Source: Acidobacteriota bacterium
GTDB lineage: Bacteria; Acidobacteriota; Vicinamibacteria; Vicinamibacterales; CAVVIG01
DNA: 43,522 nt
Direction: 5' to 3'
Assembly: GCA_046726355.1 (NCBI GenBank)
Contig: JBKPAI010000164.1
Location: 1 to 43,522 of the forward strand
This document shows positions 1-43,522 of this stretch, one piece after another. Under the pieces are notes generated by a model. It saw only the letters and a list, made by a program, of their open reading frames with translations, was not told the origin of the DNA and did not search any database. A program made the position numbers and the translations under genes. Positions within the stretch are counted from its first letter, which is position 1; every line of letters begins with the position of its first letter.

Positions 1-108
1 GAGCAACAGGACGGCGATCCATACGCCGACCGGGTGGGCTGGTGTCCGGACCGCCGGAGACGAGTCTTGCGACGTTCTCTGAAGCTCGTAGTCCGACAAA
101 TCCGTCAT
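1..108 (-). CDS. Possible 5' end of a gene running off the window start (MTDLSDYELQRTSQDSSPAVRTPAHPVGVWIAVLLL...). Function unknown.
   Basis: The ATG at 108..106 on the minus strand is preceded by AAGGGG 9 nt upstream. The frame stays open to the window edge and the hydrophobic stretch at the end looks like the start of a TM helix. Only 36 codons are visible. Confidence 0.25.
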   Translation of the reverse strand, partial: MTDLSDYELQRTSQDSSPAVRTPAHPVGVWIAVLLL

Positions 109-194
109 GATGGTCACCCCTTGATCAGGAGCATACGGTCGGGTGGCTCGCGAGCCCCGCCGGTGTCCCTGAACGAATGATCTCATATGCAGCG

Positions 195-337
195 GGGACG
201 GAGCAGGGACGCAGTCGGGACGGACTCGGGACGGAGGCGGGACGGACCCGGGACGGACCCGGGACGCAGCCAGGACGGAGCAGGGACGCAGCCGGGACGG
301 AGGCGGGACGGACTGGGGACGGAGGCGGGACGGAGCC
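195..337. repeat. Tandem array of 13 copies of an 11-bp unit (consensus GGGACGSASNC).
   Basis: Direct reading gives gggacggagca, gggacgcagtc, gggacggactc, gggacggaggc, gggacggaccc (x2), gggacgcagcc and so on, with perfect 11-bp phasing. A period of 11 is not a multiple of 3, so the overlapping ORFs 125..391, 177..470 and 187..405 are artefacts of a stop-free repeat. Confidence 0.9.
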
Positions 338-432
338 GCCCGTACGCCCCGAGTGGGGGGACCCGCGCGTCCGGCCCATCACCCGGTACATCGAGCGCCA
401 GCTAGGAGTCTGTCCGACTCAGTTCCCACCAT

Positions 433-486
433 GGAGGACACGGAGGCAAAACCCTGTTGGTTTCAGATAGACCCTCCGTGTCCTCC
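433..486. terminator. Perfect 14-bp-stem hairpin (GGAGGACACGGAGG, 26-nt loop, CCTCCGTGTCCTCC) with a nested AAACC/GGTTT mini-hairpin. It sits 30 bp past the stop of the 517..3492 gene.
   Basis: The inverted repeat was read directly. It is a member of a dispersed hairpin family, see findings. There is no U-tract, so it may not be a canonical intrinsic terminator. Confidence 0.5.
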
Positions 487-516
487 GCGGTGCGATCCGG
501 CATTACTCAGTGCTGC

Positions 517-3492
517 TCAGAACGCCAACCTGACCCCGAACTGTGCCTGCCGCGGGAACCCGCCGCCGCCGCGGAGGTTTGTCAGCACCAGGAAGTTGTC
601 AGTCACGCGCATGTCACGATTGGCGTTCACGGGATTGTCGAAATTCGCCCGATTCGTGATGTTGTAGATGTCGAGGAACACCTCGAGCGTCCTGCTCCTG
701 ATCCGCTGGTGCCAGCCGGCGCGGACGTCGGCCTGGAAGTAATTGGGGCCTCTCGCGCCGTTACGCCGGCCGTCGAACTCCACGTTCTTCAGCGAGTCCG
801 GCGCGGTGCCGCTGTAGGTTCCGGGCTGGACCGGATCCTCGAGCTCACCGTTGCGATTGACGTCGATGGCGCTGTTGTAGATGGTGAACGGGGCGCCGCT
901 CATGTACCGAATCGTCGACGACAGATTGACCCCGTGCGTCTTCGGGATCTCCGTCCTGGCGCCGATCGACAGGATATGGCGCCGGTCGACCTCGCTCGGC
1001 CCGCGCCAGAGGTCGAGATTCGGATCCGTCAAAGCCTGATACGTATTCCGGTCGGCCTGGTTGTCGGCGGTGCCTCGCGACGACGACAGCGAGTACGAGA
1101 CCCTGCCGGACCAGTTGTTCGCATAGCGCTTCTCGAGCGAAAGATTCAGGCCGTCGTAGGTCGATTCGCCGGTGTTCTCCATCAGCCAGACCTGCTGAGT
1201 GTAGCGTTCGCCCAGCACGCCAAAGGCATCGAGGCGTTGCAGCGAGCCGGTGCGGCTGGTGTCCACGCGCAGCGCCGGATTGAGATTGCGCGCGAGGAAC
1301 ATGTCCCGGTTCTCCATGCGTATGTAGTCGACGTGCGCGGCGAGCGACGTCATGAGCTCCCTGACGTAGCCGACGGTGAATTGACGCGCGTACGGCTGCT
1401 TCCGATCCGGGGAGTCGAAGATCACGACCCCGCCGTTCTTCACGGGCACCCCCGGAGGGTAGAGCTGCTCAAGGGCCGCGCGGTTGAGGAACGGACCGTT
1501 CACCAGGAACGAGTCGGTCGGCAACCGTCCTGCGCTGGGACCGGGGTCTGCCTGGCCGCTGGTCGGGAAGGTGACCACCGCCGACGTCACGTACTTGCCG
1601 AATTCGAGCACGTCGTCGACGGCCCCAAGGATCGTGCGGTTGTAAAAGATCCCGTAACCGGCCCGAACCACCGATTTGCCGGCGTCGTCGAGGGAGTGAG
1701 TGAAGTTCAGCCGCGGCCCGAAATTGTTCTTGTCGACGGGATAACGGGTAGCGGATGAGAAGAGTGGATTACCGGTTTCGTCGATCGGGATGATCTCGAG
1801 GTCATAGCGAAGTCCCAGGCCGATGGTCGTCCTCGGCGTAATCCGCCATTTGTCCTGCGCGAACATCTCGTACGTGTGGTTGTTGATGAATTCGTTGAAC
1901 GCTCCCGTGCGAATCGTCAAGCGTTCGGGATAGGTCCTCGGATCGGCGGGATTGAACGGGTTGTCGGTGTTGAACCTGAACGTGCCGTTCTGGTTGATCT
2001 GCGACACGCGTCGCAGTTCGGTGTAGTTGTACCGGAACCCGAACTTCATGTCGTGATCGCCCTTTTTACCGGGGACGAACCACGAGAAGTCGTCCTCGAT
2101 CTGGTAGTTGGAATCCCAGGGGCCCTGTGCCTCCGTGCTCGCCTGCGCGAGGAAGCTCAGATTGTCGAGCTGTGGCGGGCAGAGGGCCTGATTGCCGCTT
2201 GCTTCATCTCCGAACTTGAAGCCTGCCTGCCCGCCAAGAGGACCCTGCTTGCGGAAGCAATCGTTCCCATGCCACCAGTGCTCCCACGTCCGTGCCACAC
2301 GAACCGTATTGACGCGGGAGTGGCCGAGCACGCTTGTGAGTGTGCCAACGGCTGTCTGATCCAGGTCGGTCTCGTCCTGATAGGACTGGAGTGTATTGCG
2401 AGGTGAAATTGTGAACCACTGCGGTGCCCACTCGCGCAACCAGCGAACCGCCCAGGTATGGTTGGCGCTGATCTGGTGATCGAAGCGGACCAGCGTGTTC
2501 CAGCTCGTGCGATCCTCGGCAATCGAGAAGTCCAGCGACGGCTGGGACGCGAACACTCGCGTCCGGTTCGGATTGTCCACCTGGCGCTCGAGGCTCGCGA
2601 AGAAATGCGCCTTGTTCCTGACGATAGGGCCGCCCAACACTCCGCCCCACTCCCGCTTCGTTGTCGTGGGCTTCGTCAGATTTTTCGTTCGAACGAAGTA
2701 ATCCTCTGCCGTCAGCTTGTTGCTCGCCGCGTAACCGAATACCACACCCTTGAACTGATTGGTGCCGGACTTGGTGACGGCATTGACGATGGCGCCGCTG
2801 GCGCGGCCAAATTCCGCGTCCGACATGCTCGTGACGACCTGAAACTCCTGGATTGCCTCGAGCGGTGTGCGCACCTGCGCACCCGAGCTGGTCCCGAGTG
2901 CATCGTCGGCGTTGTAGCCGCCGTCGACCGTGACGTTGTTGTTCTGCGTGGTCTGGCCCGACGCCACAATCGTGTCGTTGCCCATCTGGTTCGAGGGCGA
3001 GAACTGCACTCCCGGCAGCAGCGCAACGACCGAAAAGTAATTGCGATTCATTGCCGGAAGCTCACTCAGCTCGTCCGTCCCGATGTTGCCCCCCACTTTG
3101 GCGCTCGTCGTGTCGACGATCGGCGATTCGCCGGTGACGGTGATGGTTTCTTCGACCGCCCCCACGGCAAGCGTCAGGTTCAAGGTGACTTGTTTGCCGA
3201 CCTGCAGAATGATGCCCTTCCGTTCTATGCTGCGGAACCCGGCGAGCTTCGCGGTGATTTGATAGCGCCCGGGGATCAGTTGGGGGACGAAATAGCTGCC
3301 ATCGGCTCCGCTCAGGGTCTCGCGGAACACGCCGCTCTGCTCGTTGGTGACGACGATGGCGGCACCAGGCAACGCGGCGTTGGTGTCGTCCGTCACGCGT
3401 CCTCCGATTTCGGAGGTGCCTTGCTGCGCAAGCGCAGGGACTGCCATGCCCCACAGAAGCGAAAGGACCGAACCAATCAGGAGTCTACGCAT
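517..3492 (-). CDS. TonB-dependent receptor-like outer-membrane protein with an N-terminal carboxypeptidase-regulatory-like (CarboxypepD_reg) domain.
   Basis: A signal peptide (MRRLLIGSVLSLLWGMAVPALAQQ) is followed by GGRVTDDTNAALPGAAIVVTNEQSGVFRETLSGADGSYFVPQLIPGRYQITAKLAGF, which is CarboxypepD_reg. Plug-like and long beta-barrel sequence follows, ending in a terminal F. The start at 3492 has GGAGG 7 nt upstream; the longer ORF to 3576 is probably a 5' over-extension. Confidence 0.88.
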   Translation of the reverse strand: MRRLLIGSVLSLLWGMAVPALAQQGTSEIGGRVTDDTNAALPGAAIVVTNEQSGVFRETLSGADGSYFVPQLIPGRYQITAKLAGFRSIERKGIILQVGKQVTLNLTLAVGAVEETITVTGESPIVDTTSAKVGGNIGTDELSELPAMNRNYFSVVALLPGVQFSPSNQMGNDTIVASGQTTQNNNVTVDGGYNADDALGTSSGAQVRTPLEAIQEFQVVTSMSDAEFGRASGAIVNAVTKSGTNQFKGVVFGYAASNKLTAEDYFVRTKNLTKPTTTKREWGGVLGGPIVRNKAHFFASLERQVDNPNRTRVFASQPSLDFSIAEDRTSWNTLVRFDHQISANHTWAVRWLREWAPQWFTISPRNTLQSYQDETDLDQTAVGTLTSVLGHSRVNTVRVARTWEHWWHGNDCFRKQGPLGGQAGFKFGDEASGNQALCPPQLDNLSFLAQASTEAQGPWDSNYQIEDDFSWFVPGKKGDHDMKFGFRYNYTELRRVSQINQNGTFRFNTDNPFNPADPRTYPERLTIRTGAFNEFINNHTYEMFAQDKWRITPRTTIGLGLRYDLEIIPIDETGNPLFSSATRYPVDKNNFGPRLNFTHSLDDAGKSVVRAGYGIFYNRTILGAVDDVLEFGKYVTSAVVTFPTSGQADPGPSAGRLPTDSFLVNGPFLNRAALEQLYPPGVPVKNGGVVIFDSPDRKQPYARQFTVGYVRELMTSLAAHVDYIRMENRDMFLARNLNPALRVDTSRTGSLQRLDAFGVLGERYTQQVWLMENTGESTYDGLNLSLEKRYANNWSGRVSYSLSSSRGTADNQADRNTYQALTDPNLDLWRGPSEVDRRHILSIGARTEIPKTHGVNLSSTIRYMSGAPFTIYNSAIDVNRNGELEDPVQPGTYSGTAPDSLKNVEFDGRRNGARGPNYFQADVRAGWHQRIRSRTLEVFLDIYNITNRANFDNPVNANRDMRVTDNFLVLTNLRGGGGFPRQAQFGVRLAF

Positions 3493-3597
3493 CTGCCGCC
3501 TCCTCACGCGGGAACGTTGAGGGTTTACGAGGGCGACACGGCGACGGCATAAAAGAATTGAGCTTTTACCGCGCATTTAACTACCGGCCTGGCGGCC

Positions 3598-3636
3598 GAT
3601 CAACAAAATAGTGGCAGGCGATCAACCAAATAATGG
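3598..3636. promoter_or_regulatory. AT-rich 17-bp direct repeat (GATCAACAAAATAGTGG / GATCAACCAAATAATGG, 22-bp centre-to-centre) in the upstream region of the 517..3492 gene.
   Basis: Both copies were read directly. This is the only strongly AT-rich island in an otherwise GC-rich 300-bp upstream region. Confidence 0.3.
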
Positions 3637-3801
3637 AGGCGGCGCAGGTTATTGGATCGCTTCGCCATGGCCGGGCGGGCGTCGGGCGCGCTAGCGGCGG
3701 CCGTGGGAACCTCATGTGGGTGTGGATCACGGTAAGGGCGGCTCGCGAGCCATCTCTACCTGTAATCGTCCCGACCGGCCATCGCCCTTACTCGCCAACG
3801 T

Positions 3802-5685
3802 CTATCTCCAGGCAATCAGGTTCCACTGATAGGCCCAGATCGCAGCGCCCACAGCGGCAAGCGCCACGACGGCAAAGGACAGGCGGCCAACGAAGTACCA
3901 CCACCTTCTCCTCCAGGCTCCGGCCGCGAACGCCAGCACAATCACGGACAACACGGAAGCAGCGGCAAACAGGGCAAACCCGGTCTGCATCGCCGGCGGC
4001 ACGCCGAACACGATATCGTTGACGCTCCTGCCGCCGACCAGCACTTCGGCGACTCCGGCCAGAAACACCACGGAGGTGATCCAGGCAACGAAACGCGCGA
4101 ACATCGCCGCGAGCACTTTCGGCTGACCGCGCTGAACGATCGCCGCAATGGGAAATCCGAACAGGGCAAGAGCGAGGACCCCGACGCAGACGCCGGCCCA
4201 TGTCGCCTGGAACGCGGTACTTTTCCACCACGGCTGCTTGATCAATGCGACCACGCAGATCGGCGAGGTGCAGAGATCGACAACCTGGCCGCGATCGTTT
4301 TCGCGGAAGACGAGCCGCCGGTGGCCGTCCACCTGAACGAACTCGAGCCGTTCGACCTGACGCCAGCGGATGACGTCGCCTCCGCCGCGAGTCACCAGAT
4401 ACCCGTCTCCATCGGAGCCAACCGACAGCGCTGAGAGCAGCTTCGCGATCCTGGTGAAGTCGCTCTCCGACACGCGCGCGGCGGAGTACGTCCCGGCGAA
4501 CCGTCGCAATTGGTCGCGCGCCTCCCTGGGAGCCGGCGGTTCCTTTGCCAGCGGCGACGGGAAGTAGTGATCAACAAAGGCCTGGAAGAACTGCTGCACC
4601 GCCCGGCCGCCGGTGTCTGTGTTGTAGGCGACGAACACCCCGAGGTTTCGCACCGGGAACATCGCCGTCATGCTGTGGAACCAGAGCGTGTCGCCACCGT
4701 GGCCGTACACGGTTTCGCCGTTCCAGTTCATTTCCATGAACCCGTGCAGCATGCCGTTGATCTTCGGGGAGAACGACTGCAGTTTTCCGCGCATCGCGAG
4801 CGCCGTCTCCGTGCTGAGGATTCGCGCGTCGCCCAGCGCCCCGCCATTCAGGTGCGCCAGCATGAACCGGCCCATGTTTTCAGCGCTCACGCTCATGGCA
4901 CCGGCCGGCGCCCACGGAACATATTCGAACGGTTGTTCTTTCAAGCGTCCGTCGGTCCACTCGTATCCCTTCGACATGTCCGCGGCAAGGGCCGCCGGAA
5001 CGGGCTGTCTGATAGCCGCATGAGTCATCTGCAGCGGCGCCAGGATTCGATCCTCGACATACTTGTCGTAATTCATCCCCGAGGTCCGCTCGACGATCGT
5101 CCCGGCGACGAGCGTGCCGAAGTTCGAGTACGCGGTGACGGTTCCGGGCGGGAACACCCGCCGGGGCATGTCACGGGTGACCAGCTCATCGAGCGGGCGA
5201 AGCCGATCGGCAGACGACGCGAACAGGCCGATGACGTTGTCCTCGAAGCCGGGCGTGTGGGTCATGAGATGTTCGAGCGTGATCGGCTGGGAAAACGTCG
5301 GCGGGATGCGGATGCCGTTCAGATACTGGTTCACGTCCTTATGGAGATCGAGCTTGCCCTGCTCCACGAGCTGCATCACCGCGGTCCACAGGAACATCTT
5401 CGAGTTCGAGCCGATGCGAAAGAGCGTGCGCTCGGGATCGACCGGTCTTCGCTCGGCAAAATCGGCGAATCCGTAACCCTTTTCGAAGGCCACCTGCCCG
5501 TTGTGAACGATCGTGACGACGGCGCCGGCGATGTGAAACGACTGCTGCTGTGCCGCCAGCAGGCCGTCGACGAAGGCGTCCAGGTGCTGCAGCTCGCCGT
5601 CTTGAGCAGATTGCCCGGCCGGCGCGGTCCGGGCCAGGAGCAGCGCCAGCGCCGACACGGCCACGATGATTGTTCGTCGCGTCAC
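3802..5685 (-). CDS. Serine hydrolase of the beta-lactamase / penicillin-binding-protein family with a C-terminal 4-TM membrane domain.
   Basis: A signal peptide is followed by the S-x-x-K motif (GSNSKMF) in a typical class-C beta-lactamase / PBP context (FEKGYGFADFAERRPVDPERTLFRIGSNSKMF). The C-terminal ~150 aa contain four hydrophobic helices. The GTG start at 5685 has GGAGGTG 8 nt upstream. Confidence 0.85.
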   Translation of the reverse strand: MTRRTIIVAVSALALLLARTAPAGQSAQDGELQHLDAFVDGLLAAQQQSFHIAGAVVTIVHNGQVAFEKGYGFADFAERRPVDPERTLFRIGSNSKMFLWTAVMQLVEQGKLDLHKDVNQYLNGIRIPPTFSQPITLEHLMTHTPGFEDNVIGLFASSADRLRPLDELVTRDMPRRVFPPGTVTAYSNFGTLVAGTIVERTSGMNYDKYVEDRILAPLQMTHAAIRQPVPAALAADMSKGYEWTDGRLKEQPFEYVPWAPAGAMSVSAENMGRFMLAHLNGGALGDARILSTETALAMRGKLQSFSPKINGMLHGFMEMNWNGETVYGHGGDTLWFHSMTAMFPVRNLGVFVAYNTDTGGRAVQQFFQAFVDHYFPSPLAKEPPAPREARDQLRRFAGTYSAARVSESDFTRIAKLLSALSVGSDGDGYLVTRGGGDVIRWRQVERLEFVQVDGHRRLVFRENDRGQVVDLCTSPICVVALIKQPWWKSTAFQATWAGVCVGVLALALFGFPIAAIVQRGQPKVLAAMFARFVAWITSVVFLAGVAEVLVGGRSVNDIVFGVPPAMQTGFALFAAASVLSVIVLAFAAGAWRRRWWYFVGRLSFAVVALAAVGAAIWAYQWNLIAWR

Positions 5686-5747
5686 GACGTCACACCTCCA
5701 GCCTGCGGATCACAGGGTAGGTCAATGTTACCGAAGGTGTAGTCCTC

Positions 5748-6009
5748 AACGGAGGTTACGGAGGGAACGGTAAAACAACGGAGAAGCAGAGCAACGGAGC
5801 GAGAGCGGAGAAGACAAAGTCAGTGCTGAATCGTGAGCTTTGAGTTTTGAGTTTTGGATTTTGAGTTTTCAGTCGTGAGTTTCAGATTTTCATCCAGGGG
5901 ACCCCGAGTCATCACTCACGACTCACAACTCAAAACTTCACCAACGTGCTCTGCTCGCCTCCGTTCCTCCGTTTCTCTGTGTATGACCGTTTCCTCCGTA
6001 TCCTCTCTC
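5748..6009. repeat. 262-bp composite palindromic element. Two inverted copies of an ACGGAG-rich ~60-bp repeat (5748..5813 and 5948..6009) flank a heptad-array hairpin (GAGTTTT xn / AAAACTC xn, 5834..5940).
   Basis: All parts were read directly. Related solo copies lie at 28503..28580 and 34506..34596. Confidence 0.75.
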
Positions 6010-6083
6010 CGGCGCGATCGCTGTCCGGTCTCGGAACTGGCGCGGTCGCGCGGCTCGGTCGGCGCGTGCCCGGACGTGCGGCG

Positions 6084-6530
6084 TCAGGTCTTGACGTGCA
6101 TATCGGCGGGAATGTAGTGGACGTACGCGTTCAACAGCGTAATCGCTTCGTTCTTCTCGTCCAGGTCCACGCTCATGAGGTCACGCAGTGAGACGATGCC
6201 GGCGAGATGGCCGTGCTCGAGCACAATGAGATGGCGCACGCGGGCCTGTTGCATCCGCTGCAGGCACACATCGTACGGCTCACTGATGTCGGCGACGACC
6301 AGCTGCGTCGACATCACGTCGCCGACCGGCGTGGCCGCCGGATCGAGGCCCGCCGCCACGACGCGCCCCAGGATGTCGCGTTCGGTGAAGATGCCGGCGA
6401 GCCGTTCTCCGTCGACAACCGGAAGGGCGCCGATCTGATGACCCGCCATCGCACGGGCGGCGACCTGTACGGACATCTGCGGATTCGCGGTCACCGTCTC
6501 GCGCGCCACGATCGCCTTGATTGACCTCAT
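6084..6530 (-). CDS. CBS-pair domain protein.
   Basis: Two CBS-like halves (…MSVQVAARAMAGHQIGALPVVDGERLAGIFTERDIL… and …VCLQRMQQARVRHLIVLEHGHLAGIVSLRDLM…). GGGAGG lies 9 nt upstream of the ATG at 6530. Confidence 0.85.
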   Translation of the reverse strand: MRSIKAIVARETVTANPQMSVQVAARAMAGHQIGALPVVDGERLAGIFTERDILGRVVAAGLDPAATPVGDVMSTQLVVADISEPYDVCLQRMQQARVRHLIVLEHGHLAGIVSLRDLMSVDLDEKNEAITLLNAYVHYIPADMHVKT

Positions 6531-6548
6531 CGCGGGATGCCTCCCCCT

Positions 6549-7043
6549 TTAAACCGCCGCCACGGCCCCAGCACGTCCCGGCCGTCGTGCAAACGCTCCG
6601 ATCACGGGATTCGAGAGCTCCGCAAAATCGCCGTAGTGCATCCGGATCGCATCGCTGTGAGTGCCGGCATTGAACACCATCTCGATCTCGCCGACAAGGC
6701 TTCGATCCACGAACACGCGCTGACCGTACAACCTGCCGAATGGCGGCATCGCGCCAGGCTCACAGTCCGGATACAGGGTGGCGAGCTCCGGTTCGCGCGC
6801 CAGGCGCACGACGCAGCCGCCGGCAATGGCGCGAAACCCTTCCAGGTCGACGATCATGTGCGCCGGGAGCACCGCCAGCACCGGCTCGTCGTCGAGGAAG
6901 CAGACGACGACCTTCGCCCATGACCGCCCGGGCACGTGGCAGACGGCCGCTTCTTCTTGAGCGGTAAACGAAGGCTGGTGTTGAAAGGTGGTGAACGGGA
7001 TGCGCGCTTCGCGGAGGAAGTGATCGATCGAGCGCGGCCTCAT
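6549..7043 (-). CDS. YbaK/ProX-like aminoacyl-tRNA deacylase-domain protein (prolyl-tRNA-synthetase-associated domain).
   Basis: YbaK-like motifs are present (…KVVVCFLDDEPVLAVLPAHMIVDLEGF… and GAMPPFG). The start was chosen at M14 (7043), which has GGAGGCG 5 nt upstream. The gap to the downstream CBS gene is 18 bp, so the two are probably co-transcribed. Confidence 0.7.
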   Translation of the reverse strand: MRPRSIDHFLREARIPFTTFQHQPSFTAQEEAAVCHVPGRSWAKVVVCFLDDEPVLAVLPAHMIVDLEGFRAIAGGCVVRLAREPELATLYPDCEPGAMPPFGRLYGQRVFVDRSLVGEIEMVFNAGTHSDAIRMHYGDFAELSNPVIGAFARRPGRAGAVAAV

Positions 7044-7260
7044 GGAACGCCTCCGATTGCGTCCGGCGTTAGCGCTGCTCACAGAAGAGCGGAAACGGGC
7101 GCATTATATGCCGGAACGGGATTCTGGCGGTCAGACGCACCCAGGAGATCGGTGCAGCCGAGGTCCGGTGCGCGATGTACGGTCCAGTCGCAATCCAGGT
7201 CCGCTAATATCCATAGATGCGGAGGCACATCCGCCACGCTTGACGAAAGGAGCGCATGCC

Positions 7261-8040
7261 ATGCGGTCACACCATCTGCTTCGTGTGGTCTTCACTCTTG
7301 TCGCGGCGACTGCGATTGCGGCTGGTGACCCGCCTTACGCCGGGAAGTGGAAGATGAACCCGGCCAAGAGCGATTTCGGGGAGCTCACGGTCGCGTACGA
7401 ACAACTCCCCTCCGGGGAGATGCAGGAGACCTCTGCCGGCCAATCCTACAAGTTCAAGCTGGATGGAAAGGACTACCCTGACCCGTTTGGCAACACGGCG
7501 GCCTGGAAGTCGCTCAGCTCCACCAGCTGGCAGCGGATCGTGAAGCTCAAAGAGAAAGTCTTGACGACCGACACGTTGACGCTTTCGCCGGACGGCAAAG
7601 CCCTGACGGTAAATTCCAAAGGCACGAAGCCGAACGGCGAAGCCATAGACGATACGTTCGTGTTCGAGCGCGTCTCGGGAGGTCCGGGACTGGCGGGCAA
7701 ATGGAAGGCGAAGAACATGAAGTCCAGTTCGCCGAGCCTCCTGGAGCTCACGCCGAACGGAGCCGACGGCTTGACGTTCAAGATTGTCGATATGGGTCTG
7801 ACGTGCGACAGCAAGCTTGATGGAAAGGACTACCCGTGCACCGGCCCCACACTGTCGGCGGGGTGGACGGTGGCGCTTGCCGGTTCCGGCGCTCGCTCGT
7901 TGAACATGACAATCAAAAACAACGGGAAGGAGCTGTTCAAAATGGTCTACACGGCTTCACCCGACGGCAAGACGCTGACCGAGACCGGCACCGCGACGGC
8001 CACCAGCGAAAAAACGAAGGTCGTTTACGATCGCCAGTGA
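7261..8040 (+). CDS. Secreted hypothetical protein with two tandem ~110-aa repeats (GKWK…KLDGKDYP…SPDGK(A/T)LT), lipocalin-like / beta-rich.
   Basis: A signal peptide (MRSHHLLRVVFTLVAATAIAAG) is followed by two internally homologous halves. AAAGGAG lies 10 nt upstream of the ATG at 7261. The upstream 73 codons of ORF 7042.. are rejected as over-extension. Confidence 0.75.
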   Translation: MRSHHLLRVVFTLVAATAIAAGDPPYAGKWKMNPAKSDFGELTVAYEQLPSGEMQETSAGQSYKFKLDGKDYPDPFGNTAAWKSLSSTSWQRIVKLKEKVLTTDTLTLSPDGKALTVNSKGTKPNGEAIDDTFVFERVSGGPGLAGKWKAKNMKSSSPSLLELTPNGADGLTFKIVDMGLTCDSKLDGKDYPCTGPTLSAGWTVALAGSGARSLNMTIKNNGKELFKMVYTASPDGKTLTETGTATATSEKTKVVYDRQ

Positions 8041-8468
8041 GCGATGGCCTTCGAGTCCTCGACGAGGAGCGTATCCAGCTAACCCGACAACTTACTCAAC
8101 TAGACCGGGCGGCTTCGCCCCGCCGGACCTCCAACGCCGTCGCTCGCGCCCCCCGATTTCGCTCGGGACGCCTGAGCCTGTCGAGGGCGGGGTCCCGTTG
8201 CCTCGCTTCCGCCTCCGCTAAAGCTCCGGCGGGCTCTGTCCCGCCGGCCCCCATCGCCGTTGCTCGCGCGTGCCCCGCTTCGCGCCGCTCCCTCGCAGGC
8301 GCACTGTGCGCGCCTGCGCCTAGCCGCTGGTGACAATTCACGAGACCTCAACCTAATTTCAGCTTTTTTCAGGCACCGCTCAGGACAAATTCAGCCCAGC
8401 CGGGCGACGATCTGTCGAGCAGTCCGAAATGGCGACATTCCGCCTAACATGACTGCACAGGCGGGCTT

Positions 8469-11400
8469 GTGGAATTCCTGGCAGGTTTGCTCATCGCTGT
8501 CGGCGTCTGGTTCGTCCTGCCGATTTCCGCGTGGGTGTCGGCGCAGCGGACCCGGCGCCGGATCGACGATCTGGAGCACATCGTTGATCGTCAGAGCGAC
8601 GAGATCCGCGCACTGACGGCACGCCTGGAGCGGATCGGACGCACAGCGGTCACCGAATCACGTACTGCAGTGCCATCACCGTCTTCGCCGCCGCCCGAAG
8701 CGCGGCCGGCGACAGAAGCGGGACGTCCGGCCGCCGGCACGCCGAAGGCTCCGCCGGTCCGCCCTGAACCGGCGCAGACGCCTGGGGCTCCGACGGAACC
8801 GGTACCGCATCTCACGCCGCCGGTAGCCCCGCCCTTGGACGTGCGCGCGACACCGACTTCGCCGCCTGAACGGGCAGAAAGATCTCCGGCCGTACCGGTG
8901 ACACGCGGCTCGGCACCGCCGCCACGCGAGGCGGTCGGGCCACGAACGGTGGCGGTTCCCCCTGAAGTCCGCGGCGCACCATCCCCGCCTCCGCCGCCTC
9001 CACGGCCTCCGCGGCCGTCCGTCGCGGCGTTCGACTGGGAGAATCTGATCGGGGTCAAGCTGTTTTCCGGCATTGCCGGCGTGGCCCTCGTGCTGGCGGC
9101 GGTCTTCTTCCTCCGCTACTCGATCGAACACGGATGGCTGCAGCCGCCGGTCCGGGTGGTGATTGGCGTGGCCGTGGCCGTGGCGCTGCTCGCCGCCTGC
9201 GAGCTCAAAGCGGCGCGGCGCTTCCCGACAACGGCAAACGCGCTCGACGCTGCTGCGATTGCGATTCTGTTCGCGACCTTCTATGCGGCCCACGCATTGT
9301 GGCATCTGGTTCCGGCGGTCGCGGCATTCGTCTTACTTGCCCTGGTGACGGCGGTGGCTGTGTTGCTGTCGATCCGCCGCGGCTCGATGTTCATCGCGGT
9401 GCTCGGGCTGCTCGGCGGCTTTGCCACGCCCGCGCTGCTGTCGACGGGTGAGAACAGGCCGATTCCGCTCTTTGCGTATCTGATGCTCCTCAATATCGGC
9501 CTCGCCCGGGTGGCGTACCGGCAGACATGGCCGGTGCTCACGTGGCTCACGCTGATCCTGACCACACTCTACCAGTGGGGCTGGGTCGTGCAGTTTCTGC
9601 ATGCCAGCAGCCTGTCGCTGGCGATGGGCGTCTTCCTGATCTTTCCGATCGCTGCCGTTGTCGGGCTGCTGCTGTCGCGGCCGCGCGGCGCCGCGGCAGC
9701 GGATCGCAGTTTCGAGCACACCGCTGCGCTCTCCGCGGCGCTCCCGTTGTTGTTCGCGATCTACCTGGCTGCCGTGCCGGCGTACGGTACCAACGCCTCG
9801 CTGCTGTTCGGATTTCTCCTCCTGCTCGATGCAGGGTTGCTCGCCATTGCACTCGTGCGCGGCCAGGCAGTCCTGCACGCGGCCGGCGCCGTCGCCACGC
9901 TCCTCGTGATGGCCGTGTGGCTGGATACCTCGTACGCCGCGTCGGCGCGGCTCGTCGTGCTCGGTTTTACGGCGGCATTCGTGGCCCTCTACCTGGCTGC
10001 ACCCGCGATAGCCGCCCGTCTCGGACGAAGGTTCGACCATCCTGCAGCGCAGGCGCGTTTCGCCGCGCCGCTGCTCATTTTCGTCTTTCCAGTGCTCGCC
10101 CGGATCGAGCCTTCGTTCCGGACACCGCAGGCGCTCTTCGCCGTGTTGCTGGGCCTCCTGCTCCTGATCTCGTGGCGCGCGGTCGTGACGCGTGACGGTG
10201 CCCTGTACTACATCGCGTCGTTTTTTGCGGTCGCGGCGCAGGCATCGTGGTCCGTCACGCACCTGACCGGCGACACACTCGGCATCGGGGTCCTCGTCTA
10301 TGGTGCGTTCGGCGCCGTCGCGATCGCGACGCCGCTCGTCGCGCGCCGGTACGGGCGGCCGCTTCAGCCCGGATGGGGAGGCGGAGCCGTCCTTCTCGTC
10401 AGTCTCGGCTTGCTGGTGTTCCTCTCGCTTGGACCGGTCCGGCCGGCGGCGTTGTGGGCGATGGCGCTGCTGCTGGCGATCATGAACGGCGGCTTGTTTG
10501 TCGAAAGCGCCGCCGGCGGCTTGCCCCTCATCTCACAGGCGGGCAGCATCCTTTCCTGGCTCATCCTCGCCGTCTGGTGGATCCGTGCAGCCGGAAGCAT
10601 CGGCACCTTGCCGTCGCTGACCGTTCTGACCGGGCTCACGCTCGTCACGCTCACAGGGCACGCCTGGGCCTACACGCGCCGTGCCGGCGCCGATGCCGAT
10701 GGCCGCCGCGCGGCCTTCGGTCAGGGCCTGTATCTGTCGCTCGTCGGCCATCTCTTTCTCACGTTGTTCGCGTGGAACCGGGAATGGTCGATCCCACCGT
10801 GGCCGCTGTTCGGGGCGCTGGCAGTTGTCACGCTCGCGACCAGCGCCACCTCACTCGTCGTGCGTTCGGCATCGCTGCACGCGGCGGGGATCGTCGCCGC
10901 AGCCGTTGTCGTCCTTGCCTGGACCAGCGTGATTGGTGCGCCGCCGTGGGGGCTGATCGCGGTGCTGGCTTCGACTGCCGTCAGCGCCTGCGCGCTCGCC
11001 TGGATCTTTGTTCCGGCCAGAGAAGAAGGTGCCGCGCGCACCGCGGCGGCTGCGGCCGCGGTCTGTCTGTTCGTCGGCGATGTCGCGGTCACCGCGGCCC
11101 ATGCCGGCGCACAGGCAGGTTTTCCCGCGGTCGCGACTGCCCACTGCGCGAACATCACGGCAATTCTCTGGCTGGCCTGGAGGGCCCGATGGAAGCACGT
11201 GGCGGCGGTGGCGGTGGTGCCGGCGTGGCTCGGGCTCCTTCTCTGGACCGACGTCGCCGGACCGGACAACAGCCGGCAGCTCACACTTGTGATGGCAAAC
11301 GCGTGGGAACAGCTGCTGGCGCTGGCCACGGTGCTGTATGCGATTTTCATCGCCTACCCGTTCGCGCTCGGCGCCCGGGCGCGCGGCGAGCGCGAACCCT

Positions 11401-12299
11401 ACATCGCCGCGGTCCTTGCCAGCGCGATGTTCTTCTTCAGCGCACGGCACGCCTTCATCGCAGGCGGACTCGACTGGGCGATCGGGATTGTTCCCGTCGC
11501 AACCGCCAGCGGCCTCGCGCTGCTCGTCCGCGAGCTGCTGCGGCTCGAGCCGGCCGGCGAGCGCGATACCGGCAGGCTGGCGCTCGTGACCGGCGCGTCG
11601 CTCGCGTTCGTCACGGTGGCGATTCCACTGCAGCTGCGGCAGCAGTGGATCACAATCGGCTGGGCGCTCGAAGGCGCTGCCCTGGCGTGGCTCTACCGGC
11701 GCATCCGGCATCGCGGACTGCTGTATTTCGGCAGTGGCCTGTTGGCGGCGGTGTTCGCGAGGCTGGCGATGAATCCGGAAATCCTCTTGTACGAGCCGCG
11801 CGGCGCCTTGCGTATCTTCAACTGGTACCTCTACACCTACCTGAGCTGCGCCATCGCCTTCCTGATCGCCGCCTGGTGGCTCTCCCCGACTGACGATCGG
11901 ATCGTCGGTACTGCACGCTCGTCGCGGATCCTTCGCACGGCCGGAGTGGTCCTGCTGTTCCTGCTCCTCAACATCGAGATCGCCGACTTCTACGCCACCG
12001 GTCCGACGATCGCGTTCCGTTTCGGCGCGGCCGTCTCACAGGATTTGACTTACACCATCGGCTGGCTTGCGTTCGGTCTGATCCTGCTCGGCGCCGGAAT
12101 CCTGATCAGGAGCCACGCCGCCCGGATGGCCGCCGTGCTGCTGATCGCGGTGACCACGTTGAAGTGCTTTCTCTATGACCTCGGATCGCTCGAAGGGCTG
12201 TATAAGGTGGCTTCACTCACGGGGCTCGCCCTGTCGCTCGTCATCGTGGCCCTCGTGCTGCAGCGGTTCGTGCTCTCGAAGCCGGAGGGGACGGCATGA
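8469..12299 (+). CDS. Giant polytopic membrane protein, DUF2339-like. It has an N-terminal TM, a coiled-coil, a ~150-aa Pro-rich linker and more than 25 predicted TM helices.
   Basis: The N-terminus is MEFLAGLLIAVGVWFVLPISAWVSAQRTRRRIDDLEHIVDRQSDEIRALTARLERIG. A PPPxxRPxx low-complexity stretch follows, and the remaining ~1000 aa are almost entirely hydrophobic helices. The start is GTG. The stop overlaps the next gene's ATG (ATGA). The family call is from memory of DUF2339 architecture, not a search. Confidence 0.8.
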   Translation: MEFLAGLLIAVGVWFVLPISAWVSAQRTRRRIDDLEHIVDRQSDEIRALTARLERIGRTAVTESRTAVPSPSSPPPEARPATEAGRPAAGTPKAPPVRPEPAQTPGAPTEPVPHLTPPVAPPLDVRATPTSPPERAERSPAVPVTRGSAPPPREAVGPRTVAVPPEVRGAPSPPPPPPRPPRPSVAAFDWENLIGVKLFSGIAGVALVLAAVFFLRYSIEHGWLQPPVRVVIGVAVAVALLAACELKAARRFPTTANALDAAAIAILFATFYAAHALWHLVPAVAAFVLLALVTAVAVLLSIRRGSMFIAVLGLLGGFATPALLSTGENRPIPLFAYLMLLNIGLARVAYRQTWPVLTWLTLILTTLYQWGWVVQFLHASSLSLAMGVFLIFPIAAVVGLLLSRPRGAAAADRSFEHTAALSAALPLLFAIYLAAVPAYGTNASLLFGFLLLLDAGLLAIALVRGQAVLHAAGAVATLLVMAVWLDTSYAASARLVVLGFTAAFVALYLAAPAIAARLGRRFDHPAAQARFAAPLLIFVFPVLARIEPSFRTPQALFAVLLGLLLLISWRAVVTRDGALYYIASFFAVAAQASWSVTHLTGDTLGIGVLVYGAFGAVAIATPLVARRYGRPLQPGWGGGAVLLVSLGLLVFLSLGPVRPAALWAMALLLAIMNGGLFVESAAGGLPLISQAGSILSWLILAVWWIRAAGSIGTLPSLTVLTGLTLVTLTGHAWAYTRRAGADADGRRAAFGQGLYLSLVGHLFLTLFAWNREWSIPPWPLFGALAVVTLATSATSLVVRSASLHAAGIVAAAVVVLAWTSVIGAPPWGLIAVLASTAVSACALAWIFVPAREEGAARTAAAAAAVCLFVGDVAVTAAHAGAQAGFPAVATAHCANITAILWLAWRARWKHVAAVAVVPAWLGLLLWTDVAGPDNSRQLTLVMANAWEQLLALATVLYAIFIAYPFALGARARGEREPYIAAVLASAMFFFSARHAFIAGGLDWAIGIVPVATASGLALLVRELLRLEPAGERDTGRLALVTGASLAFVTVAIPLQLRQQWITIGWALEGAALAWLYRRIRHRGLLYFGSGLLAAVFARLAMNPEILLYEPRGALRIFNWYLYTYLSCAIAFLIAAWWLSPTDDRIVGTARSSRILRTAGVVLLFLLLNIEIADFYATGPTIAFRFGAAVSQDLTYTIGWLAFGLILLGAGILIRSHAARMAAVLLIAVTTLKCFLYDLGSLEGLYKVASLTGLALSLVIVALVLQRFVLSKPEGTA

Positions 12300-14332
12300 C
12301 GCGTGTGACCGCCTTGACGCTCCTGGCGGTCACGGCCTGCGCCGCCACCGTCGCGCGGGCGCAAACGCCGCGCTTCACACGCGAGCGCAGCGTGACCACT
12401 GCCGGCACAGGCCCGCAGCGGCTGGCGATTGATGCGACGCTGCTCGAAGCAGCGAAGCCGTTTCACCTGACGTCCTACGGGGAGCGCACCATCGCCCGTG
12501 ACGGCCTCGCCGACCTTCGTCTGTTCGACAGTCAGGGCCGGCCGGTGCCGCATCTGCTGATCTACCCGCCCGCACAGGAGCCGTCGTGGACGAGGGGCGA
12601 TGTGCTCGCCATCGTGGCAACCAAAAGGACCAGCGGATTCGAGGTCGATCTCGGCCGGGCAGAATCCACCGATGCGATTCGCCTCGAAGGGATACCACCG
12701 CCGTTCCTGAAACGGGTGAGACTCGAAGGAAGCGGTGATCGCGCGCATTGGACGATGCTGGCATCCGAAGCGACGCTGTTCGACCTCCCCGACGAACGGC
12801 TGCGCGAAACGACACTCGCCTTCCGACGCGGACGGTATCGCTACCTGCGCGTCACCTTCGACGATACGAACAGCGGCCGCGTGCCGCCGCCGCACGCGGT
12901 GTTCGCGCGCAGCACGGCCGGCCCGGCGCCGCCCCCGCCGCCCGCCGCAGCGCTGGCCTTCGAACGGCGTCCAAGCGAGCCGGGCCGCAGCCGCTATCGC
13001 ATCCGTCTGCCTGCTGCACATCTCCCGATCCTTGCGCTCGACCTCGACATCGGCGGCGGCCCCGTCTTCCGGCCTGCGGTGGTCAACGAGTCGCGGCTCG
13101 CTGGTGACGAAGCGGTTCCGGCGCAGCTCGGACGGGTCACCCTGAAACGCGTTCTCCGCGACGGCACCGCCGCGCAGGCGCTGCGCATTCCTCTGTCGCC
13201 GCCTGCTGAGGCCGAGCTCGAGCTCGTCGTCGAGGACGGTAATAATCCACCGCTCGAGTTGAAGGGCGCCGCCGCCGTCTTCGCCGAACTGCCCTGGATT
13301 TACTTCGACGCGGCGGACGTCACCATCGTGGCGCGCTACGGCGACCTCACCGCGGCGCCGCCCCGGTTCGACCTCGAGGCAATGCGCGATTCGATCGACG
13401 TATCGGCACTGCGCGAGGCAACCTGGCAGGCGCCGCGCGTGCTGGCGGAATCGGGCGCGAGTGCCGTCGCGCCGGCCTTGCCGTCGGCCGGCGCGGCGAT
13501 CGACGCGACGAAGTTCGGTCACGTCCGCGCCGTCGCGGATGCTTCCGGCGGCCTGGTGGCGCTGCCGCTGGACACGGCGGTGCTGAGCCGGAGCCGCGGC
13601 CCCTTGGCGCGCTTTGCCGACGTGCGGATCATTGACCCCATGAACCGCCAGATTCCGTATCTGGTGGAACGCCGCGATGAGCCGCTTTCGATCGAGGTGT
13701 CGATCTCGCCTGCCGATAAACAGGGGTCATCCCTGGCGTCGCCGGGCACGAACCGCTCTATCTACGTCGTCCGATTCCCATATCCCCGCCTCCCGTCCGG
13801 AACCCTGACGCTCGAGACCTCTGCGCGCGTTTTTCAAAGAAACGTCGAACTCGGTGTCCTGCGGCCACCGGATCGCCGGCGCCGCGACAGGTGGTTCGAT
13901 GTGATCGCGGCGGGCACCTGGAGGCATGCCGATCAGCAGACTGCGGCCCCGGCGTTGACCATGCGCCTGCCGACGGTTGACCGAACGGAACTGCTGCTGG
14001 CCGTGGACGAAGGCGACAATGCGCCGCTTCCAGTCGTCGCCGCGAGGCTGTTGCTGCCGTCCTACCGTCTGCGCTTTTTCCGTCCGGATAAGACGGAGCT
14101 CCGGCTCGCCTACGGCCGCGACGATCTGCCGCCGCCCCGATACGATCTGTCGCTGCTCGCGCCGCAGGTCATGGGCGCGCCGGCACGGGAAGTCTCAGCC
14201 GGCGCCGAATCCGGCGGCGGCGCCGGCAGCTCGCCGCCGACGCTGGTGTCTCCCCGCGTCTTCTGGGCGTTTCTCAGCACGGCCGTGATCGGGCTGCTGC
14301 TCCTGATCGTGCGTCTGGTGCGGGCGGCGTGA
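12296..14332 (+). CDS. Exported protein with a C-terminal TM anchor, DUF3999-like and the usual partner of DUF2339.
   Basis: It has a signal peptide (MTRVTALTLLAVTACAATVARAQ), a beta-rich body and a terminal hydrophobic helix (FWAFLSTAVIGLLLLIVRLV). Its ATG overlaps the upstream stop (ATGA) and has GGAGGGGA 5 nt upstream. The family assignment is not search-verified. Confidence 0.7.
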   Translation: MTRVTALTLLAVTACAATVARAQTPRFTRERSVTTAGTGPQRLAIDATLLEAAKPFHLTSYGERTIARDGLADLRLFDSQGRPVPHLLIYPPAQEPSWTRGDVLAIVATKRTSGFEVDLGRAESTDAIRLEGIPPPFLKRVRLEGSGDRAHWTMLASEATLFDLPDERLRETTLAFRRGRYRYLRVTFDDTNSGRVPPPHAVFARSTAGPAPPPPPAAALAFERRPSEPGRSRYRIRLPAAHLPILALDLDIGGGPVFRPAVVNESRLAGDEAVPAQLGRVTLKRVLRDGTAAQALRIPLSPPAEAELELVVEDGNNPPLELKGAAAVFAELPWIYFDAADVTIVARYGDLTAAPPRFDLEAMRDSIDVSALREATWQAPRVLAESGASAVAPALPSAGAAIDATKFGHVRAVADASGGLVALPLDTAVLSRSRGPLARFADVRIIDPMNRQIPYLVERRDEPLSIEVSISPADKQGSSLASPGTNRSIYVVRFPYPRLPSGTLTLETSARVFQRNVELGVLRPPDRRRRDRWFDVIAAGTWRHADQQTAAPALTMRLPTVDRTELLLAVDEGDNAPLPVVAARLLLPSYRLRFFRPDKTELRLAYGRDDLPPPRYDLSLLAPQVMGAPAREVSAGAESGGGAGSSPPTLVSPRVFWAFLSTAVIGLLLLIVRLVRAA

Positions 14333-14353
14333 CCGGCCGCAGCGACCGCCTCC

Positions 14354-14409
14354 GGGCTCTGGCTCGGGGGTTTGGGCTCTCGGCTCTTGGCTCTGGGCTT
14401 TCGGCCGCG
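14354..14409. repeat. Direct array of 8 heptads (GGGCTCT/GGCTCTC/GGCTCTT…) immediately 3' of the DUF3999-like gene.
   Basis: Read directly. It is followed at 14417..14446 by a CCTCAGCGTCCTTCGCGTCCTCCGTGGTGA box shared with three other loci. Confidence 0.7.
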
Positions 14410-14574
14410 GGATTATCCTCAGCGTCCTTCGCGTCCTCCGTGGTGACTACGTTCTCGAATGCACTCTACGAGGCCGTCGGCTTCAGGGTCGAGGACCTGT
14501 GCAGAGACCGGGTGGTAGAATGAGCGATTCGCAGAGTCTCGCATTGAACCGGTGATTAGCGTCCGGCGACCAAC

Positions 14575-15366
14575 ATGAAACCACGGACTGTGTTCCTCGG
14601 CGAGATGACCAATCCCGAGGTCGAGGCGTTTCTCCAAAGTCATCACACGGTGATCGTGCCGACCGGATCGACCGAGCAGCACGGCCCGCATGGGCCGCTG
14701 CTGACTGACGTGCTCATTCCGCAGGAAGTCGCGCGCCGCGTGGCGCCGCGGATCGGCGCGGTGGTCGCGCCGCCCATCAACTACGCGCTGTCCTACCCGC
14801 ACGTCGGGTTTACCGGCATGGTGCACATCCGTATCGAGACGTTCATGGCGCTGGTCGCCGACCTGTGCGCCTCGTTCGCCTCGTCGGGATTCAAGCGGAT
14901 CATCTTCCTGAACGGGCACTACGACAACACCTACGCGATCGCGTACGCGTGCGCCGAGGCCGCCGGGCGCATGGCGAAAGACGTGAAAGCGTTTCCGGTG
15001 AACTACTGGGACGGCCTCACCGCGGAGGACGTCGCCGAGTTCTCCGGCCTGAAGAACGGATTGCACGCCAACGCCGCCGAGACGTCGGCGATCCTGGCCA
15101 TCAATCCGGATCTGGTCGATCTCGAGCGCGCGAACGCCGAGTTTCCGCCGTTTCCCGAGTACACCGTCAACATGGCGCCGGTCCACACGGCGTTCTTTTT
15201 CACCTCGCCTGGATCGGTGTACTGGGCCACGAAATCCGGCACGTGGGGCGACGCGCGCAAATCGACGCCGGAACTGGGCGAGCGCTATCTCGAGGCTGGT
15301 GTGCGCTCGACCCTTGCGGTGCTGGAGAATATTGAAAAGACATTTGCTGCCATGCCACCGCGCTGA
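14575..15366 (+). CDS. Creatininase-family amidohydrolase.
   Basis: Motifs VPTGSTEQHGPHGPL and LNGHYDNTYA, with the overall creatinine-amidohydrolase layout. Confidence 0.88.
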   Translation: MKPRTVFLGEMTNPEVEAFLQSHHTVIVPTGSTEQHGPHGPLLTDVLIPQEVARRVAPRIGAVVAPPINYALSYPHVGFTGMVHIRIETFMALVADLCASFASSGFKRIIFLNGHYDNTYAIAYACAEAAGRMAKDVKAFPVNYWDGLTAEDVAEFSGLKNGLHANAAETSAILAINPDLVDLERANAEFPPFPEYTVNMAPVHTAFFFTSPGSVYWATKSGTWGDARKSTPELGERYLEAGVRSTLAVLENIEKTFAAMPPR

Positions 15367-15399
15367 AATGCATCCGGTGTCCTTCTATTCGGAGGCGGC

Positions 15400-15870
15400 A
15401 TGACGAAAACGAACAGACGAAGGTTTATCGGACGCGGCCTGACAGCGGCTGCGGCCACGTCAGCGATTCCGGCCGCGGCGCAGGAGACGGAGACGAGCGG
15501 CAAACCGGTCAAGAAGGTTCACTACCGGGACAACCGCAAGCCGGACAAGACGCCGCCCTTCAACAGCACTGTTTCCTACGGCAACCTGCTGTTCATTGCG
15601 GGCGTCGGCGCGCACTTCGAGGGCGACATCAAAGCACACACGAAGCACGTCCTCGATCAGATCCAGCAGCAGCTCGAGCGCGTCGGATCCTCGATGGACA
15701 AGGTCTTGAAATGCAACGTGTATCTGAATGACCTGAAGGATTACGCGGGCATGAACGAGATGTTCCAGGATCGCTTCGGCCCCGAACCGCCGGTGCGGAC
15801 AACGATTGCGGCGGCCGGTGGGATTCCGGGCAACTCGCTGGTCGAGATCGACGTGATCGCGTATATCTGA
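15400..15870 (+). CDS. RidA/YjgF/TdcF-family protein with a twin-arginine (Tat) signal peptide.
   Basis: MTKTNRRRFIGRGLTAAAATSAIPAAAQ is a Tat signal. The RidA fold follows (…VYLNDLKDYAGMNEMFQDRFGPEPPVRTTIAAAGGIPGNSLVEIDVIAYI). GGAGG lies 4 nt upstream. Confidence 0.85.
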   Translation: MTKTNRRRFIGRGLTAAAATSAIPAAAQETETSGKPVKKVHYRDNRKPDKTPPFNSTVSYGNLLFIAGVGAHFEGDIKAHTKHVLDQIQQQLERVGSSMDKVLKCNVYLNDLKDYAGMNEMFQDRFGPEPPVRTTIAAAGGIPGNSLVEIDVIAYI

Positions 15871-15905
15871 CCTAAAGGATTCTCTGCGGGTTCAGCGGGT
15901 TCTGC

Positions 15906-15944
15906 GTTGAACGTTCGGGGTCAGCAATCTGCTAGACGTTCAAC
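15906..15944. terminator. Hairpin GTTGAACGT (21-nt loop) ACGTTCAAC between two convergent genes. Its right arm overlaps the stop codon of the minus-strand gene.
   Basis: 9-bp inverted repeat read directly. No U-tract. Confidence 0.4.
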
Positions 15945-16765
15945 CCCTTCAGAAACGCCACGCCCTCTTTCGTCATCTCCATGTTCTGCTCGATGAAATA
16001 GTTCTTCACGCCGCCCGTCTTCGCGGCGGTGAAGACCTTTTTCCAGTCGATGCTGCCCTTTCCGACGGCGGCCGCGGTCTTCGTTTCCGCGTTCCAGTCC
16101 TGCAGATGCATCGACATGAAGCGGCCGGGGTATCTGGTGAAGTACTCCGCGGCATCGAAGCCGCGGCTGATCGTCGACATCTGAAACTGGAACTTCACCA
16201 GCTTCGGATCGAGCAGCTCGAACAGGACATCGTAGGTCCGCCGGCCGTCCACCGTTGACAGCTCGAAGCCCTCGTTGTGCAGCCCCTGTTGAATGCCGGC
16301 CTTCGCCGCCACCGCGGCGATCTTGTTGTATTCGTCGGCCGCCCGTTTCACATCGTCCATGGTCGGATTGTTCCCGGCGCCGAGCGTGGCGGTGATCATC
16401 TGCGTAATCCCGACCTCTTTGGCCCAGGCGATGCTTTCCGGTTGTCGCTCTCTGAGCTCTTTCATGCTGAAGTGGCCGCTCTCACAGCGGAGACCGTGAT
16501 CGGCGATGACCCTTTTGACCTCGGCGCCTGTGGCAAGGCCGGCGAAGTCGGCATAGCCGAACGGCGAGCACATCTCGATCTGCTGCACGCCGAGGTCGGC
16601 CAACTGCTTCAGCAGGCCGGGAAAGTTCTCCTTGAGCACCGCCCGATGAGGATAGGTCTGGCTGCCAATCGGAAGGCCGAGCGGGTTGGCACGAAGAGCG
16701 GCGACAGGCGACGCCGCGACAGCGGCCGCGACCATCCTGGAGAATTCGCGTCTCGAAATGAGCAT
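15932..16765 (-). CDS. Tat-exported sugar-phosphate isomerase/epimerase (xylose-isomerase-like TIM barrel).
   Basis: A Tat signal (MLISRREFSRMVAAAVAASPVAALRA) is followed by an AP_endonuc_2-like TIM barrel (…LGVQQIEMCSPFGYADFAG…). The start at 16765 has GAGGGA 6 nt upstream; the listed ORF to 16783 adds 6 codons without an SD. Confidence 0.85.
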   Translation of the reverse strand: MLISRREFSRMVAAAVAASPVAALRANPLGLPIGSQTYPHRAVLKENFPGLLKQLADLGVQQIEMCSPFGYADFAGLATGAEVKRVIADHGLRCESGHFSMKELRERQPESIAWAKEVGITQMITATLGAGNNPTMDDVKRAADEYNKIAAVAAKAGIQQGLHNEGFELSTVDGRRTYDVLFELLDPKLVKFQFQMSTISRGFDAAEYFTRYPGRFMSMHLQDWNAETKTAAAVGKGSIDWKKVFTAAKTGGVKNYFIEQNMEMTKEGVAFLKGLNV

Positions 16766-16949
16766 AATGCGTCCCTCATTCATGGACTGGGCGAGTCACG
16801 CACAGCAAACAGCCTCCGCGTCCTCCGCGTCCACCGTGGTTGACTCTGTCATGTCGCTGCCTGGCGCTTTGGGGTTATATTCTGGCCGGTCATTCTCAGG
16901 CCAGCCGGAGAAGCCGATCAAGGGAAAAATCGACGCGTCTGAGGGGATC

Positions 16950-19232
16950 ATGAAGAGCAGGCTCATCGCCTTCGCTGCCGTCGGTCTTGTCAGCGTTGCC
17001 GCGGCCACCGGACCGAATGGCAAATGGTGGTGGGACTTCGGCGGCAATCCAGCCAACTCGCATTTCGTCGACCTCGATCAGATCAACAAGTCCAACGTGA
17101 ACCAGCTGGAAGTCGCCTGGTTTTATCCCTACGCCGCCACCGGCTTCAATCCCATCGTCATCGACGACGTGATGTACGTGCTGGGCCGAAACAGCTCGCT
17201 GATCGCGCTCGACGCCACGACAGGCAAGGAGATCTGGATCCACGAGCGTCTGAACGGGATTACGAGCCGCGGCGTCAACTACTGGCAGAGTCGCGCCGGG
17301 AAAGACAAGCGGCTGATCTTCGCCATCAACGGCTACATGCAGGCCATCGACGCGCGCAGCGGCGAGTCGATTCGGACGTTCGGCGACAACGGTCTCGTCG
17401 ATTTGCGACAAGGGCTGGCGCGGGCCGAGGGCACCGACCGGCGCGTGCAGTCGAGAACACCGGGGAAGATCTGGAAGAACCTCCTGATCATGGGGTCGGC
17501 GGCGGGCGAACAATGGGTAACGCCGCCGGGCGACATCCGCGCCTACGACGTCGTCACAGGCAAGCTCGCGTGGCAGTTTCACACCGTCCCCCTGCCGGGC
17601 GAGTTCGGCTACAACACGTGGCCGAAAGACGCCTACAAGTACGCTGGTGGAACGAACAACTGGGGAGAGATGTCGCTCGACCAGGAACGCGGCATCATCT
17701 ATATCCCGACCGGATCCGCCACGTACGATTTCTACGGCGCCGATCGGCACGGCGCGAACCTCTTCGCCAACTGTCTGCTCGCGATCGACGCGCGGACCGG
17801 GAAGCGGCTGTGGCATTTCCAGACGGTCCACCACGATCTCTGGGATCTGGACAACGTCTCCGCACCTCAACTCGTCACCGTTCAACACAACGGCGCGCGC
17901 GTCGACGCCGTCGCTCACGCCGGGAAGACCGGGTTTCTTTACGTCTTCAATCGCGTGACCGGTGAACCGCTCTGGCCGATCGAAGAGCGGCCGGTGCCGA
18001 AGAGCGACGTGCCCGGTGAAGAAGCCTGGCCCACGCAGCCCTTCCCGACAAAACCGCCGCCGTTCGCGAGACAGTCGTTCACCGTCGGCGACGTCAATCC
18101 GTGGCTGCTCGATCCCGACCAACTGGAAGTGATGACCGAGCGCGTCGCGAAAGCGCGCAACGAAGGGATCTTCACGCCACCGGCACTCGTGGACACCATC
18201 TCGATGCCGGGCAACCAGGGCGGATCGAACTGGGGCACGACTGCCGCCGATCCGAAGAAAGGACTCGTGTTCGTCGTCAACGTCAACGAGGTGGCGATTC
18301 TGAAGCTGGAAGACGTCAGGACGCGGATGGGCCGGCCGGGCAGCTTCGGTGCACAGGCCTACCAGAAGTACTGTCAGGCCTGCCACGGATCGGACCAGCC
18401 CGGTGCTCCGTCATCCTTCGCGCCGACGCTCGCTGACGTCACCAGTCGGCTTGGCGAGGACGCGATCCGCGCAGCCGTCACCGGCGGCAAAGGGACGATG
18501 CGTCCCGTTCCGGGCATCACCGACGCCGAGCTCAGCGCGGTGCTGGCGTTTCTCGCCGCGCCGACTCCCGAGGGCCGCGGCGCTGTTCCTCCGGGGCCGC
18601 CGCTGCCGCCCGGACCGGTGGTGGCTTCCGGCGGCGTGCCGCTGCCTCCGCCGCGGACGTTGGCGGAGCTCCCGCTGACGTACGCCGGCATTGGCGGCAC
18701 CGGCGGCAACATCCCGTACCCCGAGGGAGTCCAGGTGCCCGCGGTTCGCTACGTGTCTGAATACGGCGTGATGGCCTCGGCGACCAGTCCTCCGTACACG
18801 ACGCTGACTGCGTACGACCTCAACACCGGAACGATCAAGTGGCAGGTGCCGATAGGCGATGACCCGACGACATTGGCGCGCGGAGGTCCGCCCAACACCG
18901 GCGGCCTCGGCGCGCGCAACGGGATGATCGTGACGAGGAGCGGACTGGTGTTCGTGGCCGGCGGGGACGGCAAGGCGCGAGCGTACGACGAGGAGACCGG
19001 CCAGGTGCTGTGGACGGGCACGCTGCCGGGAAATTCGAGCGGCATTCCGGTCGGCTACGAAGCGAAGGGCCGCCAGTACATCGTGTTCTCGGCGCTGCCG
19101 CGGGGCGCCGGCGGAGGGCGCGGCGGCCGTGGAGCGGCAGCGGTTCCGGAGATGCCGCCGGACACGCCGCGCGGGTACATTGCGTTTGCCTTGGCGCAGC
19201 GGGAGAAGCCGACCAGCGGCCGGCCACGATGA
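16950..19232 (+). CDS. PQQ-dependent dehydrogenase (quinoprotein alcohol/sugar dehydrogenase beta-propeller) with a CxxCH cytochrome c domain.
   Basis: A signal peptide (MKSRLIAFAAVGLVSVAAA) is followed by PQQ-propeller W-motif blades (…LEVAWFYPY…, …YVLGRNSSLIALDATTGKEIW…). Heme-binding YCQACHG lies at protein position ~560 of 761, and two further propeller-like blades follow it. GAGGGG lies 3 nt upstream. The upstream 88 codons of the ORF are rejected. Confidence 0.88.
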   Translation: MKSRLIAFAAVGLVSVAAATGPNGKWWWDFGGNPANSHFVDLDQINKSNVNQLEVAWFYPYAATGFNPIVIDDVMYVLGRNSSLIALDATTGKEIWIHERLNGITSRGVNYWQSRAGKDKRLIFAINGYMQAIDARSGESIRTFGDNGLVDLRQGLARAEGTDRRVQSRTPGKIWKNLLIMGSAAGEQWVTPPGDIRAYDVVTGKLAWQFHTVPLPGEFGYNTWPKDAYKYAGGTNNWGEMSLDQERGIIYIPTGSATYDFYGADRHGANLFANCLLAIDARTGKRLWHFQTVHHDLWDLDNVSAPQLVTVQHNGARVDAVAHAGKTGFLYVFNRVTGEPLWPIEERPVPKSDVPGEEAWPTQPFPTKPPPFARQSFTVGDVNPWLLDPDQLEVMTERVAKARNEGIFTPPALVDTISMPGNQGGSNWGTTAADPKKGLVFVVNVNEVAILKLEDVRTRMGRPGSFGAQAYQKYCQACHGSDQPGAPSSFAPTLADVTSRLGEDAIRAAVTGGKGTMRPVPGITDAELSAVLAFLAAPTPEGRGAVPPGPPLPPGPVVASGGVPLPPPRTLAELPLTYAGIGGTGGNIPYPEGVQVPAVRYVSEYGVMASATSPPYTTLTAYDLNTGTIKWQVPIGDDPTTLARGGPPNTGGLGARNGMIVTRSGLVFVAGGDGKARAYDEETGQVLWTGTLPGNSSGIPVGYEAKGRQYIVFSALPRGAGGGRGGRGAAAVPEMPPDTPRGYIAFALAQREKPTSGRPR

Positions 19233-19325
19233 TTGCCATCTGATCGGAGGTTCCTCGGATCCCTCGTGAAAAATTTTCATCGCCGCATCCGGTCACAACC
19301 GGCATCGACGACAGCCGCGCAGCCC

Positions 19326-19359
19326 GGGGTCCCCACGGCGCGGACTGTGCGTCGTGGGG
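19326..19359. repeat. GC hairpin GGGGTCCCCACGG-CGCGGACTGTGCGT-CGTGGGG, 7 bp upstream of the AAGGAGG ribosome-binding site of the 19380 gene. The same core occurs at 33855..33888.
   Basis: Read directly. There are 2 mismatches between the two copies over 34 nt. Confidence 0.8.
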
Positions 19360-19379
19360 TGGCAGCAAGGAGGTCCGCG

Positions 19380-22300
19380 ATGGGAAGCGTGCGGTGGTCA
19401 CGGCTGGTCGTTATCGGGTTGCTTTGTCTCGGCAGCGCGCATCACGCGTCTGCCCAGGGAACCGGGACGCTCACCGGCACGGTCATCGACAGCATCGGCG
19501 CAGCGCTTCCCGGCGCAACCGTCAGCGCGAAAGAAGCCAACACCGGCTCGGTCCGAACGGCGGTCTCGAACGAAGCCGGGTTGTTTCGACTCGCCGCCTT
19601 GAACCCCGGCCGCTATTCGATCAGCGTGGAGCTCGCCAGCTTTCGAACCCTCGAGATCGCGGATGTCGCTCTGTTGAGCGCGGAGACGCGCGATCTCGGC
19701 AGGCTGACATTGGAGATTGGCGGCGTCACGGAGAGCGTTTCCGTGACATCCGACATCACGCCGGTGCAGCTGGCAGACAGCTCACGGCGAAGCACGTTGA
19801 CGGTGGACGATCTCGCGAACATCCAGACCAAGGGGCGCGATGTGTTCGGCCTCATGGCCATCCTGCCGGGGGTCCAGGACACCAACCTGAATCGCGACTT
19901 CGCGCAGTGGCGATCGGCGATTTCGATCACGATCAACGGCGCGCCGTCGCAGAACAAGGACGTGCGGGTCGACGGCCTCAACATCGTCGACGAAGGCGGC
20001 TGCGGCACCGCCTTCGTCAACCTGAACATGGACGCGATCGGCGAAGTCCAGGTCATCGCCAACGGGTACACCGCTGAAAACGGGCGGAACAACGGAGGCC
20101 TGATCAGTATCGTCACCAAGTCGGGCACGAGCTCCTTGAAGGGCTCGGCCTGGTACAACGGCCGGCGCGACCGCTTCAACTCGAACGACTACTTCCGCAA
20201 GGCATCGGGGCAGCCGAAGCCGCTCTACCGCGTCAACATTTCCGGCTACGGCGTGGGGGGGCCGGTCGTCATCCCGGGCCTCATCGACAGCCGCAGCGGC
20301 AAAGCCGGAAGCAGAAAGCTCTATTTCTTTGTCTCGCAGGAATACACCGACGATGCGCGGCCGACCACGACGAGCCGCGCGAACATGCCGACCGCGCTGG
20401 AAAAGATGGGGGACTTCTCCCAGACGCGCATCACCAACGGGACCATCCAGCCGATTATCGATCCACTCACCGGACTGCCGTTCCCCGGGAACGTGATCCC
20501 GCCAGGCCGCATCAACCCGCTCGGGCAGCAAATGTTGAACCTGCTGCCGACCGCCAACGGGATCCTCGACCCACGCCCCGGCCAGGAGTGGACGTCGAAT
20601 TCAACCTACGATCTGACGCCGCTGCACGGCCGCACCAACAACGTCGTGCGCATGGACGCGGTGATGACCGAGAAGACGCGCACGGCATTCCGGTTCGTCA
20701 AGGACCGTGACGATGACTGGAGCTGGAACAGAATCACGCCGGGCACCGGGTTCGTGAACCAGAACACGCCGGGCCTGTTGGGATCGGCCACCGTCACGCA
20801 GGTGCTCACGTCGAACGTGGTCAACGAGATGAACTTCGGCTACACGCACAACCGCTGGGGCCACAAGGCGGCGGACGACTTCGATTACAGGACCTTGTAT
20901 GCGGCGACGCTCGGCATCAATGCGCCGAGAATCGAGCCGTTCGGCGCCTACTCCGATCCACCCCACCTCTCGGGGTTCGGCGGGGCCCAGACCGACGAGT
21001 GGCCGTACGCGCCGCGATTCAGTACGACCGGCGGCAACCGCGCGAACCTGGGCAACTATCGCGTGGCGAACGGCAGCATCCAATCGGCGGATGAACCGAT
21101 CCCGAAGCTGAATATCAGCGCCCGTGCGTCCTTCGGCGACGATTTGTCGGTCACGACAGGCCGCCACAACATCAAGATGGGCGCCTATTTCGAGTACGAC
21201 AAGAAGACCGAGCCGGGCTCGCCCGACTACATGGGGAACTTCAATTTCGGCCACGACGCGAACAATCCGCTCAGCACCGGCAACGGCTACGCGAACATGC
21301 TGCTCGGCGTGTTCACGACCTATACCGAGCTGACCAACCGCATCGACCGGGACGTCCGGCACTGGCAGATCGACAGCTATCTCCAGGACAACTGGCGAGC
21401 GACGCCGCGCTGGACGTTCGACTACGGCGTGCGGCTGCAGCACAGCGGGTCGGACTTCGAAGTCAACGACATGAACAGCGGCTTTTTCGCCGACCAGTGG
21501 GATCGGACGCAGGCCGCGCGTGTGTACCGACTGGTCTGCATGGATGGCCGTCCCGGCGATCAGGCCTGTCCGGCGAATCTCCAGCGGACGATCGATCCGG
21601 CCTATCCGACCGTCTTCCTTCCCTCGGCATTCAACGGCAACATCGTCCAGGGCACGGGCAACCAGATCAACGGCATCCGGACCGGCGGCATCCCCGGCCG
21701 GAAGGTCGGCACGTACTTCACGTTTCCGGGGCTCAAGGCGGCGCCGCGCGTCGGCTTTGCCTGGAACATGTTTGGCGACGGCAAGACCGCGCTGCGCGGG
21801 TCGGCAGGCATCTTCTACAACTTCCCGCGATCGACGGGCACGGGCGGTTATGCGTTCGCATCGGCGAACTGCCCGATCTCCTGCAGCAATCAGATTCGCT
21901 GGGCGACCTTCGATGATGTCTCGAACGCCGCCGCGCTCGGGACCAGAATCGTGCAGAATCCGGTGACCGTGAATCTGGCCGACTACCAGCAGAATCTCGC
22001 CAAGTCGTACAACGTCAACCTGGCGTTTCAGAAAGACATCGGCTTCAGCACGGTCGCGGAAGTCGCGTATGTCGGGAATTTCGCGCGCGAGCCGGGCCGG
22101 CTGGTCGATGTCAACCGCCTGCCCGTCAACGTCTATGGCAACCCTGCCAACCTGGTGAACAACGCGCCGGTCAACGCGAACTCCCTCAGACAGGTGTATG
22201 GAAAATATCCCGGCATGGGATCGGTGATGGCGTTCGTTCCCGATCTCTACCCGGAGTCGCTGCGCTATAACGCAATGCAGCTCAATGTCGTACGCCGCTT

Positions 22301-23120
22301 GTCGAAGGGCCTGCAGATGGGCATGGCGTACACGCTTTCCAAGGCCGAGGGCTATACACCCTCGAACACGTTTGGCATCGGGTACGATCCCTTCACCGAC
22401 GAGCTCGGTGGCGAGCAAGCCATCAAGGCACGCTACTGGGGGCCGACGACCGACGATCGCCGGCACAATCTGGTCGTCAATTACAGCTACAACATTCCGT
22501 CCCTGATCGTCAGACCGGTCCTGACGCACGTGCTGAGCAACTGGCAGGTGTCGGGCGTGACAAGGCTCCTGAGCGGCCAGGCGGTGACACCAAGCTGTAT
22601 CTCGAACAACAGCGGCATCGGCAACACCAACCCGTCGCTCACCGACGGCTTCTTCAACACCAGCCAGCTGCTGACGGCACGGTGCGAGTTGACCGGCGAA
22701 CCGATCTTCAGCGGCTATACGGTGGACAGAAGTCTTCCGTTCGCGGACCAGCCGCATTTCAATCTGGCTGCGTTCCGCATGCCGCAGCCCAATGGAAGCG
22801 CCGGCAACTTCGGCAACACGCCGATCGGGATCCTCCGCAACCCGACGTGGCACGAGTGGGACCTGACGCTCTCGCGGCGCTTCCCGGTCACCATGCGCGG
22901 ACGCAAGAACGCCGGCATCAGGCTGCAGCTGCAGGCATACAACGTGTTCAACGAGGTGCAGTTCACGACGCTGAACGCAGCGTTCACCTTCACCGGCCCG
23001 AACAACTCGGTGAACACCAACGCCAACACCGGGAAGTACGTCGCCACCGGCGGCAGCAACCTGGCAGCCGGGACGATACAGCCGCGGACGATGGGGTTGA
23101 CCGTGCGGTTCGACTGGTAG
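19380..23120 (+). CDS. Large (1246-aa) TonB-dependent receptor-like outer-membrane protein with a CarboxypepD_reg N-domain.
   Basis: A signal peptide (MGSVRWSRLVVIGLLCLGSAHHASAQ) is followed by TGTLTGTVIDSIGAALPGATVSAKEANTGSVRTAVSNEAGLFRLAALNPGRYSISVELASF. A long barrel follows, ending in a terminal aromatic (…RFDW). AAGGAGG lies 6 nt upstream of the ATG. Confidence 0.88.
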   Translation: MGSVRWSRLVVIGLLCLGSAHHASAQGTGTLTGTVIDSIGAALPGATVSAKEANTGSVRTAVSNEAGLFRLAALNPGRYSISVELASFRTLEIADVALLSAETRDLGRLTLEIGGVTESVSVTSDITPVQLADSSRRSTLTVDDLANIQTKGRDVFGLMAILPGVQDTNLNRDFAQWRSAISITINGAPSQNKDVRVDGLNIVDEGGCGTAFVNLNMDAIGEVQVIANGYTAENGRNNGGLISIVTKSGTSSLKGSAWYNGRRDRFNSNDYFRKASGQPKPLYRVNISGYGVGGPVVIPGLIDSRSGKAGSRKLYFFVSQEYTDDARPTTTSRANMPTALEKMGDFSQTRITNGTIQPIIDPLTGLPFPGNVIPPGRINPLGQQMLNLLPTANGILDPRPGQEWTSNSTYDLTPLHGRTNNVVRMDAVMTEKTRTAFRFVKDRDDDWSWNRITPGTGFVNQNTPGLLGSATVTQVLTSNVVNEMNFGYTHNRWGHKAADDFDYRTLYAATLGINAPRIEPFGAYSDPPHLSGFGGAQTDEWPYAPRFSTTGGNRANLGNYRVANGSIQSADEPIPKLNISARASFGDDLSVTTGRHNIKMGAYFEYDKKTEPGSPDYMGNFNFGHDANNPLSTGNGYANMLLGVFTTYTELTNRIDRDVRHWQIDSYLQDNWRATPRWTFDYGVRLQHSGSDFEVNDMNSGFFADQWDRTQAARVYRLVCMDGRPGDQACPANLQRTIDPAYPTVFLPSAFNGNIVQGTGNQINGIRTGGIPGRKVGTYFTFPGLKAAPRVGFAWNMFGDGKTALRGSAGIFYNFPRSTGTGGYAFASANCPISCSNQIRWATFDDVSNAAALGTRIVQNPVTVNLADYQQNLAKSYNVNLAFQKDIGFSTVAEVAYVGNFAREPGRLVDVNRLPVNVYGNPANLVNNAPVNANSLRQVYGKYPGMGSVMAFVPDLYPESLRYNAMQLNVVRRLSKGLQMGMAYTLSKAEGYTPSNTFGIGYDPFTDELGGEQAIKARYWGPTTDDRRHNLVVNYSYNIPSLIVRPVLTHVLSNWQVSGVTRLLSGQAVTPSCISNNSGIGNTNPSLTDGFFNTSQLLTARCELTGEPIFSGYTVDRSLPFADQPHFNLAAFRMPQPNGSAGNFGNTPIGILRNPTWHEWDLTLSRRFPVTMRGRKNAGIRLQLQAYNVFNEVQFTTLNAAFTFTGPNNSVNTNANTGKYVATGGSNLAAGTIQPRTMGLTVRFDW

Positions 23121-23147
23121 CCGAGGTTTCCGCCAGGCACGCGGACG

Positions 23148-23219
23148 ATCAACGCAGAACTCGCGGAACACGCAGAACGGATGATCCTTCTCTGCGAGTT
23201 CGGCGGTCTCTGCGTTGAT
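23148..23219. terminator. Long imperfect hairpin (ATCAACGCAGA … TCTGCGTTGAT outer stem) 28 bp after the stop of the 19380..23120 gene.
   Basis: 11-bp perfect outer stem with partially complementary inner arms. Read directly. Confidence 0.4.
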
Positions 23220-23288
23220 TGTCGTGTCTGTCGTTGACGTCGAAACGATTTCGTGCGACGTGATGTTGGAACTTTTGAGACGACCTGG

Positions 23289-24467
23289 ATGCCCGCGTCC
23301 TGGCTTCTCCTGACCCTGCTCTTCTCCTGCGAGACAGGTGCACAACCCACCGATCCCGCAGCGCACATCCGCGCCGCGGCCCAGGCCGCGCGCGAGGGAC
23401 GGTTCGACGACGCGGTCACAGAACTTCACCAGGCGACCGATCTGGCGCCGGGGCTGCCGGCTGGCTGGTACGCACTCGGGCAGGCGTACAACGACATCTC
23501 AAATGAGGCAGTCGCCAGCTTCGATACTCCGCACGAGTCGTCGTGGCGGCAACTGATCGCGGCGGACGCCCTGTTCGCCCGCGGCCGGCTGACCGACGCG
23601 TTCACGCTGTATCGCCAGGCCCTCGAGCGGCTGCCGTCGATGATCAGCGTCCACGAGTCGATCGCGCGGATTTACGAACAGGCCGGGCACGCCGACTGGG
23701 CCGAACGCGAGCGCGATGCTGCCGCCGGCTCGACAGTCGACTGCGCCGCGCGCCGCGCGCTGTGCGAGTTTCGCGCCGGCCAGCATGCGGCGGCGCTCCG
23801 GGCGGCCTCTGCGCAAGCCGATCCCGAATCGCGATACTGGCGGGCGCGCGCGGCCGCGGAGCTCTCGCGTGCCGCGTTCGCGCGCCTCGACGCGCTGCCC
23901 GATTCAGCGGAGCGGCGGGGCGTGCGCGCCGCGCGGGCGCGCGCCGAGGAGCGGCATCTCGACGCGATCGCCGAGCTCGAGGCGGCGCTGACATTCGCGC
24001 CCGGCGACCCGGCGCTCCTGTACGATCTTGCGTCCTCGTACTACGCCGCCCGCGACTACGATCGGGTGCTGGGGACTCTCACGCCCCTGCTCCGCGCCCA
24101 TCCGGATGATCCGCGGCTGCTCAAGTTGATCGGCTACTCGCTGCTCCGGCTGCGGCGGCTCGACGAGGCGCTGCCTGCCCTTCGCCGCACGGTTGAACGT
24201 GATTCATCGGATCCGGGATCGCGGCTCGCACTGGGGCGTGCGTACCTGCAGAACGGCGAGTTCACCCGGGCGATTCCGTTGATCGAGGCGCACCTGGCAG
24301 ACGATGAGGACGGCAGCCTCCATGTCCAGCTTGCGCGGGCGTACGGGCGACTGGGAGAGCGAGACAAGGCCGCGCGATTGCTCGAGAGGTCCCAGGAACT
24401 GCAGCGTGCCGCCGACGAGCGGATCGAGGCGGCCGCGCGGCGGACGATCACGCCGCCCCAGGAATAA
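23289..24467 (+). CDS. Secreted tetratricopeptide-repeat (TPR) protein.
   Basis: A signal peptide (MPASWLLLTLLFSCETGAQ) is followed by multiple TPR-like helical pairs. No SD was seen; an alternative GTG start at 23253 is listed by the ORF track. Confidence 0.75.
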   Translation: MPASWLLLTLLFSCETGAQPTDPAAHIRAAAQAAREGRFDDAVTELHQATDLAPGLPAGWYALGQAYNDISNEAVASFDTPHESSWRQLIAADALFARGRLTDAFTLYRQALERLPSMISVHESIARIYEQAGHADWAERERDAAAGSTVDCAARRALCEFRAGQHAAALRAASAQADPESRYWRARAAAELSRAAFARLDALPDSAERRGVRAARARAEERHLDAIAELEAALTFAPGDPALLYDLASSYYAARDYDRVLGTLTPLLRAHPDDPRLLKLIGYSLLRLRRLDEALPALRRTVERDSSDPGSRLALGRAYLQNGEFTRAIPLIEAHLADDEDGSLHVQLARAYGRLGERDKAARLLERSQELQRAADERIEAAARRTITPPQE

Positions 24468-24471
24468 ATGA

Positions 24472-24620
24472 GATTGTTGATTGCTGATTGCTGATTGCTG
24501 ATTGTCGATGACTGATTGTTGATTGTGGAGTGGCTGATCAGCGACGCGATCACATCCAGCGATGATCAATCTGCAATCAGCAATCAATCAGCAATCAGCA
24601 ATCTACAATCAGCAATCTCA
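24472..24620. repeat. 149-bp palindrome made of about 9 direct GATTGCT-type heptads, a central spacer, and about 8 inverted CAGCAAT heptads. It fills the whole gap between two convergent stop codons.
   Basis: Read directly. The left arm is 24472..24535 and the right arm 24562..24620. It starts 4 nt after the TAA of the TPR gene, and its right end includes the stop codon of the minus-strand gene. Confidence 0.85.
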
Positions 24621-26330
24621 GGGTTCTCTGACGTCCATCACCTGATTCGCCTTCACGTTGTCCACCGTCTGCCGCATGCCCGATGGCCATTGCACCTCTA
24701 CGCGAACAGTCCGCGCCGCGCCCAGACCAAAATGGACACCGGCATGGGAAGACGACGAGTAGCCGGAGGCCGTCGTCATCGTCCGCACCTGACTGCCGAC
24801 GAGAACACGAGCGCCGATGCCGTCGCGATTGCTCGTTCTGCCGACGAGACGAACGATCAGCCACCGGTTGTCGGGTGCGCTGTCATTCCTCCACAACTCG
24901 GCGCGCCCACCGAGCACCAGGACGACGAAGTCGAGGCGGCCGTCGCCGTCGAGATCGGCGGCGCCGCACCCGCGGTGCACGGCCGCCGTCGCGCCAGTGC
25001 CTGCCTCCACGGACGCGTCGCGAAAGTGGCCGCGCCCGTCATTGATGAAAAGCCCGTTCGGTTGTTGCCACGCCACGGCCTCGAACTCGCCGATCCGGTC
25101 GTTGACGTGCGAGTTGGCGGTGAAGATATCCTTCCAGCCGTCATTGTCGACATCGGCGAGAATCGTGCACCAGCCGGACGATTTCACCGACAGCGGCGCC
25201 AGACCGGTGGCCTGCGTGGTCTCGACGAATGCGCCGTGGCCGTCGTTGCGGAACAGAGGAAACGTCTCACCGGCCAGCGCCGTGAGATGAACGTCTTCCC
25301 AGCCGTCGTTGTCGTAGTCCTGGAAATCGACGCCCATGCTCGAGATCGGGCGGCCCGAGTCGGTCACTGACACGCCGGCGGCGAGCGCCATGTCAGTGAA
25401 CGTGCCGTCTCCGTTGTTGCGGAACAGGAAGTTCGGAACCGTATCGTTGGCGACGAAGATGTCGAGACGCCCGTCATGGTCGAAGTCGGCGACGGCTGCG
25501 CTCATGCCCTTTCCGGTGTGGGCTGAAATCCGGCTCGGCGCCGAGACATCCTCGAACGTCCCGTCGCCGCGATTTCGATACAGCCGGTTCGGCAGGCCTT
25601 GAAATGACCGCGGATGGCAGTGGATCGGAATCGCGCGCACCTCGTCGCGGCAGGAGGGATTCGTTTCCGGCGACCATCGCACGTAGTTCGCGACGAAGAG
25701 ATCGAGGCGGCCGTCGTTGTCGTAGTCCAGCCAGGCGGCGGCAACAGCCCATTCGCCGCTCGCAATGCCCGCCTGGCTCGTGACGTCCTCGAAGCGGCCG
25801 TCGCCGCGATTGCGCAGCAGCTGGTTTCGAGGGACGCCCGCGACGAACAGGTCGACATGACCATCGTTGTCGTAGTCGGCGGCGGCCGCGCCCATGGCAT
25901 ACCCGACGCCGGCCACGCCGGCGGCATCGGTAACGTCGGTAAACCGCAGCTGCCCGTCGTTGCGGTATAGACGATTCGAGTCCACACCTGGACGCTTTTC
26001 GAGCGACGCCGCCGGCGCGCCGTTGGTGAAGAAGACGTCGGGACGGCTGTCGCCGTTGTAGTCGAAGATCGCAAGCCCGCCAGGCACGCTGTCGACGTAG
26101 TATTTGGCTGGACTGGACGCGGCCGGGCGGACGAAGTGCAGGCCGGCCCTGTCGGCGACATCTCGCAGGAGCACGCGGGCCCGGGTCTCTGGCCGCTGGC
26201 CGAGTCGCCCCGCCGGGAACGCGCCTCCCGCGGTCAGACCGAGCAGCGCGGCGATGAGAGAAACGCCGCATGGACATTGCCCACGAGGCACGGTGACGTA
26301 AGTGTAGGGCGATCTCACCGCAGAGGACAC
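24618..26330 (-). CDS. CRTAC1-family / ASPIC-UnbV protein with FG-GAP-like repeats.
   Basis: Repeated DYDNDGxxD(L/I)FV and FRNxGDGTFxDV units, with a UnbV_ASPIC-like C-terminus (…VRVEVQWPSGMRQTVDNVKANQVMDVREP). The 5' end (GTG) sits inside a repeat hairpin, so the true start may be a few codons downstream (e.g. VPRGQCPCGVSLIAALLG…). Confidence 0.82.
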   Translation of the reverse strand: MSSAVRSPYTYVTVPRGQCPCGVSLIAALLGLTAGGAFPAGRLGQRPETRARVLLRDVADRAGLHFVRPAASSPAKYYVDSVPGGLAIFDYNGDSRPDVFFTNGAPAASLEKRPGVDSNRLYRNDGQLRFTDVTDAAGVAGVGYAMGAAAADYDNDGHVDLFVAGVPRNQLLRNRGDGRFEDVTSQAGIASGEWAVAAAWLDYDNDGRLDLFVANYVRWSPETNPSCRDEVRAIPIHCHPRSFQGLPNRLYRNRGDGTFEDVSAPSRISAHTGKGMSAAVADFDHDGRLDIFVANDTVPNFLFRNNGDGTFTDMALAAGVSVTDSGRPISSMGVDFQDYDNDGWEDVHLTALAGETFPLFRNDGHGAFVETTQATGLAPLSVKSSGWCTILADVDNDGWKDIFTANSHVNDRIGEFEAVAWQQPNGLFINDGRGHFRDASVEAGTGATAAVHRGCGAADLDGDGRLDFVVLVLGGRAELWRNDSAPDNRWLIVRLVGRTSNRDGIGARVLVGSQVRTMTTASGYSSSSHAGVHFGLGAARTVRVEVQWPSGMRQTVDNVKANQVMDVREP

Positions 26331-26390
26331 GGAGGAAAGATCCTGTCACTCTTTAGGATTGATCCTCCGCGTCCTCAGCGTCCTCCGTGG
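26324..26390. repeat. Member of the GAGGACACGGAGG…CCTCCGCGTCCTC hairpin family. Its loop is itself a hairpin (AAAGATCCTG…AGGATTGAT) and a trailing AGCGTCCTCCGTGG box follows.
   Basis: Read directly. It lies in the divergent region between the 24618..26330 (-) and 26450..27493 (+) genes. Confidence 0.8.
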
Positions 26391-26449
26391 TAGATCCAGG
26401 CGACAGGGCGGCGAGATCGACGAAACAGATGCGATCGTGGAGGGATGCC

Positions 26450-27493
26450 GTGAAAGGTCATATTGCAGCTGCCGCCGCCGTCACGGTCGCCGTCTCCCTC
26501 TCGAACGGGACCGCCCAGACGGGCGCATCGCGAGCGCTCGACGTGCCGGCGCGCACGCTGCCGGTGCCGACGACCGTCAGCCCCGAGATGCAGGCCCTCA
26601 TCGCGGCGCCGCTCAGTCAGACGTGGAATGCCGTTCCGAAATCGGCGGACGAATGGAAAGCGCTGTCGGCGCCGTCCGCGGGCCGAGGTCTGCCGGAGCT
26701 GCGCGCACGATTGGGCGTCAAGTCGGACCACATGGTCCTGAACGGCGTGAACGTCTTCATGCTGACGCCTGAGGTGATTCCGCCTGAGAATCGGAACCGT
26801 CTACTCGTCCACGTGCACGGCGGCTGCTACGTCCTGGGCGGCGGCGAGGCAGGAACGAGCGAAGCGATCTACATGGCGGGCTTCGGACACTTCAAGGTGC
26901 TGTCGGTCGACTATCGCCGTCCGCCGGAGTTCCCGTACCCCGCCGCGCTCGATGATGCCATCGCGGTGTGGAAGGCGGCACTGAAGATGGCGAGGCCCGG
27001 GAACATGGCCATCTTCGGCACGTCAGCCGGCGGCGCCCTGACATTATCAACTGTGCTGCGCGCGAAGCAGGACCGGTTGCCGCTGCCCGGAGCCATCGCG
27101 CCCGGCACGCCGATGTCGGACCTGACGGGGGCCGGCGATTCCTTCCACACCAACTTCATGATTGACAACATCCTGGTCGGCAGCGACGGCCGCTGCGATG
27201 CGATGGCCAGGCTCTACGCAAACGGCCACGATCTGAAAGATCCGCTGTTGTCGCCGGTGTACGGCGACATGCACGGATTTCCTTCCGCGATGCTGACCAC
27301 GGGCACGCGCGACCTCCTGCTCAGCAACACCGTCCGCGTGCATCGCAAGCTGCGCCAGGCGGGCGTCGACGCCGAGTTGCAGGTGTTCGAAGGGCAGTCG
27401 CACGCCCACTACCTGCGCGACGCCAACGCGCCCGAAACGAGGGAAGCATTCGAGGAGATCGCCCGGTTCTTTGACAGGCATCTTGGCAAATGA
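26450..27493 (+). CDS. Secreted alpha/beta hydrolase (fold-3 esterase/lipase type).
   Basis: HGG-type oxyanion motif (LLVHVHGGCYVLGGG), nucleophile elbow GTSAGG, and a signal-like N-terminus. The GTG start at 26450 has GGAGGG 5 nt upstream. The longer ORF from 26387 is rejected. Confidence 0.82.
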   Translation: MKGHIAAAAAVTVAVSLSNGTAQTGASRALDVPARTLPVPTTVSPEMQALIAAPLSQTWNAVPKSADEWKALSAPSAGRGLPELRARLGVKSDHMVLNGVNVFMLTPEVIPPENRNRLLVHVHGGCYVLGGGEAGTSEAIYMAGFGHFKVLSVDYRRPPEFPYPAALDDAIAVWKAALKMARPGNMAIFGTSAGGALTLSTVLRAKQDRLPLPGAIAPGTPMSDLTGAGDSFHTNFMIDNILVGSDGRCDAMARLYANGHDLKDPLLSPVYGDMHGFPSAMLTTGTRDLLLSNTVRVHRKLRQAGVDAELQVFEGQSHAHYLRDANAPETREAFEEIARFFDRHLGK

Positions 27494-27503
27494 GGAGGGC
27501 GCG

Positions 27504-28502
27504 ATGAACAGGTGGGCAGTCCTTCCTGACCAACACACGATGAACCGGCGCGAGTTTCTGCTCGCCGCCGCCGCCGCGGCGTCCGCCGCGCGCCCGCGCC
27601 GACTGCAGGCGCAGAGCGCAGCGCAGGCGAGACAGGCGAAGCAGAGCACTCTGGACCGCATCGCCATCATGACGCTGAACTTCCAGAGCATGCTGAAGCT
27701 TCCCGACCTGCCCGAGGGCCCGAACCGGACGCTCGAGCTCTTCGCCGTACCGGAGATGCTCGCCGATCGCTACGGCGTCCACAAGGTTGAATTCCAGCAC
27801 TATCACATTCCGTCGACCGAGCCGTCGTACCTGAAGGAGCTGCGCGCACACATCGAGAAGACCCGCTCGAGGATGACGCAGATCAACCTCGAATTCGGCA
27901 TGCTCAACATGTCGGCGCCGGAGCTGCGAAACCGGCTGATGGCGATCGACCTGACCAAGATGTGGGTCGACCATGCCGTGATGCTTGGTGCCCAGCGCGT
28001 CATGATCAACCAGGGGCAGCCGACGCACGAGAACAAGGTCTACGGGATTCCGGCGCTGAAGGCGATGGCCGACTACGGCCGCTCCAGGGGAATCATTGTC
28101 TCAGTCGAAACGCGCGGCGGCGGAGGCGGGCGTGGACGCGGCGCGTCGGCTGAGGGTGCCGCCGGCGCGGCCGCAGCGCCGCCGCCGCCTCCGCCCGTAC
28201 CGCCCGGGCCGCCCACCTGGACGCTGCTGGCGGAGATCGTCAAAGGCGCCGGCGCCTACTCCAACGTGGACGTCGGCGGGGCAAATGCGGCCGACCAGGA
28301 AGAGCTGCACGCGTGCCTGCGAACGATGTTTCCGATGACGGCCGGCAGCATGCATACGCGGGTGAACGCGCGGTGGGATCTGGCAACGGCGATCAAATTC
28401 CTCGAACACGAACTGGGATACAAGGGCCTCTACACGATCGAAGCGAGCAACGGCCACGAAGGGACGCAGCCGATTTACGACGTGGTCGTGGCAACACTGT
28501 GA
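27504..28502 (+). CDS. Tat-exported xylose-isomerase-like TIM-barrel protein (sugar-phosphate isomerase/epimerase family) with an internal Gly/Ala/Pro-rich insertion.
   Basis: GGAGGG lies 4 nt upstream of the ATG at 27504. A Tat motif is present (MNRREFLLAAAAAASAARP). A low-complexity insert RGGGGGRGRGASAEGAAGAAAAPPPPPPVPPGPP lies at nt 28113..28214. The gene begins 10 bp after the upstream hydrolase gene. Confidence 0.8.
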   Translation: MNRWAVLPDQHTMNRREFLLAAAAAASAARPRRLQAQSAAQARQAKQSTLDRIAIMTLNFQSMLKLPDLPEGPNRTLELFAVPEMLADRYGVHKVEFQHYHIPSTEPSYLKELRAHIEKTRSRMTQINLEFGMLNMSAPELRNRLMAIDLTKMWVDHAVMLGAQRVMINQGQPTHENKVYGIPALKAMADYGRSRGIIVSVETRGGGGGRGRGASAEGAAGAAAAPPPPPPVPPGPPTWTLLAEIVKGAGAYSNVDVGGANAADQEELHACLRTMFPMTAGSMHTRVNARWDLATAIKFLEHELGYKGLYTIEASNGHEGTQPIYDVVVATL

Positions 28503-28580
28503 AACAGCAGCGAAGAGAACGGAGCAGACGGAGGAAACGGTATAACCACAGAGGAGCGGAGGAACGGAGACGAGCAGAGC
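28503..28580. repeat. Solo copy of the ACGGAG-rich element (…GACGGAGGAAACGGTATAACCACAGAGGAGCGGAGGAACGGAGACGAGCAGAGC…), starting at the first base after the stop codon.
   Basis: Near-identical to the reverse complement of 5948..6009 and similar to 5748..5813 and 34506..34596. Confidence 0.8.
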
Positions 28581-28616
28581 AATGACTGAAGTTTGACAAG
28601 AATAAATTCCTTTGCG

Positions 28617-28686
28617 CTCTTCGCGCTTGCCAAGCCGTAGCTCGCGTCAATTGCGGGGCGAGCGAAGGTTGGGCCTTTGCGTTCCA
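28617..28686. promoter_or_regulatory. ~70-bp leader element (CTTCGCGCTTGCCAAGC, ~22-nt variable region, GAGCGAAGGTTGGGCCYTTGCGT) 47 bp upstream of the DUF1080 gene start. A second copy lies at 35666..35730, upstream of the kinase gene.
   Basis: The two copies were aligned by eye. The flanks are conserved and mutually complementary (CCTTCGCGC with GAGCGAAGG) around a divergent middle section. Confidence 0.6.
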
Positions 28687-28733
28687 CGGCAGCATCAGGT
28701 ACTCGGACACTCTCCACGGTTTGAAGGTTCAGC

Positions 28734-29507
28734 ATGCGATCGAATGCCACGCTCATCACGTTGTTGGCCGCCTTCCTCGCCACAGCCACTGCACGGTCAC
28801 CCTCCGCCCAATCTCCCGCGCACTGGAAGGCGCTGTTCAACGGCAAGGATTTCACCGGCTGGGTGGTGCCGCCCGGCCGCGGCGCGGCGCCCGATGCGGC
28901 CCCGCAGAATCCCGCCGACACGGGCTGGAAGCTCGAGAACGGGATCGTGACCGGCGGGCAGCCCGCACCCGGGCAACGCGGCGGCAGTCTCGTGTCGCAG
29001 GCGCAGTTCAAGGACCTCGAGCTCGAGCTCGACTTCCTCCTGGCAGAGCACGGCACCAGGTGCTCCGCGGACGTCGTTGATCCGAAACAGGAAAACGCCA
29101 GCGAGGACAAGCGCTGCCTGTACAACAGCGGTGTGACGCTGCGCACGGCCTATCAGGTGAATATCGGACGACGGGAAGCAGGCGAGTTCATCGGGGTCGT
29201 GGTCCATCGCGTGAGCCCGAAGGCAATCCGGGGCAATGTCCTGTGGCTCGACACCGGGGACGAGAAGTTTCCGAACCTTCGCCGGAAGGAAGATTGGAAT
29301 CACCTGCAGATCGCCTTCAAGGGGCCGCACCTCCAGGTCTGGCTGAACGGGACCAGGATCTGCGACGTGACCGACAACCCGACGGATCCATCGGAAGCGA
29401 AGTGGAAAGAGGCGGGACCGATCAGTCTGCAATGGCCGCCCGCCGGGGAGTCCGGAGGGTTCGCAGGGTACGTGAAGTTTCGCAATCTCCGGGTGCGGGA
29501 GCTCTAA
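28734..29507 (+). CDS. DUF1080-family protein (3-keto-disaccharide hydrolase / LamG-like), secreted.
   Basis: A signal peptide is followed by HWKALFNGKDFTGWVV…GWKLENGIVTGG…FKDLELELDF…YNSGVTLRTAYQVNIG, the characteristic DUF1080 motif order. Confidence 0.85.
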   Translation: MRSNATLITLLAAFLATATARSPSAQSPAHWKALFNGKDFTGWVVPPGRGAAPDAAPQNPADTGWKLENGIVTGGQPAPGQRGGSLVSQAQFKDLELELDFLLAEHGTRCSADVVDPKQENASEDKRCLYNSGVTLRTAYQVNIGRREAGEFIGVVVHRVSPKAIRGNVLWLDTGDEKFPNLRRKEDWNHLQIAFKGPHLQVWLNGTRICDVTDNPTDPSEAKWKEAGPISLQWPPAGESGGFAGYVKFRNLRVREL

Positions 29508-29508
29508 C

Positions 29509-31224
29509 TTGAATCGTCGAGAGTTTTTCGAGCGCTCCCTTGCCGCCGCCTCGATGGCCGGGGCGGGTCGGGTCGGCGAGGCTGCGATGATTCAGTCGTC
29601 TGCACGCGACGAGTGGTTCTCCAGTGTGCCGGCCGGTCGATCCGTCGTGCGCGCCAGTCACGGGATGGTGGCGACCAGCCAGCCGCTCGCTTCCGAGACC
29701 GGTCTCGACATTCTGAAGCGAGGCGGCAACGCCGCGGATGCGGCTATCGCCATGGCCGCCGTCCTCAACGTGACCGAACCGCACATGACCGGGCTCGGCG
29801 GCGACGTCTTCGCGATGATCTATTCAGCGAAGACGAAAAAACTCGAGGGGCTCAACGCGAGCGGGCGCGCGCCGCGGGCGCTGACCCTCGACTATTTCCG
29901 ATCGCGGAAGATCAGCGATATGCCGCTCACCGGCATGGCGCCGGTCACCGTGCCCGGCGCCTTCGACGGCTGGGTGACGCTGCTCGACAAGTACGGCACG
30001 ATGACGCTCGCCGACCTGCTGGCGCCGGCTATCGGTTATGCCGAGAACGGGTTCCCCGTCATGGAGAAGACCGCGGCCGACTGGGAACCCGAAGTGGCCA
30101 AACTGAAGCTGACCGCGGCCGGCGAGTCGACGTACGTCGTCAACGGGCACGCGCCGCAGCCCGGCGCGCTGTTCGTTCAGCGCAACCTGGCGCGCACGCT
30201 GCGGATGCTGGCACAAGGTGGCCGTGACGCCTTCTATCGCGGCGAGATCGCCAGAACGATCGTGGACTACTGCCGCATGCACGATGGCTTTCTTTCCGTC
30301 GAGGACTTCGCATCGCACAAATCGGAATGGGTGGAACCCATCTGGACGACCTACCGCGGCCACACGCTCTACGAGCTGCCGCCGAACGGTCAGGGTCTGA
30401 CCGCGCTGCTGCTGGTGAACCTCCTCGAGGGCATCGACCTGCAGTCGATGCGGAGCGACGCCGCCCTCTACTACCATACGATCATCGAAGCGACCAAAAT
30501 CGCCTTCGCCGATCGAAACCGGTACATTGCCGATCCCGCGTTCGCGAAGGTGCCGGTCGCCGAGCTCCTGTCGAAGGATTACGCCGCCCGCCGGCGCGCG
30601 CTCATCGATTCGAAGAGAGCGATCGATCCGCCGGCCTACGGCGACATCCGCGTCGGTCACGACACGACCTACCTGACCGTGATCGACAAGGACCGCAATG
30701 CGGTCTCCTTCATCAACAGCATTTTTTCGGCGTTTGGATCCGGCGTCGTTGCCGGCGATACGGGGATCGTGCTGCAGAACCGCGGCGCCGGCTTCTCGCT
30801 CGATCCGAACCACCCGAACCGTCTCGAACCGGGCAAGCGTCCGTTTCACACCCTGATTCCGGGGATGGTCTTCAAGGACGGCCATCTGCTGATGGCCTAC
30901 GGCGTCATGGGCGGCGACGTGCAGCCGCAGGGACACGCGCAGGTGCTCGTCAATCTGATCGATCGCGGCCTGAACCTGCAGCAGGCGATCGACGCGCCGC
31001 GGGTGCGGTACATCAGCGGCCGGGGCGTGATGATGGAGGACGAACTGGGCGCGCCGGTCATCAGCGAGCTGGTGCGGCGAGGCCACGAGCGCGTCATGCC
31101 CGGGCCCGGCCTGACACATCGCGCCCTGATGGGCGGCGCTCAGGCGATCATGATCGATCCGGTCACCGGTGCCCTCTCGGGCGCTTCCGATTTCCGCAAG
31201 GACGGACTTGCCATCGGCTATTAG
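29509..31224 (+). CDS. ggt: Gamma-glutamyltransferase (Tat signal).
   Basis: Tat N-terminus (LNRREFFERSLAAASMAGAG) and the GGT large/small-subunit pattern, including the nucleophile region GHDTTYLTVIDKDRNAVSFINSI and GGD…MAYGVMGGD. The start is TTG, 1 bp after the upstream stop. Confidence 0.88.
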   Translation: MNRREFFERSLAAASMAGAGRVGEAAMIQSSARDEWFSSVPAGRSVVRASHGMVATSQPLASETGLDILKRGGNAADAAIAMAAVLNVTEPHMTGLGGDVFAMIYSAKTKKLEGLNASGRAPRALTLDYFRSRKISDMPLTGMAPVTVPGAFDGWVTLLDKYGTMTLADLLAPAIGYAENGFPVMEKTAADWEPEVAKLKLTAAGESTYVVNGHAPQPGALFVQRNLARTLRMLAQGGRDAFYRGEIARTIVDYCRMHDGFLSVEDFASHKSEWVEPIWTTYRGHTLYELPPNGQGLTALLLVNLLEGIDLQSMRSDAALYYHTIIEATKIAFADRNRYIADPAFAKVPVAELLSKDYAARRRALIDSKRAIDPPAYGDIRVGHDTTYLTVIDKDRNAVSFINSIFSAFGSGVVAGDTGIVLQNRGAGFSLDPNHPNRLEPGKRPFHTLIPGMVFKDGHLLMAYGVMGGDVQPQGHAQVLVNLIDRGLNLQQAIDAPRVRYISGRGVMMEDELGAPVISELVRRGHERVMPGPGLTHRALMGGAQAIMIDPVTGALSGASDFRKDGLAIGY

Positions 31225-31337
31225 AATTTGGAATTTGGAATTCGGAATTTGGAATTCGAGACCGGGAGTGCCGAATTCTGATCCCCAATTCCAAATGCCA
31301 AATCATTCCAAATTCCTAATTCCAAATTCCTAATTCC
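31224..31337. repeat. 114-bp palindrome of heptads: GGAATTT/GGAATTC x5 direct, a spacer, then AAATTCC/TAATTCC x6 inverted. It lies between the ggt stop and the permease start.
   Basis: Read directly. It begins on the last base of the ggt TAG stop and ends 3 nt before the permease GTG. Confidence 0.85.
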
Positions 31338-31339
31338 AC

Positions 31340-32713
31340 GTGTCTCCTCCCCCGCTCGCTCGCCGCTTCGGCCTGGTCCAGGCGACCGCCCTGAACATGA
31401 TCAACATGATCGGGATCGGGCCGTTCATCACCATCCCGCTGCTGATGACCGCGCTCGGCGGACCGCAGGCCATGCTGGGCTGGATCGTCGCGCTGGTGAT
31501 CGTCATCTGCGACGGCCTGGTCTGGAGCGAGCTCGGCGCCGCGTTCGCCGGGTCCGGCGGGTCGTTCGTGTACCTGCGCGAGGCCTACGGCCGCGAGAAG
31601 TTCGGGCGGCTGATGGCGTTTCTCTTCGTGTGGCAGTTCATCCTCAGCGGTCCGCTCGAGATCGCGACCGGCTACATCGGGTGCGCGCGCTATCTGCGCT
31701 ACATCTGGACCGGCCTGACGCCGACCGGCCTGCTCGGCGTCGCCGCCCTCATCGGCGCTGTCAACATTTTCCTCCTCTACCGCCGCATCACCGCGATCGC
31801 GACGATCACGGTGGCACTGTGGATTGGGACGATTGCGACGACGATTGCCGTGGTCCTGACCGGCGCGCTGCACTTCGATCGGCACGTGGCGTTCGACTTT
31901 CCGCCCGGCGCGTTCACACTGTCGGCAGGGTTTCTCTTCGGACTGGGCGCGGCGTCGCGGATCGGCGTCTACGACTACCTCGGTTACTACGACATCTGCT
32001 ATATCGGCGATGAGACAAAAGATCCCGAACGCGTCATCCCGCGATCCATTCTGCTGAGCACGGTGGCGGTTGCCGTCATTTATCTCGCGATCAACCTCTC
32101 GATCATCGGCGTGGTGCCCTGGCGCGAGTTCGTCCCGGCGGATGCAAAGCCCGACGCCGGCTTCGTCGTGTCCGCATTCATGGAGCGCGTCTATGGCCCC
32201 GCCTTCGCGAGCGTCTTCACGCTGATGATCGTCTGGACCGGATTCGGGTCGGTCTTCGCGCTGCTGCTCGGGTATTCGCGCGTCCCCTATGCTGCAGCCC
32301 GGGAGGGGTACTTCTTCAACGCCTTCAGCCGTGTGCATCCCACGCAAGGGTTTCCGCACGTCGCGCTGCTCGTCCTCGGCGTCATCTCGATTCTGACCAG
32401 CTTCTTTCCGCTCGACATCGTGATCGACGCGCTGATCGCCATGCGAATCCTCGTACAGTTCATCGGCCAGATCGGCGGCGTGGTGCTGCTTCGACGGCGG
32501 GCGCCCGGGTTGACGCGGCCGTTCCGGATCTGGCTGTATCCGGTGCCGCTCGTGATCGCGCTGGCCGGCTGGATCTTCATCTTCAGCACGACCGGGCGCG
32601 ATGTCATCCTGTTCGGCCTCGGCGTCCTGCTGCTCGGTGTGATCTGTTTTCTCGTGTGGTCGGTGCGGATCCAGCAGTGGCCATTTCGGCCTGCGGTGGG
32701 GGAGGCGCCATGA
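31340..32713 (+). CDS. APC-superfamily amino-acid permease.
   Basis: Twelve hydrophobic segments, with N-terminal motifs typical of amino-acid permeases (…ALNMINMIGIGPFITIPLL… and …GSGGSFVYLREAYG…). The start is GTG. Confidence 0.88.
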   Translation: MSPPPLARRFGLVQATALNMINMIGIGPFITIPLLMTALGGPQAMLGWIVALVIVICDGLVWSELGAAFAGSGGSFVYLREAYGREKFGRLMAFLFVWQFILSGPLEIATGYIGCARYLRYIWTGLTPTGLLGVAALIGAVNIFLLYRRITAIATITVALWIGTIATTIAVVLTGALHFDRHVAFDFPPGAFTLSAGFLFGLGAASRIGVYDYLGYYDICYIGDETKDPERVIPRSILLSTVAVAVIYLAINLSIIGVVPWREFVPADAKPDAGFVVSAFMERVYGPAFASVFTLMIVWTGFGSVFALLLGYSRVPYAAAREGYFFNAFSRVHPTQGFPHVALLVLGVISILTSFFPLDIVIDALIAMRILVQFIGQIGGVVLLRRRAPGLTRPFRIWLYPVPLVIALAGWIFIFSTTGRDVILFGLGVLLLGVICFLVWSVRIQQWPFRPAVGEAP

Positions 32714-33765
32714 GCCGGAAGTGGCGTGTGGCCGTCCTCGGCCTCGGGCATTGGTATTCGGCCTACAACCTGGCGCGTGCGCTGCGCGAATATCCACGCG
32801 CGGAGCTGGTATCCGCGGCCTGGCACAATCGAGCCCAGCTGGACGAGTTCACCCGCACCTTCGGCATCACCGGCTACGACAGCTGCGATCGGCTGCTCGA
32901 AGACGGCCACGTCGACATCGTCCTGATCGCGTCGCCGGTCGCTGAAATCCCCGACCTGACGATCCGCTCCGCCCGCGCCGGCAAGCACATGATCGTCGGC
33001 AAGCCGATGGCGATGACCGTCGCCGACGCCGATCGCATGGTCGCCGCCGTCGAGGCCGCAGGTGTCGCGTGCGTCGCCTTTCAAGGCATCATGCGCCTGC
33101 GCTTCGCCGGCCTGAAAACGCGGATCGACAACGGGGAAATCGGAGACGTCATCGTTCTGCACCAGACCAGCCGCTGGTCCATTGCCGAGGACTGGCCATG
33201 CTCCGGCACACCAGGCTGGTTCGCCGATCCGGCGCAGGTGCCGGGCGGCGCGCTGATCGACGAAGGGATCTATTGGATCGATCTGTTCAGATGGTTGGCA
33301 GCGAGCGAGATCGTGCAGGTCGAGGCGAAGACCGCCAACCTGGTTCACAAGGAGCTCGCAGTCGAAGACTGGGGGATGGCCACGTTCACAACGGCCAGCG
33401 GGGTCGTCGCCACACTGGAAGCCGCCTGGACGATCAACGCACCGCAGAAGACCGCTCCATCGCCGAAACAGAACGCCACGGTGCGGCTCGAGGTGGTCGG
33501 CAGCCGCGGCGAGATGATCGAGCAATGGTTCCGCGTGCCCGGCCGGGCCGTCCTGGCGGCCGGGGCGCGCGATTGGGTGTTCGAGCGACAGGCCGACGAT
33601 CCGCTGGCGGCTTCGGTGCCGGTCCCTCTCGATCACCTCATCGACTGCCTGGAGAACCAGCGGCAGCCGATGGCGACGATTCAGGACGCGCGAAAGTCGC
33701 TCATCGTGGCGCTCGCCGCGTACGAATCGGCACGCGAGCGGCGGCCGATCCGGCTGTTCTGGTGA
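32710..33765 (+). CDS. Gfo/Idh/MocA-family NAD(P)-dependent oxidoreductase.
   Basis: Rossmann N-terminus (WRVAVLGLGHWYSAYNLARAL) and …DIVLIASPVAEIP…AGKHMIVGKPMA… The start is chosen at MSRKW (32710), which overlaps the permease stop (ATGA). Confidence 0.82.
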   Translation: MSRKWRVAVLGLGHWYSAYNLARALREYPRAELVSAAWHNRAQLDEFTRTFGITGYDSCDRLLEDGHVDIVLIASPVAEIPDLTIRSARAGKHMIVGKPMAMTVADADRMVAAVEAAGVACVAFQGIMRLRFAGLKTRIDNGEIGDVIVLHQTSRWSIAEDWPCSGTPGWFADPAQVPGGALIDEGIYWIDLFRWLAASEIVQVEAKTANLVHKELAVEDWGMATFTTASGVVATLEAAWTINAPQKTAPSPKQNATVRLEVVGSRGEMIEQWFRVPGRAVLAAGARDWVFERQADDPLAASVPVPLDHLIDCLENQRQPMATIQDARKSLIVALAAYESARERRPIRLFW

Positions 33766-33778
33766 CTGGAGAGTGCTA

Positions 33779-33943
33779 CCACGGAGGACGCGGAGGTTTA
33801 ATCCTGAAAGGCTACAGGATTTGTCCTCCTGTCCTCCCGCCTTCGCTGAAGCGCGGGGTCCCCACGGTGCGGACTGTGCGCCGTGGGGTGCAGCTACGGC
33901 GGGCCACCGTAGCCTTGCGCGAAGGTGGCTGTGTCCTCCGTGG
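33779..33943. mobile_element. 165-bp MITE-like nested-palindrome element with terminal inverted repeats CCACGGAGGACG / GTCCTCCGTGG.
   Basis: From the outside in, the structure is as follows. The TIRs come first. Then hairpin GGAGGtttaATCCTG…CAGGATttgtCCTCC. Then the CCTTCGC…GCGAAGG pair. The central GGGGTCCCCACGG…CGTGGGG hairpin is also found at 19326..19359. No coding capacity. Confidence 0.65.
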
Positions 33944-33970
33944 TTGAATTTTGTTCGACCCGCTCCAGTC

Positions 33971-34369
33971 TCAGAAGATCATCAACGCATCGATGATGAC
34001 GCCGCGCGGGTTGTAGATGACGGCGTGGCGATCGATCACGCCGCGGTAGTATCCGGGCGGAAGCACGACGAGGCGTCGTTCGAGTCCCACTGGAAATGGT
34101 TCGACCTTGTTCTGCCATCCCGGCGGCAGCGTGCCCGTGCGGGCGTACTTCTTCTGCAGGCCGGGCGGGAGCCGTCGATACTGCGGCGCGTAGTACTCAC
34201 GGATAACCTGGGTATCACCGGCCGAGAAGACGACATCGCCCTGGTGATGCCGATCCCATTCGCACGCGTGACCATGTCGCTTTCCGTGCTTGCCCCCCGG
34301 CTCGCCTGCCGCCAGGCTGCCGGCACTGATGAAGAGACACGCGCTCATCACGATCACCAGACGCTTCAT
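33971..34369 (-). CDS. Small secreted His-rich protein with LPPG(L/W/Y) repeats. Function unknown, possibly metal-binding.
   Basis: Signal peptide (MKRLVIVMSACLFISAGSLAAG), then GKHGKRHGHACEWDRHHQGD and three LPPGx motifs. The start is chosen at M15 of the listed ORF. Confidence 0.55.
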   Translation of the reverse strand: MKRLVIVMSACLFISAGSLAAGEPGGKHGKRHGHACEWDRHHQGDVVFSAGDTQVIREYYAPQYRRLPPGLQKKYARTGTLPPGWQNKVEPFPVGLERRLVVLPPGYYRGVIDRHAVIYNPRGVIIDALMIF

Positions 34370-34505
34370 TGCGATCCTCCACCCGCCGGCCCGAGGGGGA
34401 ATTTCGGGCACGGCGACATCCCGGAGAAGAGCAAACCTACTGCCAGGCCAACCACGCGAACCAGCGGGACGTGCTGTGCAGCTCCGCTGACGCGTGCACC
34501 CGCGT

Positions 34506-34596
34506 GAGGACAGGAACGATAGGGAGGAGACGAAGGATATGGAGGATGCGGAGGGTCAAGGTAACGGAGAAGACAGAGGCAACGGTATTAACACAG
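34506..34596. repeat. Solo copy of the ACGGAG-rich element family (…GGTAACGGAGAAGACAGAGGCAACGGTATTAACACAGA…).
   Basis: Similar to 5748..5813 and 28503..28580. It accounts for the acidic, Gly-rich N-terminal 40 codons of ORF 34494.., which are therefore rejected as coding. Confidence 0.7.
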
Positions 34597-34613
34597 ATTC
34601 AGGTGACACAATC

Positions 34614-35480
34614 ATGCGCGAAACCACCGAACAGTACGTCGACCGCATCCTCTCGAATGTCGGACGCGACGATCCATGGACGATCCTGGCGTCCACGCCG
34701 GCCCGGCTGCGCGGATGGATCGTTGGACGCCCCGGCACCCAGCTCGAATTCAAGCCGGCTCCGGACCGCTGGTCGGTGATCGAGATCCTGGCCCATCTCG
34801 CCGATACCGAAATTGTCGGAGCCTGGCGGATCCGGTCCGTCCTGGCGAGCGACGGCACGACGCTGCAGCCGTACGATCAGGATCGCTGGGCGGCCACCTT
34901 CCGGTACGCGTCTTCGGATCCGTTCGAGTCGCTCGACGTGTTTCGCGCGACGCGCGCGAGCACGCTCAGCCTGCTGCGCCGCGTCGATCACTCGCTCTAC
35001 GAAAACCACGGCATGCATGGCGAGCGCGGCCGGGAGACGGTGGCGCACATCGTCCGGCTCTACGCCGGCCATGATCGCAACCATCTCGGCCAGATCGAGC
35101 GGCTCCTTGCGACGCATCCGGCTCCGGCGTTCGAGCCTGCTCCGGCCCGGCCGCCGATCCAGGGAGACGGGATACCGCTCGACGTGCGGGCAGGGACGAT
35201 CGAGACCGTGGATGTCATCGAGACGTCACGCAAGCTCGTCAAGCTCACCGTGAACTTCGGCAATCATCGGCGAACGATCGTCGCCGGCATCCGCCAGGAG
35301 CGGCCGGATCCGCAGACGCTCGTCGGACGCCAGGCGTTGTTCATCATCAATCTCCCGCCGAAGGTGTTGGCCGGTGTCGAATCGCAGGGGATGCTGTTCG
35401 ATCTCGGCCACGCCGACGGGCTCACGCCGGTGCTGACGATCCCCGAGCTCGCCGTGCCCGATGGAACGCGCGCTGGATGA
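34614..35480 (+). CDS. Two-domain protein: DinB_2-like (DinB/YfiT metal-dependent four-helix) domain fused to a C-terminal CsaA/Trbp111-like tRNA-binding OB-fold domain.
   Basis: The N-domain carries His motifs typical of DinB_2 (…EILAHLADTEIVGAWRIRSV… and …HIVRLYAGHDRNHLGQIERL…). The C-domain matches the CsaA pattern (…DVRAGTIETVDVIETSRKLVKLTVNFGNHRRTIVAGI… and …INLPPKVLAGVESQGMLFDLG…). Confidence 0.78.
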   Translation: MRETTEQYVDRILSNVGRDDPWTILASTPARLRGWIVGRPGTQLEFKPAPDRWSVIEILAHLADTEIVGAWRIRSVLASDGTTLQPYDQDRWAATFRYASSDPFESLDVFRATRASTLSLLRRVDHSLYENHGMHGERGRETVAHIVRLYAGHDRNHLGQIERLLATHPAPAFEPAPARPPIQGDGIPLDVRAGTIETVDVIETSRKLVKLTVNFGNHRRTIVAGIRQERPDPQTLVGRQALFIINLPPKVLAGVESQGMLFDLGHADGLTPVLTIPELAVPDGTRAG

Positions 35481-35771
35481 CCCGGAAGTCCGGCGCCGCG
35501 TGAGCGTCCCGTCGGGACCCTGCCGCGGCTTGTACCGGCCCCTTTTCTCAATTCGTCAGTCGGTGAATGTCAGCGGGCAACTGTCTGCCTGAAATGGCGG
35601 ATGCTTCCGGCGGCTGCACGGGTGTGCGCATCGGTTCTTGTCATCGCGCGAATGATTCTTCTGCGGCCTTCGCGCTTGCCAAGCATAGCCCGCCTGAATC
35701 GCCGTCGAGCGAAGGTTGGGCCCTTGCGTCTCGGGGCAACGTTCACGCGCCCGCAGGGCGGCCTTGACCGG

Positions 35772-38521
<2,750 letters not shown>

Positions 38522-38525
<4 letters not shown>

Positions 38526-39262
38526 CTCCGGACGGACGCCGATTCGCCGAAACCCGCTGGACGCTGGTTGTCAGCGCGGGCGAGGCCTCGTCGCGGCGCG
38601 GCCGCGAGGCGCTCGCCGAGCTGTGCCGCCAGTACTGGGCACCCTTGAACAGCTTCATTCGCGCGAAGGGCTATTCCCGGGAAGACGCTGAGGATCTCAC
38701 ACAGACATTTTTCGAGCGGCTGATCACGCGGCGCGATCTGGCAGCCGTCGATCCGGCTCGAGGCCGCTTTCGGTCCTTCCTGCTCGCCGCGGTCAGGAAC
38801 TTCCTGTTGAACGAGCGCGATCGCGACCGCACCCTCAAGCGAGGGGGCCGGCACGTGCACGTGCCGCTCGAGACGCCGGACGATCGTCCCGGATTTTCCG
38901 AACCGGCGGACCGCCTCACTCCAGAAGCGCTCTTCGAGCAGCAGTGGGTCGCCACTGTCATCACGCGCGTGCTGCGCCGGCTCGAAGCGGAGACCGACGA
39001 GGCCAGACGGCCGCTCGTGCAGCACCTCGCGGGTCCCATGACCGGACAAGTGGACGAGGTGCCGGTGCGAGAACTGGCAGCATCCCTTGGGCTCTCCGAT
39101 GGTGCGGCTCGCGTGGCGCTCCACCGGCTGAGGCGGCGGTTCCGCGATCTGCTCCGCGAGGAGATCGCGCAGACAGTCCTGGATCCGGTCGATGTGGACG
39201 ACGAGATTCGTTACCTGTTCGCGCTTGCCAGTACCCGCGGAACAGGGCTGCGGAACACGTGA
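38522..39262 (+). CDS. ECF-type sigma-70 factor (TRWTLV N-terminal type) translationally coupled to the kinase gene.
   Basis: Region-2-like N-half (ETRWTLVVSAGEASSRRGREALAELCRQYWAPLNSFIRAKGYSREDAEDLTQTFFERLI) and a region-4 HTH (VRELAASLGLSDGAARVALHRLRRRFRDLL). The GTG start overlaps the kinase stop (GTGA). No anti-sigma-like ORF lies downstream. Confidence 0.82.
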
Positions 39263-39616
39263 CTACGCGAACATTTAAGCGGTCGCACCGCCGGCTCGGA
39301 GCCGCGAGCGTGGTCGCCGCGGATGCGCAATACGTACTCGACACCCGATCGCAGCCGACGCAAGTTCAGGGTCTGGGAGAGTGATCAGTCGGAGTTCAGC
39401 CGACGCTCAGCCGGACCAGAGTCGGAGTTATCTGCGACCTCGATCGGACGAACGCGGCTTGTTGAAGGCCGGCGCCGCATCAGCGGTCGTGCCAAGACGC
39501 TGACGCAGCTCGTGCCGGCTCCTTGTGGCTGAGTTCGCGAGCGCTAAGCGTCGATTTGTCGTCCTCCGGCACGTTGGCCCGGGCGCGCCCGCGTCGATTG
39601 ACCCGATACTCCCGGA

Positions 39617-41596
39617 TCATGCCGGCGGCCCCGGTGGCGCCGACCTCGGACCGAGCCCGGCATCAATCTGACGCATCAGCAGTGCCATCACGCCCCCCAG
39701 CGTGCCGCCGCCGTCGCCACCACCCATCACCAGAGTGGTCGGCATGAACGGCACCGTACTCTTCGAGAGCGCTTCGAGAGCATTCACCAACGCGGTTGCG
39801 TTCGGCCCCAGAGCGGCCACCTGCCGTTGGTAGGCTTCGGCGCGTGCCAGCCCCACCGATCTGACCTGCGCGCCCTGGGCCGTGCCGGTCTGTTCGATGA
39901 AGGTGGCTTCACCCTGCGCCTCCATTTTCCGGGCCGCCGTCCGGTTGCTCTGGATATCGACACCGACCTGCGACTTCGCGAGATCCGCCTGCATGTCGGC
40001 CGTGCCCTTCGCCTTCTCGGTTTCGATGCGTTGGTCCTGGGCCGCCTTCTGCATCTTGTAAGTCGCGACTTCCTGGTTCGCGATCTCCCGCTGCGTGAGA
40101 ACCTCCACTAATTGCTCCGGCAGCACCACGGCCTGGATGTACACACCACGCGTCTCCACTCTGTACTTCGCCAGCTCCGTCTTCACGTACTCGTACGCAC
40201 CCTGTTGGACCGCTTCGCGCGTGGCGATGAAGCTGACGGCTGGCATGCTTTGCAGCTTGTTCCGGAAGTGGTTGCCCACGGCGGCTTGCAGGACTTCGTT
40301 GACCAGGTTCGGCACGCTTCCCACCATCGAGATCACATACGGTGCCTGCGTGTCGGGAATATGAATCTGCACCTGCAGGTCGATCGCGAAGTGAAAGCCT
40401 TCGCTGCTCTTCGCCTCGATCTGCTTCAGCTGCGCATCAAGGTTGTGGGCCTGCGAGACGACATCGGCCCAGTTGAGCGTGATGATGAAGGTGGGCACGA
40501 TGACCGCCTGGTAGCAACGGGGATTGATCGGGTACTTTCCCGTCCGGAGAGGCTCCTGCCAGATGCCCCGATGGCCGGGCCGCACGAGGCTGCCGAACTT
40601 GAATTCAACGCCCGATGTGTCCTGCGTTGGAAGACCGACATAGGCCTTCATCACCGCCACCTGACCCTGCTCTACGACGAGCATCGGCACTTCTTCCACG
40701 CGGAGCAGGAAGGGGTTCAGGTTGTACGCGCCATACAACAGAGGATCGTGTTGGAGCCCAATCTTGCCGCCAAGATCCAGGAATCGTTGAAAGTCCTGAT
40801 AGGCGCGGTGCCTGTCGTTCTGGCTGCCGAGAATAGTCTCGAACAGTCGCGCGTCGGTGGTTGGAGTGTTGTCGGCGCGGGCTTCCAGCGCTTCGATATC
40901 TGCGAAGCCACCGAGGCGGCTGGCGATGTCGCCGGCCGGCAGAGGCTCGCCTTCCAGCGCTGTGACGATGCCAATCATGTCGATGACCTTGCCGGCCTCG
41001 GTGGGACGCGGCGCGATTCGGGTGACTTCGAGCTGCTTGGCGTCCAACCCGAACGACGCGTGGGTGAGCTGCCCTTTCTTGTGCGCTAACGCGCTGAGAT
41101 CCGAGGAAATGGGGACGCCGAAGACCTCCGGCTTCGTGATGACGAGAAATGCGGCAGGGTGAATGGGTGCAAGCGAGCCCGGAGACAAGACGGGACGTTG
41201 TACGCCCTTCTGTCCGCCCTTTTCGATGAAGACTTGGAGGTCGGTAAAATTGCCGAACTCCGGTTTGTAGACCGCCGACTTGGCGCCGATCGGAAGCGGC
41301 TGCCCGACCTGGGCAATCACCACACCGATCTGTCCGGCAGGAACCTGCACCCAGGGATGTTTCGTCACCGCGTACACCAGCCACAGTTTGAAGCGCAGGC
41401 CGGGCATCAGCATCTCCGCCTGATATCCTGCCTCGCCGCGAAACGCGAGCGGGTTGTCGCCGGGCAGCCTGGCGCCAAAGCGTTTTCGCACCAGGCCAAC
41501 CTCGGTGGGGCCGACGCTGTAGATTGAGCTCAGAAGAGTTGCGACGACGACGACAGCCGCCGCAATCAGGAGAATCGACGTTTCGGGGTTCAACAT
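39617..41596 (-). CDS. Flotillin-like SPFH (band-7) domain membrane protein.
   Basis: An N-terminal TM (MLNPETSILLIAAAVVVVATLLSSIYSV) is followed by an SPFH core and a long coiled-coil/EA-rich region (…QREIANQEVATYKMQKAAQDQRIETEKAKGTADMQADLAKSQ…) and a Gly-rich C-terminus. The start is chosen at M40 of the listed ORF. Confidence 0.82.
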   Translation of the reverse strand: MLNPETSILLIAAAVVVVATLLSSIYSVGPTEVGLVRKRFGARLPGDNPLAFRGEAGYQAEMLMPGLRFKLWLVYAVTKHPWVQVPAGQIGVVIAQVGQPLPIGAKSAVYKPEFGNFTDLQVFIEKGGQKGVQRPVLSPGSLAPIHPAAFLVITKPEVFGVPISSDLSALAHKKGQLTHASFGLDAKQLEVTRIAPRPTEAGKVIDMIGIVTALEGEPLPAGDIASRLGGFADIEALEARADNTPTTDARLFETILGSQNDRHRAYQDFQRFLDLGGKIGLQHDPLLYGAYNLNPFLLRVEEVPMLVVEQGQVAVMKAYVGLPTQDTSGVEFKFGSLVRPGHRGIWQEPLRTGKYPINPRCYQAVIVPTFIITLNWADVVSQAHNLDAQLKQIEAKSSEGFHFAIDLQVQIHIPDTQAPYVISMVGSVPNLVNEVLQAAVGNHFRNKLQSMPAVSFIATREAVQQGAYEYVKTELAKYRVETRGVYIQAVVLPEQLVEVLTQREIANQEVATYKMQKAAQDQRIETEKAKGTADMQADLAKSQVGVDIQSNRTAARKMEAQGEATFIEQTGTAQGAQVRSVGLARAEAYQRQVAALGPNATALVNALEALSKSTVPFMPTTLVMGGGDGGGTLGGVMALLMRQIDAGLGPRSAPPGPPA

Positions 41597-41636
41597 CACG
41601 GAGAGCTGCTCCTGAGTAGTTCGTGTTCGGGGCAGT

Positions 41637-43522
41637 CTACTGCAGCTTCTGGACCACACCGCGAACCGCATCCAGCCTGACGCGTTCACCGGTTCGCAAG
41701 CGCCTGGTGGCATGCTTCACGTTGGCCAGCGCAGGAAGCCCGTACTCGCGCGCGATGGTCGACGCGTGCGACAGCACCCCGCCCACCTCGACGATCACGC
41801 CGGACGCCAGCGTGAACAGCGGCGTCCACGACGGATCCGTGGCCGGCGCGACGAGAATCGCGCCCGGTTTCATCTGCCCGAAGTCTGCGGGATCGCGCAC
41901 GACCACGACCTCGGCCTCGACACATCCGCTGCTCACAGGAAATCCGTCTAACCGGCTCTCATCCTGAGATCGGCTGCTCACGCCGGCCGTCCGGATCAAC
42001 CACGGCAGCTCCGACTCGCGCATCAACAGCGGCATCTGGATGCCCCTGTGCCGCATCGTTTCTCTCGCGCGATCGGTCGCGGCCGTGCGCAGGGCTTCGG
42101 GTCCCGTCTGGCCTCCGATCACCGACGCAATCTCTTCGAGGCGAATCAGAAAATAGTCGTCGGGCCGGTCGAGCCACCCACGCTCCACGAAACGCCCGGC
42201 AAGGACGAGATGCCATGTCCGCAGGATCGCGAGAACACGCACCATATCGGACCGCACCTGTTCGCGCCACACGTAATACTGCTTGATCTTCCGGATCAAA
42301 CGGCGGATCCGCGGTAAGACGGTCCATCGTTGCCATGGCGACAGCCGCTGGACGAACGCCGCCCATGCTTCAACGCTCTCGCGCTCCTGGCGCCGGGCGG
42401 TCTCGGCGACGCTCCCGGCAGCGTCGTCAGTGAGATGACTGCGGAGCGCACGCAGCAAAGGCGTCGGATCCTCGCAGTATCGGGGCAGCGCCCAGTCCGA
42501 TTCGTACCGGCCACGATGGCCGTATGACTGCAGGAACCGTTCGAGCTCCGCAAGAAATGTCGTGCCGCGAAGGGCGACACGGAATTGTGACAAGTCTGAT
42601 GTCTGGTCTGAAAGGTAGCGGCTGGCCGCTGGTTCTCGACGTGCCGCATCCGCGAGCGCGATGAGGTCGAACGCCTGCTGCGCACTCACGGATCGCTCGC
42701 CGACCGCAAGCTGCGGGTAGACCAGGCGCTCGAACTCGAACCCGACTTTGTCGCACAGCTTCCGCGCCGGCACTTCATGGAACAGCACGCCGCCGAGCAG
42801 GAGTACGGTCTGCATGTGCGCCGGCGCGTCACGCAACCAGCCTTCCAGTACCAACCAGATCTCGCGATCCGTGAGACGATGCGGATCCGACGCCGCCAGC
42901 CGGGCGAGGACCGCTCGCGTCCGAACTTCGTGGGTCCGGACAATGCGGCCGATACGGAGGTGGCCCAGGAGAATACGAAGGAGATCGGGAACGGCGGACA
43001 ACCGCTCGACGCTTGGCATGTGCGGCACCTGCTCGTCGCTCGGGTGAATCGCCTCCGCATGGCCCATCGATCGCAGCATCAACGCCGGCGCAAGGCCGCC
43101 AACCGCACACACGCGCCGCAATTGCGACAGGTTGAAATACAGACGGCCGCAGAACGACCTGAGCATCGGTCCCAGCACGTGTTCCGGCGCCATCAGATTG
43201 CCGAAGTACTGGCGTTCCGCCCGGTTCAGCAAGTCTTCGAACGCGTAAAGCGCCTGGGGCGACGTGATGTCGGGCAGGACCTCGGCCAGGTTGGCTCGCG
43301 TCCATTCGATCTCACCGGCAGGCGGCCGGCCGGTCGTGACGGGACGTGACTGCACGACCCAGAAATCGGTCCCGTCGTGACACCACTCCACATCCTGAGG
43401 TGCACCATAATGGTGTTCGATGTCAGTCAGGATGGCGGCGAGTTCTCCAACCTGACTATCAGTGAGCGAAAAGGTCGCCGAACGATCGCCGCCCGCCTTC
43501 TCGCCGAGGCGGCGCCACAACA
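41637..43522 (-). CDS. PEP-utilizing enzyme of the rifampin-phosphotransferase / PEP-synthase-like architecture. It is truncated at the window edge, and the N-terminal ATP-grasp domain is mostly outside the window.
   Basis: The visible N-terminus shows the end of a PPDK_N-type ATP-binding domain (…DVEWCHDGTDFWVVQSRPVT). The C-terminal PEP-utilizers mobile His domain is present (…AILVAPATDPSWTPLFTLASGVIVEVGGVLSHASTIAREYGLPALANV…). The ORF is open to the last base of the window. Confidence 0.82.
   Translation of the reverse strand, partial: LWRRLGEKAGGDRSATFSLTDSQVGELAAILTDIEHHYGAPQDVEWCHDGTDFWVVQSRPVTTGRPPAGEIEWTRANLAEVLPDITSPQALYAFEDLLNRAERQYFGNLMAPEHVLGPMLRSFCGRLYFNLSQLRRVCAVGGLAPALMLRSMGHAEAIHPSDEQVPHMPSVERLSAVPDLLRILLGHLRIGRIVRTHEVRTRAVLARLAASDPHRLTDREIWLVLEGWLRDAPAHMQTVLLLGGVLFHEVPARKLCDKVGFEFERLVYPQLAVGERSVSAQQAFDLIALADAARREPAASRYLSDQTSDLSQFRVALRGTTFLAELERFLQSYGHRGRYESDWALPRYCEDPTPLLRALRSHLTDDAAGSVAETARRQERESVEAWAAFVQRLSPWQRWTVLPRIRRLIRKIKQYYVWREQVRSDMVRVLAILRTWHLVLAGRFVERGWLDRPDDYFLIRLEEIASVIGGQTGPEALRTAATDRARETMRHRGIQMPLLMRESELPWLIRTAGVSSRSQDESRLDGFPVSSGCVEAEVVVVRDPADFGQMKPGAILVAPATDPSWTPLFTLASGVIVEVGGVLSHASTIAREYGLPALANVKHATRRLRTGERVRLDAVRGVVQKLQ

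Follow-up and report, generated by a model that had tools for sequence, protein, structure and literature searches.

A hairpin-forming heptanucleotide repeat element between convergent genes of an Acidobacteriota genome, and its turnover among relatives

Bacterial repeats with a unit of seven nucleotides have been noticed since 1990; the cyanobacterial STRR sequences are said to have been reported by Mazel et al. (1990) and Vioque (1997). To our knowledge, it has not been established what bacterial heptanucleotide repeats do or why their unit is 7 nt long. According to PMC4679880, Mrazek (2007) surveyed a set of genomes and found that in most of them heptanucleotide SSRs outnumbered every other class of long SSR. 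In Xanthomonas, GGGAATC repeats form convergent inverted pairs that tend to lie at most 50 bp from stop codons or to overlap them and that are rare between divergent ORFs (PMC4692102); each genome carries 70-75 such convergent array pairs, potential stem-loops or cruciforms (Rehm et al. 2015, PMC4692102). The 7-bp STRR repeats of cyanobacteria form intergenic hairpins (PMC2670836), and the heptanucleotide-based multicopy sites of Geobacter metallireducens have been proposed as binding sites for global regulators or as regulatory RNA elements (PMC2700814). No description of such heptad hairpins in the Acidobacteriota was found in the literature.

The DNA analysed here, referred to as the window, is a 43,522-nt contig from an Acidobacteriota metagenome assembly. 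Between a gene for a TPR-repeat protein and a convergent, CRTAC1-like FG-GAP/UnbV_ASPIC gene it carries the element designated E1, whose parts and neighbours are as follows.

23253-24467, plus strand: TPR-repeat protein gene, stop codon TAA at 24465-24467 (ORF; Pfam TPR_19, TPR_14, TPR_16)
24469-24620, no strand assigned: E1, the complete heptad palindrome, TGAGATTG ... CAATCTCA (inverted pair I1; RNA and DNA folds)
24472-24534, plus strand: left arm of E1, about nine GATTGCT-like heptads (Tandem Repeats Finder, TRF; sequence)
24535-24566, no strand assigned: centre of E1, non-repetitive, with a small internal hairpin, GATCAGCGACGCGATC (sequence; fold)
24567-24617, plus strand: right arm of E1, about eight inverted CAATCAG heptads, among them one 11-nt unit, CAATCAATCAG (TRF)
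24618-26330, minus strand: FG-GAP/UnbV_ASPIC (CRTAC1-like) gene (ORF; Pfam FG-GAP_3 4e-56, UnbV_ASPIC 2e-18)

E1 is thus an imperfect palindrome of 152 nt, with direct heptads, a centre of about 30 nt and inverted heptads. TRF finds GATTGCT at period 7 in 7.7 copies (24472-24525) and CAATCAG at period 7 in 7.7 copies (24567-24617), and the top inverted pair, I1, joins 24469-24504 to 24585-24620 (36 nt, 92% complementary); the source DNA of the window, like that of every locus compared with it, is a metagenome assembly, in which copy numbers of short repeats may be inexact. The units of the left arm degenerate more near the centre (GATGACT, GATTGTG, GAGTGGC). The element begins with TGAGATTG, 1 nt past the TAA of the TPR gene, and ends with CAATCTCA, its final triplet being the TGA stop codon of the FG-GAP/UnbV_ASPIC gene; it occupies all of the DNA separating the last conserved codons of its two neighbours and supplies or abuts their stop codons. 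As RNA it is predicted to fold with -75.8 kcal/mol (z -8.3) from the plus strand and -70.0 kcal/mol (z -8.1) from the minus strand, and as single-stranded DNA with -46.5 (z -7.5); the stem is about 60 bp long and 43% GC. The heptad palindrome that the first-pass annotation had placed between two convergent stop codons is therefore real, and the folding energies bear out the hairpin that it had suggested.

That annotation had also taken E1 for the first of a family with one build and differing heptads, listing three further loci. These were recovered, one of them as part of a larger structure, together with a fifth element built of 9-nt units.

31221-31339, no strand assigned: E2, a GGAATTT/AAATTCC heptad palindrome (TRF; inverted pair; fold z; Pfam of neighbours)
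5735-6012, no strand assigned: E3, a composite, nested palindrome of 278 nt (minimum free energy; TRF; sequence)
14350-14409, plus strand: E4, a direct-only GGCTCTN heptad array (TRF, 14375-14405, period 7, 4.4 copies)
23144-23223, no strand assigned: a version of the E1-type build with 9-nt units, (ACGCAGAAC)x3, a loop and inverted copies (inverted pair I5; TRF period 9)

E2 has arms of 32 nt that are 94% complementary and 4.7 and 7.0 period-7 copies, and its core (31224-31338) folds with z -5.1 and -5.5. It lies between a gamma-glutamyltranspeptidase (GGT) gene and an amino-acid permease ORF, both on the plus strand (Pfam G_glu_transpept and AA_permease_2); the TAG stop codon of the former is inside the first E2 unit and the GTG start of the latter is 1 nt beyond the end of E2. 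The GAGTTTT locus of the annotation was found again at 5834-5937, where it is the inner part of the composite E3: the outer arms consist of ACGGAGG/CCTCCGT units of 8-9 nt and the inner arms of TGAGTTT/ACTCAAA heptads (7.0 and 3.4 period-7 copies). The composite folds with -110.7 kcal/mol (z -5.5), while the inner part by itself is weaker (arms 73%, z -1.7 and -2.8). E3 has a CBS-domain gene on one side and a beta-lactamase-family gene on the other, each on the minus strand, and is 72 nt from a stop codon. E4, which the annotation had correctly seen as direct-only, gives no fold signal (z -0.5 and -1.0); it begins 21 nt past the stop of a DUF3999 gene and lies upstream of a creatininase gene (14575-15366, Pfam Creatininase), both on the plus strand. 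The 9-nt version, in the spacer between an outer-membrane-protein gene and the TPR gene, has an inverted pair I5 of 33 nt (82%), and its spacer folds with z -7.2.

All four heptad elements of the window are intergenic, between Pfam-supported genes and, as the annotation had it, behind stop codons, and no sequence is common to the four loci. Only E1 has a convergent-gene setting, E2, E3 and E4 being flanked by co-directional genes. Five of 13 window spacers fold with z <= -4 and the remaining eight with z >= -1.2. An autocorrelation scan of the window detected six arrays at period 7, one at period 4 and one at period 11, with none at periods 5, 6, 8-10 or 12-15.

Searches for known elements gave little. 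Rfam produced no match at the gathering score and no family for any of the elements at E <= 1 either, the one weak match at that level being to isrG at 15426-15561, unrelated to the elements, and no tRNA or tmRNA genes were found in the window. A consensus intrinsic-terminator scan of 20000-35000 returned 11 sites, against a chance expectation of 9.0, and neither E1 nor E2 is among them; in the combined terminator and promoter scan, too, counts were no different from chance and no element was picked up. Reading of the sequence found no T-run after the stem of E1 or E2.

The preference for seven extends well beyond the window. Related Acidobacteriota loci totalling 2.15 Mb hold 38 period-7 arrays as against 0-9 at each other period; with slightly altered thresholds the same DNA gives 39, with 0-8 at any of the other periods between 5 and 12. 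An inverted partner lies within 250 nt of 23 of the 39, and three are self-complementary, whereas arrays of periods other than 7 have at most one inverted partner. Nearly all arrays fall outside coding-like ORFs, as defined with a crude GC-frame gene model. Where the genes next to a palindromic element could be placed, which gives a small sample, a single element occupies a divergent spacer, the self-complementary GGATCCC array at L167 216-245. Some 9-nt and 11-nt arrays with the E1-type build or genomic position are also present.

At least 15 different heptads were seen, four of them within 43 kb of a single genome. Identical heptads occur at two loci within about 20 kb in each of L083, L008, L030, L035 and L159, and GATTGCY, CTGCCTW, GGAWTTW, GCTTTGT, CAGCTTC and CAACTCC turn up again at different loci and in different lineages; a limited set is found in both Vicinamibacteria-like and Blastocatellia-like genomes; these searches used 14-mers with one mismatch, for which the background is about three matches per heptad, and isolated 14-nt matches were ignored. 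The idea that heptads are chosen since a period coprime to 3 gives stop codons in all frames was rejected as a general explanation, because GGAATTT/AAATTCC arrays lack stop triplets altogether and a period of 4, 5 or 8 would do equally well. Nor are the heptads always AT-rich islands: those of the window are, at 29-43% GC in a genome of 65% GC, but relatives use GGATCCC, CAGCTTC, TAGCGAC and AGCCGCG.

The orthologous TPR/ASPIC spacer, whose flanking genes share 64-94% protein identity across the relatives, provides the most informative comparison. Heptad arrays of eight types are present in 12 of 15 such spacers, in a sample that is small, drawn from metagenome assemblies and phylogenetically non-independent; on the ASPIC tree these types are not monophyletic. 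The first-pass annotation had suggested looking for heptad number varying with the palindrome kept; the build does recur, and both number and sequence of the heptads vary, a stronger result than it predicted. L082 and L083, with ASPIC proteins 93% identical, have spacers of 113 and 169 nt. The difference of 56 nt equals eight heptads, the left arm accounting for 14 nt of it and the right arm for about 42 nt; the arms of L083 are accordingly unequal, with about nine units on the right and six to seven on the left. The TPR proteins are conserved as far as ...ITPP; one to three residues that vary come next, and the stop codon is then reached at the first unit or within it. Shuffling the order of units in one arm raises the folding energy, with permutation p values of 0.007 for E1 and L083, 0.033 for L082 and L035, 0.037 for L025, and 0.02 and 0.04 for the two L030 elements; these last, L030a and L030b, have a heptad in common and unrelated centres.

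Turnover can be complete. Although the window and L081 have flanks with 85-95% nucleotide identity, their spacers defy alignment (GATTGCT versus TCAAGGC), that of L081 being a decayed hairpin (z -0.2). The L093 spacer is just 23 nt long with no hairpin, its ASPIC protein being 94% identical to that of L090. L088 and L089 have no heptad array and instead a GC-rich inverted repeat, which folds above background in L089 (z -2.9), unlike L088 (z -0.6). To judge by the sequences of L093, L081 and L088, the hairpin is dispensable at this spacer. A sliding scan of nucleotide identity along the final 600 nt of the TPR gene and 900 nt of the ASPIC gene revealed no segment in which L081 is nearer to L082/L083 than to the window, the only irregularity being a fall to 78% over the terminal 100 nt of ASPIC; import of the spacer through homologous recombination is on such sequences neither shown nor excluded. 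For E2 an orthologous comparison came only from L083, since GGT-anchored loci in species genomes lose synteny downstream of GGT.

E1 is probably a hairpin-forming heptanucleotide SSR element, the Acidobacteriota counterpart of the STRR hairpins and of the Xanthomonas inverted pairs, driven by slippage in an unconstrained spacer. Replication slippage favouring 7-nt units would lengthen short repeats within an intergenic hairpin stem, the complementarity of the arms would be kept or recreated by intrastrand template switching or inverted duplication, and growth of the array would halt where coding constraint starts. The arrays do change by whole units, and each arm mirrors the variants of the other. 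Of the two mechanisms offered by the annotation, slippage in 7-nt steps is seen in the comparisons, and the heptad-templating process finds no support in them. Transcription from either neighbour would yield an imperfect RNA stem of about 60 bp, and we infer that this most likely acts as a non-canonical barrier to read-through and to 3' exonucleases at the gene 3' end. Such a role would be dispensable and is not a reason for sequence conservation, because the sequence is not conserved.

A stronger version, less probable than the slippage reading and still a serious contender, is that the hairpin itself has been selected as a bidirectional terminator or mRNA 3'-end stabiliser for convergent or close-packed genes, with the heptads as raw material. 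The recurrence of one hairpin build at a single spacer with at least eight unrelated heptads would fit this, as would arms mirrored beyond what unit composition leads one to expect, though inverted duplication or template switching predicts the mirroring equally. Nearly all elements avoid coding DNA, and of the palindromic elements with placeable neighbours none but the L167 case is in a divergent spacer; two of the heptad-free relatives have GC-rich inverted repeats in the same place, only that of L089 exceeding background. The bare spacer of L093 and the near-zero z scores of L081 and L088 argue the other way. The missing U-tract and the blank terminator scan count against identity as a terminator, and E2 stops just 1 nt short of a start codon. 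With E2, E3 and E4 between co-directional genes, termination would cut the operon or downstream expression, and the bidirectional terminator suggested by the annotation cannot be the role in general, since three of the four window loci are not between convergent genes.

It is improbable that the elements are non-autonomous mobile elements of MITE-, REP- or REPIN-like type, with heptad-built ends and a transposase encoded elsewhere. Such elements could account for the presence of one heptad at two loci in each of five genomes, for heptad types incongruent with the gene tree and for the replacement of the whole spacer between the window and L081 despite flanks about 90% identical. They would be expected to leave marks, and neither target-site duplications nor conserved termini were found when the flanks of E1 (AATAAA/TGAGATTG...CAATCTCA/GGGTTC) and E2 were read, nor was a transposase or RAYT-type gene among the window ORFs scanned with Pfam. 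Copies sharing a heptad also have different centres, as in the L030 pair, and close relatives differ in length by whole heptads inside the arms.

We consider it similarly doubtful that the arrays are binding sites for a trans-acting protein reading 7-nt units, such as a regulator or a cold-shock-domain protein that melts the stem, with the heptad repertoire under selection. A hairpin function leaves the sharp preference for exactly 7 unexplained, and a limited heptad set is shared across Vicinamibacteria-like and Blastocatellia-like genomes; one arm is usually G/T-rich, and Bacillus subtilis CspB binds heptamer direct repeats with one protein per heptamer, as reviewed in PMC4679880. At least 15 heptads, four of them in 43 kb of one genome, are hard to square with sequence-specific recognition, however, and the units degenerate freely, while 9-nt and 11-nt arrays of like build or position exist. 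An assembly artefact, whether chimeric fold-back or collapsed repeat, is conceivable for a MAG contig, short-read assemblers being poor at tandem repeats and palindromes, but is very improbable for E1, which is internal to a 43.5-kb contig between two intact genes and has a pattern common to four window loci and found at the TPR/ASPIC spacer in independent assemblies from other samples.

To return to the slippage-driven hairpin, slippage alone does not explain the excess of period 7 over 5, 8 and 10, the recurrence of heptads at separate loci and in separate lineages, or the first origin of an inverted copy of a new array. A bolder and distinctly speculative reading is that the Acidobacteriota maintain a phylum-wide system of spacer-filling hairpins whose heptads come from a small common stock, are copied from locus to locus and are put back at the same gene ends by some dedicated process. 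A protein that reads heptads would be one candidate for it, and a pathway of recombination or template switching directed by hairpins another. If this were true, the 7-nt preference, the mirrored arms and the tree-incongruent recurrence would reflect machinery, not plain slippage, and the system would be a functional analogue of REP/RAYT without sequence conservation.

The TPR/ASPIC spacer offers a comparative handle, having at least eight heptad hairpins, decayed copies or nothing across relatives: with a gene tree as reference one can measure how fast hairpins arise, lengthen by 7-nt steps, mirror their arms, are replaced and disappear. In the Acidobacteriota the 3' end of a gene is often set by a stop codon from the repeat itself. 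Heptad spacers are unsuited to small-ORF annotation or to use as alignment anchors, and are likely weak points in short-read assembly.

Among the known systems with which these elements may be compared, canonical intrinsic terminators also have a stem-loop directly downstream of a stop codon, and a symmetric stem could work both ways; they consist of 5-15 GC-rich pairs and a U-tract, whereas E1 has about 60 bp at 43% GC and a U-tract on neither strand. REP, BIME and REPIN sequences are likewise imperfect intergenic palindromes at gene 3' ends for which termination and mRNA stabilisation have been proposed, but REPs are high-copy, RAYT-linked units of 20-40 nt with conserved GTAG or CGTC heads (PMC3733652), while E1-E4 have no sequence conserved between loci, palindrome arms made of tandem heptads, and no RAYT gene in the window. 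The multicopy sites of Geobacter metallireducens contain four or five tandem heptanucleotides, some classes being paired on opposite strands with a variable spacer between; they differ in having a fixed copy number and a consensus conserved over 16-49 sites, and are not long spacer-filling hairpins (PMC2700814). The TAACTGA repeats of Beggiatoaceae, cyanobacteria and Bacteroidetes (MacGregor 2015, PMC4679880) are intergenic heptamer tandems common to distant lineages that often end about 1 nt from a start codon, as E2 does; they are almost always direct (one inverted among 170 sets), in 2-6 copies, and use a single heptad, upstream of genes and not behind stop codons.

The two closest relatives are the STRRs and the Xanthomonas repeats. 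As with STRRs, there are tandem 7-nt units in non-coding DNA that vary between relatives at the same gene pair, and cyanobacterial genomes too have several 7-bp heptad families, intergenic and hairpin-forming, as in the hupS-hupL spacer of several genera (PMC2670836, PMC2408588); roles in transcript stability and translational coupling have been proposed for STRRs (PMC2670836, PMC2408588). STRR hosts belong to a different phylum with AT-rich genomes, and each family is described as having tens to about 100 copies per genome; the 43.5 kb of the window hold four different heptads. Replacement of the heptad at one orthologous spacer over many relatives, as seen here, was not found documented for STRRs in the literature examined. 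The Xanthomonas GGGAATC repeats resemble E1 in being 7-nt tandem intergenic units in a genome of about 65% GC, under-represented in coding DNA, with length and sequence differing among related species at the same gene pairs (PMC4692102). Convergent array pairs able to form stem-loops are found here as I1, I2 and I10, and the proximity to stop codons and rarity in divergent spacers are the same, in a small sample. Each Xanthomonas genome has one dominant G-rich heptad, read as G-quadruplex-forming, whereas the four heptads in 43 kb of the window have no G-tracts: runs of three or more G are absent from GATTGCT, GGAATTT, GAGTTTT and GGCTCTN, which thus do not belong to the G4 subclass (GGGNATC). 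The arms of E1 are also longer, with 8-9 units, and fill the whole spacer. The first-pass annotation did not recognise a described repeat class, but heptanucleotide repeats have been published for both Xanthomonas and cyanobacteria (PMC4692102, PMC2670836), and E1 is a fresh example of the fast-changing heptanucleotide repeat hairpins known from these organisms, not a new kind of element.

The window, an entire contig of 43,522 bp, has a G+C content of 65%. E1, its main heptad-repeat element, spans 24469-24620 and reads, in order, TGAGATTG, GATTGCT-like units, a non-repetitive centre, CAATCAG-like units and CAATCTCA. Tandem Repeats Finder assigns each arm a period of 7 and 7.7 copies; the top inverted pair is 36 nt long with 92% complementarity, accompanied by many register-shifted alternatives. 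The predicted RNA fold is -75.8 kcal/mol for the plus strand and -70.0 kcal/mol for the minus strand, each with z about -8 (standard deviations relative to dinucleotide shuffles), and z is -7.5 when E1 is folded as single-stranded DNA. Both flanking genes are Pfam-supported, real genes:

23253-24467, plus strand: TPR protein gene
24618-26330, minus strand: FG-GAP/UnbV_ASPIC protein gene (ASPIC)

The TAA of the TPR gene lies 1 nt from the start of E1, and the TGA of ASPIC is its last triplet. The first-pass annotation's palindrome of direct and inverted heptads between two convergent stop codons is thus borne out by the arms, the inverted pair, the fold and both stop codons.

An autocorrelation scan of the window detected six period-7 arrays, from three elements, one array each at periods 4 and 11, and none at periods 5, 6, 8-10 or 12-15. 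The other elements are:

E2, 31221-31339: GGAATTT / AAATTCC palindrome, arms 94% complementary, z about -5
E3, 5834-5937: TGAGTTT / ACTCAAA, weak taken alone
E4, 14350-14409: direct-only GGCTCTN array, without fold signal
23144-23223: palindrome of E1-like build with a 9-nt unit

E3 is the core of a nested palindrome of 278 nt (5735-6012; -110.7 kcal/mol, z -5.5), whose outer arms are ACGGAGG / CCTCCGT units of 8-9 nt. The degeneracy of the units rises toward the centre in both E1 and E2. The window gene map has 13 intergenic spacers of 40 nt or more; five of them fold strongly relative to shuffles (z -4.2 to -9.2), and for the remaining eight z is at least -1.2. The gene context is not as the first pass assumed: E1 alone has convergent neighbours. 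Those of E2-E4 are co-directional, namely gamma-glutamyltranspeptidase (GGT) and an amino-acid permease for E2 (both plus strand), CBS-domain and beta-lactamase-family genes for E3 (both minus), and DUF3999 and creatininase for E4 (both plus). The closest relatives of the window GGT, at 73-84% protein identity, are in MAGs labelled Acidobacteriota or Vicinamibacterales. The GGT stop codon is inside the first E2 unit. At its other end E2 stops 1 nt short of the one start codon available to the permease ORF, GTG at 31340 (window 31331-31342). No Shine-Dalgarno-like sequence precedes this GTG, and the ORF has an in-frame TAA within the last E2 heptads; its translation has to begin either at the base of a stem of -41 kcal/mol or on processed or leaderless RNA.

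The convergent TPR/ASPIC pair is kept in 15 contigs, including the window (L-numbers denote contigs from related genomes).

Contents of the TPR/ASPIC spacer
Window; L084 (short): GATTGCT
L081, L082, L083: CTCAAGG / CTCAACT
L087: GGAATTA, the heptad of window E2
L086; L167 (IS110 element inserted): CAACTCC
L085: GGAAACT, array cut by the contig end
L090: inner GGATCCC array within an outer AGCTNCC palindrome
L166: CAGCTTC arms with a PF05635 gene between
L091: TAGCGAC
L088, L089: heptad-free, GC-rich, with short inverted repeats
L093: 23 nt only

Heptad arrays, of eight types, are present in 12 of the 15 spacers, which range from 23 to 242 nt in length and from -11.3 to -0.2 in fold z. The expectation that the palindromic build would persist with changing repeats holds here: it recurs, and heptad number and type vary. 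Between the window and L081, ASPIC is 91% identical and the flanking nucleotides 85-95%, and the spacers are unalignable, which marks replacement rather than gradual divergence. In the same comparison, identity falls to 78% over the last 100 nt of ASPIC (24618-24717), as against 91-98% elsewhere, and the C-terminal residues are MDVREP versus IEIKEP; repeat turnover seems to spill over into the 3' end of the gene. L082 and L083, 93% identical, agree in centre and heptad, and their spacers differ by 56 nt, or eight units: one arm accounts for 14 nt of this and the other for about 42 nt. L090 and L093 (94% identical) differ in the presence and absence of the element. In a neighbour-joining tree built from ASPIC proteins, heptad types are not monophyletic: CTCAAGG is shared by L081 and L082/L083, GATTGCT by the window and L084, and CAACTCC by L086 and L167, whose sister L166 carries CAGCTTC, the heptad that also makes up the outer arms of the distant L090. 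In L083 the GGT-permease spacer holds a CTCAAGG palindrome at the place where the window has GGAATTT. Conservation of the TPR proteins ends at ...ITPP, followed by 1-3 variable residues, and the stop codon comes at the first repeat unit or within it; in L087 the ASPIC ORF enters the array and stops at a heptad-supplied TAG. The repeats thus fill all of the DNA that is free of coding constraint.

Three of these loci have further features. In L166 (11660-12369) the CAGCTTC / GAAGCTG arms are about 180 and 100 nt long and enclose a 122-aa gene (11851-12219) with PF05635 (23S_rRNA_IVP), a gene-in-loop-of-long-stem layout resembling that of 23S rRNA intervening sequences. In L167 (11660-13710) an IS110-family transposase gene (12065-13183; DEDD_Tnp_IS110, Transposase_20) lies inside a CAACTCC / GGGAGTT palindrome, which suggests that heptad hairpins can serve as insertion sites. 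Arrays of the self-complementary GGATCCC are found in L090 (10554-10611, the centre of the outer AGCTNCC palindrome) and L167 (216-245, the only case seen in a divergent spacer); such an array is its own reverse complement in shifted register and so can fold without a separate second arm.

The survey covered 80 GGT-anchored loci from species genomes, 80 ASPIC-anchored metagenome loci, seven exact-protein contigs and the window, 2.15 Mb in total and mostly Acidobacteriota, with gene contexts taken from a crude GC-frame ORF model except in the window, L081-L084 and L165-L167. At a cut-off of at least five units and about 82% identity it yielded 38 period-7 arrays, as against nine at period 6, three each at 9 and 12, one each at 8 and 11, and none at the remaining periods; periods 6, 9 and 12 are those that coding DNA tolerates. 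With the threshold changed slightly, 39 period-7 arrays are counted: 23 are paired with an inverted array no more than 250 nt away, and a further three are self-complementary heptads such as GGATCCC; at any other period there is at most one partnered array. The 7-nt period is thus a general property of these genomes, and so is the pairing into palindromes.

In most elements with variant units the fold becomes weaker when the unit order of a single arm is permuted (E1 and L083, p = 0.007; L082, L025, L030 and L035, p = 0.02-0.04), though the 11-nt unit of E1 affects this test. The arms thus mirror each other, variants included, and are not two independent expansions of one heptad. Related heptads turn up again across genomes and across loci, a recurrence to which no probability is attached because related genomes are not independent samples.

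Recurrent heptads
GATTGCY: window, L084, L025, L043, L048
CTGCCTW: L006, L007, L010, L159
GGAWTTW: window, L087, L008
GCTTTGT: L012, L016, L030, L035, L043
CAGCTTC: L090, L165, L166, L167

A second intergenic family in the window has 8-9-nt units, CCTCCG[TC]GT / ACGGAGG, with a Shine-Dalgarno-like GGAGG on one strand and frequent inverted pairs:

433-486, where the perfect inverted pair 433-446 / 473-486 forms a hairpin
5747-5810 and 5950-6010
14417-14439 and 16813-16836
26322-26386 and 28518-28569
33783-33837 and 34506-34579

Allowing up to three mismatches, CCTCCGTGTCCTCC has 34 matches in the window against 7.1 +/- 3.0 expected, and the motif occurs twice in the L084 TPR/ASPIC spacer. The ACGGAG core is common to the window's sole period-11 array, 13.5 direct copies of GGGACGGAGSC at 191-338, downstream of the 3' end of a 1019-aa outer-membrane-protein gene (517-3576, minus). 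A 244-aa ORF (33773-34507; region 33766-34493) has no Pfam match, a third-position GC of 0.64 against about 0.8 in its neighbours, and 9-nt repeat arrays at its borders; possibly it is not a gene but a long stretch of non-coding spacer.

On balance, the heptad elements are probably slippage-built hairpins with a dispensable role at RNA 3' ends. The 7-nt units, whole-unit gain and loss, mirrored arms, filling up to stop codons and rapid replacement or loss fit the dynamics of simple sequence repeats acting on hairpin arms. Units would be gained and lost by replication slippage, arms would be mirrored by intrastrand template switching or inverted duplication, and coding constraint would cap the growth of the arrays. 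Plain slippage accounts neither for so sharp a preference for 7 nt nor for how an inverted copy first arose, nor for why the same heptads reappear in separate lineages. A transcript entering E1 from either neighbour would form an imperfect stem of about 60 bp, which could impede read-through and 3' exonucleases. That the elements are selected terminators is possible but doubtful; against a strictly required terminator, they have no U-tract and were missed by a consensus terminator scan, three of the four window elements have co-directional neighbours, and the stem is missing or decayed in some close relatives. Mobile elements are an unlikely explanation (no transposase was found among the window ORFs scanned with Pfam), as improbable as arrays of protein-binding sites. 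An assembly artefact is hardly credible. Repeat copy numbers may be imprecise, every sequence being a metagenome assembly.

The first pass did not recognise a described repeat class, but build, position and variability have all been published already, and E1 belongs to the class of heptanucleotide-repeat hairpins. Xanthomonas genomes each carry about 185 GGGAATC-type heptamer repeats, with 70-75 cases of two convergently oriented arrays with stem-loop or cruciform potential; the repeats prefer positions within 50 bp of, or overlapping, a stop codon, show under-representation both in coding DNA and in the space between divergent ORFs, and differ in length and sequence between Xcc and Xac (Rehm et al. 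2015, PMC4692102). Mrazek 2007, represented here by its citations, is cited by both that paper and MacGregor 2015 (PMC4679880). Cyanobacterial STRR are usually 7-bp repeats forming intergenic hairpins of unknown function, as in the hupS/hupL gap (PMC2670836), Nostoc PCC 7120 has heptad families of tens of copies (ATTGCGA, for example, 79; PMC2408588), and Geobacter metallireducens has paired heptanucleotide sites (PMC2700814). The Xanthomonas G-quadruplex subclass was rejected, the window heptads having no G-tracts; on their defining tests E1 is neither a REP/REPIN nor a MITE, nor, with no U-tract and no consensus-scan match, a canonical intrinsic terminator, and it belongs to no Rfam family. 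No description of such repeats for Acidobacteria was found in the literature searched. The present additions are the phylum, the number of different heptads packed into so little DNA, nested palindromes that include 9-nt units, and a record of turnover at a single orthologous spacer.
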